From assembly GCA_039934415.1 (NCBI GenBank), contig JBDTME010000001.1, positions 338,785-402,784 of the forward strand: a stretch of DNA of 64,000 bases, given 5' to 3'. The position numbers and the translations under genes are program-made. This document shows, piece after piece, positions 1-64,000 of the stretch. The notes below the pieces were generated by a model. That model made no database searches, was not told the origin of the DNA, and was given only the letters and a program-made list of their open reading frames with translations. Source of the DNA: Patescibacteria group bacterium. GTDB taxonomy: Bacteria; Patescibacteriota; Microgenomatia; UBA1400; PJMF01. Numbering within the stretch: the stretch's first letter is position 1; each line of letters begins with the position of its first letter.

Positions 1-906
1 CCTAAGCAACTCCCACCAACTGTAGGATTCAAGCAACTTCCTAAACTTCCTTTTCCAGTTCAACCTAACGTCCCAAAATCATACACACTGGAAACAGTAG
101 GTGGCCAACTGCCCTCATTTGGTGACAGAGCTAAAGTATTCTTTATGCCTACCGCTCAAGCCAGTTTAACTGCAGTGGACCGAGCAAAAAAGAAAGCATC
201 GGGTTTGGGATACCTTTTTGAGCCAGAGATTATCGACTCGAGAATGTACAGGTGGACACTCACTTCTCCATTACTCGCTACTTTGCAAATGGATATCCTG
301 ACAGGAACTTTCACAATCTCGACGAACTGGTCTGCTCACCCTGAGTTGCTAACTAAAAAGCAAACCATAAGTTCTACAACACTCATTGAGAGGGTCAAGT
401 CGACTCTCCAGCAAGCAAATAGTTTGTCGGCCGACGTATCCACAGGTCCAGCTCGGACAAAACTCGTCAAAACGATCGGTGGACAACTGACTGAGGCAGA
501 CTCACTTTCCGACGCAGATTTCTTGGAAGTGGATTTGTATCGTAAACCAGTTGATGAAAAATATAGCTCTGTCACCGCCAGAGGCAAACAAGGTCCAGTT
601 CATGCTTTGGTCGCATCTGATGGTACTATCTTGGAGATGATTCAAAATGTTTATCCAGTTGAGTATCAAATAGTAGAGACCTATCCATTGCTATCACCAG
701 ATCTCGCTTGGAAAACACTGTCAGCTGGAGCAGGCTACGTCGCTCAAAAAGGAACGAGCGATACTGCAACTATCCGCACGATGTCGCTGGCATACTTTGA
801 ACCAGATGAAGAAACTCCCTACTATCGCCCCGTCTATGTCTTTGAAAGCAAGGAAGGCTTTGTCGGGATGGTTGATGCGATTGATCCAATCTGGATACAA
901 AAATAA
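1..906 (+). CDS. hypothetical protein, 5'-truncated by the window edge
   Basis: Frame 1 is stop-free from nt 1 into the ORF-track ORF 145..906, so the gene starts upstream of the window. No recognisable catalytic motif. Confidence 0.5.
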   Translation, partial: PKQLPPTVGFKQLPKLPFPVQPNVPKSYTLETVGGQLPSFGDRAKVFFMPTAQASLTAVDRAKKKASGLGYLFEPEIIDSRMYRWTLTSPLLATLQMDILTGTFTISTNWSAHPELLTKKQTISSTTLIERVKSTLQQANSLSADVSTGPARTKLVKTIGGQLTEADSLSDADFLEVDLYRKPVDEKYSSVTARGKQGPVHALVASDGTILEMIQNVYPVEYQIVETYPLLSPDLAWKTLSAGAGYVAQKGTSDTATIRTMSLAYFEPDEETPYYRPVYVFESKEGFVGMVDAIDPIWIQK

Positions 907-922
907 ATGCTATAATTCCCCC

Positions 923-2353
923 ATGACTGTTCGCACGCGCATGGCTCCTAGCCCTACTGGTGACATCCACGTCGGGAGTATGTCCATCGTTCTCAAAAAC
1001 TACGCTTTTGCCAAAAAAAATCAAGGTAAGTTTGTGTTGAGAATCGAAGATACAGATCAGGAAAGAGAAGTCGAAGGAGCTACAAAAAGAATTCAGTCAA
1101 TCATTCGTGACTACGGACTGGACTGGGACGAGGGTCCTGATAAAGGCGGCCCATATGCACCATACATTCAATCAGAACGTTTATCGATTTATAAAGAACA
1201 CGCCGATCAACTGATAAGCACAGGAAAAGCGTACTACTGTTTTTGTTCTAAAGAGCGACTTGCAGAAGTTCATGCCCAACAACTAGCCGCCAAGACACCT
1301 CCTATGTATGATCGTCATTGTCGATCACTTTCATCAACTGAAGTAGCAGAAAAACTTAATTCTAAATTACCATATGTCATTCGATTAAGAGTTCCTGACA
1401 ACCAAACTATAACTTTTACTGATCTGATTCGTGGGAAAATCGAAGTTCAATCTGCAATTATTGATGATCAGGTCTTGTTAAAATCTGATGGTTTTCCCAC
1501 TTATCATCTGGCTGTCGTCGTAGATGACTATTTAATGAAGATTACTCACATCATGCGTGGTGAAGAGTGGATTAGTTCGACTCCTAAACATGTCTTGCTC
1601 TACCAAGCTTATGGTTGGGAACAACCAATCTACGCGCACATTCCGATCTTTCTTAATCCAGATGGCAAAGGGAAAATGAGCAAACGTAAAGGAACTGTTT
1701 CGGCTCAATCGTTCTTGGATGCTGGCTACCTCCCTGAAGCAATGCTTAACTTTTTCATGATCCTTGGCTGGGGACCAAAGGACCAACGAGAAATTCTCAC
1801 GCTCGACGAGTACATTCAAGAATTTGATCCCAAAGATATTAGTGCCAAATCAGTCGTCTTTGATTTAAAAAAACTGGATTGGATAAATGGGATGTATATC
1901 CGAAAATTGAGTCTCGATGAGTTAAAGAAACGACTCCAACCTTTTATTCCGACTAACTTTCCTACGGATAAAATTGATCACATACTACCTTTAGTTTCTG
2001 AAAGATTAGTAAAATTATCGGAGTTTGACTCCCTCACTGACTTTTTCTACAAAGAAATCCAAACAGATCACGACTTACTCGTCAAAAAATCAACTTCAGA
2101 GGAAGTAAGTTCGCAATTGAATCAGACAATTCAAGTAGTCGAATCACTTGATAAATGGTCACCACAAAAACTTGAAGAGGATATTCGCCAACTCCAAGAA
2201 AAACAGGAATGGAAAAAATCCCAATATTTCATGATGCTGCGTCTGGCAATTACCGGCAAACAAGCAACACCACCACTTTTTGAAACTATGATCGTGATTG
2301 GTAAAGAAGTCTGTCTCAAAAGACTCACAGCTAGCATACCGCATAATGTCTAA
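923..2353 (+). CDS. gltX: glutamyl-tRNA synthetase (class I aaRS)
   Basis: N-terminal 'MAPSPTGDIHVGS' HIGH-type region, 'LRIEDTDQERE', and 'KMSKRKG' (KMSKS motif). Start moved from the ORF-track start 797 to ATG 923 (MTVRTRMAPSPTG), which removes the overlap with the upstream ORF. Confidence 0.9.
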   Translation: MTVRTRMAPSPTGDIHVGSMSIVLKNYAFAKKNQGKFVLRIEDTDQEREVEGATKRIQSIIRDYGLDWDEGPDKGGPYAPYIQSERLSIYKEHADQLISTGKAYYCFCSKERLAEVHAQQLAAKTPPMYDRHCRSLSSTEVAEKLNSKLPYVIRLRVPDNQTITFTDLIRGKIEVQSAIIDDQVLLKSDGFPTYHLAVVVDDYLMKITHIMRGEEWISSTPKHVLLYQAYGWEQPIYAHIPIFLNPDGKGKMSKRKGTVSAQSFLDAGYLPEAMLNFFMILGWGPKDQREILTLDEYIQEFDPKDISAKSVVFDLKKLDWINGMYIRKLSLDELKKRLQPFIPTNFPTDKIDHILPLVSERLVKLSEFDSLTDFFYKEIQTDHDLLVKKSTSEEVSSQLNQTIQVVESLDKWSPQKLEEDIRQLQEKQEWKKSQYFMMLRLAITGKQATPPLFETMIVIGKEVCLKRLTASIPHNV

Positions 2354-2377
2354 AAAATTAAAAATTTCACGTCCCAC

Positions 2378-4030
2378 TTGTTCTCCCTGCCTGAGTTCTT
2401 TATGATCAGTGTAATGCGTAAAATCTACAGTTTTTTGCTCCATCATGAGGTCATCATCCTCTTACTCGCTTTTCTGATTTTGTTGCGAATTCCTAATCTC
2501 TTCGAGCCTTACTGGTATGGTGATGAAGGGATTTACCTCACAGTCGGAGCAGCAATGCGACAAGGATTACACTTGTATGCACAAACACTTGACCACAAGA
2601 CACCACTGATTTACTACCTTGCAATGGTACCTTCTCAGTTCTGGTTTCGGATGTTATTAATGGCCTGGATGTTAGTGACGACAACTTTTTTCTATTTACT
2701 CACAAAGAACCTCAAATTTCGCAAAGCTCAACAATATATCTCGACTTTTTTCTTCATCATCTTCACAACTTTGCCATGGTTGGAAGGAAATATTCCCAAT
2801 GGGGAACTATTTGTAATGGGGTTTATCATGGTTGGTGCGTGGGTCTTTTCACGAACTCAGTTTTTCCAGCTTAACCTTAAAGAAGAAATTGTCCCTATTA
2901 AGTCTGTCATCAGCTCTCAACAAGCAGTCGCCATCGCGATCAGCGGCTTCTTTTTCTCACTAGCAATCTTGACCAAAGTGCCAGCACTTTTTGATGTCGT
3001 TCCTTTTTACATGGTGGGCTATTTCACGCTTGTTGATCACTTTTCAATTAAGCGCTCTCGAAAAGTTTTTTTCTCAATTCTCGGGCTGTGGGAAATGCTG
3101 AGTATCTCCATAGTGACACCACTCGTGCTAAGTTTGGCTTACTATACCCTCAGAGGAACACTGCACGACTACATCGATATCGGCATTTTATACAACTTTA
3201 GATATGCAGGCACTTGGGCGTTACCAGCCTTACCTTTTGGGTTGGGAATTCTACTCACAATGAAAGGTAAGTTAGCAATTGTCGCTCTAATCGTATTCCT
3301 GTTATCAGTTTTGAGTAAAAAAGTTTCATCCAAATCTCAGTTCATTATCTCTTGGGCAATCATGTCATTGTTTGGAGCTTTGTTATCCTCCAGACCGTAC
3401 CCTCACTACTTACTCCAAGTCGTTCCGGCTTTTGCGCTACTGTTCGGTGCTCTCCTTCAAAAAATTAAGTCCAACACAGAGAGAGTCTTATTAATCATTC
3501 CTTTTGTATTACTCATTTTAGCAATAGTCACAATTCAGTTCGGGTTCTACAGCACAAGTAAATACTATTTAAACTTTATGCGTTACCTCACAGGTCGCAT
3601 CGATCGACAAGAATATAACCAGCGATTTGATTCTTTGATGAGCGATAACTATCAGGCTGCCGCGACCCTCAAAATGGATGATCAACCTCGAATTTTCATT
3701 TGGGGTACAAACCCCACTTTGTATGCATTATCAAAGAAAATTCCTGTTGGTCGCTTCATTACAGCGTTCCATATTGCTGATTTTCCGGGTGCTTTTGATG
3801 AGACGTATCGAGATTTAACCCAATATCATCCTGAATTTATCGTAGTCATGAAATCTGAAACGATTAAGTTTCCAGAATTCTTCACCTATCTGCACCTCAA
3901 CTATTTACCGTATAAAGATCTTGATCACATGACTATTTATAAAAGTACTGATCTTTTGGAAAAAGATGTCAACTTTTTTTCAGACAATCCCAGTTCACCT
4001 TCTGCAGAATTGAATGCAACAGCTGAATAG
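2378..4030 (+). CDS. polytopic membrane glycosyltransferase, GT-C fold (ArnT/PMT/GT39-GT83-like)
   Basis: 550 aa with about 12 hydrophobic helices. The N-terminal loop 'PNLFEPYWYGDEGIY' resembles the first periplasmic loop of GT-C polyprenyl-phosphate-sugar-dependent transferases. Start codon uncertain. Confidence 0.55.
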   Translation: MFSLPEFFMISVMRKIYSFLLHHEVIILLLAFLILLRIPNLFEPYWYGDEGIYLTVGAAMRQGLHLYAQTLDHKTPLIYYLAMVPSQFWFRMLLMAWMLVTTTFFYLLTKNLKFRKAQQYISTFFFIIFTTLPWLEGNIPNGELFVMGFIMVGAWVFSRTQFFQLNLKEEIVPIKSVISSQQAVAIAISGFFFSLAILTKVPALFDVVPFYMVGYFTLVDHFSIKRSRKVFFSILGLWEMLSISIVTPLVLSLAYYTLRGTLHDYIDIGILYNFRYAGTWALPALPFGLGILLTMKGKLAIVALIVFLLSVLSKKVSSKSQFIISWAIMSLFGALLSSRPYPHYLLQVVPAFALLFGALLQKIKSNTERVLLIIPFVLLILAIVTIQFGFYSTSKYYLNFMRYLTGRIDRQEYNQRFDSLMSDNYQAAATLKMDDQPRIFIWGTNPTLYALSKKIPVGRFITAFHIADFPGAFDETYRDLTQYHPEFIVVMKSETIKFPEFFTYLHLNYLPYKDLDHMTIYKSTDLLEKDVNFFSDNPSSPSAELNATAE

Positions 4031-4044
4031 CATATAATTTCCCC

Positions 4045-4413
4045 ATGTCTGTCTCTTTTACTTTCCGTCATCGACGCTCTTTGTTGGCTTTACCCCAAGA
4101 AATGAAACTGCCAACTTTGTTTTCGTTACTGATGGCGTCGATTAGTGCCTTTTTATCGATCATAGTGTATCCTTCGCTGCAACCAATCATTCCACTTTTC
4201 TACACGCTCCCGCAGCTTGACCAACAACTCGCTCGAAAAGAGTTTATGTTTGTTTTGCCCATCATCTCTATTAGCGTTTGTATTGTGAATCTAGTTTTTG
4301 GCAAAATCTTGTCCAAAATTGATTTTTTGATGATGCAGTTGTTGGCATGGCTTACAGTGTTTCTCGAATTCTTACTATTATTCGCATTAGTACGTATCAT
4401 TCTCATCATTTAA
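4045..4413 (+). CDS. small polytopic membrane protein, unknown function
   Basis: 122 aa with three hydrophobic segments. Sits between the GT-C and MraY/WecA-like genes, 4 nt before the next gene. Confidence 0.4.
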   Translation: MSVSFTFRHRRSLLALPQEMKLPTLFSLLMASISAFLSIIVYPSLQPIIPLFYTLPQLDQQLARKEFMFVLPIISISVCIVNLVFGKILSKIDFLMMQLLAWLTVFLEFLLLFALVRIILII

Positions 4414-4416
4414 TCT

Positions 4417-5499
4417 ATGATCATTCCTGCCTTCTTGGTCTCACTCTTCATTGCAGCGATTGTAGCCCCTCTCATTATTCGACTCTATACGTCTAGAAAG
4501 TGGATTGACGATCCCGCTAAGCAACACCACGTTAAAATAACTCATCAATCACCTGTTCCCCGTGGAGGTGGTCTCGTCATTTTAGTGGCAGTTCTCCTCA
4601 GCTGTTTGCTTTTTTTAAATCTGAATTCGGAAATATTCTGGATTTTATTAGGTACAACAATTTTAGCGGCGATGGGGACGCTAGACGACATTAAAAATTT
4701 AAATCCCTATCTTCGGTTTGTAGTTGGACTACTGGTTGCAGGTTTTATTGTGTTTGCTGGTATAAAGATTGAGTACATCACTCACCCATTTCAGACTGGC
4801 GTCATCTACATTGATCATCCTTCGTTTATCATCAATGGGGTACTTTTCTCGTTTAATTTGCCATTCTTGTCTACAATCCTAACTGTGCTCTGGATTGTCT
4901 GGAATATGAACATAGTGAATTGGTCTAAAGGCATCGATGGTCAACTGCCAGGCGTAGTTGGCATTGCGTCTATCTTTATCGGCATCCTAGCAATTCGTTT
5001 TTCAGCAGACCCAGCTCAACAAAATGTAATTCTTCTCGCATTTATCGTAGCTGGCGCTTATCTAGGACTTTTGATCTGGAACGCCTACCCGCAAAAAATC
5101 ATGCCAGGGTACGGGGCAGGTTCGCTAGGTGGATATTTCCTTGCTATCTTAGCTATCCTGTCAGGTGCTAAGTTAGCCACGTCGTTATTAGTACTTGCTT
5201 TACCAACAGCTGATGCCATATTCACCATCACAAGGCGACTACTTCGCAAGAAATCGCCGTTTTGGGGAGATCGCGGACATCTCCACCATAAATTGATGGA
5301 TGTGTTAGGATGGTCTAAGAGAACAACAGCTTTCTTTTATTGGATGGTGACAGCGCTGATGGGCTTTATAGCGCTCCAATTGAAGCCAGAACAAAAATTG
5401 TTTACAATTGTTGTAGTAAGCGCACTAGTATTTGGATTTTTGATATGGGCAAAACTTTTTATTACCTCCTCAAAACAGCACGACCAAGACAGTGGATAA
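4417..5499 (+). CDS. polyprenyl-phosphate phospho-sugar transferase, MraY/WecA (GT4) family
   Basis: 360 aa, about 10 TM helices. Family motifs 'PRGGGL', 'GTLDDIKN', 'NMNIVNWSKGIDGQLPG' (N.N..DG.DG) and 'GDRGHLHHKL'. Cannot tell MraY from a WecA-like initiating transferase; the Asp of the 'GD.GS' motif appears replaced ('GYGAGS'). Confidence 0.7.
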   Translation: MIIPAFLVSLFIAAIVAPLIIRLYTSRKWIDDPAKQHHVKITHQSPVPRGGGLVILVAVLLSCLLFLNLNSEIFWILLGTTILAAMGTLDDIKNLNPYLRFVVGLLVAGFIVFAGIKIEYITHPFQTGVIYIDHPSFIINGVLFSFNLPFLSTILTVLWIVWNMNIVNWSKGIDGQLPGVVGIASIFIGILAIRFSADPAQQNVILLAFIVAGAYLGLLIWNAYPQKIMPGYGAGSLGGYFLAILAILSGAKLATSLLVLALPTADAIFTITRRLLRKKSPFWGDRGHLHHKLMDVLGWSKRTTAFFYWMVTALMGFIALQLKPEQKLFTIVVVSALVFGFLIWAKLFITSSKQHDQDSG

Positions 5500-6383
5500 A
5501 AAATTTGGCATTATTTGCCACGCTTGTTTTCTCTGGGCTGTTCTTCAAACCTTTTCCGGGTAATCTTTTAACGGTTTCTCAGGCTTTTATCATATTTTGC
5601 GTCCTGTGTTCATCTATTTACATCATAAATGACATTGTTGATGTTGAGTCAGATAAAAAACATCCCTTTAAAAAGAAGCGACCAATTGCGTCAGGAGACT
5701 TACCAATCCCCACTGCCGTCTTTTACGCGATTGCCGGAATGGTATTAGTCATCTTCTTTTCACTTTCACTTAATCCTTTTTTCTTCTATCTCGTCTTAAC
5801 TTATATTGCTCTCCAGATCTTATACACAGTCAAGTTGAAACACATTCCAATTTTAGATGTGCTCACTATTGCAGCAGGATTCATCATTCGCGTCTACGCT
5901 GGTGCCGTTGTAGTGAATCTGCATATGAATGTTTGGTTTTTGTTAACAGTTTTGTCAGCTTCTTTGTTCTTGGCTATCGGCAAACGCCAAAGTGAGCGAA
6001 CATTACTTGAAGGAAGACTTGGTGAAACGAGGAAAACGCTCCAACATTACTCGAAACGGTTACTTGATATTTATACTGGCATGTTTGCCAATACCACTTG
6101 GCTAACATATGCTCTTTATGCGTATCAACGCGAAGAAATTTCTCCAACCGAATCAATCTTTCGCAAGTTGACTTTCTTACCTCGCACATTCACCTCAGAA
6201 AAATGGTTAATGATTACCATTCCAGTTGTCATCTATATTGTGATGAGATATCTACAGTTGGTATATGAAAATAACCAAGGTGAGTCGCCGGAGAGAGTGC
6301 TTCTCAACGATAAACCACTATTGGTTGGTGTGATTACTTGGGGATTACTAGTGATGATTATTATCTATGTCGTAGGTAGTTGA
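5445..6383 (+). CDS. decaprenyl-phosphate phosphoribosyltransferase-like prenyltransferase (UbiA superfamily, DPPR-synthase type)
   Basis: Signatures 'ARPRQWIKNL' and 'NDIVDVESDKKHPFKKKRPIASG', matching Rv3806c-type enzymes. Start set at ATG 5445 (MGKTFYY); the ORF track starts at 5340. Overlaps the upstream gene by 55 nt. Confidence 0.7.
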   Translation: MGKTFYYLLKTARPRQWIKNLALFATLVFSGLFFKPFPGNLLTVSQAFIIFCVLCSSIYIINDIVDVESDKKHPFKKKRPIASGDLPIPTAVFYAIAGMVLVIFFSLSLNPFFFYLVLTYIALQILYTVKLKHIPILDVLTIAAGFIIRVYAGAVVVNLHMNVWFLLTVLSASLFLAIGKRQSERTLLEGRLGETRKTLQHYSKRLLDIYTGMFANTTWLTYALYAYQREEISPTESIFRKLTFLPRTFTSEKWLMITIPVVIYIVMRYLQLVYENNQGESPERVLLNDKPLLVGVITWGLLVMIIIYVVGS

Positions 6384-6384
6384 G

Positions 6385-7320
6385 CTATTTCTCAGTCACA
6401 TACTTACCGCTTACCCACCCTCTTTTTCCGGTTTCGTACTCAATCTGATCCCAACCGTCTTGCTTGTCCAAAAGAGGAAAGGTTTCGCCAACATCCACTT
6501 TTGCCAATTCTTTGCCAGTAGCCGAGGCAGTTTCTCTCACTCGCAACCAACCTGTACCTGTTTCAATCACAGTGACTTGTTTTGTTGATGTAGAACTTGT
6601 TTGGGAAGTACGACTTGTCGACTCAGTTTTGGGGGTCGGAGTAGGTTTGGATGAAGAACTGGCCTCTTTGGCAGAACTCGAGGCCTCAGCAGCACCAGAA
6701 GCAACTTCGACGTCATCTGAAGTAACACTTACTTTTTGCTTTGCTAATTTCACTGTCACATCCATCTGAAAACCTTCCGCGATATTGATACTGTCCTCCT
6801 GGTCCTTGTAACTTGGCAGTGCTACTTGAAATCGATGGGTACCTGGTGTCATAGATTTCATCAAAACGGGGGTAAATCCTTGAGACACGTCGTCAACTTT
6901 AACTATTGCGCCGTCAGGGATACTCGCTAAAGAGAAATTAGCATCTTTTTTCTTTTTGAGTGGCTCGAGCTCATAGACTATTCCCCCACTCGTCTCAGCC
7001 GTTTTCCCGAATGTCCAGTTCATGACAGCCAAAGTGGTGGAATAAAGTGTTACTGAGGTCTCATAAGTTGCTAATTCCTGATCTTGAGGTTCTAGTCGTA
7101 CCGAGTAGCTGCCTGGTTTTAGGGTTTGATCACTGTATGGAGTCATTCCGACCTTGTTTCCATTCAAGAAAACAGCAGCGGTAATACCATCTGTGGTAAT
7201 TTGAAGCCCTGATACTTCTTGCTTTTGAAAAGGCAAAGTACAGCCTGCCAAAAAAACCACTGAGGAGATGAGCAAGCACAACGCTAAAGAAAAGGAAGTA
7301 GATCTGGGCAAACGCAGCAT
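6385..7320 (-). CDS. lipoprotein with two PEGA-like domains, S/T-rich linker and C-terminal bacterial SH3 (SH3b) domain
   Basis: Start moved to the internal ATG at 7320 (MLRLPRS...LISSVVFLAGC: signal peptide plus lipobox LAGC). PEGA-like segments 'FLNGNKVGMTPY..LKPGSYSV' and 'IVKVDDVSQGFTPV..MTPGTHRF'. C-terminal 'GWLRVRETASATGKELAKVDVGETFPLLDKQDGWDQIEYETGKRGWVSGKYV' is SH3b-like. Confidence 0.55.
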   Translation of the reverse strand: MLRLPRSTSFSLALCLLISSVVFLAGCTLPFQKQEVSGLQITTDGITAAVFLNGNKVGMTPYSDQTLKPGSYSVRLEPQDQELATYETSVTLYSTTLAVMNWTFGKTAETSGGIVYELEPLKKKKDANFSLASIPDGAIVKVDDVSQGFTPVLMKSMTPGTHRFQVALPSYKDQEDSINIAEGFQMDVTVKLAKQKVSVTSDDVEVASGAAEASSSAKEASSSSKPTPTPKTESTSRTSQTSSTSTKQVTVIETGTGWLRVRETASATGKELAKVDVGETFPLLDKQDGWDQIEYETGKRGWVSGKYVTEK

Positions 7321-7428
7321 AGGGGTATTGTATACCCAGATACATAACCATTGCAAACTAGATGTAACCGCTACTATAAAGATATGGCGGCTCACGGACT
7401 CCCATTTTATGCTGTATAATGCGAGTCT

Positions 7429-7647
7429 ATGTCAACAGCCTTTCTCGTCATCCAAATCATTATCTCAGTGGTCTTGATCGCCGTTATTCTTTTACAATCT
7501 CAAGGGACAGGACTTGGATCTACTTGGGGTGGCGGTGGTGAGAGTTACCACACAAAACGAGGTGTGGAAAAAGTTCTTCTATACGTGACTATCTTTTGTA
7601 TCATTGCCTTCGCCATTTTCTCACTGCTCAATATCGTAGCCCGTTAA
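7429..7647 (+). CDS. secG: preprotein translocase subunit SecG
   Basis: 72 aa, two TM helices separated by a glycine-rich loop 'LLQSQGTGLGSTWGGGG'. Confidence 0.75.
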   Translation: MSTAFLVIQIIISVVLIAVILLQSQGTGLGSTWGGGGESYHTKRGVEKVLLYVTIFCIIAFAIFSLLNIVAR

Positions 7648-7737
7648 TGAGTTAAAATAATGCGTTCTCTCGAGTCCGCACTCACTTTAAAATTAGCATA
7701 TTCATTATTCATCGCTGATCGTTCACAATAACTGATA

Positions 7738-9150
7738 ATGTCTTCACTGCGCACATCCTACTGGTACATCTCACTCTATCTAAAAAAACACGTCAAAATT
7801 ATTATTGGCGCCATTTTGGTTGGTGTACTGGTTTTCGCAGGTCTACTACCTTTTTTGACAAATTTGCCACAGCTCAAACCGACTAGATATATAGGCGTTA
7901 TTGGTTCATTTAATTTCTCCACACTGCCAAAGCCAATTCAAAATCAAATCAGCTTAGGATTAACTCACATTGAGGAAGATGGTTCAGCTAGTCCAGAACT
8001 TTCTCAACGATGGAGTATTGAAGATGATGGAAAAACCTATCGATTCATTTTGAAAAATGGAATTCATTGGCAAGACGGTAAGCTGCTAGAACCTAAAGAT
8101 ATTTCATTTAATTTTCAAGATACTCAGATCATAACCACAGAAAATGAGATTATCTTCAAACTCAAAGAACCATTCGCCCCTTTCCCCGTTGTGTTATCTC
8201 AACCACTTTTCAGAGAAGTCCAAACTTCCTATTTACGATTTTTTAAGCGGAATAAAATTATTGGAATTGGCTCATATGAAGTCACAAAAACTACGTATCA
8301 GGATGACCTCTTATCTGAACTGATCTTGGATAGTGCTGCTGAACGAATCGTGTATCGTTTTTATTTGACAGAGGATCGCGCCTTAGTAGCCTATGAGCAT
8401 GGGAAAATCGACGAAATTCAAGATGTTTCAGATATCAGCACTTTCGATAACTGGCCAAACACCGTCACCACTAGAAAGATTAATAAAGATCAATATCTGG
8501 GCATCTTTTTTAATCAAAACGATCCCCTCTTTGAAAAAAATGTTCGACAAGCCTTAAGCTATTCACTGACTAAAGGTGATCCAAATCTCAGAACCAAGAG
8601 TCCGATTAGCCCTATTTCTTGGGCCTATTTAGATGGTGTTAAATCGTACGGATTTGATCTAGATCGAGCAATGGAACGTATGTTTGATACTATGCCTCAG
8701 CAACCACTCAACATAACTCTCACAACTACTCTTCGTTTCCAAGATGAGGCTGAACAAATAAAAAAAGAATGGGAAAACTTTGGTAAGCTAACAAGTGAAA
8801 AATGTCACACTTCCGGCGAGATTAAAGACAAAACACTCTGCGATAATACCAAGATCAGCGTCACGATTAATCTCACTAACTTTCCAGATGTAGGAAACTA
8901 TCAAGCACTACTTATTGGTCAAGAGATCCCCACAGACCCCGATCAATATACACTCTGGGACTCCACTCAAAACACTAACTTCACTCACTATAAAAATCCA
9001 CGTATTGATGCGCTACTAGAAAACGGTCGAAAAACATCAGACCAAAATCAACGAAAGGCAATCTATCAAGAATTTCAACAATTTTTGTTGGAAGATGCAC
9101 CTGCAATTTTCTTACACTATCTAGAAAGTTATTCAGTGAAACGAACGTAA
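7738..9150 (+). CDS. solute-binding protein family 5 (OppA/DppA-like) domain protein, membrane-anchored, orphan
   Basis: N-terminal TM. 'GIHWQDGKLLEPKDISFNF' matches the SBP_bac_5 'W.DG.P.TA.D' region. No adjacent permease genes. Confidence 0.5.
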   Translation: MSSLRTSYWYISLYLKKHVKIIIGAILVGVLVFAGLLPFLTNLPQLKPTRYIGVIGSFNFSTLPKPIQNQISLGLTHIEEDGSASPELSQRWSIEDDGKTYRFILKNGIHWQDGKLLEPKDISFNFQDTQIITTENEIIFKLKEPFAPFPVVLSQPLFREVQTSYLRFFKRNKIIGIGSYEVTKTTYQDDLLSELILDSAAERIVYRFYLTEDRALVAYEHGKIDEIQDVSDISTFDNWPNTVTTRKINKDQYLGIFFNQNDPLFEKNVRQALSYSLTKGDPNLRTKSPISPISWAYLDGVKSYGFDLDRAMERMFDTMPQQPLNITLTTTLRFQDEAEQIKKEWENFGKLTSEKCHTSGEIKDKTLCDNTKISVTINLTNFPDVGNYQALLIGQEIPTDPDQYTLWDSTQNTNFTHYKNPRIDALLENGRKTSDQNQRKAIYQEFQQFLLEDAPAIFLHYLESYSVKRT

Positions 9151-9195
9151 TGATCTTTTTTTGAAATAAAATAGTCTGTCCTAAGGAGTAGTGCC

Positions 9196-10290
9196 ATGAA
9201 AAAAAAAGTTTTGATTATATTTGGTGGAAAATCGGGAGAGCATGAAGTATCCAATCGATCAGCAAAATCAATTGAACAATACCTTGATAGAGACAAATTT
9301 GAACCATATGTGTTGGGAATCACTTCAGATGGACGTTGGCATTTTGGATCAAGTGTCGAAAGTATCACTAGTAATTTACAAGTATTACCTCCTTCTGAAC
9401 ATGTTTCGCTGCCGACTGAACCAGGCAACAGAGAGTTGACTGTTCAAACAGAAAAAGGATTAGAACATCTTCAATTTGATGTTATCTTTCCAATTATTCA
9501 CGGAACAAATGGAGAGGACGGGAAGCTACAAGGACTATTGGAAATTTCCAATTTACCATATGTAGGAGCAGGAGTAATTGGATCTGCACTAGCAATGGAT
9601 AAAGTAATCCAGAAACAACTTTGTGATGGGCGAGGATTTCCTCAAACTCAGTATGAATGGTTCTGGAAACATGAATGGGAGAAAAGTGAAGATCACATAA
9701 TTGATAAAATAGAAAAAAAATTTGCATATCCAATATTTGTTAAGCCTGCAAATTCAGGTTCAAGTGTCGGCATTACCAAAGCTCATAATAAACAGGAGTT
9801 TATACACGCTGTCAAACTAGCTTTGGAATACGATTTGAAAATCTTGGTCGAAGAGGCAATTCAAGATATTGCAGAAGTTGAAGTGGGTGTACTCGGAAAC
9901 CATAAACCTAAGGCTTCAGTTTGCGGTAGCATCAAACCTAAAGCCGAGTTTTACGATTACCAAACAAAATATGTTACTGATGATATTATCGCAGAGATAC
10001 CTGCTGAAATACCTGCTGATATTTCTGAAAAAATTCGAGCTACAGCAGTAGAGGTATTTCAACTTCTCAATTGTAAAGGTATGGCTCGAGTTGACTTCTT
10101 TTATCAACCTAAAACTGGTAAATATTTTTTAAATGAAATAAACACTTTACCTGGATTCACTTCGACCAGCATGTACCCTAAATTATGGGAAGCAACTGGT
10201 CTTTCCTATACAGATTTGCTATCAGAGCTTATTGTGCTGGCAATTGAAGATTGGAAAGAAAAGCAGACGGTCAACAATAACTTAGAATAA
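9196..10290 (+). CDS. ddl: D-alanine--D-alanine ligase
   Basis: N-terminal 'KVLIIFGGKSGEHEVS'; ATP-grasp C-terminus 'MARVDFFYQPKTGKYFLNEINTLPGFTSTSMYPKLW'. Confidence 0.9.
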   Translation: MKKKVLIIFGGKSGEHEVSNRSAKSIEQYLDRDKFEPYVLGITSDGRWHFGSSVESITSNLQVLPPSEHVSLPTEPGNRELTVQTEKGLEHLQFDVIFPIIHGTNGEDGKLQGLLEISNLPYVGAGVIGSALAMDKVIQKQLCDGRGFPQTQYEWFWKHEWEKSEDHIIDKIEKKFAYPIFVKPANSGSSVGITKAHNKQEFIHAVKLALEYDLKILVEEAIQDIAEVEVGVLGNHKPKASVCGSIKPKAEFYDYQTKYVTDDIIAEIPAEIPADISEKIRATAVEVFQLLNCKGMARVDFFYQPKTGKYFLNEINTLPGFTSTSMYPKLWEATGLSYTDLLSELIVLAIEDWKEKQTVNNNLE

Positions 10291-10292
10291 CT

Positions 10293-11606
10293 ATGAAATC
10301 TTTTTTCTCTAAACTCATAGTAAACTGGTTACGGTTTACTGCACAACTCCAGTTAATGAAAGTGCAGCCATTAGTTATTGGAGTAACAGGAAGCGCAGGG
10401 AAGACTTCTTGTGTACAAGCAATTGGAGTTGTTCTTTCCCAAAAAACGAAGTTGAAAGTGGGCAGAAAAGGCAATAGTGAAACTGGTATCCCAATGGAAA
10501 TTCTGGGAATAAAAGTTGGAACGTATAGTGGATACGATTGGGTGAATGTTTGTCTGCAAGCACTCTGGCAATTGTGTACAAATTGGGAACGGTACGACAC
10601 ATTGGTATTAGAGATGGGAATTGATAGCGACCAATTACCTAAAAACATGTCCCACCAACTTTCAATCGTACAACCACAGATTGGTGTCTTGCTCTCTATC
10701 AGTGGAGTACACGGTCAAAATTTTTCTGGAAAAGATATTCTACAAAGTATTGCCAACGAAAAAGGAAAATTATTAAAATCACTTGATGCAAGTGGTGTAG
10801 CAATTTACTCACTCGATTATTCACAAATTCTCAAGTTAGTTCCACATATCATTGCCAAAAAACTTACTTTTTCATCAAACAAATCATCTGCTGATTTGCA
10901 ATTAATCAAACATGAATTGAGTCTATCTGGGACCACATTCACTTTTCTTCATGAACAAACTACACATTCGCTTCACTTTTCAAAACAACTCCACTTCAAA
11001 GAGTCTTTTGGCACTTTTGCCAGCGCGATTTTAGTCGGACTCGAATTTGGCATCACAGTTGAGGAATCTTGTCACAAGCTTTCTCAAAATTTCCAACTGC
11101 AACCCGGCAGAATGAGTGTGATTGAAGGTAGAAACAACTCTATTATTATCGACTCATCGTACAACTCTTCTTTAGAACCCACCTCTGCTGCCTTAAGAAT
11201 GCTTGATTTGTTGCCTGGGAGAAAAATAGCAGTTCTTGGCGACATGAGAGAACTTGGTGCCTTGGCTCAACATGATCATCAAGAATTGGCCAAACAAGCA
11301 GCTAAATCCGCTAACATCATTGTTTTGATTGGACCTTTGACTTCTCAATACACTTTGTCTCAATTACAACAACTTAATTTTTCAGATAAAAACCTTATGA
11401 GTTTCGCAAATGCATATCAAGCAATCGATACTTTACAAGAAATGATACGACCAAATGATATTATTTTAGTGAAAGGCTCACAAAACACCATTTTCTTAGA
11501 AATCATCGTCAAGGCACTCATGAAACATCCCGACCAATCCTCAGCACTTCTTTGTCGCCAAACTCCCTTCTGGGAAAGACAAAGACTGCAATTAAAACGA
11601 TCTTGA
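10293..11606 (+). CDS. murF: UDP-N-acetylmuramoyl-tripeptide--D-alanyl-D-alanine ligase (Mur ligase family)
   Basis: Mur-ligase P-loop 'VIGVTGSAGKTS'; 'SYNSS..EPTSAALRML' C-terminal domain. Lies immediately downstream of ddl (classic ddl-murF pair). Confidence 0.7.
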   Translation: MKSFFSKLIVNWLRFTAQLQLMKVQPLVIGVTGSAGKTSCVQAIGVVLSQKTKLKVGRKGNSETGIPMEILGIKVGTYSGYDWVNVCLQALWQLCTNWERYDTLVLEMGIDSDQLPKNMSHQLSIVQPQIGVLLSISGVHGQNFSGKDILQSIANEKGKLLKSLDASGVAIYSLDYSQILKLVPHIIAKKLTFSSNKSSADLQLIKHELSLSGTTFTFLHEQTTHSLHFSKQLHFKESFGTFASAILVGLEFGITVEESCHKLSQNFQLQPGRMSVIEGRNNSIIIDSSYNSSLEPTSAALRMLDLLPGRKIAVLGDMRELGALAQHDHQELAKQAAKSANIIVLIGPLTSQYTLSQLQQLNFSDKNLMSFANAYQAIDTLQEMIRPNDIILVKGSQNTIFLEIIVKALMKHPDQSSALLCRQTPFWERQRLQLKRS

Positions 11607-11619
11607 AATTTAGTAAGTC

Positions 11620-12285
11620 ATGTTATACTTTGGACCTATGCAAAAAAAATATCTTTTTTCTATCGCACTGAGTTCATTGATTTTAGCCGGCTGTTCTTCA
11701 TCAGTTGGGGATACAAGTTCTGATATTTCCTTGTCAGATACGAAGGACACTTCAAAACAAACAAATTCTAAACAATTACAAATACCTACCGAGGCGCCTA
11801 TGAAAAAATTAGCAGACTTTGAAAAAATAGATGCCAAAACAGCAGTTATCTCCACAAACAAAGGAGAGATCGAAGTTGAGTTGTATCCAGATATGGCCCC
11901 AGTTACTGTTGCGAGTTTCTTAAGTCTAATTCAGTCCAAGTTCTATGACGGAGTTATTGTTCACCGTGTTGAACCAGGATTTGTCATCCAGGTTGGTGAT
12001 CCGAAAACCAAAGAAGCCGGTAAAGAAGCTGAATGGGGCACTGGCGGACCAGGCTACACTATCCCAGACGAGTTTTCTTCAGACTACAAGTATGATCAAG
12101 AAGGCATCTTGGCTATGGCTAAAACATCAGCACCTAACAGTGGTGGGAGTCAGTTCTTTATCACTTTAGGTCCTGCAGAATTTTTGAATGGCAGTTACAC
12201 CGTGTTTGGTAAGGTAACCAAAGGTATGGACGTCGTCAAAAACATTGCAGTTGGCGATAAGATCACCACTGTAACCTACAAGTAA
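11620..12285 (+). CDS. ppiB: peptidyl-prolyl cis-trans isomerase, cyclophilin type, lipoprotein
   Basis: Signal peptide plus lipobox 'LILAGCSSS'. Cyclophilin core 'FYDGVIVHRV..GFVIQVGDP', 'GILAMAKTSAPNSGGSQFFITL', 'FGKVTKGMDVV'. True start may be ATG 11638. Confidence 0.85.
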   Translation: MLYFGPMQKKYLFSIALSSLILAGCSSSVGDTSSDISLSDTKDTSKQTNSKQLQIPTEAPMKKLADFEKIDAKTAVISTNKGEIEVELYPDMAPVTVASFLSLIQSKFYDGVIVHRVEPGFVIQVGDPKTKEAGKEAEWGTGGPGYTIPDEFSSDYKYDQEGILAMAKTSAPNSGGSQFFITLGPAEFLNGSYTVFGKVTKGMDVVKNIAVGDKITTVTYK

Positions 12286-12325
12286 TAATTCAGTAAACAC
12301 AATTTTGTACTGATACAATACCCTC

Positions 12326-14071
12326 ATGAAAAAAAAGATGAAGGCAGTTGTCTTTGTTGTTGTGCTCTACTGTCTGACCTGTTTGACAGTTGCAGCATTA
12401 GCTTCACTCATTAGTGTAAGTTCTTTTTTTAGATCCCAGTTTGGGGTCAGTAAAACAAGTTCGATCATCGCGCGCGGTGCATTGCTCCCTTATATTCAGC
12501 TTTCCAAAAAAATAAATGGGTCTTTTTTTCTTGCCTGGGAAAAAGGGTTGCTCATAGTAGAAGAAACGCCCAACTTTATCGCCCAAGCACAAAAGCTGCA
12601 GAAGACATATACAGATCATCTTCCCCTCGACCCTCAACTCATCTTTTCAACTCAGATGGAGTATTCAAAATTACTAAATGATTCGATCATCTTGCAACAA
12701 CTCATTTCGGAATCTAAGTTTGCACAAATTCTGTTGCCACTTACTAGCTACGATATCATTCAAAACCAGCTTGCACAAAATGCTCAACTCTTTCAAGCAA
12801 TTGACACTCTGCTCGACTATATCTCAAATCGCCTTGCAGAGAACAAACCAATTTCGCTACTCTTTTTATTTCAAAATAACATGGAACTACGTCCAACCGG
12901 AGGTTTTCCTGGATCCTACGCTACGTTACGCTTGGCCAAAAACGAACCCATTACATTTGAAGTTCAGGATATTTATGTGCCTGATGGTCAATTAAAAGGT
13001 CACGTTGATCCCCCACTTCCCATTCAAGAAGCGTTTCAACAAGGATTTTGGAAATTGAGAGACGCCAATTGGCATCCTGACTTTCAAGAGTCGGCAACTC
13101 GGATTAATTGGTTTTTTACTGAGGCAGGGCATGCTGACATTGACGGAATAGTGGCAATCAATTTCACAACAATTCAGAAACTTTTGGAAATTACTGGACC
13201 AGTTAAAGTGAGTGACCTCAATACAACCGTTACAACAGAAAATATATACCAAATTTTACAAAGAGCTGATGACAAAGACTTTTTTGCAGGCTCAACCAAA
13301 AAGAGGGATACTCTGTCTGCATTCACAACCCAGCTCATTTTTGAATTACAACACCTCCCGCCAAAAAAATATTTTTCGATTATCAGTCTGCTCACCACTC
13401 AGCTGAAACAAAAAGACATTTTGATTAACATTGATGATCCCGATCTGAGTACACTCATCACACTCAATCACTGGGATGGCAAATTAACACCGGTATCTTG
13501 TACTGATGACGGATGCATTCAAGATTACTTTTCAGTCTTTGAAGCAAATTTAGGGGTAAATAAATCCAATTGCTGCGTCAACAGGAACATCACTTTAGTA
13601 AAAGAACGTGATCAACAAGGTCAACTAACTACGACGTCGACCCTCCAATATCATAACCTTGGACCTGGTACTAAATTTGCTGGAGTGGCAGGTGACTACA
13701 GAGCGTTTATCCGCATTTACTTTCCAGCAAACACTCAACTCTCAACATTGGAAATAAACGATAAAAGTTATGAACAGTTTATTGCTGAAATGAAAACAGC
13801 AAAGTACTTCCATCCGATAACCAGTGATAATTTTTCTTGGGGAGATGTAGCTGGACTAAAAGAGCTAGGTATGTGGATTGAAGTTCCGCAAGAAAAAGAG
13901 CTAACAGTCGTAATTAAAACAACTAACGTGCTGTCGCATACACTACCCTACTCAATCATTATCCAAAAACAATCAGGAAGTTCGGATCAATTTAATCAAT
14001 ATAAAGTAAGTCTAGATGACCACATGCTATTTTCCGGAACTATTGCTACAGATGAACTGTTCCAACAATAA
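12326..14071 (+). CDS. large membrane-anchored extracytoplasmic protein, unknown function
   Basis: 581 aa. N-terminal TM 'VVFVVVLYCLTCLTVAAL'; no recognisable catalytic motif. Upstream of a MacAB-like module. Confidence 0.4.
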   Translation: MKKKMKAVVFVVVLYCLTCLTVAALASLISVSSFFRSQFGVSKTSSIIARGALLPYIQLSKKINGSFFLAWEKGLLIVEETPNFIAQAQKLQKTYTDHLPLDPQLIFSTQMEYSKLLNDSIILQQLISESKFAQILLPLTSYDIIQNQLAQNAQLFQAIDTLLDYISNRLAENKPISLLFLFQNNMELRPTGGFPGSYATLRLAKNEPITFEVQDIYVPDGQLKGHVDPPLPIQEAFQQGFWKLRDANWHPDFQESATRINWFFTEAGHADIDGIVAINFTTIQKLLEITGPVKVSDLNTTVTTENIYQILQRADDKDFFAGSTKKRDTLSAFTTQLIFELQHLPPKKYFSIISLLTTQLKQKDILINIDDPDLSTLITLNHWDGKLTPVSCTDDGCIQDYFSVFEANLGVNKSNCCVNRNITLVKERDQQGQLTTTSTLQYHNLGPGTKFAGVAGDYRAFIRIYFPANTQLSTLEINDKSYEQFIAEMKTAKYFHPITSDNFSWGDVAGLKELGMWIEVPQEKELTVVIKTTNVLSHTLPYSIIIQKQSGSSDQFNQYKVSLDDHMLFSGTIATDELFQQ

Positions 14072-14104
14072 GATCCCCTCATTATTTTTCTTGATTTACG
14101 GCAT

Positions 14105-15199
14105 TTGACCGCTTTATACCCCTTTTTTCTTTTTTCCTGGCGGGCTACTATGGTAGTTCAAAGAGATTATTCTATGAAAATTCGCATCAAAACCAACTTC
14201 AAGAAACGATGGAAGTGGTTACTGTTGCTTCTCATTGTCGCCGCCGGCTTGGGATATTGGGTGTATGGCAGAGCAAATCCGAAAGTAGAACAGCTCGATT
14301 TTGTCAAACCAGAGCGCGGTGAACTCATCAAGACTCTGCAAGCATCTGGTTTCATCAAAGCTAAAAGAAATGCTTCCATTCGGTTTGCAGCAGGTGGTAA
14401 AGTCGTTTATTTAGGAGCAAAGGAAGGTGATTGGGTCAAGAAAGGCAAAACTATTGCGACCATTGACGCCCGTGCTTTGCAAAAAGCGTTGGAAAAGTCA
14501 CTCAATCTATACTCAAAGGAACGCATTGATTGGGATCAAGTCCTGGATAACACCAAAGACCGAGCCCTCCCAGTTACTGAAGATCGCACCAAACAAAAAG
14601 ACCAATTCGATTTAACGAATACTGTTATCGATGTCCAGCTTAATGATATCGCCATCACAAATAACGCACTGGTTGCTCCCTTTGATGGAGTACTTGTATC
14701 AAGCCCAACAACAGTTACTGGCATCAATTTGTCTGCCACAGATGCTTTTGAACTAGTAGATCCCACCAGTCTGTATTTTGAAGCACAGGTCGATGAGTTG
14801 GACGTCTCACAAATCCAAAATGGTCAAGGCGCTTCCATTGAACTTGATGCATACCCTGATGAGCACTTTGATTCTTCAGTGCAATACGTTTCCTATAAAA
14901 GTGCACAAACATCCACGAGTACTGTCTACCTTGTTCAGTTGCCAATGGCTCAACTCAATCTAAACAAGTTTAGACTCGGGATGAATGGAGATGCATTGAT
15001 CACACTACAAACTAAACAAAATGTTTTATCAGTTCCTCTAGATGCTATTACAGTCAAAGATGGCAAAACCTACGTTAGTGTCAAATCAGGTGAAAATCAA
15101 GCTGAAGATAAAGAAATTACAACCGGTTTGGAAACTGATGAGAGAATTGAAGTACTGAGTGGATTAGATGACAACGACGAAATTGTGTTACCAAAATAG
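14105..15199 (+). CDS. efflux transporter periplasmic adaptor subunit (HlyD/MacA family)
   Basis: N-terminal TM, then coiled-coil and beta-barrel segments typical of membrane-fusion proteins. The more plausible start is ATG 14174 (MKIRIKTNF). Confidence 0.65.
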   Translation: MTALYPFFLFSWRATMVVQRDYSMKIRIKTNFKKRWKWLLLLLIVAAGLGYWVYGRANPKVEQLDFVKPERGELIKTLQASGFIKAKRNASIRFAAGGKVVYLGAKEGDWVKKGKTIATIDARALQKALEKSLNLYSKERIDWDQVLDNTKDRALPVTEDRTKQKDQFDLTNTVIDVQLNDIAITNNALVAPFDGVLVSSPTTVTGINLSATDAFELVDPTSLYFEAQVDELDVSQIQNGQGASIELDAYPDEHFDSSVQYVSYKSAQTSTSTVYLVQLPMAQLNLNKFRLGMNGDALITLQTKQNVLSVPLDAITVKDGKTYVSVKSGENQAEDKEITTGLETDERIEVLSGLDDNDEIVLPK

Positions 15200-15294
15200 A
15201 GACTAATTTACAATTTTCGAATGTTCAATTTTCAAACTGTTTGAGTGAGGTTCAGTCAATAGACATTTTGAAATTTTGTAAATTGAAAATTTTT

Positions 15295-16059
15295 ATGCTT
15301 CTGCAACTCAAAAACGTTTCCAAAATATATAAGCTCGGTGAAGTTGAAATTCATGCATTGCGTGAAGTCACAATACAAATCAATGAAGGTGAGTTCGTGG
15401 CTATCATGGGTCCTTCTGGTTCTGGGAAATCTACTTTTTTGCAAGTGGCCAGCATGCTCAGCGCAGTGACGTCCGGGCAAATTTTTTTGAAGGATAAACA
15501 AGTAGAAAGCTATGACGAAGTAGAACAAGCTGGGTTAAGGAATAAGGAGATCGGCTTTGTATTTCAACAGTTCAATTTATTGCCTCGCACCTCATCTCTA
15601 GACAACGTAGAACTGCCTCTGTTATACGCCAAAGTGGAAGCGTCAGAACGACACAGACGCGCTCGCGCCATGCTGGAAAAAGTTGGTCTTGGTGACCGAT
15701 TACAAAACACCCCAGCGCAGTTATCAGGAGGACAACAACAACGCGTAGCAATTGCCAGAGCATTAATTAATAACCCAATCATTATTTTTGCAGATGAACC
15801 AACGGGTAACTTGGATTCAAAAAGTGGCGAAGATATAAAAAATATTTTAAAAGATTTAAACAAAGAAGGAAAAACAATCATCATGGTCACACATGAGGAC
15901 GACGTTGCTATGATCGCCAAACGACTCGTTTTTTTTAGAGATGGCGAGATTTGCTATGACGATAAATTTGGCTGGAATAAAAGGCGTGAACAGAACTTAA
16001 AACCAGAAGATCGCAAAGAAATTGAAAGTAAGCTGAAAATGATGAAAAAGAAAAAATAA
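15295..16059 (+). CDS. ABC transporter ATP-binding protein (MacB/LolD type)
   Basis: Walker A 'GPSGSGKST', Q-loop, signature 'LSGGQQQRVAIARAL', Walker B 'IIFADEPTGNLD', H-loop 'MVTHED'. Start set at ATG 15295 (MLLQLKNVSKIY). Confidence 0.85.
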   Translation: MLLQLKNVSKIYKLGEVEIHALREVTIQINEGEFVAIMGPSGSGKSTFLQVASMLSAVTSGQIFLKDKQVESYDEVEQAGLRNKEIGFVFQQFNLLPRTSSLDNVELPLLYAKVEASERHRRARAMLEKVGLGDRLQNTPAQLSGGQQQRVAIARALINNPIIIFADEPTGNLDSKSGEDIKNILKDLNKEGKTIIMVTHEDDVAMIAKRLVFFRDGEICYDDKFGWNKRREQNLKPEDRKEIESKLKMMKKKK

Positions 16060-16060
16060 T

Positions 16061-17287
16061 ATGACATTTGCAGACACCACAAAAATTGCCATCACTTCCA
16101 TTTTTCGCAACAAAGGGCGAGCACTCTTGACCATGTTAGGCATTATTATTGGCGTAGGCTCAGTCGTTTTGCTCACTTCTATCGGTACAGGTTTACAAAA
16201 ATACATCGAAGAGCAGTTTGCCAGCTTTGGTTCAAATGTCATATATCTTGTTCCTGGAAATCCGTTTGGTGATAGCGGTGGATTTGGTAACCCTGAAGAT
16301 GCAATTATTGAACGCACAAAAAAAACGCTCAAGCTGAGCATGATTCCTCAAATCAAACGACAATTTCGCGAACATATTGCCTCAGCAGCTCCTATGTCTC
16401 TGTTCTCTGGCCAAGTGCAATACAAAATAACTGAAAAGAAAGCGACCTTCATCGGAACTACAGAAGAATTAGAGAAAGTTCTCAACAACAAAGCAGCCAA
16501 AGGCCAATGGTTCACTAAAACTGATGTTGATTCAGAAAAAAGAGTCGTACTGTTGGGAGACACTTTAGCGACAGAACTCTTTGGTGATGTCGATCCCATC
16601 AATAAATCAATCAAAATTAATACGGTTACTTTTCAAGTTATTGGTGTGCTAGAGAAAAAAGGCGGTGGTGGTTTTGGTGGACCTAGTTTCGATAGCTATG
16701 GCTATCTGCCATTCGGTACAGCAACAAAGCTGTTTAATAATGACACTTTAAATGAAATTGCCATTCAAGGTAGAAGCAAAGAAGATGTCGAACCATTGGT
16801 CAGTGATATCAAAGGATTGTTAATAGATAAATATAACCTGACAAAAGAAGATTTTACGGTCTTTGAACAAACTCAGATCTTGAATACTATTAATTCTGTA
16901 CTGAGTGTATTAACACTGGGATTAGGGGGCATCGCTGCGATCTCCTTAGTAGTAGGTGGCATCGGCATCATGAATATCATGTTAGTTACTGTCACTGAAC
17001 GTACACGCGAAATAGGTTTGCGCAAAGCGCTTGGTGCAACTCCCAATCAGATTATGTTACAGTTTTTGATCGAAGCCGCTACCTTATCTGTGTTTGGAGG
17101 AAGTATTGGTGTATTGGTTGCCTTTCTTGGATCACTTGCCATTCAACGCTTCTTTCCAGCAGCTGTTACTCTATCAGCTGTCTTGCTCGCCTTCGGTGTT
17201 TCAGCTGCAGTCGGAATTATTTTCGGAGTAGCACCTGCGCGCAAAGCCAGCAAACTCAGTCCGATTGAAGCCTTACGCTCAGAATAA
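16061..17287 (+). CDS. ABC transporter permease, FtsX/MacB-like (large periplasmic loop, four TM)
   Basis: N-terminal TM, about 220-aa periplasmic domain, C-terminal 3-TM FtsX fold with 'TERTREIGLRKALGA'. Confidence 0.8.
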   Translation: MTFADTTKIAITSIFRNKGRALLTMLGIIIGVGSVVLLTSIGTGLQKYIEEQFASFGSNVIYLVPGNPFGDSGGFGNPEDAIIERTKKTLKLSMIPQIKRQFREHIASAAPMSLFSGQVQYKITEKKATFIGTTEELEKVLNNKAAKGQWFTKTDVDSEKRVVLLGDTLATELFGDVDPINKSIKINTVTFQVIGVLEKKGGGGFGGPSFDSYGYLPFGTATKLFNNDTLNEIAIQGRSKEDVEPLVSDIKGLLIDKYNLTKEDFTVFEQTQILNTINSVLSVLTLGLGGIAAISLVVGGIGIMNIMLVTVTERTREIGLRKALGATPNQIMLQFLIEAATLSVFGGSIGVLVAFLGSLAIQRFFPAAVTLSAVLLAFGVSAAVGIIFGVAPARKASKLSPIEALRSE

Positions 17288-17305
17288 AACTGCTATACTC
17301 ATTTT

Positions 17306-17653
17306 ATGTTCCGTCTCATCATTATCGCGAGCTTGTTAGTCGTTATTGGCGGTGGCACATACATTGCATATACTCGGCCTTCCAGTTTGCCATCTCAGAT
17401 CCAACCATTCGCACCTCAGTTGAAATCTAGTATTGATACTGGTTTGCATGGCATTCAGACCGCAATGGGAAATACTAAAAATGCCGCCCCAGCTGTTCTC
17501 GGGGTAAAAAGTGAAACCTCTCGTATTTTTCAAGAAGATACCAATGGTAAACCTATTCATCAAAAAGCTATGGAATATACGCAGTACCAATATTGCAAGA
17601 TGGTCGTCAAAGGCTATGAAGACGATCTGACACCCACTCCAGAGAAGCAATGA
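17306..17653 (+). CDS. small secreted or membrane-anchored hypothetical protein
   Basis: 115 aa; N-terminal hydrophobic segment '[19 protein letters not shown]'. Follows the exporter genes. Confidence 0.4.
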
Positions 17654-17666
17654 TATAATTGGTAAG

Positions 17667-18758
17667 ATGAATCAACAATTACTCACTTCAGTCGAAGAAT
17701 CACTCTCCAAAGGAAAAGAGTTAGTTTCCGGGATCAACATCAGTGAAAAAAACGCAAGTGTAACTGAACTTGAACAACAAACACTTATTCCTGACTTTTG
17801 GCAAAAAGCTGAGGCCAAGTTCATCATGCAGCAACTTGGGCAACTCAAAAATGATATAGATCAGGTCAATACTGTGGCAAGAGATATCGCTGATGTAGAA
17901 GCGGTACTAGAACTTCTCAGAGAAAGTGAAGATGTAAGCTTGGAAGACGACGTGCGCAGTCAAATGAAAAAATTGCAAAAAAGTAGCAAAGGGCTCGAGC
18001 TGCAACAATATTTAAATGGTAAATACGACTCCTACCCTGCACTGCTTTCAATTCATGCTGGTCAAGGTGGTACTGAGGCGATGGATTGGGCAAGCATGGT
18101 TGAGCGCATGTACACACGATTATTTGAGAGAAAAGGATGGAAATTTCAACTCCTTGATGAGTCACGAGGTGAAGAAGCTGGCATTAAATCTGCCAGCTTT
18201 CTTGTTTTAGGCTCATATGCCTATGGATATTTAAAACATGAACAAGGCACCCATCGATTAGTTCGGCTGAGTCCTTTCAACGCTGATAGTTTGCGCCAAA
18301 CTTCGTTTTCTGGCGTTGAAGTGTTGCCGTATATCGAAGAAGACGACACCACCATCGAACTCAAAGACGAAGAAATTGAGTGGAACTTCAGTCGAGCGGG
18401 TGGAGCTGGAGGACAAAACGTGAATAAAGTAAATACAGCTGTCGAGCTCACTCACATTCCTTCTGGAATTCGAGTGGATGTGCGAACAGAACGAACACAA
18501 TTTGCAAATAGGAAAAAAGCAACACAGATCATGAAAGCAAAACTAGCCGAGCTCGAAGATAAAAAACGCAAACAAGAAATTATGAAAGAGAAGGGTCAAC
18601 ACGTCATGGCCAGTTGGGGAAGTCAAATCCGCAATTATGTTCTTCATCCCTATCAGTTGGTTAAAGATACTCGTACCGAAGTAGAAACTTCAGACACTGT
18701 TGGTGTACTCGATGGTGATTTAGATGAATTTATCATGGCGGAAGTAAAGGCTTTGTAA
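17667..18758 (+). CDS. prfB: peptide chain release factor 2
   Basis: 'SPF' tripeptide (RLSPFNADS) and GGQ motif '[17 protein letters not shown]'. Continuous ORF with no +1 frameshift site. Confidence 0.9.
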
Positions 18759-18803
18759 AAATCAGGCACTTCCATTCCCTTTATCATGTTTTATAATTGA
18801 GGG

Positions 18804-19451
18804 ATGATCCAGACTGTCGACATCCATGATACTGAAAATGATACCGTTGAAATGACTTCGTCGAATGTGACTGAATCATCCACAGTTAATATCCAATCAA
18901 AAAGAAATACTGATATGAAGCCAAAAACACCTGTCATCGTTGTTATTTTATTGGTAGCAATTGTTTCAGGGCTTGCCACTGGGACAGGAATTCACGCATT
19001 GAACCAAAAAGGTGGTTCATTGCTTGGTTCAAATGAATCTGGTTCTATTAAAGAACAGACTCCATCAAGCAGTATTAAAGTTGGCGATGTCTACGGTAGT
19101 CCAAAAGAAGACACTTTTAAAGACAGTGCTGAAGGTGTGTTACAAGCTGGTGGGATTGACGGTGAAGGCACACATAAACTTGTTCGCGCCGGTGGAATCT
19201 CCCAAACAGTATATTTAACTTCTGCTGTCACAGATCTTGATAAGTTTATCGGTGCAAAAGTCAAAGTATGGGGTGAAACAAATACTGCTCAGAAAGCAGG
19301 TTGGTTGATGGACGTTGGTCGAATCAAAGTGGAGGAACTTAATGCAGAAATTCCTGAAGAGAGTAAACCCACTAGTACATCAGCACCTAAGCCATCTGCT
19401 ACTCCAAAAAGTTCTTCGAAAAAAGCAGCACCTACTACTGACGGTGAGTAA
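18804..19451 (+). CDS. membrane-anchored hypothetical protein with S/T/P/K-rich C-terminus
   Basis: Single TM 'VIVVILLVAIVSGLATG'; low-complexity tail 'KPTSTSAPKPSATPKSSSKKAAPTT'. Confidence 0.4.
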   Translation: MIQTVDIHDTENDTVEMTSSNVTESSTVNIQSKRNTDMKPKTPVIVVILLVAIVSGLATGTGIHALNQKGGSLLGSNESGSIKEQTPSSSIKVGDVYGSPKEDTFKDSAEGVLQAGGIDGEGTHKLVRAGGISQTVYLTSAVTDLDKFIGAKVKVWGETNTAQKAGWLMDVGRIKVEELNAEIPEESKPTSTSAPKPSATPKSSSKKAAPTTDGE

Positions 19452-19506
19452 TCACTGCACATTTCCTCTTCCCTTAAGTGAGTAATATCCTTTATACTTA
19501 TGTACT

Positions 19507-20346
19507 GTGCCCATCATCATTTTTGACCATGTGACCATGAACTACGGAGTCGGTGAAAGTGCGCTCGACGACGTCAGTTTTTCTGTAGAACCAGGTGAGT
19601 TCATTCTCATTAGGGGTAAGTCTGGTGCTGGCAAAACCACTCTTGCTCGCCTCCTCGTCAAAGAAGTCACTCCTGCCTCTGGCACAGTCGAATTCGATGG
19701 TCAAGATCTTTCTCACATTAAAAAATCTAAACTGCACATGTTGCGACGTCAGATTGGCACAATATATCAAGACTACAAATTGCTCGGAGAGTTGACCATT
19801 AGCGAAAACATCGCACTCGCTTTACACATAGCTGGAAAGAATAAAGAAGAAATTGAAACTCGCATTCATGACTTACTTCAATTAGTGCAACTTCCCAATA
19901 AAGAACACCTATTCCCTACTCAACTTTCCGGAGGAGAAATTCAACGCGTGAGTATCGCGCGTGCTTTAGCCAATGCGCCAGAAGTATTGTTCGCTGATGA
20001 ACCAACTGGTAATCTTGACAAAGAAACAGGCAACCACATCATTCAAATCTTGAAAAAAATTAATTCATTGGGAACGACGGTCTTAATGTCCACCCACGAA
20101 GACTTTGATTTTACCGATCATCCATACAGACAATTCAAGTTAGAAAATGGCAAATTGACGATCACAGAAAGTAAGAGTTCAAAAGCATCCACAAAAATAA
20201 ATGAGGCAGCAAAACCCACAGAGACCGAAAAAACAGAAAAAATAGAAGAAGCAGAAGAAAAAGCTAAAGAAGAGCAGACGACCAGTAAAATTGCAGAATC
20301 AGCTAAGATTGAAGAACCTACTGAGGAACCTAGTAAAAAGAAATAA
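19507..20346 (+). CDS. ftsE: cell division ATP-binding protein FtsE (with about 55-aa E/K-rich C-terminal extension)
   Basis: Walker A 'GKSGAGKTT', signature 'LSGGEIQRVSIARAL', Walker B 'LFADEPTGNLD'. Immediately followed by an ftsX-like gene. Confidence 0.8.
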   Translation: MPIIIFDHVTMNYGVGESALDDVSFSVEPGEFILIRGKSGAGKTTLARLLVKEVTPASGTVEFDGQDLSHIKKSKLHMLRRQIGTIYQDYKLLGELTISENIALALHIAGKNKEEIETRIHDLLQLVQLPNKEHLFPTQLSGGEIQRVSIARALANAPEVLFADEPTGNLDKETGNHIIQILKKINSLGTTVLMSTHEDFDFTDHPYRQFKLENGKLTITESKSSKASTKINEAAKPTETEKTEKIEEAEEKAKEEQTTSKIAESAKIEEPTEEPSKKK

Positions 20347-20352
20347 CTGCTT

Positions 20353-21231
20353 ATGATGACACATCACACACTAGACGCCTTTCGCGCTATCCGTCGATCA
20401 CCGTACCAAAGTTTGGCAGCGATACTTACACTGACACAAACTTTCTTTCTCGCCTACGTTTTTGTAATATTGATGATAGGTAGTGAAGTCGTACTACGCT
20501 ACTTCGAAACTCAACCCCAAATTAGTGCCTTTTTCAAACCAGATGTGACAGACGAGAAAGTTGCGGATGCTCAAAATCAGATTCAACAAAAAGAGTACGT
20601 CAAATCAGTCAAAAGGGTAACTAAACAAGATGCCCTCAGCACTTATCGTGAAGATAATAAAAACGACCCACTCCTCCTTCAACTAGTGACTGCAGATATC
20701 CTGCCAGCCAGTTTAGAAGTTTCTGCAAAAGACATTCAATCTTTACCACAACTGGAACATGATCTAAAAGCATTACCTGGTATTGATGAAGTTGTTTTTC
20801 AAAAAAATGTCACTGACACGCTTGCCAAGTGGACTCACAATTTACGTTCTGGGGGAATATTTTTAGTAAGTTTAATGGCACTGACTTCCGTCATTCAGAT
20901 GATGGTAATGACTAGTATGAAGATTTCAGCTAAGCGGGGTGCAATTAAAACGATGCAACTTATTGGTGCTTCACGTTGGTATATCAAATCACCTTTTATC
21001 TTGGAAGGTTCCATTTATGGCATCAGCGCTGCTGTATTAGGGTGGTTAGCGACGTACGTATCTATTTTGTATCTAACACCTTGGTTATTAGGTTTCTTGG
21101 GCGACATCCCACTCTTACCAGTTTCACCACTTTTTATGTTCGCGCTCCTTGGAGGAGGAACAATTGTCGGAATTACCATCGGAGCTTTTTCAAGTTTGTT
21201 TGCTGCTCAACACTTTCTACATAAAGACTGA
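20353..21231 (+). CDS. ftsX: cell division protein FtsX
   Basis: N-terminal 'AFRAIRRSPYQSLAAI', periplasmic domain, C-terminal 3-TM bundle. Position after ftsE. Confidence 0.75.
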   Translation: MMTHHTLDAFRAIRRSPYQSLAAILTLTQTFFLAYVFVILMIGSEVVLRYFETQPQISAFFKPDVTDEKVADAQNQIQQKEYVKSVKRVTKQDALSTYREDNKNDPLLLQLVTADILPASLEVSAKDIQSLPQLEHDLKALPGIDEVVFQKNVTDTLAKWTHNLRSGGIFLVSLMALTSVIQMMVMTSMKISAKRGAIKTMQLIGASRWYIKSPFILEGSIYGISAAVLGWLATYVSILYLTPWLLGFLGDIPLLPVSPLFMFALLGGGTIVGITIGAFSSLFAAQHFLHKD

Positions 21232-21270
21232 GCAAAAATCCACATTACATCGATACACAGGCTAAAACTG

Positions 21271-22491
21271 ATGACTTATTTCTCAAGCAAGTCAATGAAA
21301 TTTTTTTTAGTACTGTGTCTTTGTATTGGTTTAGGTTCAATTCCTTTTTTAATGACGCCACGAGCCAGTGCTGAAGAGAGTACAGAAAGCGCTAAAGCGA
21401 GTGAGTTAGAACAAAAAAAACAAAAAATCTCAGAGCTTCAACAGAAACTTCAAGAAATTCAAAGCCAGAAAGTTTCGCTGTCTACCACGATTCAGTACAT
21501 TAATACCAAAATCAGTCTTTCACAAGCTGAAATCGATAAAACCCAAACAGAGTTGGTCAGTTTAGAAAGAGAGGTGGGCGAGTTAGGAACCCGAATTGGC
21601 GGACTCGAACAATCACTGGATGTTCTTTCCGGCGTACTTTTAGATCGAGTCTCAAATCAGTATAAACAAGCACAAGTCAATCCCTTTCAAAGTTTACTCG
21701 TTTCTCAAGATTTGAGTCAGCTGTACGAGCGCACAAAGTACATCAAGATCGTCCAAGAAAAGACTCGTATTATCATGCAACAAGCAGAGAATCAAAAAGG
21801 CATTTTTGACGAACAAAAAAAAATCAAAGAAGAAAAACAAACAGAAGTTGAACAGAAAAAGAAACAACTTGCTCAACAACAACAACAGTTAGCAGTAGAG
21901 CGAACAGGACAACAACAACTTCTCAATGATACTAAAAATAATGAGAGTAAGTATCAGGCTGAATTAGAAAAAACAACGCAAGAGTTGCAAGCTATCCAAG
22001 GAATCATTGCGGGTAAGGGTACGGAGACTGAAGTGCGAAATGTTAACCAAGGTGATCAGATTGCTTCGATCATTGTTGGGGCGTCACCTTGCTCAAATGG
22101 GACTCACTTACACTTTGAAGTTGTTAAAGACGGTACACATCAGGATCCAGCTTCATTCTTATCTCCAGCAGACATTGCCTGGAATAACTCTCCAGATCCT
22201 GCTTTCGCTCTTTCAGGTAGTTGGGCTTGGCCAATCAATAACCCTGCTCGCATCAATCAAGGGTACGGCATGACTTATTATGCTCGAGTACGGCGTGCCT
22301 ATGGTGGTGCTCCACACACTGGAATTGATATGATCAGTAAATCAGGTGGGGATTACGCAGTTAAAGCTGTTAAAAATGGTGTCCTCTTCCGAGGCGGAAT
22401 TGCATGTGGCGGACGAACACTTCAATATGTCAGAGTCATCGATAAAGATAACTCATCACTAAGCACTTATTATCTCCACGTCAATTATTAA
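21271..22491 (+). CDS. coiled-coil peptidase M23 (LytM-domain) protein, EnvC-like
   Basis: Signal peptide, about 200 aa of coiled coil (Q/E/K/L-rich), and M23 motifs 'GTHLHFEV' and 'PHTGIDM'. The motif order is unusual (see findings). Confidence 0.7.
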   Translation: MTYFSSKSMKFFLVLCLCIGLGSIPFLMTPRASAEESTESAKASELEQKKQKISELQQKLQEIQSQKVSLSTTIQYINTKISLSQAEIDKTQTELVSLEREVGELGTRIGGLEQSLDVLSGVLLDRVSNQYKQAQVNPFQSLLVSQDLSQLYERTKYIKIVQEKTRIIMQQAENQKGIFDEQKKIKEEKQTEVEQKKKQLAQQQQQLAVERTGQQQLLNDTKNNESKYQAELEKTTQELQAIQGIIAGKGTETEVRNVNQGDQIASIIVGASPCSNGTHLHFEVVKDGTHQDPASFLSPADIAWNNSPDPAFALSGSWAWPINNPARINQGYGMTYYARVRRAYGGAPHTGIDMISKSGGDYAVKAVKNGVLFRGGIACGGRTLQYVRVIDKDNSSLSTYYLHVNY

Positions 22492-22546
22492 TGGTGCCAC
22501 TCAGCATGTAAGCTTTTTGTCAGAAGATTTGTGTATGCTCTGAATC

Positions 22547-23845
22547 ATGACAAAAACCATGCATCTACTCACAGCATTAATACTCTATGTCTTCCTGTTG
22601 CTCTTTTTTCCGGCGGCAGCTTTTGCCAAAATTGAGCTGACATACTCGGCTCCCCCAGCTGAAACTGATGTTGATCATCCATTTACACTTGATGTCACTC
22701 TTTCGGGAGCTGACCAAACCGCAGAGTATTATATTCGCGGTGTATTCTATAAACAAAATACCACGCAATACTTTGGTCTTACTCAAAATAATGATGGAAA
22801 CTGGCAAACAGACACTAACTTAGTGACGCAGTTCTACAAAATAACTGGCAATGGAACGAACACCATAACTTTCAAACCAGATACACATTCCTCAGATCTG
22901 ATTCCTAATACAAGTTATTTTTTTAAAGTAGGTAGATACACTCCAGGCGGTTCACTCACTTGGTCTGAACAAACCCCTGCTGTTGTGTTTCTAAGTGCAG
23001 CAATCACTCCAACCCCATTTGTGACAGTTGCTGTTAATCCCTCACCCACTCCATCAACACCACCTGTAGTTACCCCAACAGCCGTGCCCACAAGTTATAT
23101 CAATCCAAGTTCAATCATCATTTCTGAAGTCATGGCGTGCCCAAATAAAGATGAAGGCGAGTGGGTCGAACTCTTTAACTCTTCAGATTCTAATCAGACT
23201 ATCCACAACTGGAAGATTAAAGACTCCATCGACACACATAATATTGATGTAAGTAGTACGATTTCTGCTCACAGCTATCTGGTCGTGCATATTTCTTCTG
23301 CTATTTTAAACAATGCTGGAGACTCTGTTCGTTTATTCACAGACCAAAATGTATTGAATAGCCAAATGAGTTACATCGATTGTCAAGACGGCACATCATT
23401 TATATTAGTCGATGGGAGTTGGCAAGCAACTCAAACAGTTACTCCAGGATCTACAAACATATTCACACCTGTGGATACTCCTGCACCCACTACTGATGCT
23501 TCTCCCTCTCCAACCCTGTTTATATCTGAAACAGTATCTGAAATACCGATATTAGAAAATACTGTTGATATAGATCTCAATGATCTTTTCGATGAATCAC
23601 TCATTGCAAGTGATTCAACAGAAATGAGTTCAGAATCAGCTGCAATTCTCCCTCAAGAAAGCACCCCTGAGACAAAAATAAAAATAACGTCACAGCAAAC
23701 TGAAAAACCACACAATTCTGTTTTCTCGGCTTCAACAGCGTTTTTATTAGGTGGTGGAAGTTATGTCCTCTCGGCTGCTTTGCTCGCACAGAGATGGTAT
23801 AATTTGAGCTTGTATGCTGTCACTGCCATTTCATCTTCCACGTAA
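22547..23845 (+). CDS. secreted protein with lamin-tail domain (LTD) and C-terminal TM anchor
   Basis: Signal peptide; LTD-like 'IIISEVMACPNKDEGEWVELFNSSDSNQTIHNWKIKD...GDSVRLF'; P/T/S-rich linkers; C-terminal hydrophobic segment. Confidence 0.5.
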   Translation: MTKTMHLLTALILYVFLLLFFPAAAFAKIELTYSAPPAETDVDHPFTLDVTLSGADQTAEYYIRGVFYKQNTTQYFGLTQNNDGNWQTDTNLVTQFYKITGNGTNTITFKPDTHSSDLIPNTSYFFKVGRYTPGGSLTWSEQTPAVVFLSAAITPTPFVTVAVNPSPTPSTPPVVTPTAVPTSYINPSSIIISEVMACPNKDEGEWVELFNSSDSNQTIHNWKIKDSIDTHNIDVSSTISAHSYLVVHISSAILNNAGDSVRLFTDQNVLNSQMSYIDCQDGTSFILVDGSWQATQTVTPGSTNIFTPVDTPAPTTDASPSPTLFISETVSEIPILENTVDIDLNDLFDESLIASDSTEMSSESAAILPQESTPETKIKITSQQTEKPHNSVFSASTAFLLGGGSYVLSAALLAQRWYNLSLYAVTAISSST

Positions 23846-24200
23846 AACACGATTTCAGGTCTATCTTCCGCTGCTTGCCTGGGGATTTTTTATTTTTTTC
23901 TTATCATCACAACCATCTCTACCCAGCCCATCAGTAGTCATTTGGGATTTTGCATTCAAAAAACTGGCTCACATGTTTGTTTACTTTGTCTTTTTCCGAC
24001 TCATGTTTCGGGCTGTTCAGTTTGACGTGACAAATCAGTTTAAAGCTACAGCAATTGCACTCCTTTTATCTATCATTTACTCAATGAGTGACGAACTACA
24101 TCAATCTTTTATACCTGGAAGAACGCCGACAGGTAAAGATGTTTTATTTGATATTTTGGGTATGGGAATTGCTTGGTTAACAATCTTCAAGTATGTCTAG
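23814..24200 (+). CDS. VanZ-like family membrane protein
   Basis: 'SMSDELHQSFIPGRTPTGKDVLFDILGMGIAWL' matches the VanZ signature. Start uncertain; overlaps the upstream ORF by 32 nt. Confidence 0.55.
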   Translation: MLSLPFHLPRKTRFQVYLPLLAWGFFIFFLSSQPSLPSPSVVIWDFAFKKLAHMFVYFVFFRLMFRAVQFDVTNQFKATAIALLLSIIYSMSDELHQSFIPGRTPTGKDVLFDILGMGIAWLTIFKYV

Positions 24201-24636
24201 CATTACCTCCCATGATATTACACAGCTCGCTGATCTAGATTTATTCGTCGAGATGGTAGCACAGGCGATTATTCCTGGTACGGTTTTGGCTTTGAGTGGG
24301 GATCTCGGTGCCGGCAAAACTACTTTCACTCAACATTTGTTAAAAGTACTTGGAGTCACCAGCTCAGTCACCTCTCCAACATTTGTGTTGATGAATCGCT
24401 ACCAAAGCCAACAAGATCAGCCAATCTATCACCTCGATCTCTACAGATTACAAAACAATCAAGAGTTGATGCAACTCGGTCTGGATGAGCTATTCCAACA
24501 ACCTAATATTGTTATCATTGAATGGCCAGAACTGGCAGCAGAAATGCTACCTCCAACCACCTGGAACTTGCAATTTAAGCTTGATGAAAATCAGAACCGA
24601 ACAGTCACTTTAGAAAAGAATGGCGCACACTCATGA
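24193..24636 (+). CDS. tsaE: tRNA threonylcarbamoyladenosine biosynthesis protein TsaE (YjeE)
   Basis: P-loop 'LSGDLGAGKTTF'; 'VTSPTFVLMNRY' and 'IYHLDLYRL' motifs. Confidence 0.8.
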   Translation: MSSITSHDITQLADLDLFVEMVAQAIIPGTVLALSGDLGAGKTTFTQHLLKVLGVTSSVTSPTFVLMNRYQSQQDQPIYHLDLYRLQNNQELMQLGLDELFQQPNIVIIEWPELAAEMLPPTTWNLQFKLDENQNRTVTLEKNGAHS

Positions 24637-24965
24637 AACTTTCGATTGATAACACCACTTCATCAGTAATCAGGCTTTGGCTTGACACAGATAGTAAGGA
24701 AATTCCTTATGTGTCTCCTCGTGACCAGGATTTATTAAAAGATATCAACCTTTTTTTGCAAGAAAAAGGCAAAAAGCTACAAGATTTAACTGAAATTCAT
24801 GTCGCTACTGGACCAGGTGGATTTACGTCTCTACGAACGAGTATTGCCATTGCCCAAGCTCTTGCTTTTGGACTCCAAATTCCTATTAATGGTCAACCTC
24901 CAGGTACTAGTATTGAGGCACTCTATGGGCAGGAACCTAATATTTCGAAGCCGAGTAATAAATAA
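24633..24965 (+). CDS. tsaB: tRNA t6A biosynthesis protein TsaB (YeaZ), minimal N-terminal-domain-only form
   Basis: 'MKLSIDNTTSSVIRLWL' and 'IHVATGPGGFTSLRTSIAIAQALAFGLQIP' match the TsaB N-domain. Only 110 aa. ATGA overlap with tsaE. Confidence 0.6.
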   Translation: MKLSIDNTTSSVIRLWLDTDSKEIPYVSPRDQDLLKDINLFLQEKGKKLQDLTEIHVATGPGGFTSLRTSIAIAQALAFGLQIPINGQPPGTSIEALYGQEPNISKPSNK

Positions 24966-25074
24966 TCAGCACCCACTTGCAATCACTTGAACAACTCGTT
25001 AAAGTAATACTAATTTAAAAAACTGCCAATCATCCGAGTAAATTCCAATTTTACTGGATCCGCTGTTAAGAAAG

Positions 25075-25356
25075 GTGCTCATGACAAAATCCGATCTGAT
25101 CAAAGTTGTCGCGAAACGCGCAAACTTGACAAAAAAAGCCGCTTCCGATTCTATTGAAACGTTGTTTGACGAAGTCAATCGTAGCCTAGCTAAAGGTAAT
25201 AAAGTGGTCATCTCAGGATTTGGCACGTTCTATCTTAGTCAGGTAAAGGATAAAGAAGTGGTACCGTTCGGTAATGAATCAAAGCGTCAGACTGTCAAAA
25301 AACATAAAGTTGTTAACTTCCGTGTAGGAAAACCTCTCAAGAAAACAGTGTGGTAG
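25075..25356 (+). CDS. hup: DNA-binding protein HU
   Basis: 'KSDLIKVVAKRANLTKKAASDSIETLFDEV..KGNKVVISGFGTFYLSQVKDKE..NFRVGKPLKK'. Probable start ATG 25081. Confidence 0.85.
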   Translation: MLMTKSDLIKVVAKRANLTKKAASDSIETLFDEVNRSLAKGNKVVISGFGTFYLSQVKDKEVVPFGNESKRQTVKKHKVVNFRVGKPLKKTVW

Positions 25357-25374
25357 GCGCTGTATAATTGCTAA

Positions 25375-26172
25375 GTGTTGAAGACTCTCTCTTTTTTCAA
25401 ATATAAGTTGTTGCGTTCTCTGCAATTTCGCTGGGAAGTTTGTTTGTGGATTTGCCTTGACATGATTCCCTTTGGCGTAATGTTTCTTGTTTTGCGCTCA
25501 ATGTATCAGAATCGCTCAGTTATCCACTCCTACACATCAGGCCAAATGATTTTTTACTATTTTATGGTCGTGTTGATTAGTGGGATGAGTTCAACACATT
25601 TTGAAGGGTGGCGAATTGAGGAAATAAGAAGAGGACAGATAGATGTCTATTTACTGCGTCCGTTCTCATATTTAAAAGAAATCTTATTGAATGATTTAGC
25701 CGGTAAACTATTATATATACTTCTTTTTACCCCAATATATATCGGTTTCTACTTCTTAGCTCAATCTATTCTGCCTTTTACACTCCCGACCTTCACTGCA
25801 ACGACCTTATTGCTTTTTATTTTCTTCATCATTTTTGCTTATGTTGTGGAAATGTGCATTGGGATATCGATCGTTCTACTGGGTTTTTGGTTTGAAGGTT
25901 CACAAGGACTCGAACATTTTAAATGGATTTCGATCACGCTGTTGAGTGGCTCAATGATCCCACTGGAGTTCTTACCACCTTGGCTCAAAAACATTACTGC
26001 TCGGTTACCTTTTCAATATATGTATGCTTTCCCTATCAATCTCATTCAAGGTAGGGCAACTTTTTCTCTCTCAGATTTTGCTATTATCCTAATAAGTTGT
26101 ATAGTTCTATTTGGACTCGTTACACTCCTCTGGAAAAAAGCACTCTACACTTATACGTCGAGCGGTGGGTAG
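25375..26172 (+). CDS. ABC-2 family transporter permease (paralog of the permeases at 33410, 35221, 36020)
   Basis: Six hydrophobic helices. C-terminal 'YTYTSSGG' motif shared with 'KKYSSAGS', 'KDYSAAGQ' and 'KQYSSASS' of the downstream paralogs. Confidence 0.5.
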   Translation: MLKTLSFFKYKLLRSLQFRWEVCLWICLDMIPFGVMFLVLRSMYQNRSVIHSYTSGQMIFYYFMVVLISGMSSTHFEGWRIEEIRRGQIDVYLLRPFSYLKEILLNDLAGKLLYILLFTPIYIGFYFLAQSILPFTLPTFTATTLLLFIFFIIFAYVVEMCIGISIVLLGFWFEGSQGLEHFKWISITLLSGSMIPLEFLPPWLKNITARLPFQYMYAFPINLIQGRATFSLSDFAIILISCIVLFGLVTLLWKKALYTYTSSGG

Positions 26173-26182
26173 AAAGAAAAAT

Positions 26183-26566
26183 ATGATTGGTTTCGTTAAA
26201 AATATTGAACAGCTTACACTTGCTAATGAATACTTTCGGCAGGTCCTGTATACAGGACAACACGCCCAAGTAGTCGTGATGTCATTAAAGCCAAAAGAAG
26301 ATATTGGCCTAGAAGTACATGAGATTGTTGATCAATTTCTGAGAATCGAATCTGGCGAAGGTAAAGTGATCATAGATGGTGAGGAACATGTAGTCAAAGA
26401 TGGTTCTGCAATCGTTGTTCCTGCTGGGACAAAACATAACTTAGTTAACACGTCTGCAGACCAACCAATGAAACTCTACACAGTCTACTCACCACCTCAC
26501 CACAAAGATGGCACTATTCATAAAACGAAGAAAGATGCTGAGGCAGATTCAGCAGATCATTTGTAA
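26183..26566 (+). CDS. cupin domain protein
   Basis: 'EVHEIVDQFLRIESGEGKVIIDGEEHVVKDGSAIVVPAGTKHNLVN' is a cupin two-motif core. Start set at ATG 26183. Confidence 0.6.
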   Translation: MIGFVKNIEQLTLANEYFRQVLYTGQHAQVVVMSLKPKEDIGLEVHEIVDQFLRIESGEGKVIIDGEEHVVKDGSAIVVPAGTKHNLVNTSADQPMKLYTVYSPPHHKDGTIHKTKKDAEADSADHL

Positions 26567-26763
26567 GGCTACTGAATAGTTTTGATTACGGTCGTTCAAT
26601 GATCACTTCTGCTGTTGCGATGTGGGGACTTGATGTAATCACGTTCATTATTTGTTCAGCAACGTCTTTTGGTTGTTTAATATTTAGGTGATCTAGTAGA
26701 CACTCCTATATTGTTACGATATTATACTCGACAATCTATCATTAATATTCCAAATTACTTTAT

Positions 26764-28224
26764 ATGTCGTCAAAAGAAAACCCCAGAATCCGGTTAGAAC
26801 GCAATGAAGATGGAAAGTTGCAGGTCGTTGGGAAGCGATTAGAGAATACCAAAGCATTTGCTGCAGCTTTTTTGCCATTTATAGAAGAAATTGGTAACAT
26901 CCTGACGAACGAATACCCAGATGATAATCGCGTAGCAATGAAGCTGCTACAAATCATGCAGTTAGATGGAGATTATACCATCGGTGAAGCTGCAGCTGCA
27001 GCATTGAGTGATCCTGACGCTAAAAGAGCTGAGATGCCTCGAGCTATGCAGGAAACATTAGGTAAAGGTATTCTGTGGTACGAATCTTTCGGTCCAGAAA
27101 ACGATCTTAGGCTTTTAGTACGTAAACTTTTACTTCTAAAGCAGGGTGGCGGAGCAGCTCGTAAGAATGTTGAACAACTGGTTGGCAATGCCAAAAAAAT
27201 TATCGATGAAATGAAAGAATCTGGGACACATGCAGACGTTGATATTGTGTGGACAAACGCACGGCTTGCAAATCTTAATCTCCTTTTCGCTGATGGGCAG
27301 TTTACACCAGAGGAAATGCGCCAACTTTTTGATCGTGCAGAATGGGGATTTGATCACCTGCTTCAAACACAACTCTGGCACAGCGTCCTTTCTAAAGTTC
27401 CCGGCATGGGTGCTCGGATTCGTTTTCCAGGCAAGAAAAAGATGCAACATATTGTGAAAGGAACACTTAAAAAAATGACAAGTTCCTATGACATTGCCAA
27501 AGTACGTGAACTGATGCAAGACAATGATCCCCGTCAAACTGACATTCCGTTCTTACTACTACTTGCAGAAGGTTTGCGAGGAAAATTATCTGAGCACGCA
27601 AAAAAAAACTTACCGTTACATCATCGTGACGTCATTGAACACACAACCGGAAATATTCTTCAAACGCTCTTTGCAGCGACAGAGACTTCATTTGCTGAAA
27701 TTAAACGCATGATGATCAAACTGCAGGATCCAAAATTATTTGCACAACTAAAAGCGGAAGCTCTAGCTGCGTTACCCAACGGATTAGCCTCAATTACTCC
27801 AGAGACACTCATGAGAGGCGATCTTTTTCCCAAATTAGTTGCTGAAATTCATGACAGTTTTCGTAATCCGCCAACTCCACTTGATCAACGAGTGAATGTT
27901 GATCCGGAGACCGGCGAGGAGTCTACAACATATATTGGGTTACAAGCCATGACTGAGAATGCCTATCGTCAACAGGTGTACACAACATTCTCCCAACTTG
28001 TTAGAGGTGAGTGGTTTGCTAATGTCAATAAACTTTCAACACCAGACAAAAAATACAGTAATCCTCGAGATTGTCCAGGAGCAACTTGGGCAATTACTGA
28101 GATCATGTGCACTATACTAGCTATTTTGTTAGAGACAAATGGAGTGAGATTGGCCAACAAGCCAGTGGAATTTAAAGGCGTTACTAGCACTCCTCGCAAT
28201 GTGAATGTCCAATTTATTTCCTAA
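26764..28224 (+). CDS. hypothetical protein, 486 aa, no recognisable domain
   Basis: Long, soluble, helix-rich ORF. Visibly higher GC than neighbouring genes. No signal peptide and no catalytic motif I can name. Confidence 0.45.
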   Translation: MSSKENPRIRLERNEDGKLQVVGKRLENTKAFAAAFLPFIEEIGNILTNEYPDDNRVAMKLLQIMQLDGDYTIGEAAAAALSDPDAKRAEMPRAMQETLGKGILWYESFGPENDLRLLVRKLLLLKQGGGAARKNVEQLVGNAKKIIDEMKESGTHADVDIVWTNARLANLNLLFADGQFTPEEMRQLFDRAEWGFDHLLQTQLWHSVLSKVPGMGARIRFPGKKKMQHIVKGTLKKMTSSYDIAKVRELMQDNDPRQTDIPFLLLLAEGLRGKLSEHAKKNLPLHHRDVIEHTTGNILQTLFAATETSFAEIKRMMIKLQDPKLFAQLKAEALAALPNGLASITPETLMRGDLFPKLVAEIHDSFRNPPTPLDQRVNVDPETGEESTTYIGLQAMTENAYRQQVYTTFSQLVRGEWFANVNKLSTPDKKYSNPRDCPGATWAITEIMCTILAILLETNGVRLANKPVEFKGVTSTPRNVNVQFIS

Positions 28225-28298
28225 CGATGTAATAATTCAGATTTTGGATGTGCTTGGTGATGGAAAAGTAGAGTAAGAAAGAGGTTTATTCAGCGTCT

Positions 28299-29240
28299 TC
28301 AAATCGATAAACTTCTCTTTAAAAGATTAGAGAAATTATCGAACGAAATTCTTTGAACAACGTCTTTGTCTAGTTTCTTCAAAAGATAATTCTGAAAATC
28401 TTTTATAACAGTCATATTCTGAGCGTTGTTTACAAATGGATACTCAGGTAAAGGGAAGATATCGGAGCAAAGAGCAACCCTATCATCTCCCCATTTAGAC
28501 GCAATATAGTCTAGATGTTTATACCAGTCATCAAAAGTACCGTTACCACCAACTTCATCTTTAGTTGGCAGCAAACAAACTAAACCATCGTGATCCACAA
28601 TCATTTGAATCTGATCGTCAGAAAGATTATGGGGTAAATCAACAATTGCTTTGGCATTTGCATGAGTATTAACAATAATTCCATCAAAACTTTTATCCAA
28701 ATCAACAAACGAACGATCACTTAAATGAGCAGTATCAACTATCAGGCGATGGTTGCTCATCTTTTTTAGTAAAGCTTTCCCTCTATTAGTAATTCCAAAA
28801 TCATTTTTCGATCCGTTTCCTGTTGCATAGTCGTTTGCAAATTCCCAGGTCAACCCAAAGGAACGAACGCCGATATCGTAAAAAGTTTCAAAATCATTTT
28901 CATCTCGAAGACACTCCAGACCTTCAATTGAATAAAAGAACCCGACTTTATCAGAAGGAAGATCTTCTACTTCAGTCCTACTCTTAATCTGTATTAATTC
29001 ATTAGTTTTAGACAAGAGTTCTTTATAAAATTCGAAGTAATTCATAACACCATCAAACATATTTGTTTGAATCAGGTTCGGATCCATAAAAAGTGTAAAA
29101 CCAACAATCCTTATTTCAGTCTCCTTCAGCATTGAAAGAGTCACTGGAATATCTTTTCGTTGGCTAAAAAAATCGTCTATGGGAATTTTAAATTCGTCAT
29201 ATATGGAGGCTATGTCAATGTGTGGATCAATAAGTTCCAT
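28299..29240 (-). CDS. membrane dipeptidase (peptidase M19 / renal dipeptidase)-like metallohydrolase
   Basis: Matches M19 landmarks: 'DPHIDI' (H.D metal site), 'SIEGLE' (bridging Glu), 'GVRSFGLTWEF', 'IVDTAHLSDRSF', 'IVNTHANAKAI', 'VALCSDIF'. Confidence 0.6.
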   Translation of the reverse strand: MELIDPHIDIASIYDEFKIPIDDFFSQRKDIPVTLSMLKETEIRIVGFTLFMDPNLIQTNMFDGVMNYFEFYKELLSKTNELIQIKSRTEVEDLPSDKVGFFYSIEGLECLRDENDFETFYDIGVRSFGLTWEFANDYATGNGSKNDFGITNRGKALLKKMSNHRLIVDTAHLSDRSFVDLDKSFDGIIVNTHANAKAIVDLPHNLSDDQIQMIVDHDGLVCLLPTKDEVGGNGTFDDWYKHLDYIASKWGDDRVALCSDIFPLPEYPFVNNAQNMTVIKDFQNYLLKKLDKDVVQRISFDNFSNLLKRSLSI

Positions 29241-29295
29241 ATTTTTAGTTACTAATTGTAAGTTATTAGCAACTTTATAGTTATTTCCATCACCT

Positions 29296-29400
29296 TCTGA
29301 GCTGGTAACCGTAATTGGCTCGGACCTACAAGACTTGGTTACTCCAGGTTTAATTTTACAACTTTAGGCTCTTAAAAACCATCTCAAGAGTGTTGATTTC
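29296..29400 (+). repeat. island repeat copy R1 (degenerate; frame interrupted by TAG)
   Basis: 'GAGCTGGTAACCGTAATTGGCTCGGACCTACAAGACTTGGTTACTCCAGGTTTAATTTTACAACTTTAG...' aligns with R2-R4. Lies 59 nt from the start of the M19-like gene. Confidence 0.7.
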
Positions 29401-29456
29401 TGTTTGTTTCAGGAGGTTTTTGGCAAAAAAAGGTAACAAATGTTATACTTCCGATA

Positions 29457-30014
29457 ATGAAAGAAAATCCATTTCTAAAAGGGTCTGTAGCCAAGGATCA
29501 AGATGGTGTTGAGGTCAACGCAGAGCTAGAAGCTGTTGTAAAAAGAATTGCATCTTTACTTCCTCACGATGTTCTCTTTGAACTGTTTTCAAGTAGCCCA
29601 AATGAAACAGGTGGTAGATCAGAATTCCCATATTGTCGTGTCGACTCGCAATTGATTGTTAGTAGAAATTGGGTTTATATATTTGAACAGTACGGAGCAA
29701 AAGATCAAGAAGATTTTAAGAGAATCTATGAAGCAGCTGCAACCTCAGCTTTCAAGGCGATTGTATGGGTAGAAGTTGGATTCCAAAATCTAGATAACTT
29801 AGCAGTAAGTCCTGCTTCTAGAAATTGGACAAGCGGAGTAGGACATTTTGTGAATGACCAACAAAGAGCGGAAGGAATAAGAACCGCAGGTAGAGGAATG
29901 TATAAACAAATGTTGAACAGGTTTGTCCAATTTAGAGACGCTAACCAAGTTGATAGTGATATTTTTAATAGGTACAACGTCGAAGGTTTGCTAGATAAAT
30001 TCAGGTCTGGCTAA
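29457..30014 (+). CDS. hypothetical protein
   Basis: 185 aa, soluble, no motif recognised. The only plus-strand ORF inside the island. Preceded by repeat copy R1 and followed by R2. Confidence 0.4.
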   Translation: MKENPFLKGSVAKDQDGVEVNAELEAVVKRIASLLPHDVLFELFSSSPNETGGRSEFPYCRVDSQLIVSRNWVYIFEQYGAKDQEDFKRIYEAAATSAFKAIVWVEVGFQNLDNLAVSPASRNWTSGVGHFVNDQQRAEGIRTAGRGMYKQMLNRFVQFRDANQVDSDIFNRYNVEGLLDKFRSG

Positions 30015-30157
30015 AAGGGATAGTATTTGTAAAATTATTCTACCGATCGTCTCCTAATCTTCCAGGCCAGGCTAACACTAAAAAACGAAAAACCTGGTTA
30101 GAACCCCGCTGAAAGCGGATTTCAAGGCTAATTTTGATGAAGTTGCAAAACCATTAC

Positions 30158-30277
30158 CGTATGGAGCTGGTGACCGTACTTCGCTCGGACCTGCGAGATC
30201 TTATAACTACAGATTTAATTCTTCAACTTAACACGCTAAAGAGACATATAAGTATCAAAAGTTTTACTCATTGTTGA
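30158..30277 (+). repeat. island repeat copy R2; contains the 38-aa ORF 30161..30277 (MELVTVLRSDLRDLITTDLILQLNTLKRHISIKSFTHC)
   Basis: About 80-85% identical to R3 and R4. ATG at 30161, TGA at 30275-30277. Overlaps the 3' end of the minus gene 30264..30968. Confidence 0.75.
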
Positions 30278-30968
30278 GCCTAAACGAAGAAATAATCTCT
30301 TGTATATCTGCATAATAAGGCTTGGTAGTCTCTAAAGGTGTCCCACCTACTGAGATAAAATATCCTTTTCTCTCGAAAACAAAAACAGAGTTTGATGATG
30401 ATATCAATTCATAACCTTGAATATTATTAATAGTTTTAGGCATAGCTTTATACCCGTGCTGATCAACAGAATATTTTATATATTCTTGAAAACTCGAATA
30501 ATTAGGATTTGGCTTGCTTACCCCAATCGTAAAATAAGCTCCACTAAGTAATTCACCATGGTCTAAAGATGTACTGAGGGCTGTTATATCGCAAATATTT
30601 CTATCTAACCAATTATTGTCTTGTGGTTTGGTGCAGTTTAATTTCCAATCTTTTGGATATTGAAAACTAAATTGATATTCTTCATCTGAATACGTGAGTA
30701 CATTAAGGTTAGAATTCGTTGTAGGTGTTGGAGATGTTTGAGTAGCAACTGACTCAATGGGTTTTTCATCTTTTAGGTAGGTGTTGTTAGAATTCAGTGA
30801 TTGTGTACCCAGATAGTATCCTCCTAAGCCAAAAATAATTGCACAAACTAAAACAGTTAACAAAACTGGTACTATCAATCTTGATTTTGTTTGCGAAGAA
30901 GCAGGCGATTGAATAGTTGGAGTTGGATTTATAGAGACATCTGGGTTAGTTATTTGGGGATTTTCCAT
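30264..30968 (-). CDS. membrane-anchored hypothetical protein with extracytoplasmic domain
   Basis: P/S/T-rich N-terminus, single TM 'LIVPVLLTVLVCAIIFGLGGYYL', about 170-aa C-terminal domain with 2-3 Cys. Confidence 0.45.
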   Translation of the reverse strand: MENPQITNPDVSINPTPTIQSPASSQTKSRLIVPVLLTVLVCAIIFGLGGYYLGTQSLNSNNTYLKDEKPIESVATQTSPTPTTNSNLNVLTYSDEEYQFSFQYPKDWKLNCTKPQDNNWLDRNICDITALSTSLDHGELLSGAYFTIGVSKPNPNYSSFQEYIKYSVDQHGYKAMPKTINNIQGYELISSSNSVFVFERKGYFISVGGTPLETTKPYYADIQEIISSFRLNNE

Positions 30969-31034
30969 AGTAAATAAATACTAACACTTTTTGATGACAT
31001 TGTTTTATGTAACTTTCTGTACATTTCTGTCACT

Positions 31035-31154
31035 TTGGAGCTGGTAACCGTACTTCGCTCGAACCTACGAGACTTAGTTACTCCAGATTTAATTTTACAA
31101 CTTAATGCTCTAAAGAGCCATATAAGTGTTGAGAGTTTTAGAAAAAATTGCTGA
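31035..31154 (+). repeat. island repeat copy R3; contains the 39-codon ORF (TTG)LELVTVLRSNLRDLVTPDLILQLNALKSHISVESFRKNC
   Basis: Core 'GGAGCTGGTAACCGTACTTCGCTCGAACCTACGAGACTTAGTTACTCCAGATTTAATTTTACAACTTAATGCTCTAAAGAGCCATATAAGTGTTGAGAGTTTT'. TGA at 31152-31154, 4 nt from the kinase gene stop. Confidence 0.75.
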
Positions 31155-31157
31155 TAT

Positions 31158-32132
31158 TTACATCTCCAAAGCTTTAGTAATAAGCTCCATACCTTCTTCA
31201 ATTTCTTTTTCATCAAATGGAAATTCTTGCGTTTCTGTGGCCCATAGCTCCCAAAGACCTTGAGATAGCGCATATCTTTGTAATCTAGTCTTTTCATCTG
31301 CGGACATAACTTCTTGTCCATAGCCTGCTAAAAAAGCATCTTGATCAAATTCATCACCAAGTTGGAAATTGATAGGAAATTTTTGGAAATCATAGTAAGG
31401 GTCTCCAAGTGTGGACATTTCAAAATCAAATACTCCCACGATTTCGCCATTTCTCACTTGAAAATTATTACAGCTAAAATCTCCATGAATTAAAGCGACT
31501 TTTTTTGAAAGATTGCCTAAAGATGCATATTCTTTCAATACAACTTCAATACCATAAACAATCTTTTCTGAAAGTAACCGCTTTTTCTTCACCAGGTCTA
31601 GGTATTCAGCAAACTCTGATTTTATCGTTTTATTCCAATCTTCCATATTTCCAAATAATTCACTCCTTAATGATATTTTGCTAATATCAGTGGAGTGAAT
31701 TTTCTTTGCAATCTCACCTAACTGAAATGCCAACTTGTATTGAACTTCTTTACTTCCTTTTTTAAAGGCTTCAGTAAGTGTCTCCCCTTCGATATAGCTA
31801 ATAAGAAGATAGTCTTCTTTTATTATTTCTCCACTAAAATCATGAGCAATGCATTTTGGAGTTGGAATATGAGATTCAGAAAGTAACGAATATAACAGCG
31901 CCTCTTTTTTAAATTTTTGTTTATTTTCTTTTGTCTGCTTTGTATTTACTCGAAGGATATATTGTTTGTTTACAATAAAAACTGGATTAATTAAGCCCGT
32001 TTTTATTTCGTCAAACGTGAAGAGTTGACCCAGTTTATATTTCTGAAGAATTTTGCTAATGGTTTCTTCCGAAATGACGAAGGTATCTTTCATGTATGTA
32101 ACATTATGTACGTTCCTGTTTACTTCTATCAT
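31158..32132 (-). CDS. phosphotransferase enzyme family protein (APH / choline-kinase-like small-molecule kinase)
   Basis: Brenner motif 'LIHGDFSCNNFQV' (HGD....N) and metal-binding 'VGVFDFEMSTLGDPYYDF' (DFE...D). Confidence 0.7.
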   Translation of the reverse strand: MIEVNRNVHNVTYMKDTFVISEETISKILQKYKLGQLFTFDEIKTGLINPVFIVNKQYILRVNTKQTKENKQKFKKEALLYSLLSESHIPTPKCIAHDFSGEIIKEDYLLISYIEGETLTEAFKKGSKEVQYKLAFQLGEIAKKIHSTDISKISLRSELFGNMEDWNKTIKSEFAEYLDLVKKKRLLSEKIVYGIEVVLKEYASLGNLSKKVALIHGDFSCNNFQVRNGEIVGVFDFEMSTLGDPYYDFQKFPINFQLGDEFDQDAFLAGYGQEVMSADEKTRLQRYALSQGLWELWATETQEFPFDEKEIEEGMELITKALEM

Positions 32133-32133
32133 T

Positions 32134-32277
32134 TTGGGAGCTGATAACCGTACTTGGCTCGAACCTACGAGACTTGATTACTCCAGGTTTAATTCTACAA
32201 CTTAACGCTCTAAAGAGCCATATAAGTATCGAGAGTTTTGCAGATATGAGCTGGGTTGATGATAGAAGTGCCGCTTA
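32134..32277 (+). repeat. island repeat copy R4 (same frame open through to TAG 32275-32277)
   Basis: Starts 2-6 nt from the kinase gene start codon at 32132. Overlaps the 3' end of the minus gene 32202..32843. Confidence 0.75.
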
Positions 32278-32843
32278 GAAGTTTTTTCTGTAGAAGAGAA
32301 GTTTATGAAAGAGCTAAGTAAAAGTAGGGCTCCAAGGGTTAACATAATAAGAGCTCCTAAAAAGTATTTATCTAGACCAAAGGCTTTAGGGGAATTAATA
32401 CTGAAATTTAATACTTTCTTGTCATCTTCATTTAACCTTTTGAATAATTCTTTCTTTGTAATCTGTAAAGTTAGAAACTCTTTGTATAAAGACAACCTAG
32501 GACTAAGTAGAGAATGCCACTTTTCGCCCATTTCTTGATAAGAATTTCCCTTGGACTTATTATAAAAAAATAAAATGGACATACCAAAAACGATCAAAGT
32601 TAAAAGCATTAATTCACCAAGAAAGAATAGAGGGCGATTTACAACATTTCCTAAAGCAGAAAATCCAAACCCAGCAATAACGCCCACGCTAGTCAAAAAA
32701 GTATAGAACAGCCCTACAGATTGTTCGTCTAGCTTACTCAATTTTTCTTCATAGGAACCCATCAGATCTATATATGTCTTATGAAACTGATTAGACTCAG
32801 CTTGAATCTCTTTAAATTCTTTTTCTGTGAAGTCCAAAGTCAT
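32202..32843 (-). CDS. membrane protein, unknown function
   Basis: 213 aa, three hydrophobic helices. Last about 13 codons overlap repeat copy R4. Confidence 0.4.
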   Translation of the reverse strand: MTLDFTEKEFKEIQAESNQFHKTYIDLMGSYEEKLSKLDEQSVGLFYTFLTSVGVIAGFGFSALGNVVNRPLFFLGELMLLTLIVFGMSILFFYNKSKGNSYQEMGEKWHSLLSPRLSLYKEFLTLQITKKELFKRLNEDDKKVLNFSINSPKAFGLDKYFLGALIMLTLGALLLLSSFINFSSTEKTSKRHFYHQPSSYLQNSRYLYGSLER

Positions 32844-32864
32844 GGGGCAATTATAACATCTGGG

Positions 32865-33071
32865 CTAAAGTTCTTTAGACAAACCGTTTTTGCTTTCTAC
32901 AGTTAGTTTCTTTTTTTGAACGGCCTTTTTTATCACATACTCAAACAACGAAAGCAAAGCGAATCCTTGTTCAAAAGCTTGTTCGTCTGTCAACCTTATT
33001 CCGTATTCTTCAAAAGCAATCTTTTTAAACTCTTCTAGTTCATCCTTGGTAAATGTAACTTCTTCTTCCAT
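32865..33071 (-). CDS. small acidic hypothetical protein
   Basis: 68 aa, E/K-rich. 21 nt upstream of the 32202..32843 gene, so probably co-transcribed. Confidence 0.35.
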   Translation of the reverse strand: MEEEVTFTKDELEEFKKIAFEEYGIRLTDEQAFEQGFALLSLFEYVIKKAVQKKKLTVESKNGLSKEL

Positions 33072-33170
33072 AGGTTCTATTCTCCTTAAGGGTATTTAGT
33101 ATTCCAGGCTAAAGGAAAATACTTCTATTTAAGGAATAGAACTTGAGAAAATGCTGTCTTCTTGAGAAGT

Positions 33171-33350
33171 TTGGAATCACGACAAAATAAGTCCGGTTAT
33201 GAGCGGGTAACGGGAATTGGACCTTTTCTTTTTTTTCTGTATGAATTGCTTACTCCTCATTTAATTTTACAATTGTATATGTTGAGGGATCATTTGAGTA
33301 TTCGTAGTTTTAGAGATGAATGTTAAGTTTTTTGAATGATAACGATCTAT
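33171..33350 (+). repeat. island repeat copy R5 (diverged, in-frame indels; frame open to TAA 33345-33347)
   Basis: 'GAGCGGGTAACGGGAATTGG...TTACTCCTCATTTAATTTTACAATTGTATATGTTGAGGGATCATTTGAGTATTCGTAGTTTTAGAGATGAATGTTAA'. Encodes '..LTPHLILQLYMLRDHLSIRSFRDEC'. Confidence 0.6.
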
Positions 33351-33409
33351 AATCACTTTATCTGAAAAAACTCAAGAAATATCTTACTATCTTTTGGCAT
33401 TTTCGCGTC

Positions 33410-34159
33410 ATGAATTTGATGGTGATGTTGGAGTATCGCGCTGATTTTTTGTTTTGGGGTTTTGTGTCGGTGATGTGGACTGCATTTAATTTTTTCTTTA
33501 CCGGCATTATCGTTGGCAGCTCCGGTTTTCTTGCAGGATGGAATACAGATGAAGTATTCGTATTACTATCTATTTTTACTATCTACGATGCATTTACCTG
33601 GTCATTCTTTTACTTCAATATGCAACGGTACATGAATAAAGTGTTTACCGGTGAGCTCGATATGTTCCTGGTCAAGCCAGTTGATCCTCAGTTCATGTTG
33701 TCAGTGGAACACAACAGCTATAACAATTTATTCCGCCTATTCATTGGGATCGGCATGCTGATCATTTCGCTGATTCATTTAAACAAACCCATTACCCTCT
33801 TTTCATTCCTGATCTTCGTCATCATGTTCGTACTCGGATTTATACTCACCTACTCAGTTTGGTTCATGTTCGCCACGATCTCTTTCTGGGTTGATCGCCT
33901 CGATAATTTAAACGACGTCATGCCATCTCTCCGCCGCTTGTCTCAACTCCCCCGCAGTGTCTACAGCGGTGTTTCCTCCTTTTTATTCTGCATGGTCCTA
34001 CCGGTTGTTCTCGTCACGTCAATTCCTGCAGAAGCACTAGTCCACAAAATATCGCCACTCTGGAATTTATACTATACAGTCTTCACACTCGTCATTTTTT
34101 GGGTGAGTCGCCGATTCTTTTATTATTCTATAAAAAAATATAGTAGTGCCGGAAGTTAA
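33410..34159 (+). CDS. ABC-2 family transporter permease
   Basis: Six TM helices. Family with the C-terminal 'KKYSSAGS' motif. First gene of a four-gene transporter operon. Confidence 0.6.
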   Translation: MNLMVMLEYRADFLFWGFVSVMWTAFNFFFTGIIVGSSGFLAGWNTDEVFVLLSIFTIYDAFTWSFFYFNMQRYMNKVFTGELDMFLVKPVDPQFMLSVEHNSYNNLFRLFIGIGMLIISLIHLNKPITLFSFLIFVIMFVLGFILTYSVWFMFATISFWVDRLDNLNDVMPSLRRLSQLPRSVYSGVSSFLFCMVLPVVLVTSIPAEALVHKISPLWNLYYTVFTLVIFWVSRRFFYYSIKKYSSAGS

Positions 34160-34215
34160 AACTTCTCGTCATGTTACAGTGCAATCTCCAAGTGCTTAAG
34201 GTATAATTTGATTCC

Positions 34216-35202
34216 ATGTCACTCATTTCCGTCAAAAATTTAAAAAAGTATTACAAAGTCTATAAAAAAGAGCCTGGTTTGTGGGGTTCGATCAAGTCAT
34301 TATGGCATCGAGAGTATGAAGAGGTTAAAGCCGTAGATGACGTTAGTTTCGAGATTGAACAAGGCGAAATAGTTGGTTTCATCGGTCAAAATGGGGCAGG
34401 CAAAACGACAACATTGAAAGTATTGTCTGGTCTGCTCTTTCCAACAGGAGGTAGTGTCTCAGTACTCGGTTTCAATCCCTGGGAGCGAAAACCTGAGTTT
34501 CAAAAGCAATTTGCATTAGTAATGGGACAGAAAAACCAGCTGTGGTGGGATTTACCTGCCATGGAGAGTTTCCTTCTTAACAAAGCAATTTATGAAGTGC
34601 CAGATGCTCAGTTCAAAAAAACGTTAGACAAGTTAGTGACCTTACTTGATGTCAAAGATGTTCTGAATATTCAAGTCCGCAAGCTGTCCCTCGGTCAACG
34701 CATGAAGTGCGAACTCATTGCTGCCTTGCTGCACAGTCCAAAAGTGTTATTTCTCGACGAGCCAACGATCGGGCTCGACGTCGTCATGCAGAAAGTACTG
34801 CGCGATTTTATTCGTGACTATAACAAAGAGTTCGGCGCTACCATTATCCTAACCAGTCACTACATGGATGACGTCAAAGAACTCTGTAAACGCGCCATCA
34901 TCATCGATCACGGTCACAAAATCTTCGATGGAAAACTGCAAGACATCATCGATACCTATGCTCGCAACAAAATCATCTCTGTTGTCTTGAGTGAAAAAGT
35001 CAGTCGGGAAAAACTGGAAAAATTTGGCGAACTCAAATCATACGAAGATCCTCAAGCAACCTTACTCGTTCCTCGTAAAAAAGCCGCCGAAGTTGCTGGC
35101 CGGATGATCGCAGAACTACCTGTAGAAGACGTCAATATTGAAGAACCACCGATTGAAGCGATTATCAGAGAAGTTTTTCAAACTGGTAAAACAACTGGCT
35201 AG
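34216..35202 (+). CDS. ABC transporter ATP-binding protein with C-terminal accessory domain
   Basis: Walker A 'GQNGAGKTTT', signature 'LSLGQRMKCELIAALL', Walker B 'LFLDEPTIGLD', H-loop 'LTSHYMDD', plus about 90 extra C-terminal residues. Confidence 0.85.
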   Translation: MSLISVKNLKKYYKVYKKEPGLWGSIKSLWHREYEEVKAVDDVSFEIEQGEIVGFIGQNGAGKTTTLKVLSGLLFPTGGSVSVLGFNPWERKPEFQKQFALVMGQKNQLWWDLPAMESFLLNKAIYEVPDAQFKKTLDKLVTLLDVKDVLNIQVRKLSLGQRMKCELIAALLHSPKVLFLDEPTIGLDVVMQKVLRDFIRDYNKEFGATIILTSHYMDDVKELCKRAIIIDHGHKIFDGKLQDIIDTYARNKIISVVLSEKVSREKLEKFGELKSYEDPQATLLVPRKKAAEVAGRMIAELPVEDVNIEEPPIEAIIREVFQTGKTTG

Positions 35203-35220
35203 TTCACAAACCAAACGTTC

Positions 35221-36012
35221 ATGCAAAAATATTGGCAACTTTTCCTACTTTCTTGGCAAAACGGCTTGGTTTATCGGACCAGTTTACTCATGTGGCGATT
35301 ACGGCAATTTCTGTCTACGGTGATGGCCCTCACAGTCTGGAGCGTGCTATTCAATTCTTCCTCATCTTTATTTGGCTACGATCGAACACAAATGACTACC
35401 TATATTTTTCTGGTGGGCATCTTACAGAGTCTCATTCTAGCCACTGGTTTAAATGGATTATCCAATCAAGTTTACTCCGGCAGCTTTAGTTTTGACTTAC
35501 TCAAACCGATTAATATTTATGTCTATTTATTCGTCCAGGACATGGCCGATAAAGCAAAAAACGTTTTTTTTGTTGTGATCGAGAGTATTATTTTATTCTT
35601 ACTATTTAAACCAAGTATCTTTTTCCCATCAATCGAAACAGCCATCATTTTCTGCATCTGGGTGCTGGGAGCTGTACTCTTGCTGTTTTTTATCCAACTC
35701 ATTTTTGGTTCATTCGGTTTCTACAGCCCAGAGACTTGGGGTCCCCGTTTTCTCTTTTTCATGTTCGTTGATTTTACCGCCGGAAAATTGTTTCCATTAG
35801 ATATTTTGCCACCCATAATTAGAACTTTCGTCGGCTTTACTCCTTTTCCTTACTTTTCATTTTGGCAGATTCAACTTTTCTTGGGCAAACTGTCACCAAT
35901 GGAAATTGGCCAACATACTGTTGTACTAAGTATCTGGATCGCAATAGCAGGTTATGTCAGCTTTTCACTTTGGCAAAAAGGTATTAAAGATTACAGTGCG
36001 GCTGGTCAATAA
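35221..36012 (+). CDS. ABC-2 family transporter permease
   Basis: Six TM helices; C-terminal 'KDYSAAGQ'. Confidence 0.6.
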   Translation: MQKYWQLFLLSWQNGLVYRTSLLMWRLRQFLSTVMALTVWSVLFNSSSSLFGYDRTQMTTYIFLVGILQSLILATGLNGLSNQVYSGSFSFDLLKPINIYVYLFVQDMADKAKNVFFVVIESIILFLLFKPSIFFPSIETAIIFCIWVLGAVLLLFFIQLIFGSFGFYSPETWGPRFLFFMFVDFTAGKLFPLDILPPIIRTFVGFTPFPYFSFWQIQLFLGKLSPMEIGQHTVVLSIWIAIAGYVSFSLWQKGIKDYSAAGQ

Positions 36013-36019
36013 GAAATAT

Positions 36020-36817
36020 ATGTTTAAACGATTTAAAGTCTACTCTACAGTCTGGTTTATTATTGCATCCAACGCTGTGCAAGAAACCTTTGTGAATCGT
36101 TGGAGTAATGTTCTATTTTTTTTAGGGAAAGCAATCCGGTTAGGCATGTCCCTAATAGTACTGTTGCTCATCAAACAAGCCACTAAAGGATTTGGTCAGT
36201 ACAGCACAGATGAAATGATTGTTTTCTTTTTAACATACCAGTTGCTCGACATCGTTGGTCAAATTTTTTATCGTGGAGTGTACATGTTTAGCAACATGGT
36301 GCGCAGTGGAGAGTTTGACCTGTTTTTGTCAAAACCAATCAATCCTCTTTTTCGCGCATTAACTGGTCAACCAGACATCAATGATGTGTTTTTTCTCATA
36401 CCAAATCTAATCATCAGCGGTTACATCTTGAGCAAACTGAATATCACTATCACAGTCGGTTCAGCTGTGTTATATGCAGCACTCTTATTGAACAGTTTTC
36501 TGATCGTCACTGCTCTACATATCTTGGTTTTAACAATTGGAGTTATCACTACCGAGGTGGATGGAGTGATCTGGATGTATCGAGATCTGATTCGTCTCGG
36601 TCAATTCCCCGTCTCAGTCTATGCAGAACCATTGCGCTTTGCACTTTTTTTCATCATTCCGATTGGTGTCATGATCACAATTCCAGCTGAAGTATTGTTA
36701 AACACACCAGTCACTTATAGTATTTTCCTGTCAACTCTGATTGGAGTTGGCTCACTTTTTATTAGCTTACGACTTTGGGATTGGGGTATCAAACAATATA
36801 GCAGTGCGAGTAGCTAA
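36020..36817 (+). CDS. ABC-2 family transporter permease
   Basis: Start set at ATG 36020 (MFKRFKVYS); six TM helices; C-terminal 'KQYSSASS'. Confidence 0.55.
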   Translation: MFKRFKVYSTVWFIIASNAVQETFVNRWSNVLFFLGKAIRLGMSLIVLLLIKQATKGFGQYSTDEMIVFFLTYQLLDIVGQIFYRGVYMFSNMVRSGEFDLFLSKPINPLFRALTGQPDINDVFFLIPNLIISGYILSKLNITITVGSAVLYAALLLNSFLIVTALHILVLTIGVITTEVDGVIWMYRDLIRLGQFPVSVYAEPLRFALFFIIPIGVMITIPAEVLLNTPVTYSIFLSTLIGVGSLFISLRLWDWGIKQYSSASS

Positions 36818-36842
36818 GTTTTTCAAAAAAGAAAAAATGAGG

Positions 36843-37349
36843 TTAGCGTTTTGGAGATTGGCGTTTGCGGCGAGCTTTACCACCCATGCCAACTTTACGA
36901 GTTTCTTTCATTCGATCATCACGAGTCAGCAAACCTTTTGGTTTGAGAATGAGTCGATAGTCAGCACTTTTCTTTAGTAAAGCGCGAGAAACACCGTGAA
37001 CTACTGCGTCGAGTTGAGAACGAATACCTGAACCATTGACGACGACGTTGATCGCCCAGTTACCTTGAGTGTCTGTCAATTGAAGTGGCAAATTATACAA
37101 TCCTGGAGCGTTGTGGATACCTTTGAAGTACTCACCAGCACTCATTCCATTCACCAAGAAATCACCTGATTCTTCATAAATTCGAACGCGAGCAACTGCT
37201 GTTTTGCGACGACCAATACCTTCAACGTATGCAGACTTTGGTACGAACTTCATCGTGTTTGGTGCCAACTTTGAGTCAACTGTTTTTTTCACCACTTTTT
37301 TGATGATGACTTGTTTTTGCTTGATTTTTTTCTTTAACTTTTGTGCCAT
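36843..37349 (-). CDS. rpsI: 30S ribosomal protein S9 (with about 35-aa lysine-rich N-terminal extension)
   Basis: 'YVEGIGRRKTAVARVRI' and C-terminal 'GGKARRKRQSPKR'. An alternative start at the internal Met 37253 would remove the extension. Confidence 0.85.
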   Translation of the reverse strand: MAQKLKKKIKQKQVIIKKVVKKTVDSKLAPNTMKFVPKSAYVEGIGRRKTAVARVRIYEESGDFLVNGMSAGEYFKGIHNAPGLYNLPLQLTDTQGNWAINVVVNGSGIRSQLDAVVHGVSRALLKKSADYRLILKPKGLLTRDDRMKETRKVGMGGKARRKRQSPKR

Positions 37350-37354
37350 AGGAA

Positions 37355-37801
37355 TTATTTATTTTCTGATACTTCGTTGGTATATGGATGCTCTGCGTCT
37401 TTAAATACTTTTAATCGTTTCATGCGCAAATCACGTAATTTATTAGTTGGTAACATTCCCCAAACTGCATTCTCAATAATCTGCTTTGGTTGACGAGCTA
37501 ACTTTTTATCAAAAGTCTCTGCTTTTAATCCGCCTGGATACTGAGAGTGAGTATAGTAAACCTTATCTGATCTCTTTTTGCCACTTACCGCTACTAAAGA
37601 AGCGTTAATGACGACCACATAATCTCCACCATCAACATGAGGAGTATAGGTTGGTTTGTGTTTGCCAATTAATAAAGTTGCAATTTGAGTTGCACTTTTC
37701 CCCAAGATCTGACCTTTGACGTCAATGACGTGCCAGTATCTATTTACGGCTTCTTTTTTTTGCTGAAATGATTGTCCAGTTTGTTTCATAGATATATTCA
37801 C
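37355..37801 (-). CDS. rplM: 50S ribosomal protein L13
   Basis: 'RYWHVIDVKGQILGKSATQIATLLIGKHKPTYTPHVDGGDYVVVINA'. Confidence 0.9.
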   Translation of the reverse strand: MNISMKQTGQSFQQKKEAVNRYWHVIDVKGQILGKSATQIATLLIGKHKPTYTPHVDGGDYVVVINASLVAVSGKKRSDKVYYTHSQYPGGLKAETFDKKLARQPKQIIENAVWGMLPTNKLRDLRMKRLKVFKDAEHPYTNEVSENK

Positions 37802-37813
37802 AAATAACGACTG

Positions 37814-38278
37814 TTACTTCGCTTTCTTGGTTTTATCAGCAACCACTTTTTTCTCTACTTTTGCTGGTTCAACACTTTTTTTAGTTTCTTTAACAGTTTC
37901 AGCTTTAACTTCCTCTTTGTGAGGATTCTTCACTAACTGGAGTTTAACTAACATCGTGTTATCACCTCGGCGTTTACCCAATCTGATAATTCGAGTAAAA
38001 CCACTCGAACGATCTTTCATAGCAGGGGCTACTTTATCCACGAGCTCGTTCACAACATCTCTACGACCAAAAAAGCGTGCTAATACTCTTCGAGTATTCA
38101 CAGAGCCTTCTTGAGCCTTGTGTATGATTTTATCAGCGAGTCCTTTGATGACTTTGGCTTTTGTTTCTGTCGTGTCGATCTCACCAGACGTAATCAAAGA
38201 AGTCACTAACCCTTTGAACAGAGCTTTACGACTATTCGAGTCTCGATTGAGTTGTTTCGATTTGATTTGATGTCTCAT
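37814..38278 (-). CDS. rplQ: 50S ribosomal protein L17
   Basis: 'MRHQIKSKQLNRDSNSRKALFKGLVTSLI..ETTETKAK'. Confidence 0.85.
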   Translation of the reverse strand: MRHQIKSKQLNRDSNSRKALFKGLVTSLITSGEIDTTETKAKVIKGLADKIIHKAQEGSVNTRRVLARFFGRRDVVNELVDKVAPAMKDRSSGFTRIIRLGKRRGDNTMLVKLQLVKNPHKEEVKAETVKETKKSVEPAKVEKKVVADKTKKAK

Positions 38279-38309
38279 ATATTCCTATTGTACTATGTTC
38301 GTCCCACAA

Positions 38310-39236
38310 TTACCCTGAAAAGTCGACACCTTTCTCTAATAATGCTTTTTGAACAATTCCGACGCTCTTCTCACCTAAGTTCTTGACTTTAGCGACGATA
38401 CCCATCTCGACTACGATCAAATCTCCAACTGTAGCGTATCCACCTTTACGAAGTGCGTTAGCAATTCGAGTTGGGAGATCAAGCTCTTCAACTGTCAATT
38501 TCAAGACCTCGGCTTTTTCTGGAGACATCAAGTCAACGCGTTTCTCTTCTTCAGCCATTGCAGGATGTAAGATTTGTTGGAATTGACCAACTAAAATCTC
38601 AGCAGCTTCCTCAATCGCTTGACGAGGTGAAATGGTTCCATCAGTCCAAATTCTCAAAATCAATTTATCAAAGTCAGTTCGGCGACCAACACGAGTTGCT
38701 TCGACATCATATGCAACTTTTATAACTGGCGAATACAAAGCATCAACTGGAATCAAACCTGACTCAACACTCTTGCGATCACTTGCAAGTGAGTAGCCCG
38801 TACCAAATCCAATCTTCATCTCTACACTGAGTGAAGCACTTGGTTCTAAAGTTGCGATATACAAATCTGAGTTCACAACTTGAAATCCTGCTTCACATTC
38901 AATGTCAGCAGCAGTAACAGTCGTGTGTTGCTTGCCTTTAATCTTTAAAGTACAAACACCTTCTGTTTTAAGATCTGAAGTGATGCGTACTTGCTTCAAG
39001 TTCAAAATCAAATCAACGATATCCTCACTCAAACCTTCTAAAGTGGTAAATTGATGAGAAACTCCCTCAATTTTGACATCAGTAATGGCATAACCAGATA
39101 AAGATGTCAACATAACTCGTCGTAACGAGTTACCTAAAGTGTGACCGTACCCAGCCTCTAAAGGCTCGAGCTCGATTGCACTATAACCTGCAGTGTTATC
39201 AACCTCAGTAAGGTGAAAGTTTGTTAATGATTTCAT
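38310..39236 (-). CDS. rpoA: DNA-directed RNA polymerase subunit alpha
   Basis: 'GYGHTLGNSLRRVMLTSLSGYAITDVKIEGV'. C-terminal alpha-CTD 'LDLPTRIANALRKGGYATVGDL'. Confidence 0.9.
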   Translation of the reverse strand: MKSLTNFHLTEVDNTAGYSAIELEPLEAGYGHTLGNSLRRVMLTSLSGYAITDVKIEGVSHQFTTLEGLSEDIVDLILNLKQVRITSDLKTEGVCTLKIKGKQHTTVTAADIECEAGFQVVNSDLYIATLEPSASLSVEMKIGFGTGYSLASDRKSVESGLIPVDALYSPVIKVAYDVEATRVGRRTDFDKLILRIWTDGTISPRQAIEEAAEILVGQFQQILHPAMAEEEKRVDLMSPEKAEVLKLTVEELDLPTRIANALRKGGYATVGDLIVVEMGIVAKVKNLGEKSVGIVQKALLEKGVDFSG

Positions 39237-39308
39237 ATGTGTCCTTTTTTGTTTCGCCGCCTCTATGTAAGAGACTCTGTTACAAAGGTATATTTATAAT
39301 TCTATTTA

Positions 39309-39911
39309 TTATCTTGAATACCATTCCACAATTAATTGCTCATCAATCGCACCATCAATCTCTTCTCTTTCAGGTAATCGTTTTATTTTACCGATGGCTG
39401 CTTTCACTTCAATCCATTTTGAATTAAAAGTTCCCTCTTTCATTACTTGGGAAACTGCTGGAATACTCGAACCACTTGCTTTTAATTCAACTAAGTCATC
39501 GATACTTACTAAGTAGGATGGGATCGTCATTTTTCTCTGATTCACTTTGACGTGACCATGATTCACCAATTGGCGAGCAGAGGCTCGGGTTGGTGCAAAC
39601 TTCATTCTGAAGAGGACATTATCAAGTCGTCTTTCTAACAAACGGAGCATAGCAGAACCAGTTGCAGTTGGCGTCTTGGTTGCTGTGTCATACATTTTTC
39701 TCATTTGTTTCTCTGACAAACCGTAAATATACTTCACTTTTTGCTTCTCTTTCAGCTGAATACCATAGTCTGACATTTTTTTCTTTTGTTTCTTACCATG
39801 CATACCTGGAGCAATTGCCAAGCGCTTAGCAACTTTTAGAGGATTGGTTTTTAGACCAAGATCCTCACCAATTCGGCGTGCTAGTTTGTTTTTAGGACCT
39901 GTATATCTCAT
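39309..39911 (-). CDS. rpsD: 30S ribosomal protein S4
   Basis: 'MRYTGPKNKLARRIGEDLGLKT'; S4 domain. Confidence 0.9.
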   Translation of the reverse strand: MRYTGPKNKLARRIGEDLGLKTNPLKVAKRLAIAPGMHGKKQKKKMSDYGIQLKEKQKVKYIYGLSEKQMRKMYDTATKTPTATGSAMLRLLERRLDNVLFRMKFAPTRASARQLVNHGHVKVNQRKMTIPSYLVSIDDLVELKASGSSIPAVSQVMKEGTFNSKWIEVKAAIGKIKRLPEREEIDGAIDEQLIVEWYSR

Positions 39912-39913
39912 AT

Positions 39914-40309
39914 TTATCCGTGCTTTCTTTTTCTTGGTCGAGTACCGTTATGTGGCATCGGTGTTAAATCTACAATCATACTGACTTTAATTCCTTGTGT
40001 ACGAATAACGCGTAAAGCTGCATCCCGACCAGGACCTGGCCCTTTGATGTAGACTTCCATCGTATTCATACCATGTGCTTTAGCCATCTCAACAGCCTTC
40101 TCTAAGGTCACAGTTGCGGCATAAGGGGTCGATTTACGGGAACCTGGGAATCCCAGAGCACCAGTCGAACTCCAACAAACAGTATTTCCTTTTTCATCAG
40201 TAATAGTCACAATCGTGTTGTTAAAGGTAGCAGTCACGTACATTTGACCTTTAGGGACAACCCGTTTGACTTTAATTGGAGCTGATTTGCGCATTTGTGG
40301 TTTTGCCAT
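39914..40309 (-). CDS. rpsK: 30S ribosomal protein S11
   Basis: 'GQMYVTATFNNTIVTITDEKGNTVCWSSTGALGFPGSRKSTPYAA'. Confidence 0.9.
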   Translation of the reverse strand: MAKPQMRKSAPIKVKRVVPKGQMYVTATFNNTIVTITDEKGNTVCWSSTGALGFPGSRKSTPYAATVTLEKAVEMAKAHGMNTMEVYIKGPGPGRDAALRVIRTQGIKVSMIVDLTPMPHNGTRPRKRKHG

Positions 40310-40317
40310 AGAAATCT

Positions 40318-40725
40318 TTATTTAGTTGCCGTTTTAGCTGTATCTAACTTAGCTGCGAGTTCTTTACTCATTGCTCCAACCGTCTTTCTCTTACCGCGAC
40401 GAGTACGAGCATTTGTTCGTGTGCGCTGTCCTCGAGCTGGCAAACTTGCCATATGTCGAGTACCGCGATATGAACCAATTCTTTTTAAACGTTCAATATT
40501 GTCTCGAATCATTCGGCGTAAAGTTCCTTCTACATTCATTTTTTCGAGAACTTTCTGAACACGAGAAATCTCTTCACCTGTTAAGTCTTTGGCTCGTTTG
40601 TCGCCATCGATGTTAGCATCTCGTAAAATCTCATCGACATTAGCTCTACCAACACCATAGATGTAGGTTAATGAAATTCTGGTTTTTTTCTGTAATGGTA
40701 TGTCAATACCGGCGATGCGTGGCAT
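40318..40725 (-). CDS. rpsM: 30S ribosomal protein S13
   Basis: 'MPRIAGIDIPLQKKTRISLTYIYGVGRA'. Confidence 0.9.
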   Translation of the reverse strand: MPRIAGIDIPLQKKTRISLTYIYGVGRANVDEILRDANIDGDKRAKDLTGEEISRVQKVLEKMNVEGTLRRMIRDNIERLKRIGSYRGTRHMASLPARGQRTRTNARTRRGKRKTVGAMSKELAAKLDTAKTATK

Positions 40726-40731
40726 AGAGTA

Positions 40732-40845
40732 TTATCCTTGTCTTCCTTTATGTCTTGGATTCTTACAAACACGACGCAAGATACCTTTTCGCTTAATAAG
40801 GCGACAATCCTTGCAACGTGGTTTGATCGAACTTTTAACTGTCAT
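40732..40845 (-). CDS. rpmJ: 50S ribosomal protein L36
   Basis: Hand-translated from the minus strand: [37 protein letters not shown] (37 aa, C..C...C....H zinc ribbon). Below the 60-aa ORF-track cutoff. Confidence 0.8.
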
Positions 40846-40916
40846 AATATCTTAATTCCGAACTTGTTACGAACCTCATGTTATACACAAAAAAGTGCTT
40901 TTTGATAAGTCCCGCT

Positions 40917-41213
40917 TTACTTAGTACGGAAGGTAATCTTCCCGTGTGTTAAATCGTACTTCGTCACATATCCAATCACTTTATCGCCTGGTAGTACCCG
41001 AATTCGGTTCAATCTCATCTTTCCGGCTAATGTACACAATAACTTGGTACCGATCAGCTGAGGAATGTCACCTGCTGACACTTCTACTTGAAACATCGTA
41101 TTTGGCAAACACTCAACTACCTGACCTGATATCGAAAACTGCCCTTCTTTCAACTTTTGGTGATAAGAGGGTTGAGCGGGAATCTGGCCTGGTGCTACCT
41201 GTCTATGTTGCAT
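40917..41213 (-). CDS. infA: translation initiation factor IF-1 (start codon uncertain; apparent 25-aa N-terminal extension)
   Basis: S1-like core 'GQVVECLPNTMFQVEVSAGDIPQLIGTKLLCTLAGKMRLNRIRVLPGDKVIGYVTKYDLTHGKITFR'. Confidence 0.8.
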   Translation of the reverse strand: MQHRQVAPGQIPAQPSYHQKLKEGQFSISGQVVECLPNTMFQVEVSAGDIPQLIGTKLLCTLAGKMRLNRIRVLPGDKVIGYVTKYDLTHGKITFRTK

Positions 41214-41335
41214 GACTTACTTCACTTTTTAAATTAACCGTATCTCCTCAACAGAGATCAGGAGATTATACCAATCTTTCTCAGTTTCCTCAAGACGTAT
41301 CTGGAAGAACTAAAAACCCTGTTTTTCTCGAGTTG

Positions 41336-41884
41336 TTACTTGGACTCCAACTTCTCCAACTTTGCCAAGATGTCTTTAAATATATGATCAACCGACATTT
41401 CCCCGTCGATATTGATCAATTTTCCCTGTTTTTCGTAATACTGAACGACTGGTTGAGTAAAGGTGTGAAACAGCTCAATTCTCTTTCGAATAGCCTGGAG
41501 CGTCTCGTCTTCTCGATCACTTACTCGACCAGAGATTCTCCACAACGCTTCCTTGTCTGAAACATCGAGGAATACTACTGCATCCACTCCATTACTAAAC
41601 TGCTCGGCTTGAATCTCAGTTCGAGGGAAACCATCCAAAATATAGCCTTTTTTATACTCACCTTTTGATAAGTACTCATTCATGATATTGATGGTCATGT
41701 CGTCTGGAATCAAAATACCTGCATTGAGCGTCTCTTTGACGTATCGACCTAATTGAGTCTTTTCTTTGGCCATTTCGCGAAAAACGTGACCACTAGAAAG
41801 ATAAGGCACATCCAGGTGAGTCGATAAGAGGTTTCCTTGAGTTGATTTCCCGGCACCTTGAATACCGATGAGAACGATTTTCAT
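41336..41884 (-). CDS. adk: adenylate kinase (short form without zinc-binding lid)
   Basis: 'MKIVLIGIQGAGKSTQG'; 'GYILDGFPRT'. Confidence 0.9.
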   Translation of the reverse strand: MKIVLIGIQGAGKSTQGNLLSTHLDVPYLSSGHVFREMAKEKTQLGRYVKETLNAGILIPDDMTINIMNEYLSKGEYKKGYILDGFPRTEIQAEQFSNGVDAVVFLDVSDKEALWRISGRVSDREDETLQAIRKRIELFHTFTQPVVQYYEKQGKLINIDGEMSVDHIFKDILAKLEKLESK

Positions 41885-41922
41885 AAGACTCCTTTATAGT
41901 TATGCACCAAGTCTATACTTAA

Positions 41923-43206
41923 TTAAATGTATTTATCGTAATTTTGACTCACCATGAGGGACTCTACTTGTTTGGTGGTTTCCAACACGACTGAGACTAC
42001 AATCAACATTCCAGTACCACCAATTGCTAGAGAAGAAATACCGGTAAATCGCTGCACTAATGAAGGGAGCAAGGCTATCATACCCAAGAAGACAGCTCCG
42101 ACAAAAGTAATTCTAGTAATAATGAAGTTCAGTAATAGTTGAGTGGGACGACCAGGTCGAACACCTGGAACGAAAGCACCGCTTTTCTTCAACTCATCAG
42201 ACAAATCTTCAGTGTTAAAAAAGACCAGCGTCGAGAAGTAAGTGAAGGCAAATACGATCAAAAAGTAAGTGATCGCATAAATCCAACTCGTTTGAGAAAA
42301 CCAAACTTGTAACTGTTGACCGAACTGTACGAGGCGAACATCCTTCGCCGACGCAAGCAGTCTGCCTGCAAACGCTGGTACGAGCATGATTGATATTGCA
42401 AAGATGATTGGTAATACACCAGCCGTGTTGATTTTTAAGGGGAGATGAGTCGTTTGACCACCATAAAGACGGCTACCTCTTACTCGTTTAGCATATTGTA
42501 CGTTTACTTTGCGAACTGCTTCGTTAACGATAACCATGCAAGCAATGACCAAGAGAAAGACTGCTGCAATAAGTGCATAGTTCAAGTATTGATCTGAAGT
42601 TGTAATGCTAAAAAACTGAGCCATTGCGATGGGTAGTTGGCCCACGATTCCGGCAAACAACACCATCGAAATTCCATTTCCGATTCCATATAAAGTCACT
42701 AACTCACCTAGCCACATCAACATCATCGATCCAGCTACCATTGTTAAAATCATGGCAACGATCGCTAACGGAGCTTGAGTTTGAATTAGTTTTTGGGAGT
42801 TGAGTAAAACGAGCACAGAAATTGATTGAACTACTGCCAAAGGCACTGCTAAAAATCGAGTGTATTGATTGATACGTTCTCGACCAGCCTCACCATCTTT
42901 GGACAACTCTTTGAGTTGAGGAAAGATCATAGTAGCCAACTGGAAAATAATGGATGCAGTAATGTAGGGATTAATACCGATCGCCATGACGGAAAACCGG
43001 GCCAATGTGCCTCCAGAAAAGATGTTAAGCACACCTAAAAATTGATTGTTGGCAAATAGTTTTTGAAGTTCTTGAGTATTCACTGCAGGAACAGGGACGT
43101 GAGCAAAAAAACGAAAAACTGCAAAAATTAGTGCAGTAAAGAGGAATTTATTCCGAAGTTCTTTATTGTTATAGACTCTTTGGAGGGTTTCAAGCACATG
43201 TTTCAC
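41923..43206 (-). CDS. secY: preprotein translocase subunit SecY
   Basis: 427 aa, 10 TM. '[14 protein letters not shown]' and '[14 protein letters not shown]' regions. Position between adk and rplO. Confidence 0.9.
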
Positions 43207-43226
43207 GGGTACATCCTTTGGATCTA

Positions 43227-43655
43227 CTATTCTACAATGCTTCCCCCTGCTTGTTCAATCGTCTTACGGGCTCCGGCTGAAACGCGAATCCCTTTGACAA
43301 CAATTTTACGAGTCAGTTCGCCACTAATAAGTTTGACTTCTTGAGTTGCTCTGCGAACGATATGTGCTTTTTTCAAAGACTCTATGGTTATTTCAGAATC
43401 AGAAATCTTGTTCAATTTCGAAAGGGTGATAGCTTCTTTGGCTCTCAGCACATTTATCTTGTGTTTACCACGAAGCATTGGCAAACGTTTGATCAAAGGT
43501 AATTGACCACCTTCAAACCAAAGAGGAACTGAGTTACGAGCAAGTTGACCTTTTTGACCACGACCAGACTTTGCACCAACACCAGAGCCGTAACCACGAC
43601 CGACGCGCTTTTTCTGCTTGGTGATGACTGATGGTAAGGAGTTTAGTAAATTCAT
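43227..43655 (-). CDS. rplO: 50S ribosomal protein L15
   Basis: '[23 protein letters not shown]'. Confidence 0.9.
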
Positions 43656-43687
43656 AAATTCATTCGTTCAAAAATTAAAATGACGTG

Positions 43688-44386
43688 TTACTTTTTCTTA
43701 GCTGGTGATCCCTTTTGTTTGGTTGGCGTTGTTTTGACTACTTTTTTTGCGACTGGTTTTTCAGCTGCTTTTACTGGCTCTACTGTAGCTTCAGCTGGTT
43801 TTGCTGATTCTTTTGGTCTAGCCTGAATCAGTTCCTTCTCTTTCATCTTCTCTTCTTTTTCAGTTTCTGCAATAGATTTTAACTTTATTCCTTTGATGTC
43901 GACAATTTGACGAATCTTCTTGAGCGCCTCAAAGGTTGCGTAGACACTTGAAGTTTGATTGGACGAACCTAAAATCTTACTTGAAATATCACGAATTCCA
44001 GCTGCCTCGACGACTGCTCTGACTGGGCCACCTGCGATGACACCTGAACCTTTAGGTGCTGGCTTTAACATAACTCTCCCTGCACCATTTTTGATGTCAA
44101 CTCGGAAAGGAATGGTTGTTCCATTCATAGGCACAGTGATCAAATGTTTCTTGGCTCTGCGAACACCTTTGCGAATTGCACCTACAACGTCTTTTGCTTT
44201 ACCCAAACCCAAACCTACTTGTCCTTTGCGGTCACCAACGACAATCAAAACGGAAAAACCCATTTTGTTTCCACCTTTGGTTTTCTTTGACACACGAGAA
44301 ACTGAGATGACTTTTTCATCAAATTCCTTGGGTTCATTCGTATGTTGTGGATTGCGATTTGAACGCGAATCTCTTTTTGCTTCCAT
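43688..44386 (-). CDS. rpsE: 30S ribosomal protein S5 (with about 65-aa K/A/P/E-rich C-terminal extension)
   Basis: 'RVSKKTKGGNKMGFSVLIVVGDRKGQVGLGLGKAKDVVGAIRKGVRRAKKHLI'. The tail is 'KEEKMKEKELIQARPKESAKPAEATVEPVKAAEKPVAKKVVKTTPTKQKGSPAKKK'. Confidence 0.9.
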   Translation of the reverse strand: MEAKRDSRSNRNPQHTNEPKEFDEKVISVSRVSKKTKGGNKMGFSVLIVVGDRKGQVGLGLGKAKDVVGAIRKGVRRAKKHLITVPMNGTTIPFRVDIKNGAGRVMLKPAPKGSGVIAGGPVRAVVEAAGIRDISSKILGSSNQTSSVYATFEALKKIRQIVDIKGIKLKSIAETEKEEKMKEKELIQARPKESAKPAEATVEPVKAAEKPVAKKVVKTTPTKQKGSPAKKK

Positions 44387-44394
44387 AATATCCT

Positions 44395-44760
44395 TTAAAC
44401 TTGAATTCCTAAGTTACGTAACTCTTCTGCAATCAATTTTACTGCGCCATGATAGCGATAACTTCCTCGATCAAAAACGACCGCGGTGATTTTTGCTGTT
44501 TTCAACTTATCAGACATTGATTTCGCAATAATTTTGGCTCGCTCCATTTTGCGCTGGCCTTCAACGGACTTTTGAACGTCTTTTGCTGCATCACTAGTGG
44601 CGGCGAGTGTTTTTCCAAGTTGATCGTTAATCGCTTGCAAATACAAGTGTTTATTCGATCGGAACACTGTCAAACGAGGTCTGACATCTGTGCCCTTGAT
44701 CTTACTACGAACTCGAATTAATCGACGTTGCGCTTGTGTGAATTGATGATTAACTTTCAT
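44395..44760 (-). CDS. rplR: 50S ribosomal protein L18
   Basis: 'RLTVFRSNKHLYLQAINDQLGKTLAATS'; C-terminal 'AVVFDRGSYRYHGAVKLIAEELR'. Confidence 0.9.
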   Translation of the reverse strand: MKVNHQFTQAQRRLIRVRSKIKGTDVRPRLTVFRSNKHLYLQAINDQLGKTLAATSDAAKDVQKSVEGQRKMERAKIIAKSMSDKLKTAKITAVVFDRGSYRYHGAVKLIAEELRNLGIQV

Positions 44761-44779
44761 ACATTTTATTCTCTAGTGA

Positions 44780-45322
44780 TTATGCTGTTTTTGCAGTCTT
44801 GCCCGCTTTACGTCTAACAACTTCGTCTCTATATTTAATTCCTTTACCTTGATAAGGCTCAGGTGGTCTGATTGCACGGATATTAGCGGCTACTTGACCA
44901 ACTGCTTGTTTATCAATGCCTGAAACGTGGATAACATTATTTCCCTCTAACTCAAGCAAAACACCTGCTAAAGGAGTGAACTCAACTGTGTGAGAAAAAC
45001 CCACTGCCAAGGAAAGTCCTTGACCTTTTTTAGTTGCACGATATCCTGTACCGACTAAATCTAATGTTTTCTTATATCCTTGGGAAACTCCCTCTAACAT
45101 ATTGTTGAGTAAGCTTCTGACCAACCCATGATATGCTTTGGTTTGCTTCTGATCATTTTTACGAGTGAATACGAGCATTCCCTCTTCTTGCTTAATGGTG
45201 ATACCTGAAACGATTGTTTGCTTTAACTCACCCTTTGGGCCTTTGACCACTACTTCAGTACCGTTCACTTCAATAGTGACGCCTGCTGGAATTTTGATTG
45301 GTTTGCTACCGATTCTTGACAT
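44780..45322 (-). CDS. rplF: 50S ribosomal protein L6
   Basis: 'MSRIGSKPIKIPAGVTIEVNG'. Start set at the Met of MSRIG (45322) rather than the ORF-track start 45334, which would overlap rpsH. Confidence 0.85.
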   Translation of the reverse strand: MSRIGSKPIKIPAGVTIEVNGTEVVVKGPKGELKQTIVSGITIKQEEGMLVFTRKNDQKQTKAYHGLVRSLLNNMLEGVSQGYKKTLDLVGTGYRATKKGQGLSLAVGFSHTVEFTPLAGVLLELEGNNVIHVSGIDKQAVGQVAANIRAIRPPEPYQGKGIKYRDEVVRRKAGKTAKTA

Positions 45323-45327
45323 AAATA

Positions 45328-45717
45328 TTACCAAATTGAACAGAGGACTTCGCCGCCAACACTTTGTTTGCGAGCATCCTTATCTGTCATAACACCTTTA
45401 TTTGTTGATACGATTACAATTCCATAACCACCTAACGCTTGAGGTAACTTGTGAGCTGTACTATACAGTCGTCGACCTGGTTTTGATTCGCGTTTTACAT
45501 TTGTAAGTGAAGGAACTTTTCCTACGTATCTCAAAACCAACTCAATTGACTTTTCGATACCTTCTCCAGCTACATTAATAGAGTCCAAGTATTTTTCGGT
45601 CACTAAAATATCTGCGATGGATTTGTTCATCTTTGAATATGGCAAACTCACGCTTTTCTTACGAGCGAGGTACCCATTTTTTATTCTGATGATCATGTCT
45701 GCAATTGGATCGGTCAT
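45328..45717 (-). CDS. rpsH: 30S ribosomal protein S8
   Basis: 'MTDPIADMIIRIKNG'. Confidence 0.9.
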   Translation of the reverse strand: MTDPIADMIIRIKNGYLARKKSVSLPYSKMNKSIADILVTEKYLDSINVAGEGIEKSIELVLRYVGKVPSLTNVKRESKPGRRLYSTAHKLPQALGGYGIVIVSTNKGVMTDKDARKQSVGGEVLCSIW

Positions 45718-45733
45718 AAGTTCTATACTAAAA

Positions 45734-45919
45734 TTATTTACTTGATTTCGTTACTCCTGGTAACTCACCTCTAGAGGCGAGCTCTCTAAAACAGATACGG
45801 CATAAACCAAACATTCGGATATACCCACGAGGTCGACCACACAACTGACAACGATTTCGATGTCGGGTCGGGTGATTGATCAGACGTAAATTTTTCGCTA
45901 TTTTACTTTTTTTTGCCAT
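45734..45919 (-). CDS. rpsZ: 30S ribosomal protein S14 type Z (zinc-binding)
   Basis: 61 aa; '[23 protein letters not shown]' C-x2-C...C-x2-C. Confidence 0.9.
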
Positions 45920-45924
45920 ATATT

Positions 45925-46479
45925 TTAGTTACTATTTTCTTTTTTCTCAAACGGCATACCTAATAATTCGAGTAATCTAAATGATTGTTCTTTATCGTTG
46001 ACTGAAGTCACGATAGTAATTTGCAGTCCGCGTACTTTATCAATGTTGTCGTATACGATTTCTGGAAAGATAATTTGCTCTGGTAAACCCAAATTATAAT
46101 TTCCACTTTGATCAAATGCTTTGCGTGAAATTCCTTGAAAGTCTTTCATTCTCGCTAACACAATACTGACCAATTTATCTAAAAACTCCCACATGTAGTC
46201 GCCGCGTAAAGTCACCATGAATCCGAGTGGTTCACCTTGACGGATTTTGAAACCGGCTTCCGATTTTCGAGCGATAGTAGTTTTTGGTTTTAATCCAGTA
46301 ATGACTTTGAGCTGTTCTTCAACATTTTTGAGTGCTTCTGCTTTATGTTGCTCTTCACTCACTCTGGTACTTACAACGATTTTTTGTAATTTTCCTGCTG
46401 ACAAAGCGTTCTTTAAGTCGAACTCTTTGACAAGCTGTGGAGCAATAACCTGCTGGTATTTCTGTTTTAAGCGATTCAT
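45925..46479 (-). CDS. rplE: 50S ribosomal protein L5
   Basis: '[19 protein letters not shown]'; 'GMPFEKKE'. Confidence 0.9.
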
Positions 46480-46784
46480 TAGATTACTTTTCCAGTTTTT
46501 TTAAATATTCTTGATTTACTACCATCTTTTGCCACTGTGTATCCAATTCGATCTGTTTTCTTTGTTTCTGGATTAAAGATTGCAATATTGGCTGTTGGCA
46601 AAGCACGCTCTCGTTTCACTCTATCACCTGGTCGACCAGCAAATGGTTTGATATGCTTAACGTACATATTCATGCCTTCAACGACAACTCTTTCAAGCAA
46701 AGGTAACACTTTGACAATCTTGCCTTGTTTGCCTTTATCTTTTCCGCCAGTGACGAGGACTTGGTCCCCAACTTTAAATTTCAT
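46479..46784 (-). CDS. rplX: 50S ribosomal protein L24
   Basis: 'MKFKVGDQVLVTGGKDKGKQGKIVKVL' KOW motif. Confidence 0.9.
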   Translation of the reverse strand: MKFKVGDQVLVTGGKDKGKQGKIVKVLPLLERVVVEGMNMYVKHIKPFAGRPGDRVKRERALPTANIAIFNPETKKTDRIGYTVAKDGSKSRIFKKTGKVI

Positions 46785-46785
46785 A

Positions 46786-47160
46786 TTACAGTACCTCTTG
46801 GGCTAAGCTCGCTATGCGGGTGAAACCTCTCTCTTTAACTTCTCTTGCAATCGGGCCAAACACACGGCTACCGATTGGTTCTAAAACGGTGCGTGATTGA
46901 ATCACTACTGCCGCATTATCATCAAATCTAATGTATGTACCATCTTGACGACGATACTCTTTGCGAGTTCTGACGACTACTGCTTTGACCATCTGGCCTT
47001 TTTTTAAGGTTCCTTGAGGATCAGCAGCAATCACAGAGGCAGTCACCACGTCACCCACGGTACCTTTGAATCGCTTAGAGCCACCATGAACTTGGATAAC
47101 TCTCAGCTTCTTGGCGCCGCTATTATCTGCCAGGTTTAAAATAGATCGTAATTGTATCAT
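46786..47160 (-). CDS. rplN: 50S ribosomal protein L14
   Basis: '[24 protein letters not shown]'. Confidence 0.9.
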
Positions 47161-47164
47161 AAGT

Positions 47165-47398
47165 TTAGTTCTTTAATTTCTCTACTACCTTGAATCTCTT
47201 AGTCTTACTCATTGGTCTAGTTTCTTGAATAACTACCATCTCGCCATCTTTTACTTCAACTAAACTTGTGTCACAAGCAAAGTTTTTGGTTCTACTAATG
47301 ATTTTCTTATATACAGGATGTGTCCAGCGCTGACTCACCTTAACAATGGCTGTTTTCTGATTCTTAGTAGAGATGACTTCACCTGTGAACTGTTTCAT
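47165..47398 (-). CDS. rpsQ: 30S ribosomal protein S17
   Basis: '[27 protein letters not shown]'. Confidence 0.9.
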
Positions 47399-47400
47399 AA

Positions 47401-47649
47401 TTATGCTGCTACTTTTTCAGCTTTCTCTGCAACTGCTGTTTCCGCAACTGCTTGTAATGTTTTTTCTCGAATAACGGTTTTGACGCGAGCAATATCTTTC
47501 TTAAGTTGATAGATACTACTCGTATTTTTCAATTTTCCGGCTGCATTCTCACTTCTTGATTGATCAAACGTTTTGATCATTTCCGACAACTTCTTTACGA
47601 GGTCGGTTTCTGTCAGCTGGTGTAACTCTTTAATATCGTTTTTTTTCAT
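47401..47649 (-). CDS. rpmC: 50S ribosomal protein L29
   Basis: 82 aa helical protein between rplP and rpsQ; 'MKKNDIKELHQLTETDLVKKL'. Confidence 0.8.
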   Translation of the reverse strand: MKKNDIKELHQLTETDLVKKLSEMIKTFDQSRSENAAGKLKNTSSIYQLKKDIARVKTVIREKTLQAVAETAVAEKAEKVAA

Positions 47650-47655
47650 GTTTGA

Positions 47656-48066
47656 TTACTCGTCTTTTTGAATAAACTTGGTCTTCATTGGAATCTTGTG
47701 TGCTGCTTTTCGTAATGCTTCTTTGGCCATTTCCTGTGAGACGCCACCAAGTTCGAACAAAATTTTCCCTGGGCGAACGACTGCAACATACTCTTCGATC
47801 TCACCTTTTCCTGAACCCATCTTGACACCTAATCCCTTTTTAGTGATTGGTTTGTCTGGAAACACCCGAATCCACATTCTTCCCAAACGCTTCGTATGAT
47901 GAGTGATGGTTTTACGTGCTGACTCAATCTGGCGAGCCGTAAACCAACCTGGATCAACTGCCTGTAATGCATACTCACCAAAGTCTACTGAATTACCACG
48001 AGTCGCAATACCGGTCATGGTACCTCGAAACTGTTTGCGGAATTTTGATTTCTTTGGTTGTAACAT
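47656..48066 (-). CDS. rplP: 50S ribosomal protein L16
   Basis: 'MLQPKKSKFRKQFRG'. Confidence 0.9.
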   Translation of the reverse strand: MLQPKKSKFRKQFRGTMTGIATRGNSVDFGEYALQAVDPGWFTARQIESARKTITHHTKRLGRMWIRVFPDKPITKKGLGVKMGSGKGEIEEYVAVVRPGKILFELGGVSQEMAKEALRKAAHKIPMKTKFIQKDE

Positions 48067-48128
48067 AGCTTTAATTCTCGATTTACCATTTACTAATTTT
48101 CAAACGCTCTTAGCTAATATTTGAAAAT

Positions 48129-48776
48129 TTAATCAGCAATCTCTCCTTTATAAATCCACACTTTGATTCCAACATACCCTGATCTGGTATACGCAGGATG
48201 CTGATAGTAATCAATATTAGCGCGTAATGTTTGAGTTGGGATTGAGCCTTGAAAATACTTTTCAGCTCGACCGATCTCAGCTCCACCGATACGACCGGTT
48301 AATGCAATCTTCACACCTTTGGCTCCTGCACCCATCACTTTTTCCATAGCTTGTTGAACAGCTCTGCGATGAGGATAGCGTTTAGCTAACTGGTCAGCGA
48401 TTCTCTCAACAACTAATTTTGAACTCAAATCAGGATCTTTGACTTCTTCAACTCGAATTTCAACTTTGACTTTAGACTCTTTAAATTGCTTAAGCATCTT
48501 CTCAACGTCTTTTTTGACTTCTTCTAAGTTAGCTCCACCTCGACCAATCACGACACCAGGTCGGGAAACGTGCAAAGTCACTTTGATTGCAGTGATTGAG
48601 CGCTCAATAGTTACTTCAACTACACCAGCACCTTTTAATTTCTGATTCAAGTATTTTCTCAACTCAAAATCAGCCACAACATGCTTACTGTAGGTACCCT
48701 TATCAGCAAACCATAAAGAGGTCCAGTTTTTGTAACTGCCTAAACGAAAGCTGATCGGATTAACTTTTTGACCCAT
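48129..48776 (-). CDS. rpsC: 30S ribosomal protein S3
   Basis: 'MGQKVNPISFRLG'; KH domain. Confidence 0.9.
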   Translation of the reverse strand: MGQKVNPISFRLGSYKNWTSLWFADKGTYSKHVVADFELRKYLNQKLKGAGVVEVTIERSITAIKVTLHVSRPGVVIGRGGANLEEVKKDVEKMLKQFKESKVKVEIRVEEVKDPDLSSKLVVERIADQLAKRYPHRRAVQQAMEKVMGAGAKGVKIALTGRIGGAEIGRAEKYFQGSIPTQTLRANIDYYQHPAYTRSGYVGIKVWIYKGEIAD

Positions 48777-48790
48777 ATTTTTTAATTTCC

Positions 48791-49381
48791 TTATTTACTC
48801 GTTGTTCGGTTAACAGTCTTTTTAGTTGGTGGCAAGCGCGCAGGCATTGGTCTGTTCACTTGTTTAGCCATTTGTGATTTATCCATCATACTGTTCTCAA
48901 CATTCGCTTGATGGATCTCTGGTTGTGTTACTTTACTTAGATTATGCTTATCTTCTTTTTGTACTTTCACTTCTTTCTTGCTCTCTACTTTCTTACTTGT
49001 TTTTTTGTCAGCTGGTTTTAATGTTGGTTCGACACTGGACTGTAAGATAACTTTGACATGGCAAGTTGGTTTCAAGATTGTACTTGATCGACCTCTACTG
49101 GCTGCTCTAAAGCGTTTGAAACTCGAACCCTGATTGATCGTAATTTCTTTCAACTCTAAATCAGCTGTTTTGAGCCCTAAGTTATTTGTGGCGTTGGCCA
49201 AGGCTTGTCGAATCACTTTTAAGATAACGACGGAACCTTTGGTTTCAATGACACTCAATTGCTCGATCGCTTTATTCAGCTTCATTCCTCGTACCGCGTC
49301 AGCAGCAAGTCTCACTTTACGTGGACTTTGTCGACTGTGTCTTTGTTCTGCTTTAATTAATAGCATATGATTCATTCTCAA
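48791..49381 (-). CDS. rplV: 50S ribosomal protein L22 (with about 80-aa K/E-rich C-terminal extension)
   Basis: 'SPRKVRLAADAVRGMKLNKAIEQL'. The tail is 'KPADKKTSKKVESKKEVKVQKEDKHN...'. Probable start is the Met of MLLIKAEQ (49366). Confidence 0.85.
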   Translation of the reverse strand: MRMNHMLLIKAEQRHSRQSPRKVRLAADAVRGMKLNKAIEQLSVIETKGSVVILKVIRQALANATNNLGLKTADLELKEITINQGSSFKRFRAASRGRSSTILKPTCHVKVILQSSVEPTLKPADKKTSKKVESKKEVKVQKEDKHNLSKVTQPEIHQANVENSMMDKSQMAKQVNRPMPARLPPTKKTVNRTTSK

Positions 49382-49457
49382 TTCACTAATTTCAAACTCT
49401 TATTTTTTTCGTTTAGCCTAGTTTATAAATTGCTAAATCGAAAGTTATTAATTCCCT

Positions 49458-49742
49458 TTATGTCTTGGTTAACGTTCTCTTCACCATCTTACCGTGGCCT
49501 TTATATGTTCGTGTCAACGAAAATTCTCCGAGTTTGTGACCAACCATGGCTTCGTTCACGAATACTTCGATAAACTTTCGACCATTGTGAACACCAAAAG
49601 TGTGTCCCACAAACTCTGGTGGTACAGCTGATGCGCGAGCCCAAGTCTTAATGACTGTCTTCTCGCCTGAGCGCTTTTGATCCATCACTTTTTTCAAAAG
49701 CTTTGGATCGATGTATGGTCCTTTTTTAGAACTGCGTGACAT
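49458..49742 (-). CDS. rpsS: 30S ribosomal protein S19
   Basis: '[19 protein letters not shown]'; '[29 protein letters not shown]'. Confidence 0.9.
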
Positions 49743-49745
49743 AGG

Positions 49746-50582
49746 TTACTTCTTTGTTCTTCTATCTTGAATAATGTATTTGTTACTGTATTTTCTTGCG
49801 CTTCTAGTTTTGGTACCCAATGCATGTTTACCCCAAGGTGTCTTTGGATACTTCATACCAATTCCACTGCGACCCTCACCACCTCCATGTGGATGAGAAC
49901 GCGGATCCTGAGCAACACCACGAACTGTTGGTCTCCATCCCATCAATCTCTTGCGACCGGCTTTACCTAAACTACGATTCTTAAAGTCCAGATTACCTAC
50001 CTGGCCGATTGTAGCGAAACACTCGGCATTGATCAAGCGAAATTCTTTAGATGGCAGCTGAACGATAACATGCTTTCCCTCTTTAGACTGAATGAGCGCA
50101 GAAGTTCCGGCTGTTCTGACTAATTGGGCACCTTTACCTGGTTTCAACTCAATGTTATGAATTGCCATACCAACTGGAATCCTAGACATTGGTAACGCGT
50201 TACCAACTTTAATATCCGAATCTGGACCGGCAACAACCGAATCACCTACTTTGAGTCCATCAGGGGCCAAGATATAAGCTTTGGCGCCATCTTTGTAGTT
50301 AAGTAAGGCAATGTGTGCAGATCGCATTGGATCGTACTCCACAGTCATTACGGCTGCTGGTACATTCAATTTCAATCTTTTCCACTCAATTAAACGTAAC
50401 TTACGTTTTACACCACCACCTCGATGTCGAACGGTGACTTTTCCAGTGTTATTTCTACCTTGTCGTTTAAAGACACCTTTTGCCAACAGCTCTTTGGTAG
50501 GTCGAGCCTTTGACAAACCAGGTGTAACGACATCGATTCGATTTCGTCTTCCTGCGCTAGTTGGTCGTGATTTTTTTAACAT
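49746..50582 (-). CDS. rplB: 50S ribosomal protein L2
   Basis: 'GRNNTGKVTVRHRGGGVKRKLRLIEW'; 'HPHGGGEGRS'. Confidence 0.9.
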   Translation of the reverse strand: MLKKSRPTSAGRRNRIDVVTPGLSKARPTKELLAKGVFKRQGRNNTGKVTVRHRGGGVKRKLRLIEWKRLKLNVPAAVMTVEYDPMRSAHIALLNYKDGAKAYILAPDGLKVGDSVVAGPDSDIKVGNALPMSRIPVGMAIHNIELKPGKGAQLVRTAGTSALIQSKEGKHVIVQLPSKEFRLINAECFATIGQVGNLDFKNRSLGKAGRKRLMGWRPTVRGVAQDPRSHPHGGGEGRSGIGMKYPKTPWGKHALGTKTRSARKYSNKYIIQDRRTKK

Positions 50583-50590
50583 AATATTAG

Positions 50591-50902
50591 TTAACTCTGG
50601 GCAATGTCAAAAACAGCGATTTTCTGGCCAGCTTTGACATGGACAAAAGCTTTCTTTTTTCGAGCAGTCAAACGAACTGTGCGTTTTTTCCCTGCTTTTT
50701 TCTTTTTTCTTGGTTGCATAACTGTTCGAACCGACTCGACACTTACTCCATACATTCGCTCAACTTCTGCACCGATCTGATGCTTATTTGCTCCAGGGTT
50801 GACTTCGAACAAATAAATATTCTTCGCACTTGCTTCAGCGACTGATTTTTCTGTAATGATTGGTTTTCGAACGACTATAGTTGGCATACTTACAATTTTC
50901 AA
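50591..50902 (-). CDS. rplW: 50S ribosomal protein L23
   Basis: 'PIITEKSVAEASAKNIYLFEV'. Confidence 0.85.
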   Translation of the reverse strand: MKIVSMPTIVVRKPIITEKSVAEASAKNIYLFEVNPGANKHQIGAEVERMYGVSVESVRTVMQPRKKKKAGKKRTVRLTARKKKAFVHVKAGQKIAVFDIAQS

Positions 50903-50918
50903 ATGTTCAAATAAACTA

Positions 50919-51749
50919 TTACTTTGCTTTTTTTGCTTTGGTTGCTACTTTTTTGACTGGCTTTGCCGCTGCTTTTTCTACTTTAACAACTTTTTCGACC
51001 TTGGCGGTCTTAACTGTCTTGGCTGCAACTTTCTTTGCTGGTTTCTTTTCAGAGACGACTGCAACTGTTTCAGTCTTTACTTCTGTTTTTGTCTCACTCA
51101 CTTCAACTGATCTTGCAGCTTTGTTTGATTTACTCATGAGACGATCTTCGAGCGCTTTGACTGCTTCTTTGGTCATGATCATGGCATCCGCATAGACTAC
51201 ATCTAAGATGTTCAATCGTTGAACATTCGTGATGATTACTCTTGGCAAATTAGCCATACTGCGAGTAATGTTTTCCATTTCTTTATCAACAATAATTAAG
51301 GTTTTTTTCGAATTTGGGGCTAACTTCTTCAGAAATGCCACTGCATCTTTGGTCTTTGGTTGAATGTCACCTAATACTGTTGTTACGACAATCTGGTCTT
51401 TCTGTAAAGATAACGCACTAATCAAGGCTTTTTTCTTCATTTCTTTGGCCATGGTTAATAACCAGTTTTCGTGACCTGTTGGACCGTGAGAAACTCCTCC
51501 ACCGACAAAGATATTAGCACTTCGTGCACCATGACGAGCATTTCCTGTACCTTTTTGCTTGAACCATTTCTTCTTGGTTCTACTGATTTCAGCACGGGTT
51601 TTGGTTTTAGCTGTTCCTTGACGTTGATTTGACAAAAACACTCGAACTGCTTGTGCTACCAACACCTTATTTGGCTTGGCACCAAAGACACTCTCATTCG
51701 CTTCAAGAGTTGTACTTTTGCCGGTAGTGTTTAAAACTGTGAATTGCAT
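50919..51749 (-). CDS. rplD: 50S ribosomal protein L4 (with about 70-aa K/A/V/E-rich C-terminal extension)
   Basis: 'KKWFKQKGTGNARHGARSANIFVGGGVSHGP'. The tail is 'EVSETKTEVKTETVAVVSEKKPAKKVAAKTVKTAKVEKVVKVEKAAAKPVKKVATKAKKAK'. Confidence 0.9.
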   Translation of the reverse strand: MQFTVLNTTGKSTTLEANESVFGAKPNKVLVAQAVRVFLSNQRQGTAKTKTRAEISRTKKKWFKQKGTGNARHGARSANIFVGGGVSHGPTGHENWLLTMAKEMKKKALISALSLQKDQIVVTTVLGDIQPKTKDAVAFLKKLAPNSKKTLIIVDKEMENITRSMANLPRVIITNVQRLNILDVVYADAMIMTKEAVKALEDRLMSKSNKAARSVEVSETKTEVKTETVAVVSEKKPAKKVAAKTVKTAKVEKVVKVEKAAAKPVKKVATKAKKAK

Positions 51750-51773
51750 GAATCAAATTTGTATTGCTAATTT

Positions 51774-52577
51774 TTAAACTGTTGCTGTCTCTTTCTCTTC
51801 AACTTTCACTTCTGTTGCTTCGACTGTTTCAATAACCTGTGGCTCTGCTTCCATAACTACTGGTTCTTGAACTGCAATGTTTTGCAAACCTTCAAACTCC
51901 TCATTCCCTGCAACTTTGATTCGGACAGTTGCCGAGTTATAACTTGGAACTGGACCACTAACCCATACTTCATTGTTGATAGTATCAAGATGAACAATTT
52001 GTAGATTTTTGACACTCATATTGACGTTTCCGTAGTGTCCAGCCATACGCTTCCCTTTGAACACGCGTCCTGGGGTTGTTCTATTACCAATAGAACCAGG
52101 TGCACGTTCTCGGTCTGACTGTCCATGAGTTCGAGGTCCACCATGGAAACCATGTCGTTTCATAACACCAGCAAATCCACGTCCCTTACTCACTCCTTGA
52201 ACATGAACGATGTCACCAATATGAAGAACGTCACTGATCTGAAGTGTGTCGCCGATTTTCATCGTTGACTCTGCATCAGTTGGCTTGATCTCTCGGATTT
52301 GGCGAACACCAAAAGAAAAACCGCTCTTGTCTAATATTGTCTTGAGCGGCTTAGTCATGTTTTTTAACTTTTTGATACCGTAGCCGATTTGAAATGCTTG
52401 ATATCCATCACGTTCCATCTGTTTCTCACCAAGAACGACATTATTATCAACCTTCAACTTCGTGACGGCCAAACGCTTACCTGACTTAGTCCAAGCTTGT
52501 CCCATCTTTAATTTTGTCGCAAAAAGTGTCTGTACCATTTTATTTAGCCCGTTTGATGCGGGTTTTATAGTTTCCAA
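51774..52577 (-). CDS. rplC: 50S ribosomal protein L3 (with about 50-aa acidic C-terminal extension)
   Basis: 'GVSKGRGFAGVMKRHGFHGGPRTHGQSDRERAPGSIG'. The tail is 'EPVVMEAEPQVIETVEATEVKVEEKETATV'. Confidence 0.9.
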   Translation of the reverse strand: METIKPASNGLNKMVQTLFATKLKMGQAWTKSGKRLAVTKLKVDNNVVLGEKQMERDGYQAFQIGYGIKKLKNMTKPLKTILDKSGFSFGVRQIREIKPTDAESTMKIGDTLQISDVLHIGDIVHVQGVSKGRGFAGVMKRHGFHGGPRTHGQSDRERAPGSIGNRTTPGRVFKGKRMAGHYGNVNMSVKNLQIVHLDTINNEVWVSGPVPSYNSATVRIKVAGNEEFEGLQNIAVQEPVVMEAEPQVIETVEATEVKVEEKETATV

Positions 52578-52616
52578 TACAAAGAAACCTCTGTACTGAA
52601 GGCAGCCTTTAGGCTA

Positions 52617-52955
52617 TTACATCTTAATCTGAATACCCACTCCTGCAGGAAGTTCCAAGTGCATAAGTGCATCGATGGTCTTACTGGTTGGATTGACGAT
52701 GTCGACAACCCGTTTATGTGTGATCAAACTAAAGTGCTCTTGTGAATCTTTATCAGTATGTGGAGATGCTATGACAGTGATCTCCTTGTTTTTGTTTGGC
52801 AAAGGAACTGGTCCTACTACAACTGCACCAGTTGAAAGAGCAGTCTCGACGAGCTTTTTGGCAGCTTCGTCTATGACACGATGATCAAAAGATTTGAGCC
52901 GAACTCGGATCTTATTTTGACCTTTTTTTTCAATTGGTTTTTTGTCGGTTGCCAT
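52617..52955 (-). CDS. rpsJ: 30S ribosomal protein S10
   Basis: 'KIRVRLKSFDHRVIDEAAKKLVETALSTGAVVVGPVPLP'. Confidence 0.9.
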   Translation of the reverse strand: MATDKKPIEKKGQNKIRVRLKSFDHRVIDEAAKKLVETALSTGAVVVGPVPLPNKNKEITVIASPHTDKDSQEHFSLITHKRVVDIVNPTSKTIDALMHLELPAGVGIQIKM

Positions 52956-53157
52956 GTGTTTTCTTTGCTAACTCTGCTTATCTCAAGATAAAGGTGGATT
53001 ATACGAGAGTTACTCTATCTTGTAAACTCGACTTTCCAGGTTCACCTTTACCTCAACCACAGAGGCCCTCAATTGTACCAAAACTTATCGAGAACAACAA
53101 GGGGAGATCTTGAGGTGAGAGTGAGGCTATGCCTATAACAAAATAGCACATAGTAAG

Positions 53158-53478
53158 CTAAGTGCTTAGTCTTGAATTGAGCAGGTTTTTTACTTGAGTT
53201 AAGTCGAATCTTTCCGTCAAAAATCTTTCACCATCAACTAATAAAATCGCCCCTCCTATTTCATAAAACTCATACATTCCAGGCAAAAGTTGCACATCTG
53301 GATTAAACTGAATAATGGCGGGAATTTCTTCAAACACACTTCCCGAATCCGGTGTCCTCATAAAGAATGCTCGTGCATAACACATATCCCCTAAAAAAAC
53401 GGTCCAGTAAGTTTTTGTCACTTCATTTGGTGTTGCAACCAAATAGCGAGTAACTCCAGACTCTATTCCGGTTTTCAT
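53158..53478 (-). CDS. hypothetical protein (106 aa) inserted between tuf and rpsJ
   Basis: ORF with no recognisable motif. Preceded by the tuf terminator. Confidence 0.4.
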   Translation of the reverse strand: MKTGIESGVTRYLVATPNEVTKTYWTVFLGDMCYARAFFMRTPDSGSVFEEIPAIIQFNPDVQLLPGMYEFYEIGGAILLVDGERFLTERFDLTQVKNLLNSRLST

Positions 53479-53542
53479 AATGGCCTTTCAACTTGATGTT
53501 CGGAGTTTAGTCCGGTTATAAAAAAGTAAATCTGTCTTTATC

Positions 53543-53576
53543 CAAAAAGCCCCCGCTTTCGCGAGGGCCTTTTTAT
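53543..53576 (-). terminator. intrinsic terminator downstream of tuf (bidirectional hairpin)
   Basis: 'AAAAAGCCCCCGCTTTCGCGAGGGCCTTTTT': 8-bp GC stem with one mismatch and a TTTC loop, flanked by A-run and T-run. Confidence 0.6.
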
Positions 53577-53593
53577 TCTTAATTAAAAGTCTA

Positions 53594-54781
<1,188 letters not shown>

Positions 54782-54883
54782 ACAAGTATCTCCTCAAAAA
54801 TATTTTTATTAAATTTCTATGATTATCTTAACACAGAGCTTTGAATTATATAGATCTTTGCTCTAGAGATCAAGGCAGAAAGC

Positions 54884-57034
54884 TTAAACCGCTCGTCCCA
54901 CTTTTCCGCGTTCTTCGACGATGGCAGCTGTGATGCTAGCAGGTACCTCGTCGTAATGACTTGGTAACATGACAGAACTTGCACGACCTTGAGTCATTCC
55001 GCGTAGTTCAGTAACATATCCTTGCATTTCAGCTAAAGGAACTAATGCTGTGATGATGACGACGTTACCACGATTGGCGGTACCTTGAATTTGAGCGCGT
55101 CGTGAACTTAAATCACCGATGACGTCTCCCATAAAATTTTCTGGACTCGTAACTTCGATTTTCATGATTGGTTCAAGTAAAATTGGGTCCGCCATTTTGA
55201 CACCAGCCTGCAATGCGAAAGAACCTGCCATTTTGAAAGACATTTCACTAGAGTCAACTTCATGGAAACTTCCGTCAAAGACGGTGATACTCATATCAAC
55301 CAATGGGAAGCCAGTCAAAACACCGCGTTCCATTGCTTCTTTGACACCTTTTTCAATAGGATTGATGAACTCTTTAGGAATTGCACCACCTTTAATTTCA
55401 TTGAAAAATTCGTACCCTGTACCACGATCTTTTGGAACGAGTCGTAACCAACAGTGGCCATACTGTCCACGTCCACCTGATTGTTTGATGTACTTACCTT
55501 CGGCTTCGACAGCTTTCTTGATTGTTTCGCGATATGCAACTTGTGGTTTACCAACGTTCGCTTCAACTTTGAACTCACGCTTCATGCGATCAACGATTAT
55601 TTCCAAGTGCAACTCGCCCATACCACCAATGATGGTTTGACCAGTCTCATGGTTTACTTTGATACTAAAAGTAGGATCTTCTTCACCCAACTTATTCAAA
55701 GCCATACCCATGCGTTCTTGGTCATTCTTGGTTTTAGGTTCAATGGCCAAAGAGATAACTGGTTCAGCAAATGTAATACCTTCCAAAATGATTGGAGCTG
55801 ATTCGTCACTCAATGTGTCACCAGTTTTGGTAGCTTTGAGTCCGACGACAGCAACGATTTCACCAGCTTGAGCAAACTCGATTTCTTCACGTTTGTTGGC
55901 ATGCATGAGCAGTAAACGTCCCACGCGTTCTTTTTCACGACGTGTGGAGTTGTATGCGTATGAACCTGATTGTAATTTTCCTGAATAGACGCGAACGTAT
56001 GTCAACTTTCCAACGTGTGGATCAGTTTGAATTTTGAAAGCCAAGCCTGAAAATTTCTCATCAGGAACTAATTGACGAGTCAAAGGTTCATTAGTTTTTG
56101 GATCGATGCCTTTAACGTGATCAATATCAGAAGGTGATGGCAAGTACTCGATGACTGCATCTAATAATGGCTGAACACCTGTATTTTTCAGCGATGAACC
56201 AGCATAAATTGGGACCAACTTATATTGAATAACAGCTTTACGCAACGCAACTTTTAGTTCATTAATTGTAATTTCATCTGGATTATTAAAGAATTTTTCT
56301 AACAATGCGTCGTCGGTTTCAGCGATTTGTTCCACCAACTCTTTGCGCATCTCAGTAGCTTGATTCAACAACTCTCCTGGAATTTCTTTGATCTCTGGTT
56401 CAGTATCTGCTTCGTTATCTTTCCAGAACAATGCTTTCATACCTAACAAATCAATGACACCTTCGAAGTTATTTTCAGCTCCCATTGGGAGTACCATTTT
56501 GGCTGGGATAACACCGAACTTGTCTTTGATATCTTTACAAGTAGCCAAAAAGTCAGCACCGAGTTTATCCATTTTGTTCACAAAACAAATACGTGGCACG
56601 TTGTATTTATCAGCTTGTCGCCAAACTGTTTCTGATTGAGATTGCACACCCTCTGAAGCATCGAGTACTGTCACACCTCCATCAAGCACGCGCAAAGAAC
56701 GCTCGACTTCAGCAGTGAAGTCAACGTGTCCCGGTGTATCAATGATGTTGAAACGATATGGAGCTTTTTCTAAGTGAGTATCAAAATATGGTGTCCAAAA
56801 ACAAGTTGTGGCAGCGGAAGTGATTGTGATTCCACGCTCTTTCTCTTGATCCATCCAGTCCATTGTTGCTGCGCCTTCATGCACTTCACCGATCTTATAG
56901 TTCTTACCGGTATAAAACAAAATACGCTCTGTGGTGGTGGTTTTACCAGCATCAATGTGAGCAATAATTCCAATATTACGGATTCTCTGAAGAGGAATAT
57001 TATTAGCAGCTTGATGGGAGACTGTGTCGGACAT
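54884..57034 (-). CDS. fusA: elongation factor G
   Basis: '[20 protein letters not shown]', 'DTPGHVDF', 'NKMD'; 716 aa. Confidence 0.95.
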
Positions 57035-57130
57035 AGAAATAGTTGATAGTTATAACTGAATAGTTAATAGTTGATAAAAATTCAAGACCTTTAGTCTAGC
57101 ATCGCTTTGGCATTTCGGGAAACTACCTGA

Positions 57131-57607
57131 TCACCATCGGAAATGTGCAAAGGCTCGGTTGGCGTCAGCCATTCGATGAGAGGTGTTGCGTTTTTCAATT
57201 GCGCCACCTTCATTGTTGAGTGCTGCTTCAAGCTCGGCAACGAATTTTTCGGCAAAGGTATGATAAGTTGAGTTGGAACGACCGCGAGCTGATTCAATCA
57301 ACCAACGAACTGCGAGTGAAAAACCTCGACGACCACGAACTGGCATAGGAACCTGATAGGCTGCTCCACCAACTCGGCGTGAACGGACTTCCATTTGAGG
57401 CATCACTTTTTGGATGACTTCATCAAATACTTCAGTACCTTTTTTGTTGAATTTCTTCTCGAGCAGTTCTAACGCATCATAGATCTGCTTTTGAGCGACT
57501 GATTTCTTTCCATCATACATCGATAAGTTGATCAATTTCGCAATGCGAGTTGATTTATACTTTTCGTCAGGAAGGGTTTGTCTGGTTTTAGCTGTTTTAG
57601 AGCGCAT
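57131..57607 (-). CDS. rpsG: 30S ribosomal protein S7
   Basis: 158 aa; 'EKKFNKKGTEVFDEVIQKVMPQMEVRSRRVGGAAYQVP'. Confidence 0.9.
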   Translation of the reverse strand: MRSKTAKTRQTLPDEKYKSTRIAKLINLSMYDGKKSVAQKQIYDALELLEKKFNKKGTEVFDEVIQKVMPQMEVRSRRVGGAAYQVPMPVRGRRGFSLAVRWLIESARGRSNSTYHTFAEKFVAELEAALNNEGGAIEKRNTSHRMADANRAFAHFRW

Positions 57608-57663
57608 ATTTGTTAGGTATTGGTTATTAGTTATTGGAACTTATTACTTATTACTGACAACTT

Positions 57664-58074
57664 TTAACTCTTCTTTACTCCATATTTACTGCGACTGGTT
57701 TTGCGATTCGCAACTCCAGCACAGTCGTATTTTCCGCGAACAATATGATACTTCACACCTGGTAAATCTTTGACACGTCCACCACGAACCATCACCACCG
57801 AGTGCTCAGCCAAGTTATGACCTTCACCCATGATGTAGGCTGTGACTTCCATTCGATTAGACAAACGAACACGAGCAACTTTACGTAAAGCTGAGTTTGG
57901 TTTCTTTGGGGTCATGGTTTTGACAATCGTACAGACACCACGCTTCTGAGGACTCGTCGTCTTGACGTATCCTTTGGTGATGGTGTTATAACTCTTACGT
58001 AATGCAACGGCTTTAACCCGAACGCGCTTGGATTTGCGACCACCTTTACGGATGAGCTGATTGATTGTTGGCAT
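57664..58074 (-). CDS. rpsL: 30S ribosomal protein S12
   Basis: '[14 protein letters not shown]'; '[11 protein letters not shown]'. Confidence 0.95.
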
Positions 58075-58256
58075 AACTGTACCTTTAGATACTAAATGCG
58101 ATAATTTCTATTAAAACTTGAGGAAAAAGGAAAAGGATCTTTAAAAAAGAGGTTTTTTCCTTGTATTACTGCCCCTTTGACGGCGGCGTACTTCACACAA
58201 GTCTAGGTATTGTAGCACAGGACAGGAAAAGGGCAAGACTTGATGGAAACATGAGA

Positions 58257-58262
58257 TATAAT
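58257..58262 (+). promoter_or_regulatory. consensus -10 hexamer TATAAT upstream of the small ORF 58292..58504
   Basis: Perfect TATAAT about 30 nt upstream of the ATG. No well-spaced -35: the nearest TTGATG gives an 11-nt spacer, which is too short. AAGGAG Shine-Dalgarno sits at 58283-58288. Confidence 0.35.
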
Positions 58263-58291
58263 CGGAGAAATTAGTTGATACGAAGGAGTAT

Positions 58292-58504
58292 ATGGAAAGA
58301 GAGACAGCAGGCTTAGGTGTAATCTTAACAGGCATTGGGTATCTAACCTCTGGCGTGGGATGGGCAATTACCGCATATCGAACTTCAAAGACACAAAATA
58401 CAGAACCTCCTGTAGTCAGCTCCAAAGAGTTAGCACGACTTGAATTAGGAATTGGCGTTGAACTGATAGCTATCGGGACAATCAGGCTTCTTCTCGCCAA
58501 GTAG
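58292..58504 (+). CDS. small membrane protein (70 aa, two hydrophobic helices)
   Basis: AAGGAG three nt before ATG 58292, upstream TATAAT, and a strong terminator 90 nt downstream. 'GLGVILTGIGYLTSGVGWAITAY' and 'LELGIGVELIAIGTIRLLLA'. Confidence 0.5.
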   Translation: MERETAGLGVILTGIGYLTSGVGWAITAYRTSKTQNTEPPVVSSKELARLELGIGVELIAIGTIRLLLAK

Positions 58505-58594
58505 TTAATCGATGGCCCTTTGTATTTCTGTAAAGCTGCTCATTATAACCGTCCTGGTCTTCCCAAAGCTAGTCTTTGGGGAGTAACGAACCTC

Positions 58595-58631
58595 CCTCTC
58601 TCTGAGTAACATCAGAGAGAGGTTTTTTTTT
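58595..58631 (+). terminator. rho-independent terminator after the small plus-strand ORF
   Basis: 'CCTCTCTCTGA-GTAACA-TCAGAGAGAGG' perfect 11-bp stem followed by T9. A second hairpin 'CCCAAAG-CTAGT-CTTTGGG' lies just upstream at 58562-58580. Confidence 0.8.
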
Positions 58632-58660
58632 ATCCATCCCTTCTTCAATGCCCATATTCC

Positions 58661-58690
58661 AAAAAGGACCCCTTGCGGAGTCCTTTTTTT
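58661..58690 (-). terminator. intrinsic terminator downstream of rpoC (bidirectional)
   Basis: 'AAAAAGGACCCCTTGCGGAGTCCTTTTTTT': 7-bp stem with one mismatch, flanked by A5 and T7. Confidence 0.7.
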
Positions 58691-58717
58691 ATTTCTGTTT
58701 CTTAAAAGCTACAGTGT

Positions 58718-61700
58718 TTATGCTGCGATCTCTTCGATACTGGCGCGTTCATAACTGGTTGGGATTAACCGACCGATGATGACGTTCTCTTTGAGTCCGA
58801 TCAATGGATCCATAGCGCCACTGGTGGCTGCGTCAGTCAACACTGATGTAGTGTGTTGGAATGAAGCGGCTGAGAACCATGACTGAGTATAAAGAGCAAC
58901 TCGAGAGATTCCACCAATCATTACTTGACCAGTTGCTGGTTCTCCACCTTCTGCCAAGATCTTTTCATTGGTTTCTCGCAAAATACTGCGATCGACAATT
59001 TCTCCTGACAATAAGTGTGTATCACCACTTGTCTCGATTTTCACTTTATCACTCATGCGTCGAATGATGACTTCAAAGTGTTTGTCATTGATGGCAATAC
59101 CTTGAGACTCATACACTTTCTGAATTTCATCCAGTAAGTATTCTTGTGCTGCGCGCATGCCTCTCATCAACAATACTTCTTTGATATCGAGTGAACCTTC
59201 AGTCAATTGGTCACCAACGTGGACTAAGTCCGCGTCTGAGACAGCCAATTGAGCACCTAATGGAGCCGAGTACACTCGTTCTTCTACTGGTTTAGAAGTA
59301 GAACTGACCGTGATCTCATACCCATTTGGAGTTTCAGCAACTGCCACTTTACCGGAAATCTCAGCCATTGGAGCCAAGACTTTTGGTACGCGAGCTTCAA
59401 ATAACTCTTCGACACGTGGCAAGCCCTGTGTAACGTCAAGACCGACGATACCTCCAGAGTGTTTGACACGCATAGTCAGCTGAGTACCTGGTTCTCCGAT
59501 CGATTGAGCGGCGACGACACCAACTGGTAAGCCAATATCAACAACTCGTTTGGTGGAGAAGTCCCAACCATAACACTTGGCACAAAGTCCCACTGGGGCT
59601 TCACAAGTTAATGGTGAGCGTACCCAGACTGCTGGAACATCGGCTGCCACAATTGCGGCGACTTCGTCCTCTTCAATCATGGTACCTGCTTTGACGACAA
59701 CTTCTTTTGTCTTCTGATCAACGACATCTTTCAAAGCCGTTCGACCAGTAATACGCAATCCGAAAGCCTTTTCGCGTTTACCTTCTCGAATGATCTCCAA
59801 TCCCTCTTTGGTTTTACAATCAATCATACGGATGATCATGTCATGAGAAACGTCAACGAGTCTTCGAGTCAGGTAACCAGCATCTGCAGTTTTCAACGCA
59901 GAGTCAGTCAATCCTTTTCGAGATCCACGAGCGGAAGTCACGTATTCAAAAATTGACAAACCTTCTCGGAAATTTGATTTTGTCGGCATTTCCACGATCT
60001 TACCGAGCGGATCGACGACGAGTCCACGCATAGCAGCCAACTGTTTGACCTGATCTTTGGAAGCACGAGTACCTCCAGAGTTAATCATAATTTTGACAGC
60101 ATTGGTTTCGTCATAACTTTCCCAAGTTTTTTCAGCAACTTCATCTGTTGCATCCATCCAAATTTGAAGAGTCAAACGACGCTTCTCATCTTGAGTGATC
60201 AAACCTTGATTAAAGTTATCTTGAACGACCTCTGCTTTTTTGTTAGCAATTTCGACGATCTCCTTTTTCTCAGGAATCATCTTACAGTCAGAAACTGACA
60301 CCGACAAACCTGACAAGGTGGCGGCTTCAAAACCTAAGTTTTTGATAGCATCAATCAACTTGGAAGTCTCTGGACTGGTTTGGAGTTTGATCGACTGGCG
60401 AATCAACTCTTTAATCTTGCCGGCAGTGACTGGCTCATTGATGTACTTCATGAACTCTGGCAACACATCATTAAACATCATACGACCAACCGTAGTGTTA
60501 ATGATCTGGTTTTTACCCGCTGGGCCATATGGCAGGCGGACCATGATCTCTTGGCGCAATGCAATGTGCTCAGATTGGAATGCATGGATTGCTTCATCTT
60601 GAGAAGCAAACACTGCACTTGATTTTGGAACTGAGACATCAATGATTGTCTGGAAAAAGACTCCTAAAGCCATCTCTTTATTTGGGATGGTGATTGGAGA
60701 ACCATCTGCAGGTTTCAACAAGTTTTTCGATGGCAACATCAACTCACGAGCTTCTTGCTGAGACTCATCAGTCAATGGAATATGTACAGCCATCTGATCA
60801 CCGTCAAAGTCAGCGTTATACCCAGAACAGACACAAGGGTGCAAACGAATTGCAGCGCCTTCGATCAAAATTGGATAAAAAGCTTGAATACCGAGCTTAT
60901 GCAAAGTAGGAGCACGGTTCAACAACACTGGATGATTTTGAATCACTTTATCCAAGATGTCATAGACTTCTGGACTACGTCGCTCAAGTGCATGTTTGGC
61001 ACTCTTGACGTTTGGTGCTAAACCTTGAGTGATGAGTTCGCGCAGCACATATGGTTTGAACATTTCCAAAGCCATATCTTTTGGCAATCCACATTGATCA
61101 AGATTCAACTCAGGTCCTACGACGATGACACTTCGACCAGAATAGTCGACGCGTTTACCCAACAGATTCTGTCGGAAACGACCTTGCTTTCCGCGCAACA
61201 TTTCAGAAAGTGAACGAAGTTGTCTTTGAGTCGCTCGACGTGTTTTGCGAGCACGAGTACTATCGATCAAAGAATCAACAGCTTCTTGGAGCATGCGTTT
61301 TTCATTTCTCAAAATGATTTCTGGAGCACCAAGATCAATTAAGTGGCGCAAACGGTTGTTACGGTTGATCACTCTACGATACAGATCATTTAAATCTGAA
61401 GTCGCAAATCTTCCGCCTGACAGTTGTACCATTGGGCGCAAATCTGGAGGCATGACTGGTAAAATCGTCAAGAACATCCACTCAGGTTTGATGTCTGCTC
61501 GACGGAAACCTTCGACAACGCGCAATCTCTTTTTGAGTTTGACTGCTCGTGGTCCAGTAGAATCTTTGGCTTCTTCGATCAAAGTCTGTGACAATTCATC
61601 AAGATCAAGTTCATGGACTAATCTCAATAAACTCTCAGCACCCATCCCAACCTCTAAGTGCTCAACTGCACTATACTCATCGAGTTTGAGATACTCATCT

Positions 61701-62458
61701 TCACTGAGAATGGTACCTTTTTTAATTCTCTTGACCATTTCACGAACGGTTTTGTAGACTTCAGCAGTCTGCTCAAGCTCGGTGGTCAAATTGTCTTTAA
61801 TCGAGGCGATTTTTTGTTTGGCTTTCAGTTTTAACTCTTCAACTTTGAGTTCTCGAGTTTCTTTAGACTTCACTTTTTCAGTGAGTTGCTCGGTCTCTTC
61901 TGAGAGTTCGACTTTAATTTTTTCAATTGTATCTTTAGCATCTTCTCGCAACTGCTCTTGAGTCATCTCACCTTCTTCAACGAGACGATCCAAAGTTTGC
62001 TTTTTCATCTCTTCATCGACGACCAACACAATATATTGAGCAAAATACATGATTGAACTCAAATTGCGTGGACTGATATCGAGCAAGAGTGACAACTTAC
62101 TTGGAGCACCTTTGAAAAACCAGACGTGAGCTACTGGAGCAGCTAATTTGATATGCCCCATGCGTTCACGACGAACTCTGGACTGAGTGACTTCGACGCC
62201 ACATTTATCACAGATGATGCCTTTGTAACGAATACCTTTGTACTTACCACAGTAACACTCCCAGTCTTTGGAAGGACCGAATACGCGTTCACAAAACAAA
62301 CCATCTTTTTCTGGTTTGAGCGTACGATAATTGATCGTCTCAGGTTTTTTTACTTCACCATGCGACCATTCCATGATGCGTGCTGGTGAGGCAATCTGAA
62401 TTTTGACGGCTTCAAAATCGATAACTTGCGTGCGTAGTATGGGTTGTTGTGGGTTCAT
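58718..62458 (-). CDS. rpoC: DNA-directed RNA polymerase subunit beta'
   Basis: 1246 aa. Zinc motif '[23 protein letters not shown]' and '[12 protein letters not shown]' catalytic Asp triad. Confidence 0.95.
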
Positions 62459-62487
62459 AGGGCTCCTAAATAGTTGAAATCGTAAAT

Positions 62488-64000
62488 TTACTCTTCAGTT
62501 GATTCGAGATCCTCTGCTGATGGTTCTAATGCTTCTTCAGTTTCTTCTTCTTCATTCTCCTCATCAGGATCATCTGAAGTACTGGCTTGAGTATCATCTG
62601 CAACTAAAGGAGTTGGCACTACTCCTGGAATTGGGTCGGTCATCAGCTCGTAGACACCTTTAGCATCTTCTTCTGCGATGATCTCCTCTTCCTTTTCAAC
62701 TGCTTCGATGAGTTGAATATCTAAGCCAAGTGAGTTGAGCTCTCGGACCAAAACATTGAACGATTCTGGAACCGATGGCGCTGGAATTGGCGTACCTCGC
62801 ACGATCGCTTCAAAAGCTTTGGCGCGTCCTACAACGTCATCTGATTTCAACGTCAACATTTCTTGGAGCGTATGTGCTGCACGATGAGCTTCGAGTGTCC
62901 AGACTTCCATTTCTCCAAGTCTCTGTCCACCCATTTGGGCTTTTCCACCCAATGGCTGTTGAGTGACGAGTGAGTATGGACCTGTTGAACGTGCGTGAGT
63001 CTTGTCTTCGACCATGTGGACGAGTTTCAAGATGTATCCAACGCCGACAACGGTGTCTTCACTGAATTTTTCACCAGTGCGACCATCAATCAAGCGAACT
63101 TTTCCATCGACTGGAAGTCCTGCTCTCTTGAGTTCACTCCAAATTTTATCTTCTTCAACTTCTTCAAAGACTGGCAAAGCAACTTTGTAGCCCAGTTCTC
63201 GTGCGGCCCAACCCAAGTGTGCTTCAAGCAGCTGACCTAAGTTCATACGTGCCAACACTGACAATGGTGAGATGATGATGTCGACAGGAGATCCGTCTTC
63301 CAAATGCGGCATGTCCGCTTGTGGAACGATCTTTGAGATGACACCTTTATTACCATGACGTCCTGCTAATTTGTCTCCAACCGTAATTTTACGAAGTTGG
63401 GCAACTTGAACCATGACTTTTTTGTTGGTTCCTGGATCGAGTTCATCACCCTTATCTTTGTCGAGTACTTTGACCCCAATCACGATTCCTTTTTCACCAT
63501 GAGGTAATCGGAGAGATGTGTCGCGAACTTCTCGAGCTTTTTCTCCAAAGATTGCTCTGAGCAATCGTTCTTCAGGTGTTAAGTCGGTCTCACCCTTTGG
63601 TGCGATTTTCCCGACTAGGATGTCACCTGGTTTCACTTCAGAACCGACGACGACGATGCCGTCTTCGCCCAAGTTTCGAAGTTCCATTTCAGAGACGTTT
63701 GGAATGTCATTGGTCAGTTCTTCTGGACCTAACTTGGTATCCATGACTTGGGCTTCATACTCATCAATGTGAATAGAAGTCATTAAGTCTTGATGAACAA
63801 GTTTGTCAGAAACAACGATAGCATCTTCATAGCCGAGTCCTTCAAATGAAGCGTAGGCAATAGTCAAATTAGTTCCTAGTGCTAGCTCTCCATTTTCAGA
63901 CGCAGGTCCATCGATTAACAGATCACCTTTATTAATTTTGTCACCTTTACGAACGGTGATGCGTTGGTTGTAACAAGTACTTTGCGCAGAACGCATAAAC
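62488..64000 (-). CDS. rpoB: DNA-directed RNA polymerase subunit beta, C-terminal part (gene continues beyond the window)
   Basis: '[14 protein letters not shown]', '[14 protein letters not shown]' and '[26 protein letters not shown]' conserved regions. Acidic C-terminal tail '[28 protein letters not shown]'. Confidence 0.9.

Follow-up and report, generated by a model that had tools for sequence, protein, structure and literature searches.

A conserved four-gene module of Patescibacteria pairs a predicted polyprenyl-phosphate 5-phosphoribosyltransferase with a GT-C glycosyltransferase of an apparently undescribed family

The logic of a PPPRS supplying a GT-C glycosyltransferase has been demonstrated experimentally in Citrobacter and mycobacteria (PMC11127046). 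In Citrobacter youngae O1/O2, the components are ORF15 (PPPRS-PRP), ORF14 (a MATE flippase), and ORF12, a GT-C which founded family GT136 (Kelly et al, 2024, PMC11127046). The mycobacterial decaprenyl-P-arabinose pathway, encoded in a cluster of ∼30 kb, employs Rv3806c, the phosphatase Rv3807c, DprE1/DprE2, Rv3789, the AftA/Emb GT-Cs, a WecA primer, and GlfT GT2s. In the related hexose systems (GtrA/GtrB/Gtr*, CsbB/GtcA/YfhO, and GacI/GacJ/GacK/GacL), a sugar linked to lipid monophosphate is synthesized inside the cell and, once flipped, serves a GT-C on the outside, and small membrane partners (GacJ, GtrA/GtcA) go with the enzymes. The module described here, from a 64-kb stretch of patescibacterial DNA (the window), would follow the same inside-to-outside route, and its small membrane protein parallels those partners; its donor synthase, however, is a UbiA-fold, PRPP-dependent enzyme rather than a UDP-sugar GT2. 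As in C. youngae, the gene for the UbiA-fold phosphoribosyltransferase adjoins that for the GT-C, but the module has a PNPT gene within it, and the host is a member of the Patescibacteria, presumably without LPS, which rules out an O antigen as the acceptor. With mycobacteria, it would share the logic of PNPT primer, GT2, lipid-linked pentofuranose donor, and GT-C, albeit in four or five genes.

Four consecutive membrane-protein genes on the plus strand, with gaps of 14, 3, and −55 nt, had been proposed in a preliminary description of this DNA; all four reading frames were found where they had been placed, and the spacing was borne out when start and stop codons were checked. The GT-C gene (ORF1) occupies 2414..4030 and encodes 538 aa from ATG 2414. 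The longest reading frame opens at TTG 2378 (550 aa), but the ATG is the more likely start because the NCBI protein (P0001) has 538 aa, spanning 98% of the longer frame. It is followed by a gene for a small membrane protein (ORF2; 4045..4413; 122 aa), for which ATG 4102 is a possible alternative start and may be the true one; two homologues begin at the equivalent position. The PNPT gene (ORF3; 4417..5499; 360 aa; Pfam Glycos_transf_4) and the phosphoribosyltransferase gene (ORF4; 5445..6383; 312 aa; UbiA fold) overlap out of frame by 55 nt (5445..5499; plus strand). That the overlap is real follows from the codon for the essential Arg13 of ORF4 (5481-5483), which lies within it, 5′ of the ORF3 stop codon (5497-5499). 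ORF4 starts at 5445 at the latest. The RPxQW motif is encoded 19 nt 5′ of this stop codon, a geometry repeated in 6 of 67 related loci. The overlap would imply translational coupling of ORF3 and ORF4 and, together with the tight spacing, suggests joint expression of all four genes.

ORF1-type GT-Cs are encoded in at least 435 species genomes. Gene order was compared across 68 related loci in which 2.5 kb or more of sequence follows the GT-C gene (the informative set). The PNPT (GT4) and UbiA genes were both present in 66 of them, and all three partners (ORF2, GT4, and UbiA) in 65, with order and strand kept throughout; PPPRS and GT-C are hence encoded together in the window and in 66/68 informative loci. 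This synteny has been retained although the module proteins have diverged to ∼40-60% identity (GT-C only ∼40-49%), and the shared gene order is far beyond chance. The flanks vary: gltX lies upstream in the window and its closest relatives, and a GT2 gene in most others. In most relatives, this PgaC-like GT2 gene (GT2L) is a fifth conserved gene immediately upstream; it was not found in the window. GT2L is absent, with GT-C and UbiA kept, from the window's lineage and from loci L001-L003, L071, and L078. Conversely, L045 and L066 retain GT2L and GT-C with no GT4 and UbiA genes nearby, so the GT-C is not strictly tied to a UbiA gene in cis. The order fixed across 66/68 loci against varying flanks, together with the overlap with the UbiA gene, argues that the genes are one functional unit, most likely a conserved operon of Microgenomates-type Patescibacteria.

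The identification of ORF4 as a DPPR synthase, put forward in the preliminary description on the strength of sequence motifs, proved sound. ARPRQWIKN, NDIVDVESD (5628-5654), and HPFKKKRPIASG are all present, as is a further motif, GKRQSE. Among NCBIfam models, ORF4 scored 232.7 bits with NF008978, above the cut-off of 207, and under the respective cut-offs with NF008977 (221.6 bits; cut-off 234) and NF008976 (164.5 bits; cut-off 474). It reached 154 bits with NF006088, a 482-aa model named "UbiA family prenyltransferase," whereas no other prenyltransferase model, be it for quinone, heme o, or chlorophyll, gave more than 55 bits. The gene therefore belongs to the DPPR-synthase clade and not to the quinone clade (233, 222, and 165 bits versus ≤55). 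Matches to PF01040 (E = 3e-23) and to the structure of M. tuberculosis Rv3806c (PDB 8j8j; E = 1e-38) mark it as a clear Rv3806c homologue, and its NCBI name is "decaprenyl-phosphate phosphoribosyltransferase." In Rv3806c, PRPP is contacted at its 5-phosphate by K28, Y70, and Y157, at the ribose by N73 and Q135, and at the pyrophosphate by R22, K87, R90, K143, and Y138, whereas N73 and D77 contact Mg and K28 and K191 the lipid phosphate. Eleven of these 12 residues are identical in ORF4, and 10 of the 11 do not vary among the 68 family members, the exception being Gln135, replaced by His in two of the 68. The remaining contact, Tyr157, is Phe in ORF4, a replacement also found in some mycobacteria (Rv3806c paper). 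Judged by its sequence, ORF4 is a predicted polyprenyl-phosphate 5-phosphoribosyltransferase (DPPR/PPPR synthase).

Assignment of ORF1 to the GT-C enzymes likewise stood, by virtue of its fold: ∼11 transmembrane helices followed by a C-terminal α/β domain predicted to lie outside the cell, with a multi-transmembrane core resembling that of solved GT-C enzymes. By its own score, ORF1 belongs neither to PF13231, one of the profiles named for a check in the preliminary description, nor to PF02366. No match to it was found in Pfam or NCBIfam, nor did its family profile retrieve anything from PDB sequences; PF02366 was matched by only 10 of 41 homologues, and hhalign connected the family to a neighboring PMT family with 67% probability. 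ORF1 thus belongs to a family related to, yet separate from, the PMT/PMT_2/ArnT-type GT-Cs (PF02366, PF13231; GT39/GT83). The acidic residues of a GT-C are in place: the invariant motif PYWYGDEGIY (2507-2536) holds Asp37-Glu38, invariant in 41 sequences and situated directly past the first transmembrane helix (residues 12-30), in the first extracytoplasmic loop. Further invariant motifs of the outer face are DHKTP, EGNIPNGELF, TKVP, and RPYPHY. With sidedness deduced from DSSP helix order and the positive-inside rule, the Asp-Glu pair, DHKTP, and the invariant E124/N129/E131, K188, and R327/H331 all fall into predicted outside loops. Helix number, C-terminal outer domain, and the acidic residue after the first helix are features shared with the C. 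youngae GT-C; the window's GT-C has no sequence family detectable in Pfam or NCBIfam. In the structural ranking, AftA and AftB came below ALG3, PIG-M, AglB, Pmt4, and ArnT, and no specific similarity to known pentofuranosyl GT-Cs emerged. ORF1 is a GT-C of an apparently undescribed family.

ORF3 had been placed in the MraY/WecA family, which its match to PF00953 confirms (77.9 bits; cut-off 27; E = 1e-21). It resembles WecA/TagO-type PNPTs in this domain, in its ∼10-11 transmembrane helices, and in the DD, NxxNxxxGxDG, and R/HxHH loop motifs, but it scored far under the cut-off of the WecA model (TIGR02380; 74.2 bits; cut-off 326). MraY models were also missed (TIGR00445, 55.2 bits, cut-off 192; archaeal MraY, 60 bits, far under its cut-off), and WecA was the best NCBIfam model for 38/38 family members. 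Also unlike the typical enzymes, the Mg-binding Asp of F(M/V)GD is replaced by Tyr232 ("PGYGAGS"; 5110-5112), invariant in 38 members, and the first Asp of DGxDG by an invariant Lys171. In alignments with MraY and human DPAGT1 structures, Tyr232 stands opposite the GD Asp (Asp252 of DPAGT1). The role of Asp252 has been described, and DPAGT1 carrying D252N is still active (PMC6218659), so Tyr at this position may leave the reaction of ORF3 as it is. ORF3 is accordingly an atypical, WecA-leaning member of the polyprenyl-phosphate N-acetylhexosamine-1-phosphate transferase family. ORF2, found between the GT-C and GT4 genes in 65/68 informative loci, has three hydrophobic segments and a conserved motif, LQPxIPLFY(S/T)L, as seen from conservation and hydropathy. 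Neither a Pfam family nor a PDB relative exists for it, and signals of GtrA, SMR, MATE, and DUF2304 were sought and not found; an AF2 model built on five sequences (pLDDT 60.5) was too poor to use. ORF2 is an orphan family that may act as a flippase or may assist the GT-C or one of the synthases as an accessory subunit, and it is the sole candidate within the module for a flipping or accessory role. At ∼120 aa, it is comparable with mycobacterial Rv3789, but it is not GtrA-like and, unlike its counterparts in the hexose systems, resembles neither the GtrA nor the DUF2304 family.

The wider neighborhood encodes GalU, PMT-type GT-Cs, Dpm1-like GT2s, an S11 peptidase, a Mur ligase, and Ddl. In the closest relative, further GT-C genes of the PMT_2 and DUF2298 types are located no more than 10 kb away, and a PMT-type GT-C gene follows UbiA in 22/60 loci. 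Some expected partners were not detected. Neither the module, nor the reading frames of the window, nor the recurrent gene clusters in the ∼8-kb flanks of 80 loci included a DPPR phosphatase of the PAP2 or HAD type, and ORF4 has no fused phosphatase domain (Pfam, NCBIfam), which sets it apart from the HAD-fused synthase of C. youngae and from the mycobacterial set with its PAP2 phosphatase. A recognized flippase (MATE, GtrA, or SMR) was absent from module, window, and ∼8-kb flanks; the orphan ORF2 occupies the place of the C. youngae MATE protein. DprE1/DprE2-like epimerases were missing from the window and from within ∼8 kb in relatives, as in the Ribf-adding O1 version of C. youngae but in contrast to mycobacteria; a route to arabinose is thus not evident, and ribose, or 5-phosphoribose, is the more likely donor sugar. 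In having no recognizable phosphatase, epimerase, or flippase, the module differs from known three-component pentofuranose/GT-C systems.

With slightly better than even confidence, we read the operon as encoding an extracytoplasmic pentofuranosylation system. On the cytoplasmic face, ORF4, by homology, would move 5-phosphoribose from PRPP onto polyprenyl phosphate, yielding polyprenyl-P-ribofuranose-5-P. The 5-phosphate would then be removed and the lipid-linked sugar carried to the outer face, where the GT-C would draw on a polyprenyl-P-pentose (ribofuranose being the most likely pentose) as donor and attach the sugar to a glycan of the surface or wall; for this step, fold and topology come from the analysis above, whereas donor and acceptor are what we infer. 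The atypical WecA-like PNPT probably supplies a polyprenyl-PP-HexNAc primer on which the acceptor is assembled; in most relatives, but not in the window, the PgaC-like GT2 synthase would probably extend it. A lipid-linked pentose donor feeding the GT-C, as the preliminary description had it, remains the best, if inferential, reading, strengthened by strong synteny and the published paradigm (PMC11127046); of the two sugars then considered, arabinose is less likely than ribose.

A different division of labor, which we consider unlikely, would make the GT-C an oligosaccharyl-/polysaccharide-transferase or a polymerase, acting on a PNPT-primed polyprenyl-PP-glycan or on the product of the relatives' GT2 synthase, with the UbiA product serving another GT-C, for example, a nearby PMT-type enzyme. 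The PNPT gene within the module would fit, as would the GT2L and GT-C pair kept without UbiA and GT4 in L045 and L066, and the PMT_2, DUF2298, and PMT-type genes nearby or downstream of UbiA. Yet the window's lineage and five related loci keep GT-C and UbiA and have no GT2L, and a PMT gene follows UbiA in about a third of loci only, compared with 66/68 for the pairing with an ORF1-type GT-C. Moreover, Pfam and hhalign matches point to PMT/ArnT-type enzymes, users of polyprenyl-monophosphate sugars, and not to OSTs; the DE motif in EL1 and the HKTP motif of ORF1 likewise resemble those enzymes.

If, instead, the donor kept its 5-phosphate, the GT-C would move 5-phosphoribofuranose, or the PNPT would act on the 5-phosphate, and a teichoic-acid-like ribose polymer containing phosphate, in place of simple ribofuranosyl side chains, might result. 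Such chemistry appears improbable: we know of no GT-C that takes a phosphorylated sugar donor, and a housekeeping phosphatase encoded elsewhere would suffice. In its favor, no phosphatase gene was found in the module, in the window, or around 80 loci, and the outer face of the GT-C is rich in invariant basic and His residues, in agreement with a phosphorylated donor. Two canonical acidic positions of the PNPT are replaced throughout the family, which suggests altered chemistry, but against this stands the activity of DPAGT1 D252N (PMC6218659). Very improbable, finally, is that ORF3 serves as MraY in this organism, or as some other peptidoglycan/lipid II enzyme, in a loose grouping of envelope genes rather than a single pathway. 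Its NCBI name ("MraY family glycosyltransferase"), MraY structures as its best PDB matches, and the lack of a second PNPT in the 64-kb window, despite Ddl and a Mur ligase there, speak for this notion; the low MraY score (55 bits versus 192), the higher WecA score in 38/38 members, and the fixed order and overlap across loci with varying flanks speak against it. So do the C-terminal SPFxGDRxHLHH of ORF3, which we take to be WecA/TagO-like, and the canonical MraY that Patescibacteria generally encode.

If the pentofuranosylation reading is true, minimal, uncultured Patescibacteria would make lipid-linked ribose inside the cell and decorate a surface sugar polymer with it outside, and the module would be a stripped-down cousin of the tuberculosis cell-wall pathway.

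The module, located in a window that derives from a Patescibacteria MAG, consists of four consecutive membrane-protein genes on the plus strand, encoding the GT-C protein (ORF1, 2378 or 2414 to 4030), a small membrane protein (ORF2, 4045–4413), a PNPT (ORF3, 4417–5499), and a UbiA-fold DPPR/PPPR synthase (DPPRS; ORF4, 5445–6383), all four products being predicted as membrane proteins from hydropathy. Inspection of the start and stop codons bore out the order and the spacings of 14, 3, and −55 nt given in the preliminary description, and the motifs it had quoted for ORF4 are present in the sequence. ORF1 is identical in sequence to an NCBI protein (locus tag ABI425_01645, on a 510-kb contig) for which ATG 2414 is given as the start (538 aa); ORF2 could alternatively start at ATG 4102. 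The 55-nt overlap between ORF3 and ORF4 is unavoidable because the codon for Arg13 of ORF4, an essential residue, lies upstream of the ORF3 stop codon, and the same geometry recurs in 6 of 67 related loci. Scanning for promoters and terminators was uninformative: promoter-like sites were fewer than in shuffled sequences, and the terminator-like sites were located inside genes.

The assignment of ORF4 is the firmest in the module. Its product matched Pfam UbiA (E 3e-23) and scored 232.7 bits against NCBIfam NF008978 (decaprenyl-phosphate phosphoribosyltransferase), which is above the cut-off of 207, and 222 and 165 bits against two sister DPPRS models. NF006088, a 482-aa model for UbiA family prenyltransferases whose long form we take to be the HAD-fused type, gave 154 bits, and none of the remaining UbiA-type prenyltransferase models, among them those for quinone, heme o, and chlorophyll synthesis, gave more than 55 bits. 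The closest solved structure was that of Rv3806c, the DPPRS of M. tuberculosis (8j8j; E 1e-38). Its contact residues, named from the PRPP- and decaprenyl-P-bound structures (PMC10994848), were transferred to ORF4 via the ORF4–8j8j alignment. Eleven of them are identical (R22, K28, Y70, N73, D77, K87, R90, Q135, Y138, K143, and K191; Rv3806c numbering), and ten of these are invariant across 68 family members, Q135 being replaced by His in two. The position of Y157 is occupied by Phe, an exchange also reported for some mycobacteria (PMC10994848). ORF4 had been proposed to be a DPPR synthase; clustering with quinone prenyltransferases, which would have spoken against this, therefore fails on both the NCBIfam scores and the conserved contact residues, and the same evidence rules out a heme prenyltransferase. 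Judged from its sequence, ORF4 is thus a polyprenyl-phosphate 5-phosphoribosyltransferase, a name that the NCBI annotation already carries.

ORF1 was less easily placed. The protein had no match in Pfam, NCBIfam, or among PDB sequences, and the profile of its family (41 sequences) matched nothing among PDB sequences either; membership in PF13231 or PF02366 was rejected on these grounds. Thus, of the profile assignments put forward in the preliminary description, those to UbiA/DPPRS (ORF4) and PF00953 (ORF3) held, and that of ORF1 to PF13231 did not. The connection to GT-C enzymes is made solely via the fold search and some of the homologs, of which 10 of 41 matched PF02366 (PMT; best E 4e-11). 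When the family was aligned (hhalign) to the true PMT family whose genes adjoin the module in relatives, the similarity covered residues 5–211 (E 5e-5). The AlphaFold model derived from the alignment of the family is confident (pLDDT 91.7; pTM 0.91). Judging by the order of its helices and the positive-inside rule, it comprises ∼11 transmembrane helices, an N-terminus that faces inward, and an outer C-terminal alpha/beta domain. Given this predicted topology, the invariant residues group in the outer loops: Asp37-Glu38 directly after the first transmembrane helix, D60-H61-K62, E124/N129/E131, K188, Y253/Y260/N261/Y264/W268, and R327/H331. This pattern in the model matches expectation for the active site of a GT-C that takes polyprenyl-phosphate sugars, and the presence of Asp37-Glu38 agrees with the view that ORF1 is a GT-C enzyme, for which the lack of acidic loop residues would have been a counterargument. 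With 599 clusters (50% identity; E ≤ 1e-30), or 2196 at E ≤ 1e-10, the proteins form a separate, apparently undescribed GT-C family.

ORF3 matched PF00953 with E 1e-21, in keeping with its proposed placement in the MraY/WecA family, and is an atypical member thereof. It scored 74 bits against the NCBIfam model for WecA (curated cut-off 326), 60 bits against that for archaeal MraY (450), and 55 bits against that for MraY (192); WecA was the top-scoring model in 38 of 38 members of the ORF3 family. The family retains the DD motif (D90, D91), D174, and the GDRGHLHH loop, R100 occupies the position of Lys125 in the human PNPT, DPAGT1, and N165 and N168 are the counterparts of DPAGT1 Asn182 and Asn185. 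Alignment with the MraY and DPAGT1 structures revealed two invariant exchanges, the remaining catalytic-site residues being retained: Tyr232 (5110–5112) replaces the Mg-binding Asp of F(M/V)GD (Asp252 of DPAGT1), and Lys171 (4927–4929) replaces the first Asp of DGxDG (DGLDG in MraY). Asp252 of DPAGT1 chelates the catalytic Mg2+; its exchange for Ala leaves 7% activity, and the D252N variant is fivefold more active (PMC6218659). By analogy, activity is plausible for the Tyr variant too, unusual as it is.

For ORF2, no such relationship emerged. It has three hydrophobic segments and a conserved motif, LQPxIPLFY(S/T)L, and none of 50 family members belongs to a Pfam family or has a relative in the PDB; GtrA, SMR, MATE, and DUF2304 proteins were considered and gave no signal in the same searches. 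A word-based homology search returned only five hits, and the AF2 model derived from these five sequences (pLDDT 60.5) was too poor for a fold search. ORF2 is a conserved orphan.

When one genome per species was scanned, relatives of ORF1 were found to be encoded in at least 435 species-level genomes, the best 80 of which belong to Patescibacteria (Pacebacteria, Woesebacteria, and Microgenomates). Several of the related loci (L004, L005, L014, L028, L052, and many “uncultured Pseudomonadales” entries) are titled Pseudomonadales, Vitreimonas, Limisphaerales, or TM6; they share the module and its neighbors with loci titled Patescibacteria, so these labels are probably wrong. Among the 68 loci whose downstream sequence is long enough, the PNPT and UbiA genes follow the GT-C gene in 66, and the small gene is present as well in 65, with order and strand kept. 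Identity to the proteins of the window is ∼40–49% for the GT-C protein, 45–62% for the PNPT, and 54–77% for the UbiA protein. The flanks of the module vary. In 65 of 70 other loci, the gene directly before that for the GT-C encodes a very conserved membrane GT2 protein of ∼500 aa (mean column identity 73%; for example, L025:5364–6866), which is missing from the window and from L001–L003, L071, and L078. It matched Glyco_trans_2_3 and PgaC/IcaA weakly, and SED and QxxRW-like motifs, recognized by eye, suggest a processive synthase. The first gene after the UbiA gene encodes a true PMT-type GT-C in 22 of 60 loci and GalU in 16; like the GT2 gene, neither is present in the window. Two loci, L045 and L066, retain the GT2 and GT-C genes without those for the small protein, the PNPT, and the UbiA protein. 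Both carry genes for paralogous Cys-rich secreted proteins after the GT-C gene (L045:9457–12268 and L066:9561–11827), and these proteins have in common a hydrophobic segment that is conserved at the C-terminus (…GIGILGGIFLLRVLAA…SQGDVKK…).

In the window, the UbiA gene converges with a minus-strand gene (6385–7395) for a protein with PEGA and bacterial SH3 domains and a Ser/Thr-rich linker, 1 nt separating the two stop codons. Because the same neighbor is found after the module in L040, L048, L061, and L085 as well, its product may act as a wall-associated partner in the sub-lineage of the window. Genes for Ddl and a MurF-like Mur ligase adjoin at 9196–11606, with no mraY after them. Upstream of the module, gltX is found only in the closest relatives of the window (L001–L003 and L085). 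The listed ORF (797–2353) begins well before the catalytic domain, which starts at residue 45, and so carries a long N-terminal extension. Its TTG at 797 also overlaps the preceding ORF (145–906); the true start is probably further downstream. Among the relatives with a long contig, L085 is the closest. Its gltX is preceded (1–6341) by genes for two PMT_2 GT-Cs, a Dpm1-like GT2, a DUF2298 protein of 727 aa, and an S11 peptidase, and this dense envelope-glycosylation neighborhood probably extends past the left edge of the window. Farther downstream in the window, three ORFs without a Pfam family (26764–28224, 486 aa; 29457–30014, 185 aa; and 32202–32843 on the minus strand, 213 aa) lie near genes for an M19 dipeptidase, an APH-family kinase, a cupin, a DUF4012 protein, and an LTD-domain surface protein. 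No Rfam family reached the gathering threshold across the 64 kb, despite a large block of ribosomal-protein, EF-Tu/EF-G, and rpoBC genes at 36.8–64 kb.

The nearest experimentally defined logic is that of the three-component pentofuranose system described by Kelly et al. (2024), in which und-P-Ribf is made from PRPP by a PPPRS of UbiA fold that carries a fused HAD phosphatase, a MATE protein serves as flippase, a GT-C (GT136) adds Ribf to a periplasmic polymer, and epimerases, where present, convert Ribf to Xylf or Araf (PMC11127046); the mycobacterial DPA pathway is an older analog. In the present module, synthase and GT-C are tightly linked, and no epimerase is encoded nearby. The DprE1/2-like epimerase or phosphatase genes that the preliminary description had suggested looking for did not turn up: DprE1/DprE2 (FAD oxidase and SDR epimerase), PAP2, and HAD phosphatase genes are neither among the ORFs of the window nor recurrent in the ∼8-kb flanks of 80 loci, and the same holds for MATE, GtrA, and SMR genes. 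The tight linkage and the lack of a nearby epimerase make polyprenyl-P-ribofuranose, by analogy, the most likely donor. After presumed dephosphorylation and flipping, the latter perhaps aided by ORF2, the GT-C would add ribofuranose from this donor to an extracytoplasmic acceptor. The presence of a PNPT in the module, and of the GT2 synthase and GalU in relatives, suggests a glycan with a polyprenyl-PP-HexNAc primer as the acceptor, and the genes for an S11 peptidase, a Mur ligase, Ddl, and the PEGA/SH3 protein in the vicinity speak for a wall-associated polymer as product. Whereas the analysis established the identity of ORF4, the fold and the outer-face conservation of ORF1, the family to which ORF3 belongs, and the synteny, the pairing of donor and acceptor, the dephosphorylation and flipping, the part played by ORF2, and the nature of the acceptor are inferred.

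Other arrangements have to be weighed. That the genes are merely co-located is unlikely because of their synteny and overlapping frames. The GT-C might instead use a polyprenyl-PP-glycan or work with the GT2 protein, in favor of which speak L045 and L066, where these two persist in the absence of UbiA and PNPT genes. The donor might also stay 5-phosphorylated. ORF3, in turn, might be the cell's own MraY, given that a second PNPT, that is, a canonical MraY, was not found in the 64-kb window or the flanks.

A ribofuranose donor is the preferred reading, and its general mechanism has precedent; two of the four genes already bear correct names at NCBI. The literature searched held no paper connecting DPPRS, GT-C, or WecA with Patescibacteria or the candidate phyla radiation (CPR), nor a description of the conserved module, its GT-C family, the orphan partner, or the Tyr-for-Asp PNPT. 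A bolder proposal, which we consider improbable, is that Microgenomates-type Patescibacteria use new parts to make an essential polymer of their wall or surface, along a minimal route resembling that to arabinogalactan. The new GT-C family would then use polyprenyl-P-ribofuranose or, because no phosphatase is evident, polyprenyl-P-5-phosphoribose directly, the orphan small membrane protein would stand in for known flippases or activators, and the Tyr-for-Asp PNPT would perform a modified priming chemistry. If true, this would be the first defined pathway for a CPR envelope glycopolymer.

The envelope chemistry of CPR bacteria is almost unknown because they are largely uncultured episymbionts. 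The module predicts a surface or wall glycan containing ribofuranose that is derived from PRPP via a lipid carrier. It gives functional context to two “hypothetical” families, the new GT-C family and the orphan small membrane protein, and brings an unusual PNPT variant to attention. While it would hold no surprise for a glycobiologist, it would extend the polyprenyl-P-pentofuranose/GT-C paradigm, demonstrated to date in Actinobacteria and Proteobacteria, to a deeply divergent, metabolically reduced lineage, and offers a concrete, testable handle on CPR envelope chemistry.

Follow-up and report, generated by a model that had tools for sequence, protein, structure and literature searches.

Does a peptidase domain whose motifs run in the wrong order still amount to one catalytic unit? 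The question is raised by a gene behind ftsE-ftsX in the 64-kb stretch of DNA analyzed here (the window), which encodes a long coiled coil followed by the two motifs of an M23 (LytM-type) domain in the reverse of their usual succession. M23/LytM domains are among the best-studied peptidoglycan hydrolases and regulators, with lysostaphin, LytM, EnvC, NlpD, MepM and the Csd proteins as examples, and they are targets of enzybiotic engineering. The first-pass annotation, made from the sequence, had proposed that the motifs belong either to one M23 domain, circularly permuted and possibly active, or to two partial domains. Our preferred explanation, to which we give a probability of about 0.8, is that the gene encodes a naturally permuted M23 endopeptidase that is controlled by FtsEX and has its origin in one tandem duplication. 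This explanation also predicts that the two M23 segments fold together into an ordinary, single M23 domain whose zinc site is complete.

The locus and the architecture of its product

The gene begins 40 nt after the end of ftsX, and the open reading frame was found exactly where it had been annotated, with Pfam matches to an ABC ATPase and to FtsX_ECD/FtsX in the two genes upstream. The features of the locus that enter the argument are the following.

12326-14071, + strand: DUF4012 protein, which also lies before prfB in L001, L003 and L004
14105-15199, + strand: HlyD/MacA-like adaptor, part of a second type-VII ABC system
15241-16059, + strand: ABC ATPase of the second type-VII system
16061-17287, + strand: MacB-like permease, part of the second type-VII ABC system
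17667..18758, + strand: prfB-like release factor gene, a conserved upstream neighbor
18804..19451, + strand: small membrane ORF of 215 aa between prfB and ftsE, with one predicted transmembrane helix
19507..20346, + strand: ftsE, ABC ATPase (PF00005, E 3.5e-36)
20353..21231, + strand: ftsX, permease with extracellular domain (PF18075 FtsX_ECD, E 6e-19; PF02687 FtsX, E 1e-10)
21271..22491, + strand: gene for the coiled-coil and permuted M23 protein, 406 aa; alternative start at 21295, which is Met9
22547-23845, + strand: secreted protein of 432 aa that contains a Lamin Tail Domain and Pro/Thr-rich linkers and has a hydrophobic anchor at its C-terminus
23814-24200, + strand: VanZ-like membrane protein, overlapping the Lamin Tail Domain gene by 32 nt

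The association with ftsEX recurs in related loci that carry the permuted gene. Across 13 such loci (L001-L013, 32-50% identity to the query), ftsX is directly upstream of the permuted gene in every one, ftsE is upstream of ftsX in all 12 whose contig reaches that far, and most also retain the small ORF and prfB. Equivalents of prfB were recognized by PCRF/RF-1 Pfam matches in L001, L003 and L004 and by tblastn at 47-60% identity in L001-L010. The 215-aa ORF has no Pfam match, and 12 of the 13 loci have a homolog of it (48-67% identity) at the corresponding place; it could be an undescribed component of the FtsEX module of this lineage. Neither the Lamin Tail Domain gene nor the VanZ-like gene is kept beside the M23 gene in L001-L004. 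Farther upstream, the second type-VII ABC system (12326-17287, + strand) is preceded by ddl (9196-10290), a Mur ligase gene (10293-11606) and a cyclophilin gene (11620-12285). Since Ddl, a Mur ligase and a MraY-type transferase are encoded within the window, the organism makes peptidoglycan. No tRNA genes and no Rfam families at the gathering threshold were found within the 64-kb window.

The product of the gene divides into five parts.

21271..21372, + strand: putative signal peptide, residues 1-34, from a reading of the sequence, with putative cleavage after RASA
21382..22011, + strand: antiparallel coiled-coil hairpin, residues 38-247, EnvC/PcsB/RipC-like and presumed to be the FtsX-binding part
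22030..22164, + strand: M23 segment A, residues 254-298, normally the C-terminal third of the domain, with HxH (H279, H281)
22165..22212, + strand: conserved connector, residues 299-314, which joins the old C-terminus to the old N-terminus (W304, N306, D309, F312)
22213..22488, + strand: M23 segment B, residues 315-406, normally the N-terminal two thirds, with HxxxD (H349, D353), Y344 and H403

The start codon is ambiguous. The longest open reading frame runs from 21271, and the NCBI copy of the protein (P0001, 'Patescibacteria group bacterium', 398 aa, 100% identity) begins at Met9 (21295), a start with which the putative signal peptide is more typical (MKFFLVLCLC...). A signal peptide had been proposed on first pass, and the N-terminus fits one when read by eye, with a hydrophobic core followed by RASA|EE; in the AlphaFold model this region has a predicted helix at residues 8-21, and pLDDT is low at 27-36. 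In most of the family the signal peptide is followed, ahead of the coiled coil, by a Cys-rich motif, CxxIxCxxxxQxEDxYLxCxKxKQxC (homologs P0016 onward, alignment columns about 85-130). The window protein and its closest relatives (P0002-P0012) are without it.

An AlphaFold2 model of the full protein, computed from a 72-sequence alignment (mean pLDDT 80), has two long helices at 38-135 and 148-247 that pair as a hairpin and, beyond them, a beta-rich domain at 253-402, in agreement with the roughly 200 aa of coiled coil that had been annotated. The top Foldseek matches of this model are 8tzl_E and 6tpi_A, both EnvC with FtsEX or FtsX, and the coiled coils of PcsB, RipC and RipA rank lower; 4cgk and 8idc/8idd are among the coiled-coil fold matches. 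The earlier label 'EnvC-like, FtsEX-controlled' is thus borne out by the synteny and by these top EnvC matches, but the protein is not an EnvC equivalog and its active site is intact. The NCBIfam EnvC model (NF008644) matches weakly over residues 44-256, at 21.6 bits against a cutoff of 270, and covers the coiled coil only. A phmmer search of the full protein against PDB sequences gave coiled-coil noise and spurious matches to MBP and PGI and was uninformative.

An M23 domain in reversed order

The M23 family is characterized by the collinear order HxxxD, a His, and then HxH. Here HLHFEV (residues 279-284) precedes WPI...PHTGIDM (320-354), and the translation ends with YYLHVNY, as had been noted. 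Pfam PF01551 matched the native protein in two stretches, the better of which places residues 256-293 on profile positions 61-96 of 96, with 32.7 bits against a gathering threshold of 28.7. Residues 298-406 alone gave no Pfam match, and their M23 nature is visible only with filters off or after re-joining. Using an HMM built from 38 canonical M23 domains and searched with all filters off, we found that residues 254-298 align to positions 94-136, ahead of residues 315-405, which align to positions 8-88. Segments A and B therefore cover the complete M23 profile exactly once, in reversed order, neither overlapping nor leaving a gap; the break point, which the alignment places between positions 88 and 94 of the HMM, is in the loop directly after the 'Y-x-H' strand that carries H403. 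The reversed motif order that had been claimed is upheld by both profiles, and a single collinear M23 domain did not appear in the native protein.

Re-joining the segments gave the ordinary match. An un-permuted construct, with residues 313-406 joined to 248-305, produced one collinear PF01551 match over profile positions 2-96 of 96 at 44.1 bits and scored 85.1 bits over positions 8-136 of the canonical M23 HMM. Doubling the domain likewise yielded a single collinear match to the canonical HMM, which covers positions 8-136, spans the junction and scores 81.7 bits. The un-permuted construct also aligns end to end with the solved M23 domains 9gy1, SpoIIQ (3uz0/3tuf) and 3slu; against the PDB M23 chains HTGID is paired with H(N)GID, YYLHV with VYGHV, and HLHFEV with HLHFEV. 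At the level of sequence, matches of the doubled and un-permuted forms are the standard signature of circular permutation.

Because the Foldseek result for the full model was dominated by the coiled coil, we modeled the M23 domain separately. Alone, it is predicted as one compact unit (pLDDT 86.7, pTM 0.85), in which the connector has pLDDT values of 82-94. Across the family the connector is about 16-25 residues long, and W304, N306, D309 and F312 within it are invariant in 72 sequences.

Conservation of the active site was followed in 71 representatives of 50%-identity clusters of the permuted family. H279, H349, D353 and H403 are present in all 71 and H281 in 70. H349-TGI-D353 is the HxxxD zinc motif and aligns to HxGiD of the M23 HMM and the PDB chains, H279-L-H281 is the HxH motif, in which the first His is water-activating and the second zinc-binding in M23 enzymes, and H403 aligns to 'YaHl' of the canonical HMM, the third catalytic His (LytM H260). 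Zinc ligands, water-activating histidines and an oxyanion tyrosine of these residue types are listed in a review of M23 (PMC9662197). By this correspondence the zinc ligands would be H349, D353 and H281, and the water-activating residues H279 and H403. Y344 is invariant among closer homologs, and its equivalence to the LytM oxyanion Tyr, Y204, is by position only. Both zinc-ligand motifs had been called intact, unlike those of E. coli EnvC, and in the 71 representatives they are essentially invariant. Given that the catalytic residues of both segments are all conserved, selection makes sense only if the segments form one site. The chain ends 2-6 residues past H403 in all 71 representatives, and 3 residues past it in the window protein.

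A pair of cysteines ties the two segments further. C274, which stands in segment A 5 residues ahead of HxH, and C379, which lies in the segment B hairpin, occur together in 42 sequences, are both missing from 27 and are mixed in 2, a raw count that is uncorrected for phylogeny. Members without C274 and C379 have a shifted pair at 273 and 382 (26 each). The pattern suggests a disulfide that would staple segments A and B together.

These observations also decide the fate of the reading in which the motifs are two degenerate M23 fragments, the remains of a tandem duplication that has decayed, or else arose through an error of sequencing or assembly, and make up no functional composite site. Tandem M23-M23 proteins do exist, and the native protein is weak in Pfam at the 32.7 bits given above, both of which fit that reading. 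However, more than 100 full-length homologs from independent assemblies have the exact same permuted order and chain end, so that an assembly artefact is excluded and a frameshift is likewise ruled out as the cause of the order; the orthologs proved to be permuted rather than canonical. The catalytic residues are invariant, the pieces add up to one complete profile (HMM 8-88 plus 94-136) and the module is modeled as a compact domain. The conservation, the complete joint profile and the compact model effectively refute the fragment or artefact reading, and we give it practically no chance. Between the two possibilities raised on first pass, the permuted and possibly active M23 domain is favored by the HMM re-joining, the compact model, the invariant site and the covariation of the cysteines.

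Distribution and origin of the permuted family

In a word-indexed search 691 relatives were recovered. Nearly all of the 120 best among these 691 are about 370-450 aa long and at least 49% identical, and the organisms named among them are Pacebacteria, Woesebacteria and unclassified Patescibacteria. With the permuted domain alone as query, HMMER found 232 matches in 1.84 billion cluster representatives, 89 of them at E <= 1e-10. The strong matches are collinear over most or all of the permuted domain and C-terminal in proteins of about 400 aa, and all of those in which both motifs were located are permuted and end Y[YW]LHV... The weak tail consists of canonical M23 proteins, each matching in two stretches. 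MAGs of Beckwithbacteria, 'Microgenomates group' and Woykebacteria contribute additional members among the matches listed, and the members whose lineage is named by the source all belong to Microgenomates-type Patescibacteria. The pattern used to scan genomes, [CN]S[TSN]GxHLHF[ETM], has many canonical M23 genes among its listed matches, which served as controls, and undersamples the permuted ones and with them the taxonomic range of the family. Judged by these alignments, the permuted arrangement is conserved across a whole bacterial lineage. Four of the typical prfB-ftsEX-permuted M23 loci (L006, L007, L010 and L011) come from MAGs labeled 'uncultured Pseudomonadales' or 'Gammaproteobacteria', and these labels are probably wrong.

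The permuted module is not confined to coiled-coil proteins. With the same order and a connector motif G-x-W-x-W-P, it closes three unrelated large proteins, and thus behaves as an autonomous domain.

P0201, 1256 aa: permuted M23 at the end, preceded by long helical regions and a membrane segment
P0208, 894 aa: permuted M23 at the end, with an Exo_endo_phos domain
P0223, 2174 aa: permuted M23 at the end, with a TSP3 repeat

The giant secreted proteins that end in a permuted M23 domain (P0201, P0208/P0278 and P0223) range from 894 to 2492 aa; they are possible lytic effectors or virion-associated proteins.

Circular permutants usually arise when a gene segment is duplicated and the outer parts are then lost, and natural tandem M23-M23 proteins are consistent with this route. 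The permuted domain aligns collinearly across their inter-domain junction: residues 101-235 of P0236 align to positions 10-151 of the query domain, and residues 127-239 of P0225 likewise align across such a junction. The connector is similar in length to the inter-domain linker of these proteins. From these alignments, a tandem M23-M23 duplication with subsequent loss of the outer parts is the most likely origin. The common break point and connector motif suggest a single event, and the permutation most likely arose once, in an ancestor within Microgenomates-type Patescibacteria.

Proposed function under FtsEX control

Ordinary M23 genes are found in the same setting. In Clostridia, Bacilli and a Mycobacteriales MAG, ftsE-ftsX is followed by canonical M23 genes, some of them for coiled-coil EnvC-like proteins (L015, L016, L021 and L043); these canonical genes fill the same genomic slot as the permuted gene. 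Where both motifs were located (L014, L017, L018, L021 and L022), the order is HxxxD and then HxH, in contrast to the permuted family, and in most of the canonical FtsEX-linked proteins HxH is near the C-terminus. They share 20-25% identity with the query, and several match its coiled coil. These proteins are probably the unpermuted counterparts, and by gene order the permuted gene is the positional counterpart of an ordinary FtsEX-linked M23 gene. LytM and lysostaphin (M23B; PDB 1QWY, 2B0P, 4ZYB and 4LXC) have their catalytic residues, probably including the oxyanion Tyr, in common with the permuted domain, whose predicted fold also matches theirs, but the chain connectivity differs: in LytM the third His precedes HxH by about 30 residues, and in the present protein it follows HxH by 124.

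We propose that the gene product would be a peptidoglycan endopeptidase of M23 (lysostaphin/LytM) type, either secreted or located close to the membrane. Its long helical hairpin would dock on the extracellular domains of FtsX, as those of EnvC, PcsB, CwlO and RipC do, ATP turnover by FtsE would alter the conformation of the coiled coil, and this change would switch on the attached hydrolase at the division septum. Docking, ATP turnover and hydrolase switching follow known FtsEX systems (PMC11627006). Given the synteny and the resemblance in fold, binding of FtsX by the hairpin is most likely.

The nearest comparisons separate along the catalytic domain. PcsB (S. pneumoniae), CwlO (B. subtilis) and RipC (M. 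tuberculosis) follow the same logic, an FtsX-docking coiled coil with an active C-terminal hydrolase, but their catalytic domains are cysteine peptidases (CHAP or NlpC/P60), whereas the present one is a zinc M23 domain. EnvC (E. coli, V. cholerae and P. aeruginosa; PDB 6TPI, 8TZL and 8I6S) is an FtsEX-bound LytM factor of canonical order that is without zinc ligands (PMC11627006) and activates AmiA and AmiB; here the order is permuted and the ligands are intact. Because the zinc site is intact, unlike that of EnvC, direct endopeptidase action would be expected, as in PcsB, CwlO and RipC but with M23 chemistry. We infer that the activity and bond specificity of the enzyme would be directed at peptidoglycan cross-links, cut directly rather than through amidase activation, and from its residues the permuted protein probably does cleave peptidoglycan itself.

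The comparison with EnvC can be taken the other way. A non-catalytic, EnvC-like regulator would use its permuted LytM-type domain to bind or activate another hydrolase (e.g. Amidase_3) upon release by FtsEX, and the overall architecture and best structural matches are those of EnvC, one source calls a family member 'septal ring factor EnvC', and regulatory LytM factors are common (PMC9662197; PMC11627006). We consider this improbable, as the known LytM regulators EnvC, NlpD and DipM have lost their zinc ligands, whereas the five catalytic positions are essentially invariant over 71 diverse clusters, which points to selection for catalysis, and neither the window nor L001-L004 showed an amidase gene beside the locus.

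A direct endopeptidase could also be assembled between chains, with segment A of one molecule completing segment B of another and dimerization of the coiled coil building or gating the site. In PcsB, regulation depends on a dimer, with mutual occlusion between domains of the two chains (PMC11627006), and the monomer prediction is compatible with a swapped dimer. Against such a swap stand the connector, which is long enough and well conserved, the confident monomeric domain model (pTM 0.85) and the same module at the end of unrelated large proteins that have no coiled coil; we regard the swap as very improbable.

The permutation itself may bear on regulation of the single-chain enzyme that we prefer. 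Between its coiled coil and the N-terminus of its LytM domain, EnvC has a helix called the restraining arm (PMC11627006). In the AlphaFold secondary structure of the present protein, helix 2 ends at 247 and the first strand of segment A begins at 253, with no separate helix between them in the predicted string, so that the beta-strand follows after about 5 residues rather than after a restraining arm. Since the chain is cut in the loop after H403, the coiled-coil tether and the free C-terminus would both adjoin the catalytic cleft. A tentative and rather doubtful extension is that the permutation created a new form of FtsEX control, in which helix 2 would be tethered near the cleft, motion of the coiled coil would gate catalysis and no restraining arm would be needed, and that the module, stapled by a lineage-specific disulfide, later spread to the giant secreted proteins as a lytic domain in its own right.

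As far as could be found, the permuted M23 arrangement was undescribed before: no mention of a permuted M23 domain was found in the open-access literature searched or in the 2022 review of M23 (PMC9662197). The only precedent for permutation in peptidoglycan-hydrolase folds found in the open-access literature is that of the permuted NlpC/P60 families (YaeF/poxvirus G6R, LRAT-like), according to the passage of PMC6403190 that cites Anantharaman and Aravind 2003. As represented there, these families are natural permutants with swapped order of catalytic residues in a peptidoglycan-hydrolase fold, but of unrelated fold and chemistry. The curated libraries hold no dedicated family, with only the weak PF01551 match in Pfam and nothing specific in NCBIfam, and members are named 'hypothetical', 'Peptidase M23 domain-containing', 'CwlO-like' (JGI) or 'EnvC' in databases. 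M23 models and annotation assume HxxxD and then HxH; the permuted family is therefore scored faintly and labeled 'hypothetical', 'CwlO-like' or 'EnvC'.

The finding is of specialist interest, to those who study cell-wall hydrolases, FtsEX and protein topology, and is not a new kind of system. As a natural permutant, it indicates that the M23 fold tolerates new termini beside the active site, a property of use to protein designers. The family is likewise a natural experiment in how force passes from FtsEX to its hydrolase. As for the organisms themselves, they form a large group of uncultivated, ultra-small bacteria with a little-known division machinery, in which the permuted protein is probably the hydrolase that acts at the septum.

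Follow-up and report, generated by a model that had tools for sequence, protein, structure and literature searches.

The window, as we call the whole stretch of 64 kb of DNA analysed here, belongs to a Patescibacteria (CPR) genome in which nine genes lie inside the junction between two permease genes of an ABC transporter, P1 and P2. An earlier note, made from the letters of this DNA, had already described an accessory island at this place, and every open reading frame that it listed is present where it was put. The genes are the following:

25375..26172, plus strand: ABC-2 permease P1, left flank, orthologue of permease a of the relatives (PF06182, E = 1.4e-23)
26183..26566, plus strand: cupin, 127 aa from its ATG, GC 0.401 (Cupin_2, E = 4e-16)
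26764..28224, plus strand: 486-aa near-ORFan, GC 0.424, with weak P450-like motifs (FAATETS, NPRDCPG)
28299..29240, minus strand: M19 dipeptidase-family gene (Peptidase_M19, E = 8e-47)
29457..30014, plus strand: 185-aa orphan
30264..30968, minus strand: 234-aa membrane-anchored protein (PsbP_2, E = 9e-6, just below the cut-off)
31158..32093, minus strand: APH-family kinase, 311 aa (APH, E = 1.4e-28)
32202..32843, minus strand: 213-aa membrane protein, whose last 13 codons extend into repeat R32
32865..33071, minus strand: 68-aa acidic two-helix protein
33343..33409, plus strand: native P2 upstream region, by homology to the sequence upstream of P2 in L022 and L026
33410..34159, plus strand: ABC-2 permease P2, right flank, orthologue of permease b (PF06182, E = 4e-45)
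34216..35202, plus strand: ABC ATPase, 87-94% identical to the ATPases of the relatives
35221..36817, plus strand: permeases P3 (35221-36012) and P4 (35954-36817), orthologues of e and f (BLASTP orthology)

The interrupted transporter and its relatives

Genomes with P1 orthologues (55-77% identity) share a conserved run formed by HU, permeases a+b and c+d, the ATPase, permeases e+f and the S9/L13/L17/RpoA genes, and the order from HU through six permeases and one ATPase to the ribosomal genes is kept in four relatives. P1 shows 77% identity to permease a of L022, 61% to that of L025 and 56% to those of L026 and L027, with 60-73% identity between P2 and b, 62-75% between P3 and e, and 59-78% between P4 and f. 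That all four permeases are paralogues, as proposed from their C-terminal tails (YTYTSSGG in P1; KKYSSAGS, KDYSAAGQ and KQYSSASS in P2, P3 and P4, all of them present), is borne out by PF06182 matches in P1 and P2 and, for P3 and P4, by BLASTP orthology to relatives' e and f, which carry precomputed PF06182 hits. The ATPase is indeed confined to the downstream block. BLASTP distinguishes two permease subtypes (P1-P3, E = 2e-10; P2-P4, E = 9e-19; P1-P2 not significant), so that, like uncharacterised ABC-2 transporters with PF06182, the system joins PF06182-type permeases of two alternating subtypes to a single ABC ATPase. The relatives combine one ATPase with three permease pairs; in the window one pair is lacking and another is split by 7.2 kb: permeases c and d, which precede the ATPase in the relatives, have been lost, no orthologue of either being found anywhere in the 64 kb.

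The 7.2-kb island, from 26173 to ~33342, occupies exactly the slot that separates the P1 (permease a) stop codon from the P2 (permease b) start. In L027 and L028, b starts 39 nt after a, whose TAA stop abuts an in-frame GTG, and this adjacency without insert points to insertion in the window, the outcome of a synteny comparison that the earlier note had proposed. Tblastn and synteny comparison of the relatives' loci found none of the nine genes at the P1/P2 junction of five relatives, the closest available being only 77% identical in P1. The same junction holds mutually different, unrelated genes elsewhere (one in L022, one in L025, three in L026 and at least nine in L024), and the a/b junction and its wider neighbourhood repeatedly accept foreign genes in this lineage. 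Synteny thus backs the claim that an accessory island interrupts the permease genes, although the extent first given to it (26567-33409, ~6.8 kb) has to be moved on the left: the insert begins at 26173 and includes the cupin, which is missing from the P1/P2 junction in all relatives examined. On the right, an N-terminal extension of P2 is still readable in the native upstream region, with the ancestral start CTG at 33362. Window positions 24718-26243 and 32633-34307 are matched at 100% by independent Logan contigs, which derive from two sequencing runs, so that neither outer junction is an assembly artefact; the junction between R33 and the P2 side is confirmed by contig L038. The internal arrangement, namely the boundary between the 486-aa and M19 genes and the cassette order, is given as assembled, and assemblers can be misled by repeats of about 130 nt. 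A search for direct repeats flanking the whole island, one of the checks suggested at the outset, found none.

Composition and cargo

The 61 core genes have a mean GC of 0.412 (sd 0.023, minimum 0.365). The block 28299-33313 has a GC of 0.347, the remainder of the window 0.409. Of the six genes in this block, five lie under the core minimum with z about -3 (M19 gene 0.344, 234-aa gene 0.338, kinase 0.330, 213-aa gene 0.336, 68-aa gene 0.338). The left part, made of the cupin and the 486-aa gene, is host-like both in GC (0.408) and in codon use. Several impressions gained by eye agree with these values. The kinase and the 234-aa gene are AT-rich, as described, and the 486-aa gene is GC-rich in comparison with its island neighbours, yet ordinary for the genome. 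The island is not uniform in GC, uniformity being what had been named as an argument against recent insertion, and the suggested mosaic acquisition is matched by a host-like left part next to an AT-rich right part of repeat-bounded units. A mosaic of two parts is therefore a supported description of the island.

Pfam agrees with the families first assigned to the cupin, the M19 peptidase and the kinase, with PsbP_2 as a weak match for the 234-aa protein; it has no match for the 486-, 185-, 213- and 68-aa products, and the 185-aa and 213-aa proteins have no family match in NCBIfam, PHROGs or PADLOC either. The kinase reading frame was listed as too long, its first 13 codons being read-through of R32. 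Only two homologues of the 486-aa gene occur among 1.84 billion representatives; P450s are the top PDB profile matches of its product, but with E of about 0.9, and hhalign matches a P450 I-helix with E = 0.0019. For the 68-aa protein AF2 predicts a helical hairpin (pLDDT 84), a model with no informative fold match. The cargo had been called lineage-unspecific, which is right only in part: metagenomes and Patescibacteria-type MAGs are the sources of the homologues of the kinase (many, at 70-81%) and of the M19 protein (few, at 65-84%). The 486-aa gene is nearly an ORFan.

Repeats, tRNA-Gly genes and cassettes

The five elements originally named R1-R5 are real and co-oriented on the minus strand (nhmmer E from 2e-39 to 6e-8). 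With lengths of 125-135 nt, they are designated here R29-R33; no further copies exist elsewhere in the 64 kb, and shuffled sequences give 0 matches.

29272..29398, minus strand: R29 (nhmmer E = 5.5e-31)
30147..30267, minus strand: R30, subfamily B (nhmmer E = 2e-33)
31012..31141, minus strand: R31, complete with P arm, core and P' arm (nhmmer E = 2e-39)
32113..32241, minus strand: R32 (nhmmer E = 2.6e-38)
33182..33313, minus strand: R33, degenerate, at the array head (nhmmer E = 6e-8)

A cassette reads in the order P' arm, gene or genes, P arm and core. The gene's stop codon marks the beginning of the P arm (~75 nt); the core, ...GGTTCGAG..ACC(A/C)GCTCC(A), mimics the T-loop and acceptor 3' strand of tRNA-Gly; and the P' arm (~35 nt, consensus TAAAGTGACAGAAAT..GTTACATAAAG) has a promoter-like look, which in R32 takes the form ATGATA-18-CATAAT in a promoter scan. 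R29 follows this layout, with a P arm, a core ending in ...GTTACCAGCTC (29309->29299) and a P' arm (alignment A5). The start of R30 falls at the 234-aa gene's stop codon; this repeat ends in ...GCTCCATACGGT and lacks the P' arm. L013 and L014 contain this 3' variant as well, and in both the gene that comes next is encoded on the other strand. Copies in L012 and L006 share 95% identity with R31, its window neighbours only 78-91%, and this greater closeness to copies of other genomes argues for separate origins and against local amplification. R33 lies ~30 nt away from the native region upstream of P2, and its core is similar to a real tRNA-Gly 3' end (22/26 positions with the tRNA-Gly GCC of L017). 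To judge from their sequence, R29-R33 look like attP-type sites in which a core similar to the 3' end of tRNA-Gly is set between an element arm and a promoter-like arm.

Comparison with other genomes gave these repeats a context. Eight independent loci from Microgenomates and metagenomes extend far enough upstream to be informative (L003, L006, L016, L017, L019, L030-32, L033-34 and L035), and in every one of them the first repeat is preceded, at a distance of 0.3-1.2 kb, by a co-oriented tRNA-Gly gene. Alignment A5 reveals core and P' arm as common to the regions downstream of tRNA-Gly genes and of repeats, the stretch shared by tRNA-Gly and repeat core being short. From the tRNA-Gly gene to the last repeat, the segment is clearly AT-richer than its flanks in six of the eight other loci (GC 0.35-0.38 vs 0.37-0.51), with little difference in L006 and a reversed one in L003. 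Right after tRNA-Gly, L032 carries a 2418-bp insertion that L030 lacks, between flanks 99.2% and 99.9% identical; the insert has ~56 nt of L030 (core and P') at both ends and a repeat at the distal one.

The cargo behaves likewise. In other genomes, cassettes with the kinase and with the M19 gene are found again downstream of tRNA-Gly genes (81-83% protein identity), and in both the cross-genome homology begins at the core, preceded by tRNA-Gly there and by the previous repeat in the window. For the kinase, the single gene of the cassette between R32 and R31, window 32141->31004 and L030 9953-11055 align with 82.5% DNA identity, and homologues at 81% (L030) and 77% (L033) stand directly behind tRNA-Gly and are followed by a repeat. 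For the M19 gene, the last cassette, window 29278->28301 and L035 58-1033 align with 77% DNA identity, and the L035 cassette stands between a tRNA-Gly 3' end and a repeat; in the window that terminal repeat is missing, with no remnant in 28200-28330. N-terminal homologues of the 234-aa protein precede repeats in L017 and L008, and homologues of the 68-aa protein adjoin repeats in L006 and L011 (tblastn, 61-67% identity). The 185-aa gene, alone in its cassette, is reversed relative to the array. As had been noticed before, no integrase or transposase is visible: no such Pfam domain was found in the window ORFs that were scanned one by one, chiefly those outside the syntenic and ribosomal set, and no recombinase was found in any fetched cassette array.

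Altogether, the right part of the island (28299-33313, minus strand, ~5 kb) is best explained as five small cassettes in tandem, none with a recombinase gene, which hold the 68-aa and 213-aa genes, the kinase, the 234-aa gene, the reversed 185-aa gene and the M19 gene, and the sequence comparisons support the repeats as attachment-site-like sequences of cassettes that sit elsewhere at tRNA-Gly genes. We give a probability of about 0.75 to the reading that 26173 to ~33342 is horizontally acquired accessory DNA containing a fragment of a tRNA-Gly-type cassette array within a mosaic island.

In the mechanism that we propose, a circular cassette with P-core-P' (attP) would recombine with the 3' end of tRNA-Gly or with the core of a resident cassette, catalysed by a site-specific recombinase encoded elsewhere and acting in trans; successive insertions would push older cassettes outward by tandem accretion, and the P' arm could serve as a promoter. 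Since the window has no tRNA, the P-arm head abuts host DNA and the tail lacks a repeat, its array is viewed as a relocated fragment, neither end of which is an att junction. Most likely, the fragment moved into the P1/P2 junction through a non-att event, possibly DNA-fragment uptake followed by illegitimate recombination. This copy may be a dead relic; its remaining repeats might also stay usable as sites of cassette gain and loss. Alternatively, RecA-dependent recombination between the longer repeats is a possible route of cassette shuffling inside arrays.

Other explanations and related systems

It seems improbable that the repeats are cis-regulatory or structured RNAs (a leader, a 3'-UTR element or a tRNA-like processing signal) and the island a set of co-regulated genes. 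Conservation of up to 95% across genomes, the fixed position at stop codons, several substitutions that are G-U-compatible on the transcribed strand, the T-loop-like GGTTCGAG motif and the promoter-like P' arm would all suit such an element. Nevertheless, Rfam has no family for the repeats, at gathering scores or at relaxed E-values; they fold no better than shuffled sequence on either strand (z -0.6 to +1.0); their consensus fold is weak and without compensatory changes, with no covariation above controls, and a hand-drawn helix set does no better than shuffles. Moreover, the tRNA-Gly array heads, the insertion polymorphism between strains and the joint movement of gene and repeat would be left unexplained. 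The att-site model, too, leaves room for a secondary regulatory function of P'.

We see very little chance that the nine genes are ancestral between P1 and P2 and were variably lost by the relatives. The host-like GC and codon use of the left part and the distance of the closest available relative speak in its favour, but five relatives have none of the nine genes, their inserts are mutually unrelated, the stop codon of P1 abuts the P2 reading frame in L027, and the array is compositionally foreign, with its cassettes found behind tRNA-Gly in other genomes. Just as slight is the prospect that the repeats are MITE-like non-autonomous transposable elements, which spread through an accessory region already in place and without regard to its genes: they are short, conserved, intergenic, multi-copy and common to several genomes, yet the copies inspected show no visible terminal inverted repeats or consistent target duplication, keep one orientation throughout an array and share cross-genome homology that spans gene and flanking arms as one unit, and tRNA-Gly anchors every informative array.

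The least probable reading, an integrase-less integron array (CALIN) with the repeats as attC and IntI encoded elsewhere, would fit co-oriented repeats every 0.9-1.1 kb that start at or over stop codons and units of one or two unrelated small genes, but it is disfavoured by the lack of an attC hairpin (no folding signal, no compensatory changes), by repeat ends that are not complementary and on inspection do not fit the R''/R' consensus (RYYYAAC/GTTRRRY), by the failure to find any IntI, and by arrays that start at tRNA-Gly with a core copying the tRNA 3' end, unlike integrons. The likeness to integron cassettes lies in small units of one or two genes that are arrayed in one orientation, in a recombination site starting at the stop codon and in a recombinase that is not cassette-borne; in contrast, the present site is conserved in sequence and not in structure, the array head is a tRNA-Gly gene instead of attI plus intI, and the cassettes appear to bring a promoter-like arm.

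Tandem integrative islands targeted to tRNA or tmRNA genes are known from the tycheposons of Prochlorococcus (bioRxiv 10.1101/2020.12.28.424599) and the ssrA genomic islands of Dehalococcoides (PMC3146451). They share with the present arrays integration at the 3' end of a small-RNA gene, outward displacement of older elements by newcomers, punctuation by partial copies of that 3' end, low GC and strain-specific cargo in streamlined genomes. The units described here differ in their size (0.9-2.4 kb, one to four genes, without integrase or replication module) and in their site, a conserved P-core-P' of 125-135 nt and not a partial tRNA of 20-40 nt, and the window array adjoins no tRNA. CIMEs (cis-mobilizable elements), for which site-specific accretion has been described in the ICE/IME literature (PMC5704250), resemble our cassettes in lacking integration and transfer genes, in keeping att or att-like sites and in their tandem arrangement at the 3' end of a target gene. 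They are considered to be ICEs or IMEs in decay, several kb long (PMC5704250), whereas the recombinase-less state is the rule across the eight loci studied here and the same small cassettes turn up in more than one genome, a pattern better matched by a dedicated pool of cassettes than by remnants of decay.

The island between two paralogous permease genes

The gene order in related genomes was established with the ABC-2 permease P1 of the window as search query, the loci of its orthologues being then fetched. These relatives share a common run of FtsE/X, M23, LTD, VanZ, TsaE, TsaB, HU, the permease pairs a-b and c-d, an ATPase, a third pair e-f, S9, L13, L17 and RpoA, and the order HU-a-b-c-d-ATPase-e-f-S9 is kept in L025, L026 and L027. 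BLASTP orthology equates the four permeases of the window, P1 to P4, with a, b, e and f, respectively; in the Pfam scan P1 and P2 match PF06182 with 84 and 155 bits (cut-off 22), and P3 and P4 are, on the basis of BLASTP, orthologues of the relatives' PF06182 permeases. In L027 and L028 (P1 identity 55%) a and b are adjacent, with 39 nt from the stop codon of a to the called start of b and an in-frame GTG immediately after that stop. The same two genes stand 7.2 kb apart in the window, with nine genes in between, eight of which are given here together with the transporter genes; the ORF map drawn in the earlier note was borne out.

Transporter and island genes (window coordinates)
25375-26172, permease P1
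26183-26566, cupin, GC 0.401
26764-28224, plus strand, 486-aa ORF, GC 0.424
28299-29240, minus strand, M19 peptidase, GC within 0.330-0.344
29457-30014, plus strand, 185-aa ORF, GC 0.385
30264-30968, minus strand, 234-aa protein, GC within 0.330-0.344
31158-32093, minus strand, APH-family kinase of 311 aa, GC within 0.330-0.344
32202-32843, minus strand, 213-aa protein, GC within 0.330-0.344
32865-33071, minus strand, 68-aa acidic protein, GC within 0.330-0.344
33410-34159, permease P2
34216-35202, the sole ATPase
35221-36012, permease P3
35954-36817, permease P4

Since a directly precedes b in L027 and L028, and no homologue of the window's island proteins occurs in the P1/P2 loci of the relatives, the insert runs from 26173 to about 33342 and includes the cupin gene. 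The synteny thus supports the earlier claim of an island inserted between paralogous permeases, but its proposed start at 26567, which left the cupin outside, had to be corrected to 26173. On the other side, 33343-33409 can still be recognised as the native upstream region of P2. Two independent Logan contigs from two runs match 24718-26243 and 32633-34307 of the window at 100%, so that neither the outer junctions nor the adjacency of P2 and the ATPase are assembly artefacts. A search of both flanks for a pairing direct repeat, as suggested in the earlier note, found none; there is no tRNA gene in the 64-kb window, and the scanned ORFs hold no recombinase or transposase Pfam domain, in agreement with the initial reading that no integrase or transposase was visible. 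An inverted repeat of 22 nt (86% complementary) does link the interior of the cupin gene (26359-26380) with the P2 upstream region (33342-33363), and it includes ATAAAGTGA, which is also the start of the P' arm of the repeats described below. We judged it a chance match, the cupin ORF being intact and the arm on the P2 side ancestral (common to L022). A sequence at the P1/P2 junction of L027, ATAAGTGCAGAAAT, resembles the att crossover region of the repeats and was set aside as P2 coding sequence that is unconserved in closer relatives.

Other relatives also carry genes at the a/b junction: a single reversed NUDIX gene in L022 (77% P1 identity), one gene of 123 aa in L025, three genes of unknown kind in L026, and at least nine accessory genes in L024, including a hydrolase, a P450, a DNA glycosylase and a dehydrogenase. 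The island splits a permease pair without destroying it, and foreign genes have landed at this operon boundary repeatedly. Inserts between HU and P1 in L026 and further downstream in L025 show the neighbourhood as a whole to be plastic. The former consists of LexA and a block of three genes with SMODS (CBASS-like; 6460-9966 of L026), and the latter are a PMT-like gene that separates permeases e and f and, ahead of S9, a transposase-like ORF (15415-18618 of L025). L027 has an ORF of 532 aa ahead of S9 (15852-17450).

The transporter itself has been reduced in this lineage. Between P2 and the ATPase, which as originally pointed out is present in the downstream block only, there are just 56 nt (34160-34215) where the relatives hold c and d, of about 260 aa each, and no orthologue of either occurs anywhere in the window; consequently, one of the three permease pairs has been deleted. 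P1 and P2 are both intact and well conserved, so that the pair, though split, probably still functions. Devoid of tight coupling to P1, P2 would have to rely on its own upstream region, where a TATAAT box at about 33345 is shared with L022. A conserved N-terminal extension of P2 (LKKLKKYLTIFWHFRV, 33362-33409) still precedes the ATG at 33410 in frame, and the ancestral start position is occupied by CTG in the window, ATG in L026 and TTG in L022. In L027 the P2 start is a GTG three codons further downstream.

Per-gene composition of the 61 genes outside the island (mean GC 0.412, sd 0.023, minimum 0.365) divides the insert into two components. The stretch 26173-28298, with a GC of 0.408, is not atypical in base composition, whereas 28299-33313 is (GC 0.347), five of its genes being poorer in GC than every one of the 61 core genes; the cupin, 486-aa and 185-aa genes are inside the host range. 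This difference supports the mosaic acquisition previously suggested, and the contrast then seen by eye between the 486-aa gene (0.424, within host range) and the kinase and 234-aa genes (0.330-0.344) was correct. The cupin and the near-ORFan 486-aa gene form a component of host-like composition separate from the AT-rich right part, hereafter the array.

Repeats with a tRNA-Gly-like core

The array is punctuated by five repeats, which proved to be real, co-oriented minus-strand copies of 125-135 nt and are named here by their position in kb.

Repeats of the array (window coordinates)
29272-29398, minus strand, R29
30147-30267, minus strand, R30
31012-31141, minus strand, R31
32113-32241, minus strand, R32
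33182-33313, minus strand, R33

No further copy occurs within the 64 kb, and no remnant of the repeat was detected at the array tail, in the spacer between the cupin and 486-aa genes or at the P1 end. Pattern scans revealed the same repeat in a Daviesbacteria MAG, a Levyibacteriota MAG and about ten metagenome contigs. R31 reaches up to 95% identity with copies from other genomes, whereas the copies of the window are only 66-91% identical among themselves. A repeat typically starts at, or a few bases past, the stop codon of a co-oriented gene. Around R31 and R32, some open frames are read-through of the repeats and not real coding, namely a 123-aa ORF (30950-31321, minus strand), the first 13 codons of a long kinase ORF (32094-32132, minus strand; the database kinase has 311 aa) and, at the end of the 213-aa ORF, its final 13 codons (32202-32240, minus strand).

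The repeats were aligned with tRNA-Gly genes. In their 3' part the repeats carry GGTTC..A..CC(C/A)GCTC(C)A, as do tRNA-Gly genes in the T-loop and the acceptor 3' strand, 22 of 26 positions match between the R33 core and a tRNA-Gly 3' end, and the sequence that follows the core, TAAAGTGACAGAAAT..GTTACATAAAG, is the same behind tRNA-Gly genes and behind the repeats. In this reading each repeat is an attP-like site composed of a P arm (about 75 nt), a core imitating the 3' end of tRNA-Gly and a P' arm (about 35 nt). The P' arm has the form GTGACA-N18-CATAAa and a promoter-like look (R32 scores as ATGATA-18-CATAAT in the promoter scan). A subfamily ending in ...GCTCCATACGGT, formed by R30 (3' end at 30147-30170) and copies in the loci L013 and L014, lacks this arm, and in all three cases the next gene is on the opposite strand, which fits a P' arm serving the co-oriented gene downstream.

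The spacing of the repeats and their overlap with stop codons initially suggested attC sites of integrons, an idea that was rejected on the grounds of folding, covariation and the tRNA-Gly link. The folds of both DNA strands are no better than those of shuffled sequences (z from -0.6 to +1.0), a consensus structure has no support, with covariation not above controls, and the ends are not complementary and lack the palindromes of integron attC sites. Moreover, no IntI or attI was found at the head of the array, which adjoins P2 in the window and tRNA-Gly elsewhere. A MITE or non-autonomous transposon finds no terminal inverted repeats or target-site duplication in 17 aligned copies, and a promoter or terminator module finds no enrichment over shuffles in the scans, the promoter-like look being limited to the P' arm. 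A coding role is contradicted by the single plus-strand open frame, which by eye varies mostly non-synonymously between copies. Riboswitches or sRNAs (0 matches at Rfam 15 gathering scores over the 64 kb, chance-level ones at E up to 10) and a phage origin (no match to two repeat patterns in IMG/VR) were likewise dismissed.

Cassettes behind tRNA-Gly genes

The cargo gave the decisive lead to the nature of the repeats, as the kinase and M19 genes of the array recur elsewhere in the company of the same repeat. The kinase has many homologues at 70-81%, and in the loci L030 and L033 these occur in unrelated contexts with a repeat behind and a co-oriented tRNA-Gly immediately ahead. An M19 homologue of 83% identity is found in L035 in the order tRNA-Gly 3' end, 35-nt arm, M19 and repeat. 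For both the kinase and M19 cassettes, DNA homology between genomes extends from the core through the arm and the gene to the next repeat, and upstream of that core we find the tRNA-Gly in the other genome and the previous repeat in the window. In every one of the eight independent loci whose upstream sequence is long enough (L003, L006, L016, L017, L019, L030-32, L033-34 and L035), the first repeat has a co-oriented tRNA-Gly 0.3-1.2 kb upstream of it; the window's own array has no tRNA-Gly at its start. From the tRNA-Gly to the last repeat, six of these eight loci are clearly AT-richer than their flanks (GC 0.35-0.38 vs 0.37-0.51), in keeping with a pool of cassettes that has a composition of its own; L006 is little different and L003 is reversed. 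Directly behind the intact tRNA-Gly(CCC) of L003 there is a second, partial tRNA-Gly 3' end (GTCGAGGGTTCAAGTCCCTTCTCCCGCTCA, at 2650-2710), which looks like the footprint of an earlier integration.

Signs of recent mobility come from a species other than that of the window, where the near-identical strains L030 and L032 (flanks 99.2% and 99.9%) differ by an insertion of 2418 bp immediately behind tRNA-Gly. Both ends of the insert match a stretch of about 56 nt in L030 that comprises the core and the following arm, and a repeat occupies the distal end of the insert. The two arm copies are ~70% alike by eye, and the stretch shared at the crossover, GCTC(C)ATAA(A)GTGACA, is short, which favours site-specific over RecA-dependent recombination as judged from these sequences. 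No recombinase is recognisable in the 2418-bp insert, no recombinase Pfam family is found among the called genes of the fetched arrays, and neither the window's cargo nor two cassette proteins from other loci match a recombinase.

We propose, with a probability of roughly 45%, that Microgenomates and related CPR bacteria share a cassette system working like an integron but differently built. Small cassettes of about 1-2.4 kb, recombinase-less and each with a promoter-like arm and a conserved attP-like site with a core that imitates the 3' end of tRNA-Gly, would be placed behind tRNA-Gly genes and into one another by a recombinase acting in trans, and the resulting AT-rich arrays would circulate across genomes with GC of 0.37 to 0.51. 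Each cassette would consist of a P' arm, one or more genes, a P arm and a core, and its circular form might integrate into tRNA-Gly or into a resident core, leaving internal junctions of the type P-core-P'. R29, R31 and R32 have this composition, as expected from such an integration. Of the mechanism as a whole, the att-like repeats, their anchoring at tRNA-Gly, the polymorphism between strains and the cassettes common to several genomes have been shown, and the recombinase in trans, the circular intermediate and the route of relocation are inferred.

The two ends of the window's array are of a different kind. R33 is the head copy, with a core that comes closer to a genuine tRNA-Gly 3' end; no tRNA lies ahead of it, and only some 30 nt separate its P arm from the native upstream DNA of P2. 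The last cassette (M19) lacks its own repeat and adjoins, across 28225-28298, the 486-aa gene at its 3' end, so that att junctions are absent from both ends of the array. A fragment of an array of the tRNA-Gly type, from this genome or another, probably came to the P1/P2 junction through a non-att event, and, if the proposal is true, the window would show that islands at sites other than tRNA genes can also arise from pieces of arrays.

Tandem accretion at tRNA or tmRNA genes has been described for tycheposons (10.1101/2020.12.28.424599) and the ssrA islands of Dehalococcoides (PMC3146451), and tandem accretion is also known from CIMEs (PMC5704250). The cassette arrays follow the same logic, including a boundary repeat that holds the 3' end of the target tRNA and, in L030/L032, a presence/absence polymorphism that duplicates the att site. 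Unlike those elements, their units are cassette-sized and recombinase-less, no element-encoded tyrosine or serine recombinase having been found, and their site is of unusual length and conservation: an attachment-type repeat of up to about 135 nt with the P' arm, bounding units of one or two genes. In the literature searched the cassette system behind the array appears to be undescribed, seemingly a variant of tRNA-targeted integrative elements, while the insert itself is ordinary as genomic islands go.

The genomes of CPR bacteria are tiny, with few recognised mobile elements, and gene exchange among these bacteria is little understood. Repeat-bounded units, tRNA-Gly anchoring in eight loci, polymorphic insertion and cassettes recurring across genomes together offer a concrete and testable route of gene flow in this group. 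Moreover, the repeat model provides a sequence signature with which CPR metagenomes can be searched for accessory gene pools and for the missing recombinase.

Cargo of the island and of other cassettes

The 486-, 185-, 213- and 68-aa proteins have no match in Pfam, NCBIfam, PHROGs or PADLOC. Only two homologues of the 486-aa protein exist among 1.84 billion representative proteins. It has an I-helix-like FAATETS and a Cys-loop-like NPRDCPG, and P450s are its top PDB matches in a profile search, although not significant (E about 0.9), so that from its motifs it may represent a very divergent P450-like family. BLASTP against the P450 of L024 was not significant either, leaving the assignment as a weak lead, and the single-sequence AF2 model was unusable (pLDDT 38).

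For the 68-aa protein AF2 predicts a two-helix hairpin, and an excisionase-like factor was discarded for want of an informative fold or family match. Its acidic family adjoins a repeat in three unrelated loci with differing orientations, which are the window, L006 (3075-3353) and L011 (124-366).

Regarding defence, the window's proteins show nothing in PADLOC beyond generic kinase similarity. A repeat-bounded unit of the Levyibacteriota locus L006 (3340-5220, minus strand) encodes an OLD-family ATPase/nuclease (PADLOC Old, E = 6e-21), and cassettes of this kind can thus carry defence genes.

Follow-up and report, generated by a model that had tools for sequence, protein, structure and literature searches.

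Repeats between small gene cassettes of a Patescibacteria genome as probable tRNA-Gly attachment-site junctions carrying a constrained small ORF

The cis-mobilizable elements (CIMEs) known from work on ICESt1 and ICESt3 of Streptococcus thermophilus are reportedly integrase-less islands with attL- and attR-type sites at their ends. CIMEs arise by deletion from large conjugative elements whose target is protein-coding; they have no recombination genes of their own but could move by means of a recombinase acting in trans and accumulate by site-specific accretion. The ssrA islands of Dehalococcoides are said to encode their own recombinase, to span many kilobases and to have repeats that are short and non-coding. 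These genomic islands integrate site-specifically at the tmRNA gene ssrA (PMC3146451). In the tycheposons of Prochlorococcus, nothing but a partial tRNA copy lies between neighbouring elements, and degenerated elements have been described as remnants (bioRxiv 10.1101/2020.12.28.424599).

Here, we describe an array of five cassettes of 0.8 to 1.1 kb, with cargo on the minus strand in four of the five, in a Patescibacteria group bacterium; the window, i.e., the whole stretch of DNA analysed, comprises 64,000 nt. The repeats between these cassettes (R1 to R5) probably represent P-O-P' attachment-site junctions that arose by serial integration of small cassettes at a tRNA-Gly gene. Read on the minus strand, i.e., in the direction of the tRNA gene of related loci, each junction comprises P, a conserved arm with the coding sequence for a small protein on its other strand; O, what is left of a tRNA-Gly 3' end; and P', a conserved, promoter-like flank of ca. 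45 nt leading into the next cargo gene. The features of the array are as follows:

28299..29240, minus strand: M19-family membrane dipeptidase, 313 aa, cargo of the leftmost cassette (Pfam Peptidase_M19, E 7.9e-47)
29253..29297, minus strand: P' arm of type 1 beside R1, ca. 45 nt, promoter-like (P' profile, E 8.1e-05)
29299..29433, plus strand: R1 junction, a degenerate tRNA-like core followed by a short-form small ORF (nhmmer, 103 bits)
29457..30014, plus strand: cargo gene, 185 aa, without a match in family searches
30067..30160, minus strand: type-3 flank beside R2 (alignment and blastn against related locus L031)
30161..30277, plus strand: R2 junction, short-form ORF of 38 aa with ATG start (MELVTVLRSDLRDLITTDLILQLNTLKRHISIKSFTHC)
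30264..30968, minus strand: cargo gene, 234 aa, weakly PsbP_2-like (Pfam PsbP_2, 26.3 bits, slightly under the 27-bit cut-off)
30995..31037, minus strand: P' arm of type 1 beside R3 (P' profile, E 4.2e-06)
31035..31154, plus strand: R3 junction, short-form ORF of 39 aa with TTG start
31158..32132, minus strand: APH-family phosphotransferase, cargo (Pfam APH, E 1.4e-28)
32092..32136, minus strand: P' arm of type 1 beside R4 (P' profile, E 3.7e-06)
32138..32278, plus strand: R4 junction, short-form frame open, no start codon at the usual place
32202..33071, minus strand: cargo of the R4-R5 cassette, a 213-aa gene (32202-32843) and a 68-aa gene (32865-33071)
33162..33326, plus strand: R5 junction, diverged small ORF of 54 aa (nhmmer, 34.5 bits; alignment)
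33201..33223, minus strand: tRNA-Gly 3' relic from T-loop to acceptor end, GGTCCAATTCCCGTTACCCGCTC, inside R5 (blastn-short)

The initial annotation had described five copies of one element, and the repetition itself is real. A repeat search returned four 106-nt direct copies at 29295, 30160, 31034, and 32134 with 77-91% identity to the reference copy R3, together with a fifth match of 35 nt at 33243, and an nhmmer profile placed R1 at 29288-29400, R2 at 30155-30270, R3 at 31028-31143, and R4 at 32127-32244 with 103-123 bits. While R1 to R4 are close copies (mutually 67-91% identical), R5 is a diverged one that only distantly qualifies as a copy, with 34.5 bits at 33193-33315. A 28-nt core pattern allowing up to three mismatches has three matches in the window vs none in 100 shuffles, and the G+C content of the array (0.34-0.36) lies below that of its surroundings (ca. 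0.40). Our recount reproduced the 19 differences between R2 and R3 over 102 positions (8, 0, and 11 at the first, second, and third codon position), the six synonymous codon changes among them, the distances of 59, 67, 6, and 100 nt to the starts of minus-strand genes, and the in-frame TAG of R1 at 29365-29367. That the element sits at cassette boundaries and travels with the cassettes was likewise upheld, but it does not mark every junction, since the dipeptidase gene at 28299-29240 has no copy on its far (left) side.

Among the cargo, the 185-aa gene is the only one on the plus strand, and neither the 213-aa nor the 68-aa gene between R4 and R5 matched any family. Some cargo ORFs run into the repeats: the 3' end of the 234-aa gene extends into the tail of R2, and that of the 213-aa gene lies inside R4. 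NCBIfam matches of the APH gene were far under the cut-offs of resistance families; given that its first ATG falls within the P' arm, translation likely begins at the ATG at 32093. The P' arm beside R1 reads on the minus strand toward the dipeptidase gene, and the one beside R4 contains a sigma-70-like match (ATGATA, 18 nt spacer, CATAAT); this promoter-like site, at minus-strand positions 32132-32103, is a consensus match only. P' may drive cargo expression.

The plus-strand coding constraint proposed for the repeat was confirmed both by the codon-position counts and with 23 short copies that come independently from metagenomes and further genomes. Across these, pN/pS is 0.34 in the frame originally named and 0.49-1.43 in the other five, and none of 200 column shuffles reached a value as low; the 12 tail codons that the search pattern had left unconstrained give 0.27. 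Stop codons occur only twice in the 23 x 34 codons of this frame compared to 9-107 times in the others. A free-standing mini-gene of 38 aa, as had been predicted, is not what the alignments reveal: the short form equals a full-length form minus 81 nt (27 codons), internal and in frame, and often lacks a start codon. This full-length relative is an ORF family of 75-80 aa (54 clusters at 50% identity; consensus MELVTVIGSDLFSQDEYIKQYLLDPDLPLITKIKIGLRYYITADLILQLNxLKEHLGIKSF) without any Pfam, PHROG, or PDB match. R1 to R5 align with it over the N-terminal ELVTV..SNL and C-terminal ITPxLILQL..K.H segments, and the small ORF of R1 ends in a tail of the full-length type, NHLKSVDFCLFQEVFGKK (E 4.2e-09 against the full-length protein profile; 85.7% identity to L033). 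In R5, the N-terminus ERVTGIGP is antisense tRNA-Gly, and the C-terminal LTPHLILQL...SIRSF belongs to the conserved arm.

Clear protein-level constraint in a single frame, the existence of a real small-ORF family, and the presence of one copy per cassette boundary would all suit the initial annotation's own proposal, in which a functional small gene, encoding a regulator, an antisense partner, or an immunity-like peptide, is duplicated with each cargo and has a function tied to its neighbour. We nevertheless consider this quite unlikely. The cargo genes, among them those for dipeptidase, kinase, HAD, glycosyltransferase, and NUDIX proteins, have no relationship to each other. Start codons vary (ATG in R2, TTG in R3, absent from R1 and R4), R1 contains a stop, and 27 central codons of about 77 are missing from the window copies. 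In addition, the first ca. 11 codons run antisense to a degenerate 3' end of tRNA-Gly, and duplication of a gene would not by itself account for the position at tRNA-Gly. What stands of the proposal is a real, constrained repeat that travels with cassettes; the unit that repeats is probably a recombination junction. A pure scar model, in turn, leaves the persistent protein-level constraint on an often start-less 38-aa remnant unexplained. Each cassette brings a conserved arm that includes the small ORF, whose product may serve as an accessory factor for recombination or its control.

A non-mobile intergenic repeat with a regulatory role, i.e., a structured RNA or a module acting as promoter or terminator that is conserved between genes, appears highly improbable even though the left flank resembles a promoter directed at the cargo genes and a short palindrome, GCTCTAAAGAGC, is found in the arm (31107-31118 in R3). 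Promoter-like sites are no commoner than in shuffles, Rfam gave no match, and the changes in the putative stems follow codon positions and are not compensatory. DNA folding of the five copies gave energies no different from those of shuffles on either strand (z -0.85 to +0.87). Such a repeat would also account for neither the tRNA-Gly anchoring nor the coding signal.

The connection to tRNA-Gly was missed initially: in its 5' third, the element runs antisense to a relic of a tRNA-Gly 3' end, and the flank on that side equals sequence that directly follows real tRNA-Gly genes, though the element had rightly been kept apart from tRNA genes proper. Using 14 real tRNA-Gly genes as blastn-short queries, the relic in R5 emerged as the best match in the whole window (21 of 23 nt identical to positions 50-72 of the tRNA-Gly genes of L034 and L046, E 0.003). 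In R1 to R4, the relic is degenerate, with similarity only at the T-loop GGTTCGAG and the end CCAGCTCC and 4-5 extra bases between them, and in its present state could not rebuild a working tRNA. The ca. 45 nt left of the element correspond to what lies immediately 3' of real tRNA-Gly genes; a P' profile built from element flanks alone finds its matches directly 3' of real tRNA-Gly in L009, L026, L034, and L046, and window positions 31009-31044 share 94.6% identity with the 3' end of real tRNA-Gly and the flank that follows it in L009 and L026. In L025, a region adjoining real tRNA-Gly shows synteny with the 68-aa gene and the flank upstream of this gene. Beside R2, the flank is of another type that begins directly after the tRNA-like end GCTCC and is common to L031 (85.4% over 199 nt for window 30067-30265, blastn), its element-proximal part also to L026. 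Three unrelated flank classes in total begin 0-2 nt from the tRNA-like end GCTC(C)(A), and the switch at this end therefore indicates a precise crossover point.

Related loci extend this picture. The element recurs in genomes of Levyibacteriota, Daviesbacteria, and Pacebacteria and on many groundwater and sediment metagenome contigs, some with 2-4 copies, and is found there in arrays of cassettes with one or two genes. Eighteen independent related loci, the majority of them from CPR genomes of the Microgenomates group and from metagenomes of groundwater or sediment, have a tRNA-Gly gene (ccc, tcc, or gcc) at the array end. In every case, this gene is on the strand that does not encode the ORF and on the side to which the ORFs point, while the far end is often occupied by tRNA-Thr(cgt) or tRNA-Arg(tct). 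Nested fragments of tRNA-Gly occur as well: L039 has a displaced 3' fragment of ca. 38 nt directly after the resident tRNA-Gly, and in L057 ca. 50 nt of tRNA-Gly(CCC), from anticodon stem to CCA, are inserted between an old relic and the flank. The window itself contains neither a tRNA nor any Rfam match, only the 23-nt relic in R5, and the array therefore is not at tRNA-Gly now. Taken together, the tRNA-Gly relic, the post-tRNA flank, and the arrays anchored at tRNA-Gly argue that the repeat is primarily a recombination junction of P arm, core, and P' arm, and that the repeat pattern results from serial insertion, not from duplication of a small gene.

Cassettes are reused between arrays. L033 contains the APH cassette as well (82.6% over 1167 nt), but next to other genes, a cassette homologous to that of the 234-aa gene occupies a different position in L034, and further cassettes are common to more than one array. 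No Phage_integrase, Resolvase, or Recombinase match was obtained for the 35 window ORFs, including every ORF in or beside the array, or for 10 ORFs of related loci, and for 96 further related-locus ORFs no recombinase is among the 25 listed of 80 matched families. The gene tables of long contigs likewise show no integrase apart from one XerC/D-like gene that lies 6 kb away in a single organism (L048, L049, L051) and is the sole recombinase seen. This absence of a recombinase in cis from about 20 loci, the 80-96% identity of junctions across different CPR lineages, and the sharing of cassettes would be in line with portable homology: junctions of 110-250 bp could anchor RecA-dependent recombination of incoming DNA, e.g., after natural transformation, so that cassettes are swapped or added without a dedicated site-specific recombinase and the tRNA relic is just an ancient part of the repeat. 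We regard this as unlikely, though less so than the readings above. It predicts neither the flank-class switches 0-2 nt from the tRNA-like end, nor the fresh 23-50-nt tRNA-Gly fragments from other hosts nested at junctions, nor arrays whose start coincides precisely with a tRNA-Gly gene's 3' end, all of which are hallmarks of site-specific integration.

For serial integration at tRNA-Gly, we infer a Campbell-type mechanism in which a circular P-O-P' cassette would recombine with the 3' end of the tRNA-Gly gene. Each new insertion would push older cassettes outward, every internal boundary would be a regenerated P-O-P' unit, and the P arm of every cassette would carry the small ORF, starting inside the tRNA relic. 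The joining itself may be performed by a site-specific, probably tyrosine, recombinase that acts in trans. Neither circular nor excised cassettes were observed.

Other repeat classes fit poorly. The array is not a CRISPR array, as noted from the start, and direct reading of the sequence confirmed that canonical attC sites with RYYYAAC or GTTRRRY cores are absent; besides folding no better than shuffled DNA, the copies show AAC...GTT pairing over ca. 45 nt only, which is interrupted in R2, L011, and L013, where the changes track codon positions. For a MITE or REP-type repeat, the terminal inverted repeats and dispersed sites named beforehand as contrary evidence were not found: there is no inverted repeat within or around the copies, all window copies lie in one array, and elsewhere the element adjoins tRNA-Gly. 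A diversity-generating retroelement was rejected given no RT domain among the neighbours, differences that involve all bases and rank codon positions 3 > 1 > 2, and copies that are not the 3' ends of larger genes.

A broader reading, which we put forward tentatively and with considerable doubt, is that CPR bacteria of the Microgenomates group possess an integron-like gene-capture platform at tRNA-Gly. Cassettes of one or two genes with a long, conserved attP-like site would be inserted successively at the 3' end of the tRNA by a recombinase encoded elsewhere in the genome, and the small protein encoded in every junction would be a new accessory or directionality factor of recombination. If true, much of the acquisition and reshuffling of accessory metabolism in these minimal genomes would follow this route, as one of the main ones.

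Compared to described systems, the array resembles CIMEs in att-bounded units without recombination genes of their own, but its units are uniformly tiny, numerous, and spread over many lineages, and no integrase-bearing parent element was identified. With integrons (IntI, attI, attC), it shares mostly co-oriented single-gene cassettes that each end in a conserved element resembling a recombination site, cargo ORFs that in some cases extend into this element, and the absence of a recombinase from the cassettes. Unlike in integrons, there is no IntI gene beside the array in the window or related loci, the element is no imperfect palindrome and lacks R''/R' cores but contains a tRNA relic and a coding region, anchoring is at a tRNA gene (tRNA-Gly in related loci) and not attI, and the cassettes appear to carry their own promoter-like flank. 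As in the Dehalococcoides islands, the target would be a small stable RNA gene (PMC3146451). Tycheposons are similar in their insertion at the 3' part of a tRNA gene, the outward displacement of older elements by successive insertions, the partial tRNA copies between elements and scattered through the island, and adaptive and metabolic cargo in streamlined genomes (bioRxiv 10.1101/2020.12.28.424599). They differ from the cassettes described here, which comprise one or two genes in 0.8-2.4 kb without integrase, replication module, or other hallmark gene, are joined by junctions of 110-250 nt that are conserved across lineages and encode a small protein, and reside in CPR bacteria with tRNA-Gly as target. 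The array thus seems to belong to the accretion of islands anchored at tRNA genes, here with integron-like single-gene cassettes.

Between 29.3 and 33.3 kb, the window carries four close direct copies of an element of ca. 105 to 115 nt (R1 to R4) and a fifth, diverged copy (R5). A repeat search placed 106-nt copies with 77% to 91% identity to the R3 reference copy at positions 29295, 30160, 31034, and 32134 and a 35-nt core of the fifth copy at 33243, and pairwise identity among R1 to R4 is 67% to 91% over a 102-nt core. With up to three mismatches, a 28-nt core has three matches in the window and none in 100 shuffles. The extents of the copies found by an nhmmer profile and the transporter genes on both sides of the array are as follows:

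Features of the array and its surroundings (window positions)
25375-26172: ABC2_membrane_6 permease paralogue
29288-29400: R1 (R1 to R4 score 103 to 123 bits)
30155-30270: R2
31028-31143: R3
32127-32244: R4
33193-33315: R5 (34.5 bits only)
33410-34159: ABC2_membrane_6 permease paralogue
34216-35202: ATPase beside the permeases
35221-36012: ABC2_membrane_6 permease paralogue
35954-36817: ABC2_membrane_6 permease paralogue, overlapping the preceding one by 59 nt

The array has a G+C content of 0.34 to 0.36, compared to ca. 0.40 in its surroundings, and three of its cargo genes belong to no family, the others encoding an M19 dipeptidase, a kinase of the APH family, and a protein with a weak likeness to PsbP; the dipeptidase cassette has no outer junction. 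Starts of the adjoining minus-strand genes lie 59, 67, 6, and 100 nt from the copies, exactly the distances listed in the initial annotation, and the cargo ORFs at R2 and R4 terminate inside the arm, the part of the junction that contains a small ORF. The first ATG of the APH-family ORF falls within the conserved flank toward the cargo (32093-32132, minus strand), though the ATG at 32093 is more likely its start, which would leave this flank noncoding. Two copies share a 12-nt palindrome, GCTCTAAAGAGC, within the conserved arm (R3 31107-31118 and R4 32207-32218) that is retained, displaced by one base, in the related locus L037 (GTGCTCTCAAAGCAC, plus strand) and might be bound by a protein. 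Rightward of R5, ABC-2 transporter genes come first and a ribosomal protein operon next; the array may have split a transporter operon, or the right-hand transporter genes may themselves be cargo.

The initial annotation had seen coding constraint in a single plus-strand frame of the element, and this signal is real, as judged from low pN/pS, rare stop codons, and leucine codons that alternate between CTT and TTA among copies. The 19 differences between R2 and R3, distributed 8/0/11 over the codon positions, were reproduced exactly over 102 positions, as was the in-frame TAG of R1. To gather homologous copies, metagenome contigs and a single genome of each species were scanned for the exact pattern; true homologues were found only in CPR genomes (Levyibacteriota, Daviesbacteria, and Pacebacteria) and metagenome contigs, and the remaining pattern matches are due to chance; a phage-borne element was rejected since a scan of viral contigs gave only chance-level matches. 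The R5 side of the window itself is present in the metagenome SRR26386571, and arrays of this kind also occur in the Hainich (Hain-) and ANAN16 samples. Across 25 nonredundant copies, minor alleles number 102, 52, and 146 at codon positions 1, 2, and 3 of this frame. Among 23 gap-free short copies, its pN/pS is 0.34 (0.49 to 1.43 in the five other frames), a value matched or undercut by 0 of 200 column shuffles, and stops make up 2 of 782 codons compared to 9 to 107 stops in the other frames. For the 12 codons of the tail, on which the search pattern placed no constraint, pN/pS is 0.27. Structured DNA or RNA was rejected as an explanation: The folding suggested in the initial annotation revealed nothing beyond shuffled sequences for any copy on either strand (z = -0.85 to +0.87), Rfam searches were empty, and putative stems vary by codon position and not by compensation.

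The peptide of ca. 38 amino acids represents a shortened version of a longer ORF. L033, a metagenome contig that shares the APH cassette of the window (82.6% identity over 1167 nt), also has longer versions of the element in which the same frame is open for 56 to 87 codons. Searching with the 87-aa version retrieved 36 small proteins of 47 to 109 aa, none with a Pfam domain, and a profile run against 1.84 billion cluster representatives returned 54 clusters that are nearly all stand-alone proteins of ca. 50 to 110 aa; the family consensus is MELVTVIGSDLFSQDEYIKQYLLDPDLPLITKIKIGLRYYITADLILQLNxLKEHLGIKSF. In a DNA alignment, R1, R3, and R4 correspond to the full-length gene with an in-frame loss of 81 nt (27 codons), while the middle of R5 differs and is shorter. 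The tail of R1 is of the full-length type (NHLKSVDFCLFQEVFGKK), and the start codon of short copies varies between ATG, TTG, or none. The small protein has no sequence match in Pfam, PHROG, NCBIfam, or PDB, and its AlphaFold model, a weak five-helix prediction (pLDDT 66), has no structural neighbor in a Foldseek search of the PDB. That the element is the N- or C-terminal end of a larger target gene was rejected because hits are almost only stand-alone ORFs of ca. 47 to 164 aa, with the exception of three weak partial matches to proteins of 265 to 755 aa (E = 7.6e-06 to 7.3e-04). With no more to go by than how small it is, where it lies relative to the core, and that all cassettes have it, we would guess that the protein is a directionality or accessory factor or else a regulator transcribed divergently from the flank toward the cargo.

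The related loci place these junctions beside tRNA-Gly genes. ARAGORN detected tRNA-Gly in almost every locus with enough sequence on the right side (L009, L013, L021, L025, L026, L031, L033, L034, L035, L037, L039, L044, L045, L046, L048, L053, and L055, the last with two), and in 18 of 18 cases it lies on the strand opposite the ORF, at the side that the ORFs face. Each of the isoacceptors CCC, TCC, and GCC occurs at arrays, the opposite end of which often has tRNA-Thr(CGT) or tRNA-Arg(TCT), and an array has one to four junctions, with four across ca. 10 kb in L053. Junction elements of L055 (9920-10146 and 15474-15671) adjoin two different tRNA-Gly genes (gcc, 12422-12496; tcc, 17160-17234) within a cluster of nine tRNAs.

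Read in the orientation of the tRNA, each element terminates in ...GGTTCGAGC..GGTTACC(A/C)GCTCC(A). This end is similar to the T-loop and acceptor end in tRNA-Gly (...GGTTCGA....ACCCGCTCCA), and by sequence comparison we take it to be a true tRNA-Gly relic for several reasons. R5 matches positions 50 to 72 of real tRNA-Gly genes at 21 of 23 nt, the best such match in the whole window. The ca. 45 nt beyond the relic in R1, R3, and R4 (aaagtgacagaaatgtacagaaagttac...) are also found after real tRNA-Gly genes: A profile built from element flanks only matches directly 3' of tRNA-Gly in L009, L026, L034, and L046, and 31009-31044 of the window has 94.6% identity to the tRNA end and flank of L009 and L026. 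In L039 (3027-3095, plus strand), a displaced tRNA-Gly 3' fragment of ca. 38 nt (ggtcgccggttcaatcccggtctgccgctcca) is located 25 nt beyond the resident tRNA-Gly(ccc) and is followed by the same flank; its acceptor sequence is unlike that of the resident tRNA, and the fragment seems to have arrived from a different host. In L057 (2032-2130, read on the minus strand), a tRNA-Gly(CCC) piece of ca. 50 nt that runs from anticodon stem to CCA and almost equals the 3' part of the tRNA in L044 is inserted between an older relic (...GGTTACCAG) and a flank of type 3 (see below), and on the other strand it translates into the N-terminus, MERDTGIGPASYPWEGYV, of the small protein P0060. The first ca. 11 codons of the ORF (ELVTVLRSNL; ERVTGIGP in R5) are thus antisense tRNA sequence. 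Two proteins of the family, P0055 and P0069, have a common 13-aa insert (PARNAFSIADAGG) following this N-terminal segment that may be another inserted repeat, and two minus-strand copies of the element, in L037 (996-1134) and L039 (4526-4625), have a frame-breaking 23-nt insert after CCGTACTT. The insert reads GGTTCGAGCCCTTCGACAAGCTCA on the minus strand and resembles the 3' end of a further tRNA.

Pieces like a D-arm, an anticodon arm, and a T-loop follow one another in the arm in the correct order, but the idea that the minus strand holds an entire tRNA or a tRNA pseudogene was rejected: Neither ARAGORN nor the Rfam tRNA model detects one, the 5' acceptor strand is lacking, and full-length copies have 81 extra coding bases mid-element, so that only the 3'-end relic stands. 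All 64 kb of the window, which span a long ribosomal protein operon and the rpoB/rpoC region, contain no tRNA gene and no Rfam family at threshold. R5 and an adjoining 68-aa gene are syntenic with the real tRNA-Gly and flank of L025, and either the tRNA of the window array was lost or the array has moved. Together, these observations bear on the initial annotation's view of a repeatedly duplicated mini-gene that travels with each cassette. The repeat is confirmed, and this view of it is partly right. As a mini-gene linked to the cargo, it explains the coding signal but neither the unrelated cargo nor the lost start codons nor the tRNA anchoring, and we regard it as quite improbable.

Beyond the tRNA-like end, GCTC(C)(A), three unrelated classes of flank begin within 0 to 2 nt:

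Flank classes and where they occur
Type 1: R1, R3, R4, several full-length copies, and after real tRNA-Gly genes
Type 2 (ataaccggact...): R5, L011, and after the real tRNA-Gly of L025
Type 3 (atacggtaatgg...): R2, L031, L026, and L057

Short and full-length arms each combine with different flank types, and the switch occurs at one fixed point beside a stretch too short for efficient homologous exchange, which matches the prediction of site-specific recombination at a core. The type-1 flank has -35/-10-like hexamers facing the cargo (GTGACA/GTGGCA, 17 to 18 nt, CATAAA/CATAAT). In a consensus promoter scan, only the flank of R4 passes, and the total count of promoter-like sites equals that of shuffles and is not higher in the array, so that a promoter role is inferred; a plain regulatory intergenic repeat seems very improbable.

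We favor, as a fairly probable reading, that the repeats are regenerated attachment-site junctions of a tandem array of small cassettes that grew as one after another integrated at the tRNA-Gly 3' end and that the small ORF is part of each cassette's arm. In Campbell terms, every internal boundary would be P-O-P', with the arm that has the small ORF on its other strand as P, the tRNA relic as O, and the flank leading into the next cargo gene as P', and a recombinase acting in trans would move the cassettes. The junction anatomy and its tRNA-Gly anchoring, recurrent across several lineages of the Microgenomates group, are solid, while the proposed mechanism lacks its enzyme and the window array its tRNA, and the reading does not account for why a 38-aa remnant with no fixed start codon is constrained.

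No integrase or recombinase was found among 35 ORFs of the window (including every ORF in or beside the array), among 10 ORFs of related loci, among the 25 listed of 80 families matched by 96 further related-locus ORFs, or in the gene tables of long contigs. The sole tyrosine recombinase seen, a XerC/D-like gene 6 kb from a junction in one organism, lies beside cell-division genes and is probably a housekeeping enzyme. At the left edge of the array, a 486-aa ORF (26764-28224, plus strand) was considered as a possible new recombinase and matches nothing in Pfam, NCBIfam, or PHROGs. The missing integrase would suit homologous exchange with the junctions as portable homology, which nonetheless appears unlikely in view of the fixed switch point and the nested fresh tRNA fragments.

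In CPR bacteria, the genomes are very small, recognizable mobile elements are few, and the acquisition of accessory genes is poorly understood. The junction provides a compact sequence marker for a flexible hot spot beside tRNA-Gly in several lineages of the Microgenomates group that also delimits individual cargo genes. If a trans-acting recombinase indeed moves the cassettes, they would form an integron-like system that differs in site architecture and includes a new small protein; otherwise, the array would nonetheless clearly document that integration took place repeatedly at a single tRNA family. A full-text literature search of incomplete coverage found no description of this tRNA-Gly cassette-junction arrangement, and an earlier one is possible; a study of gene transfer in Patescibacteria reported hundreds of islands and mentions neither tRNA targets nor cassettes (PMC12455944).

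The array resembles integrons in the size and orientation of its cassettes, which likewise carry no recombinase, but it has neither of their two defining features, intI/attI and the attC palindrome. It seems to work most like the tandem accretion of integrative elements at tRNA genes, as in the tycheposons of Prochlorococcus, where nothing but a partial tRNA copy lies between neighboring elements and remnants are scattered through islands (10.1101/2020.12.28.424599). Unlike tycheposons, the units described here comprise one to two genes, are devoid of integrase and replication genes, and have in common a long, conserved junction that encodes a protein.
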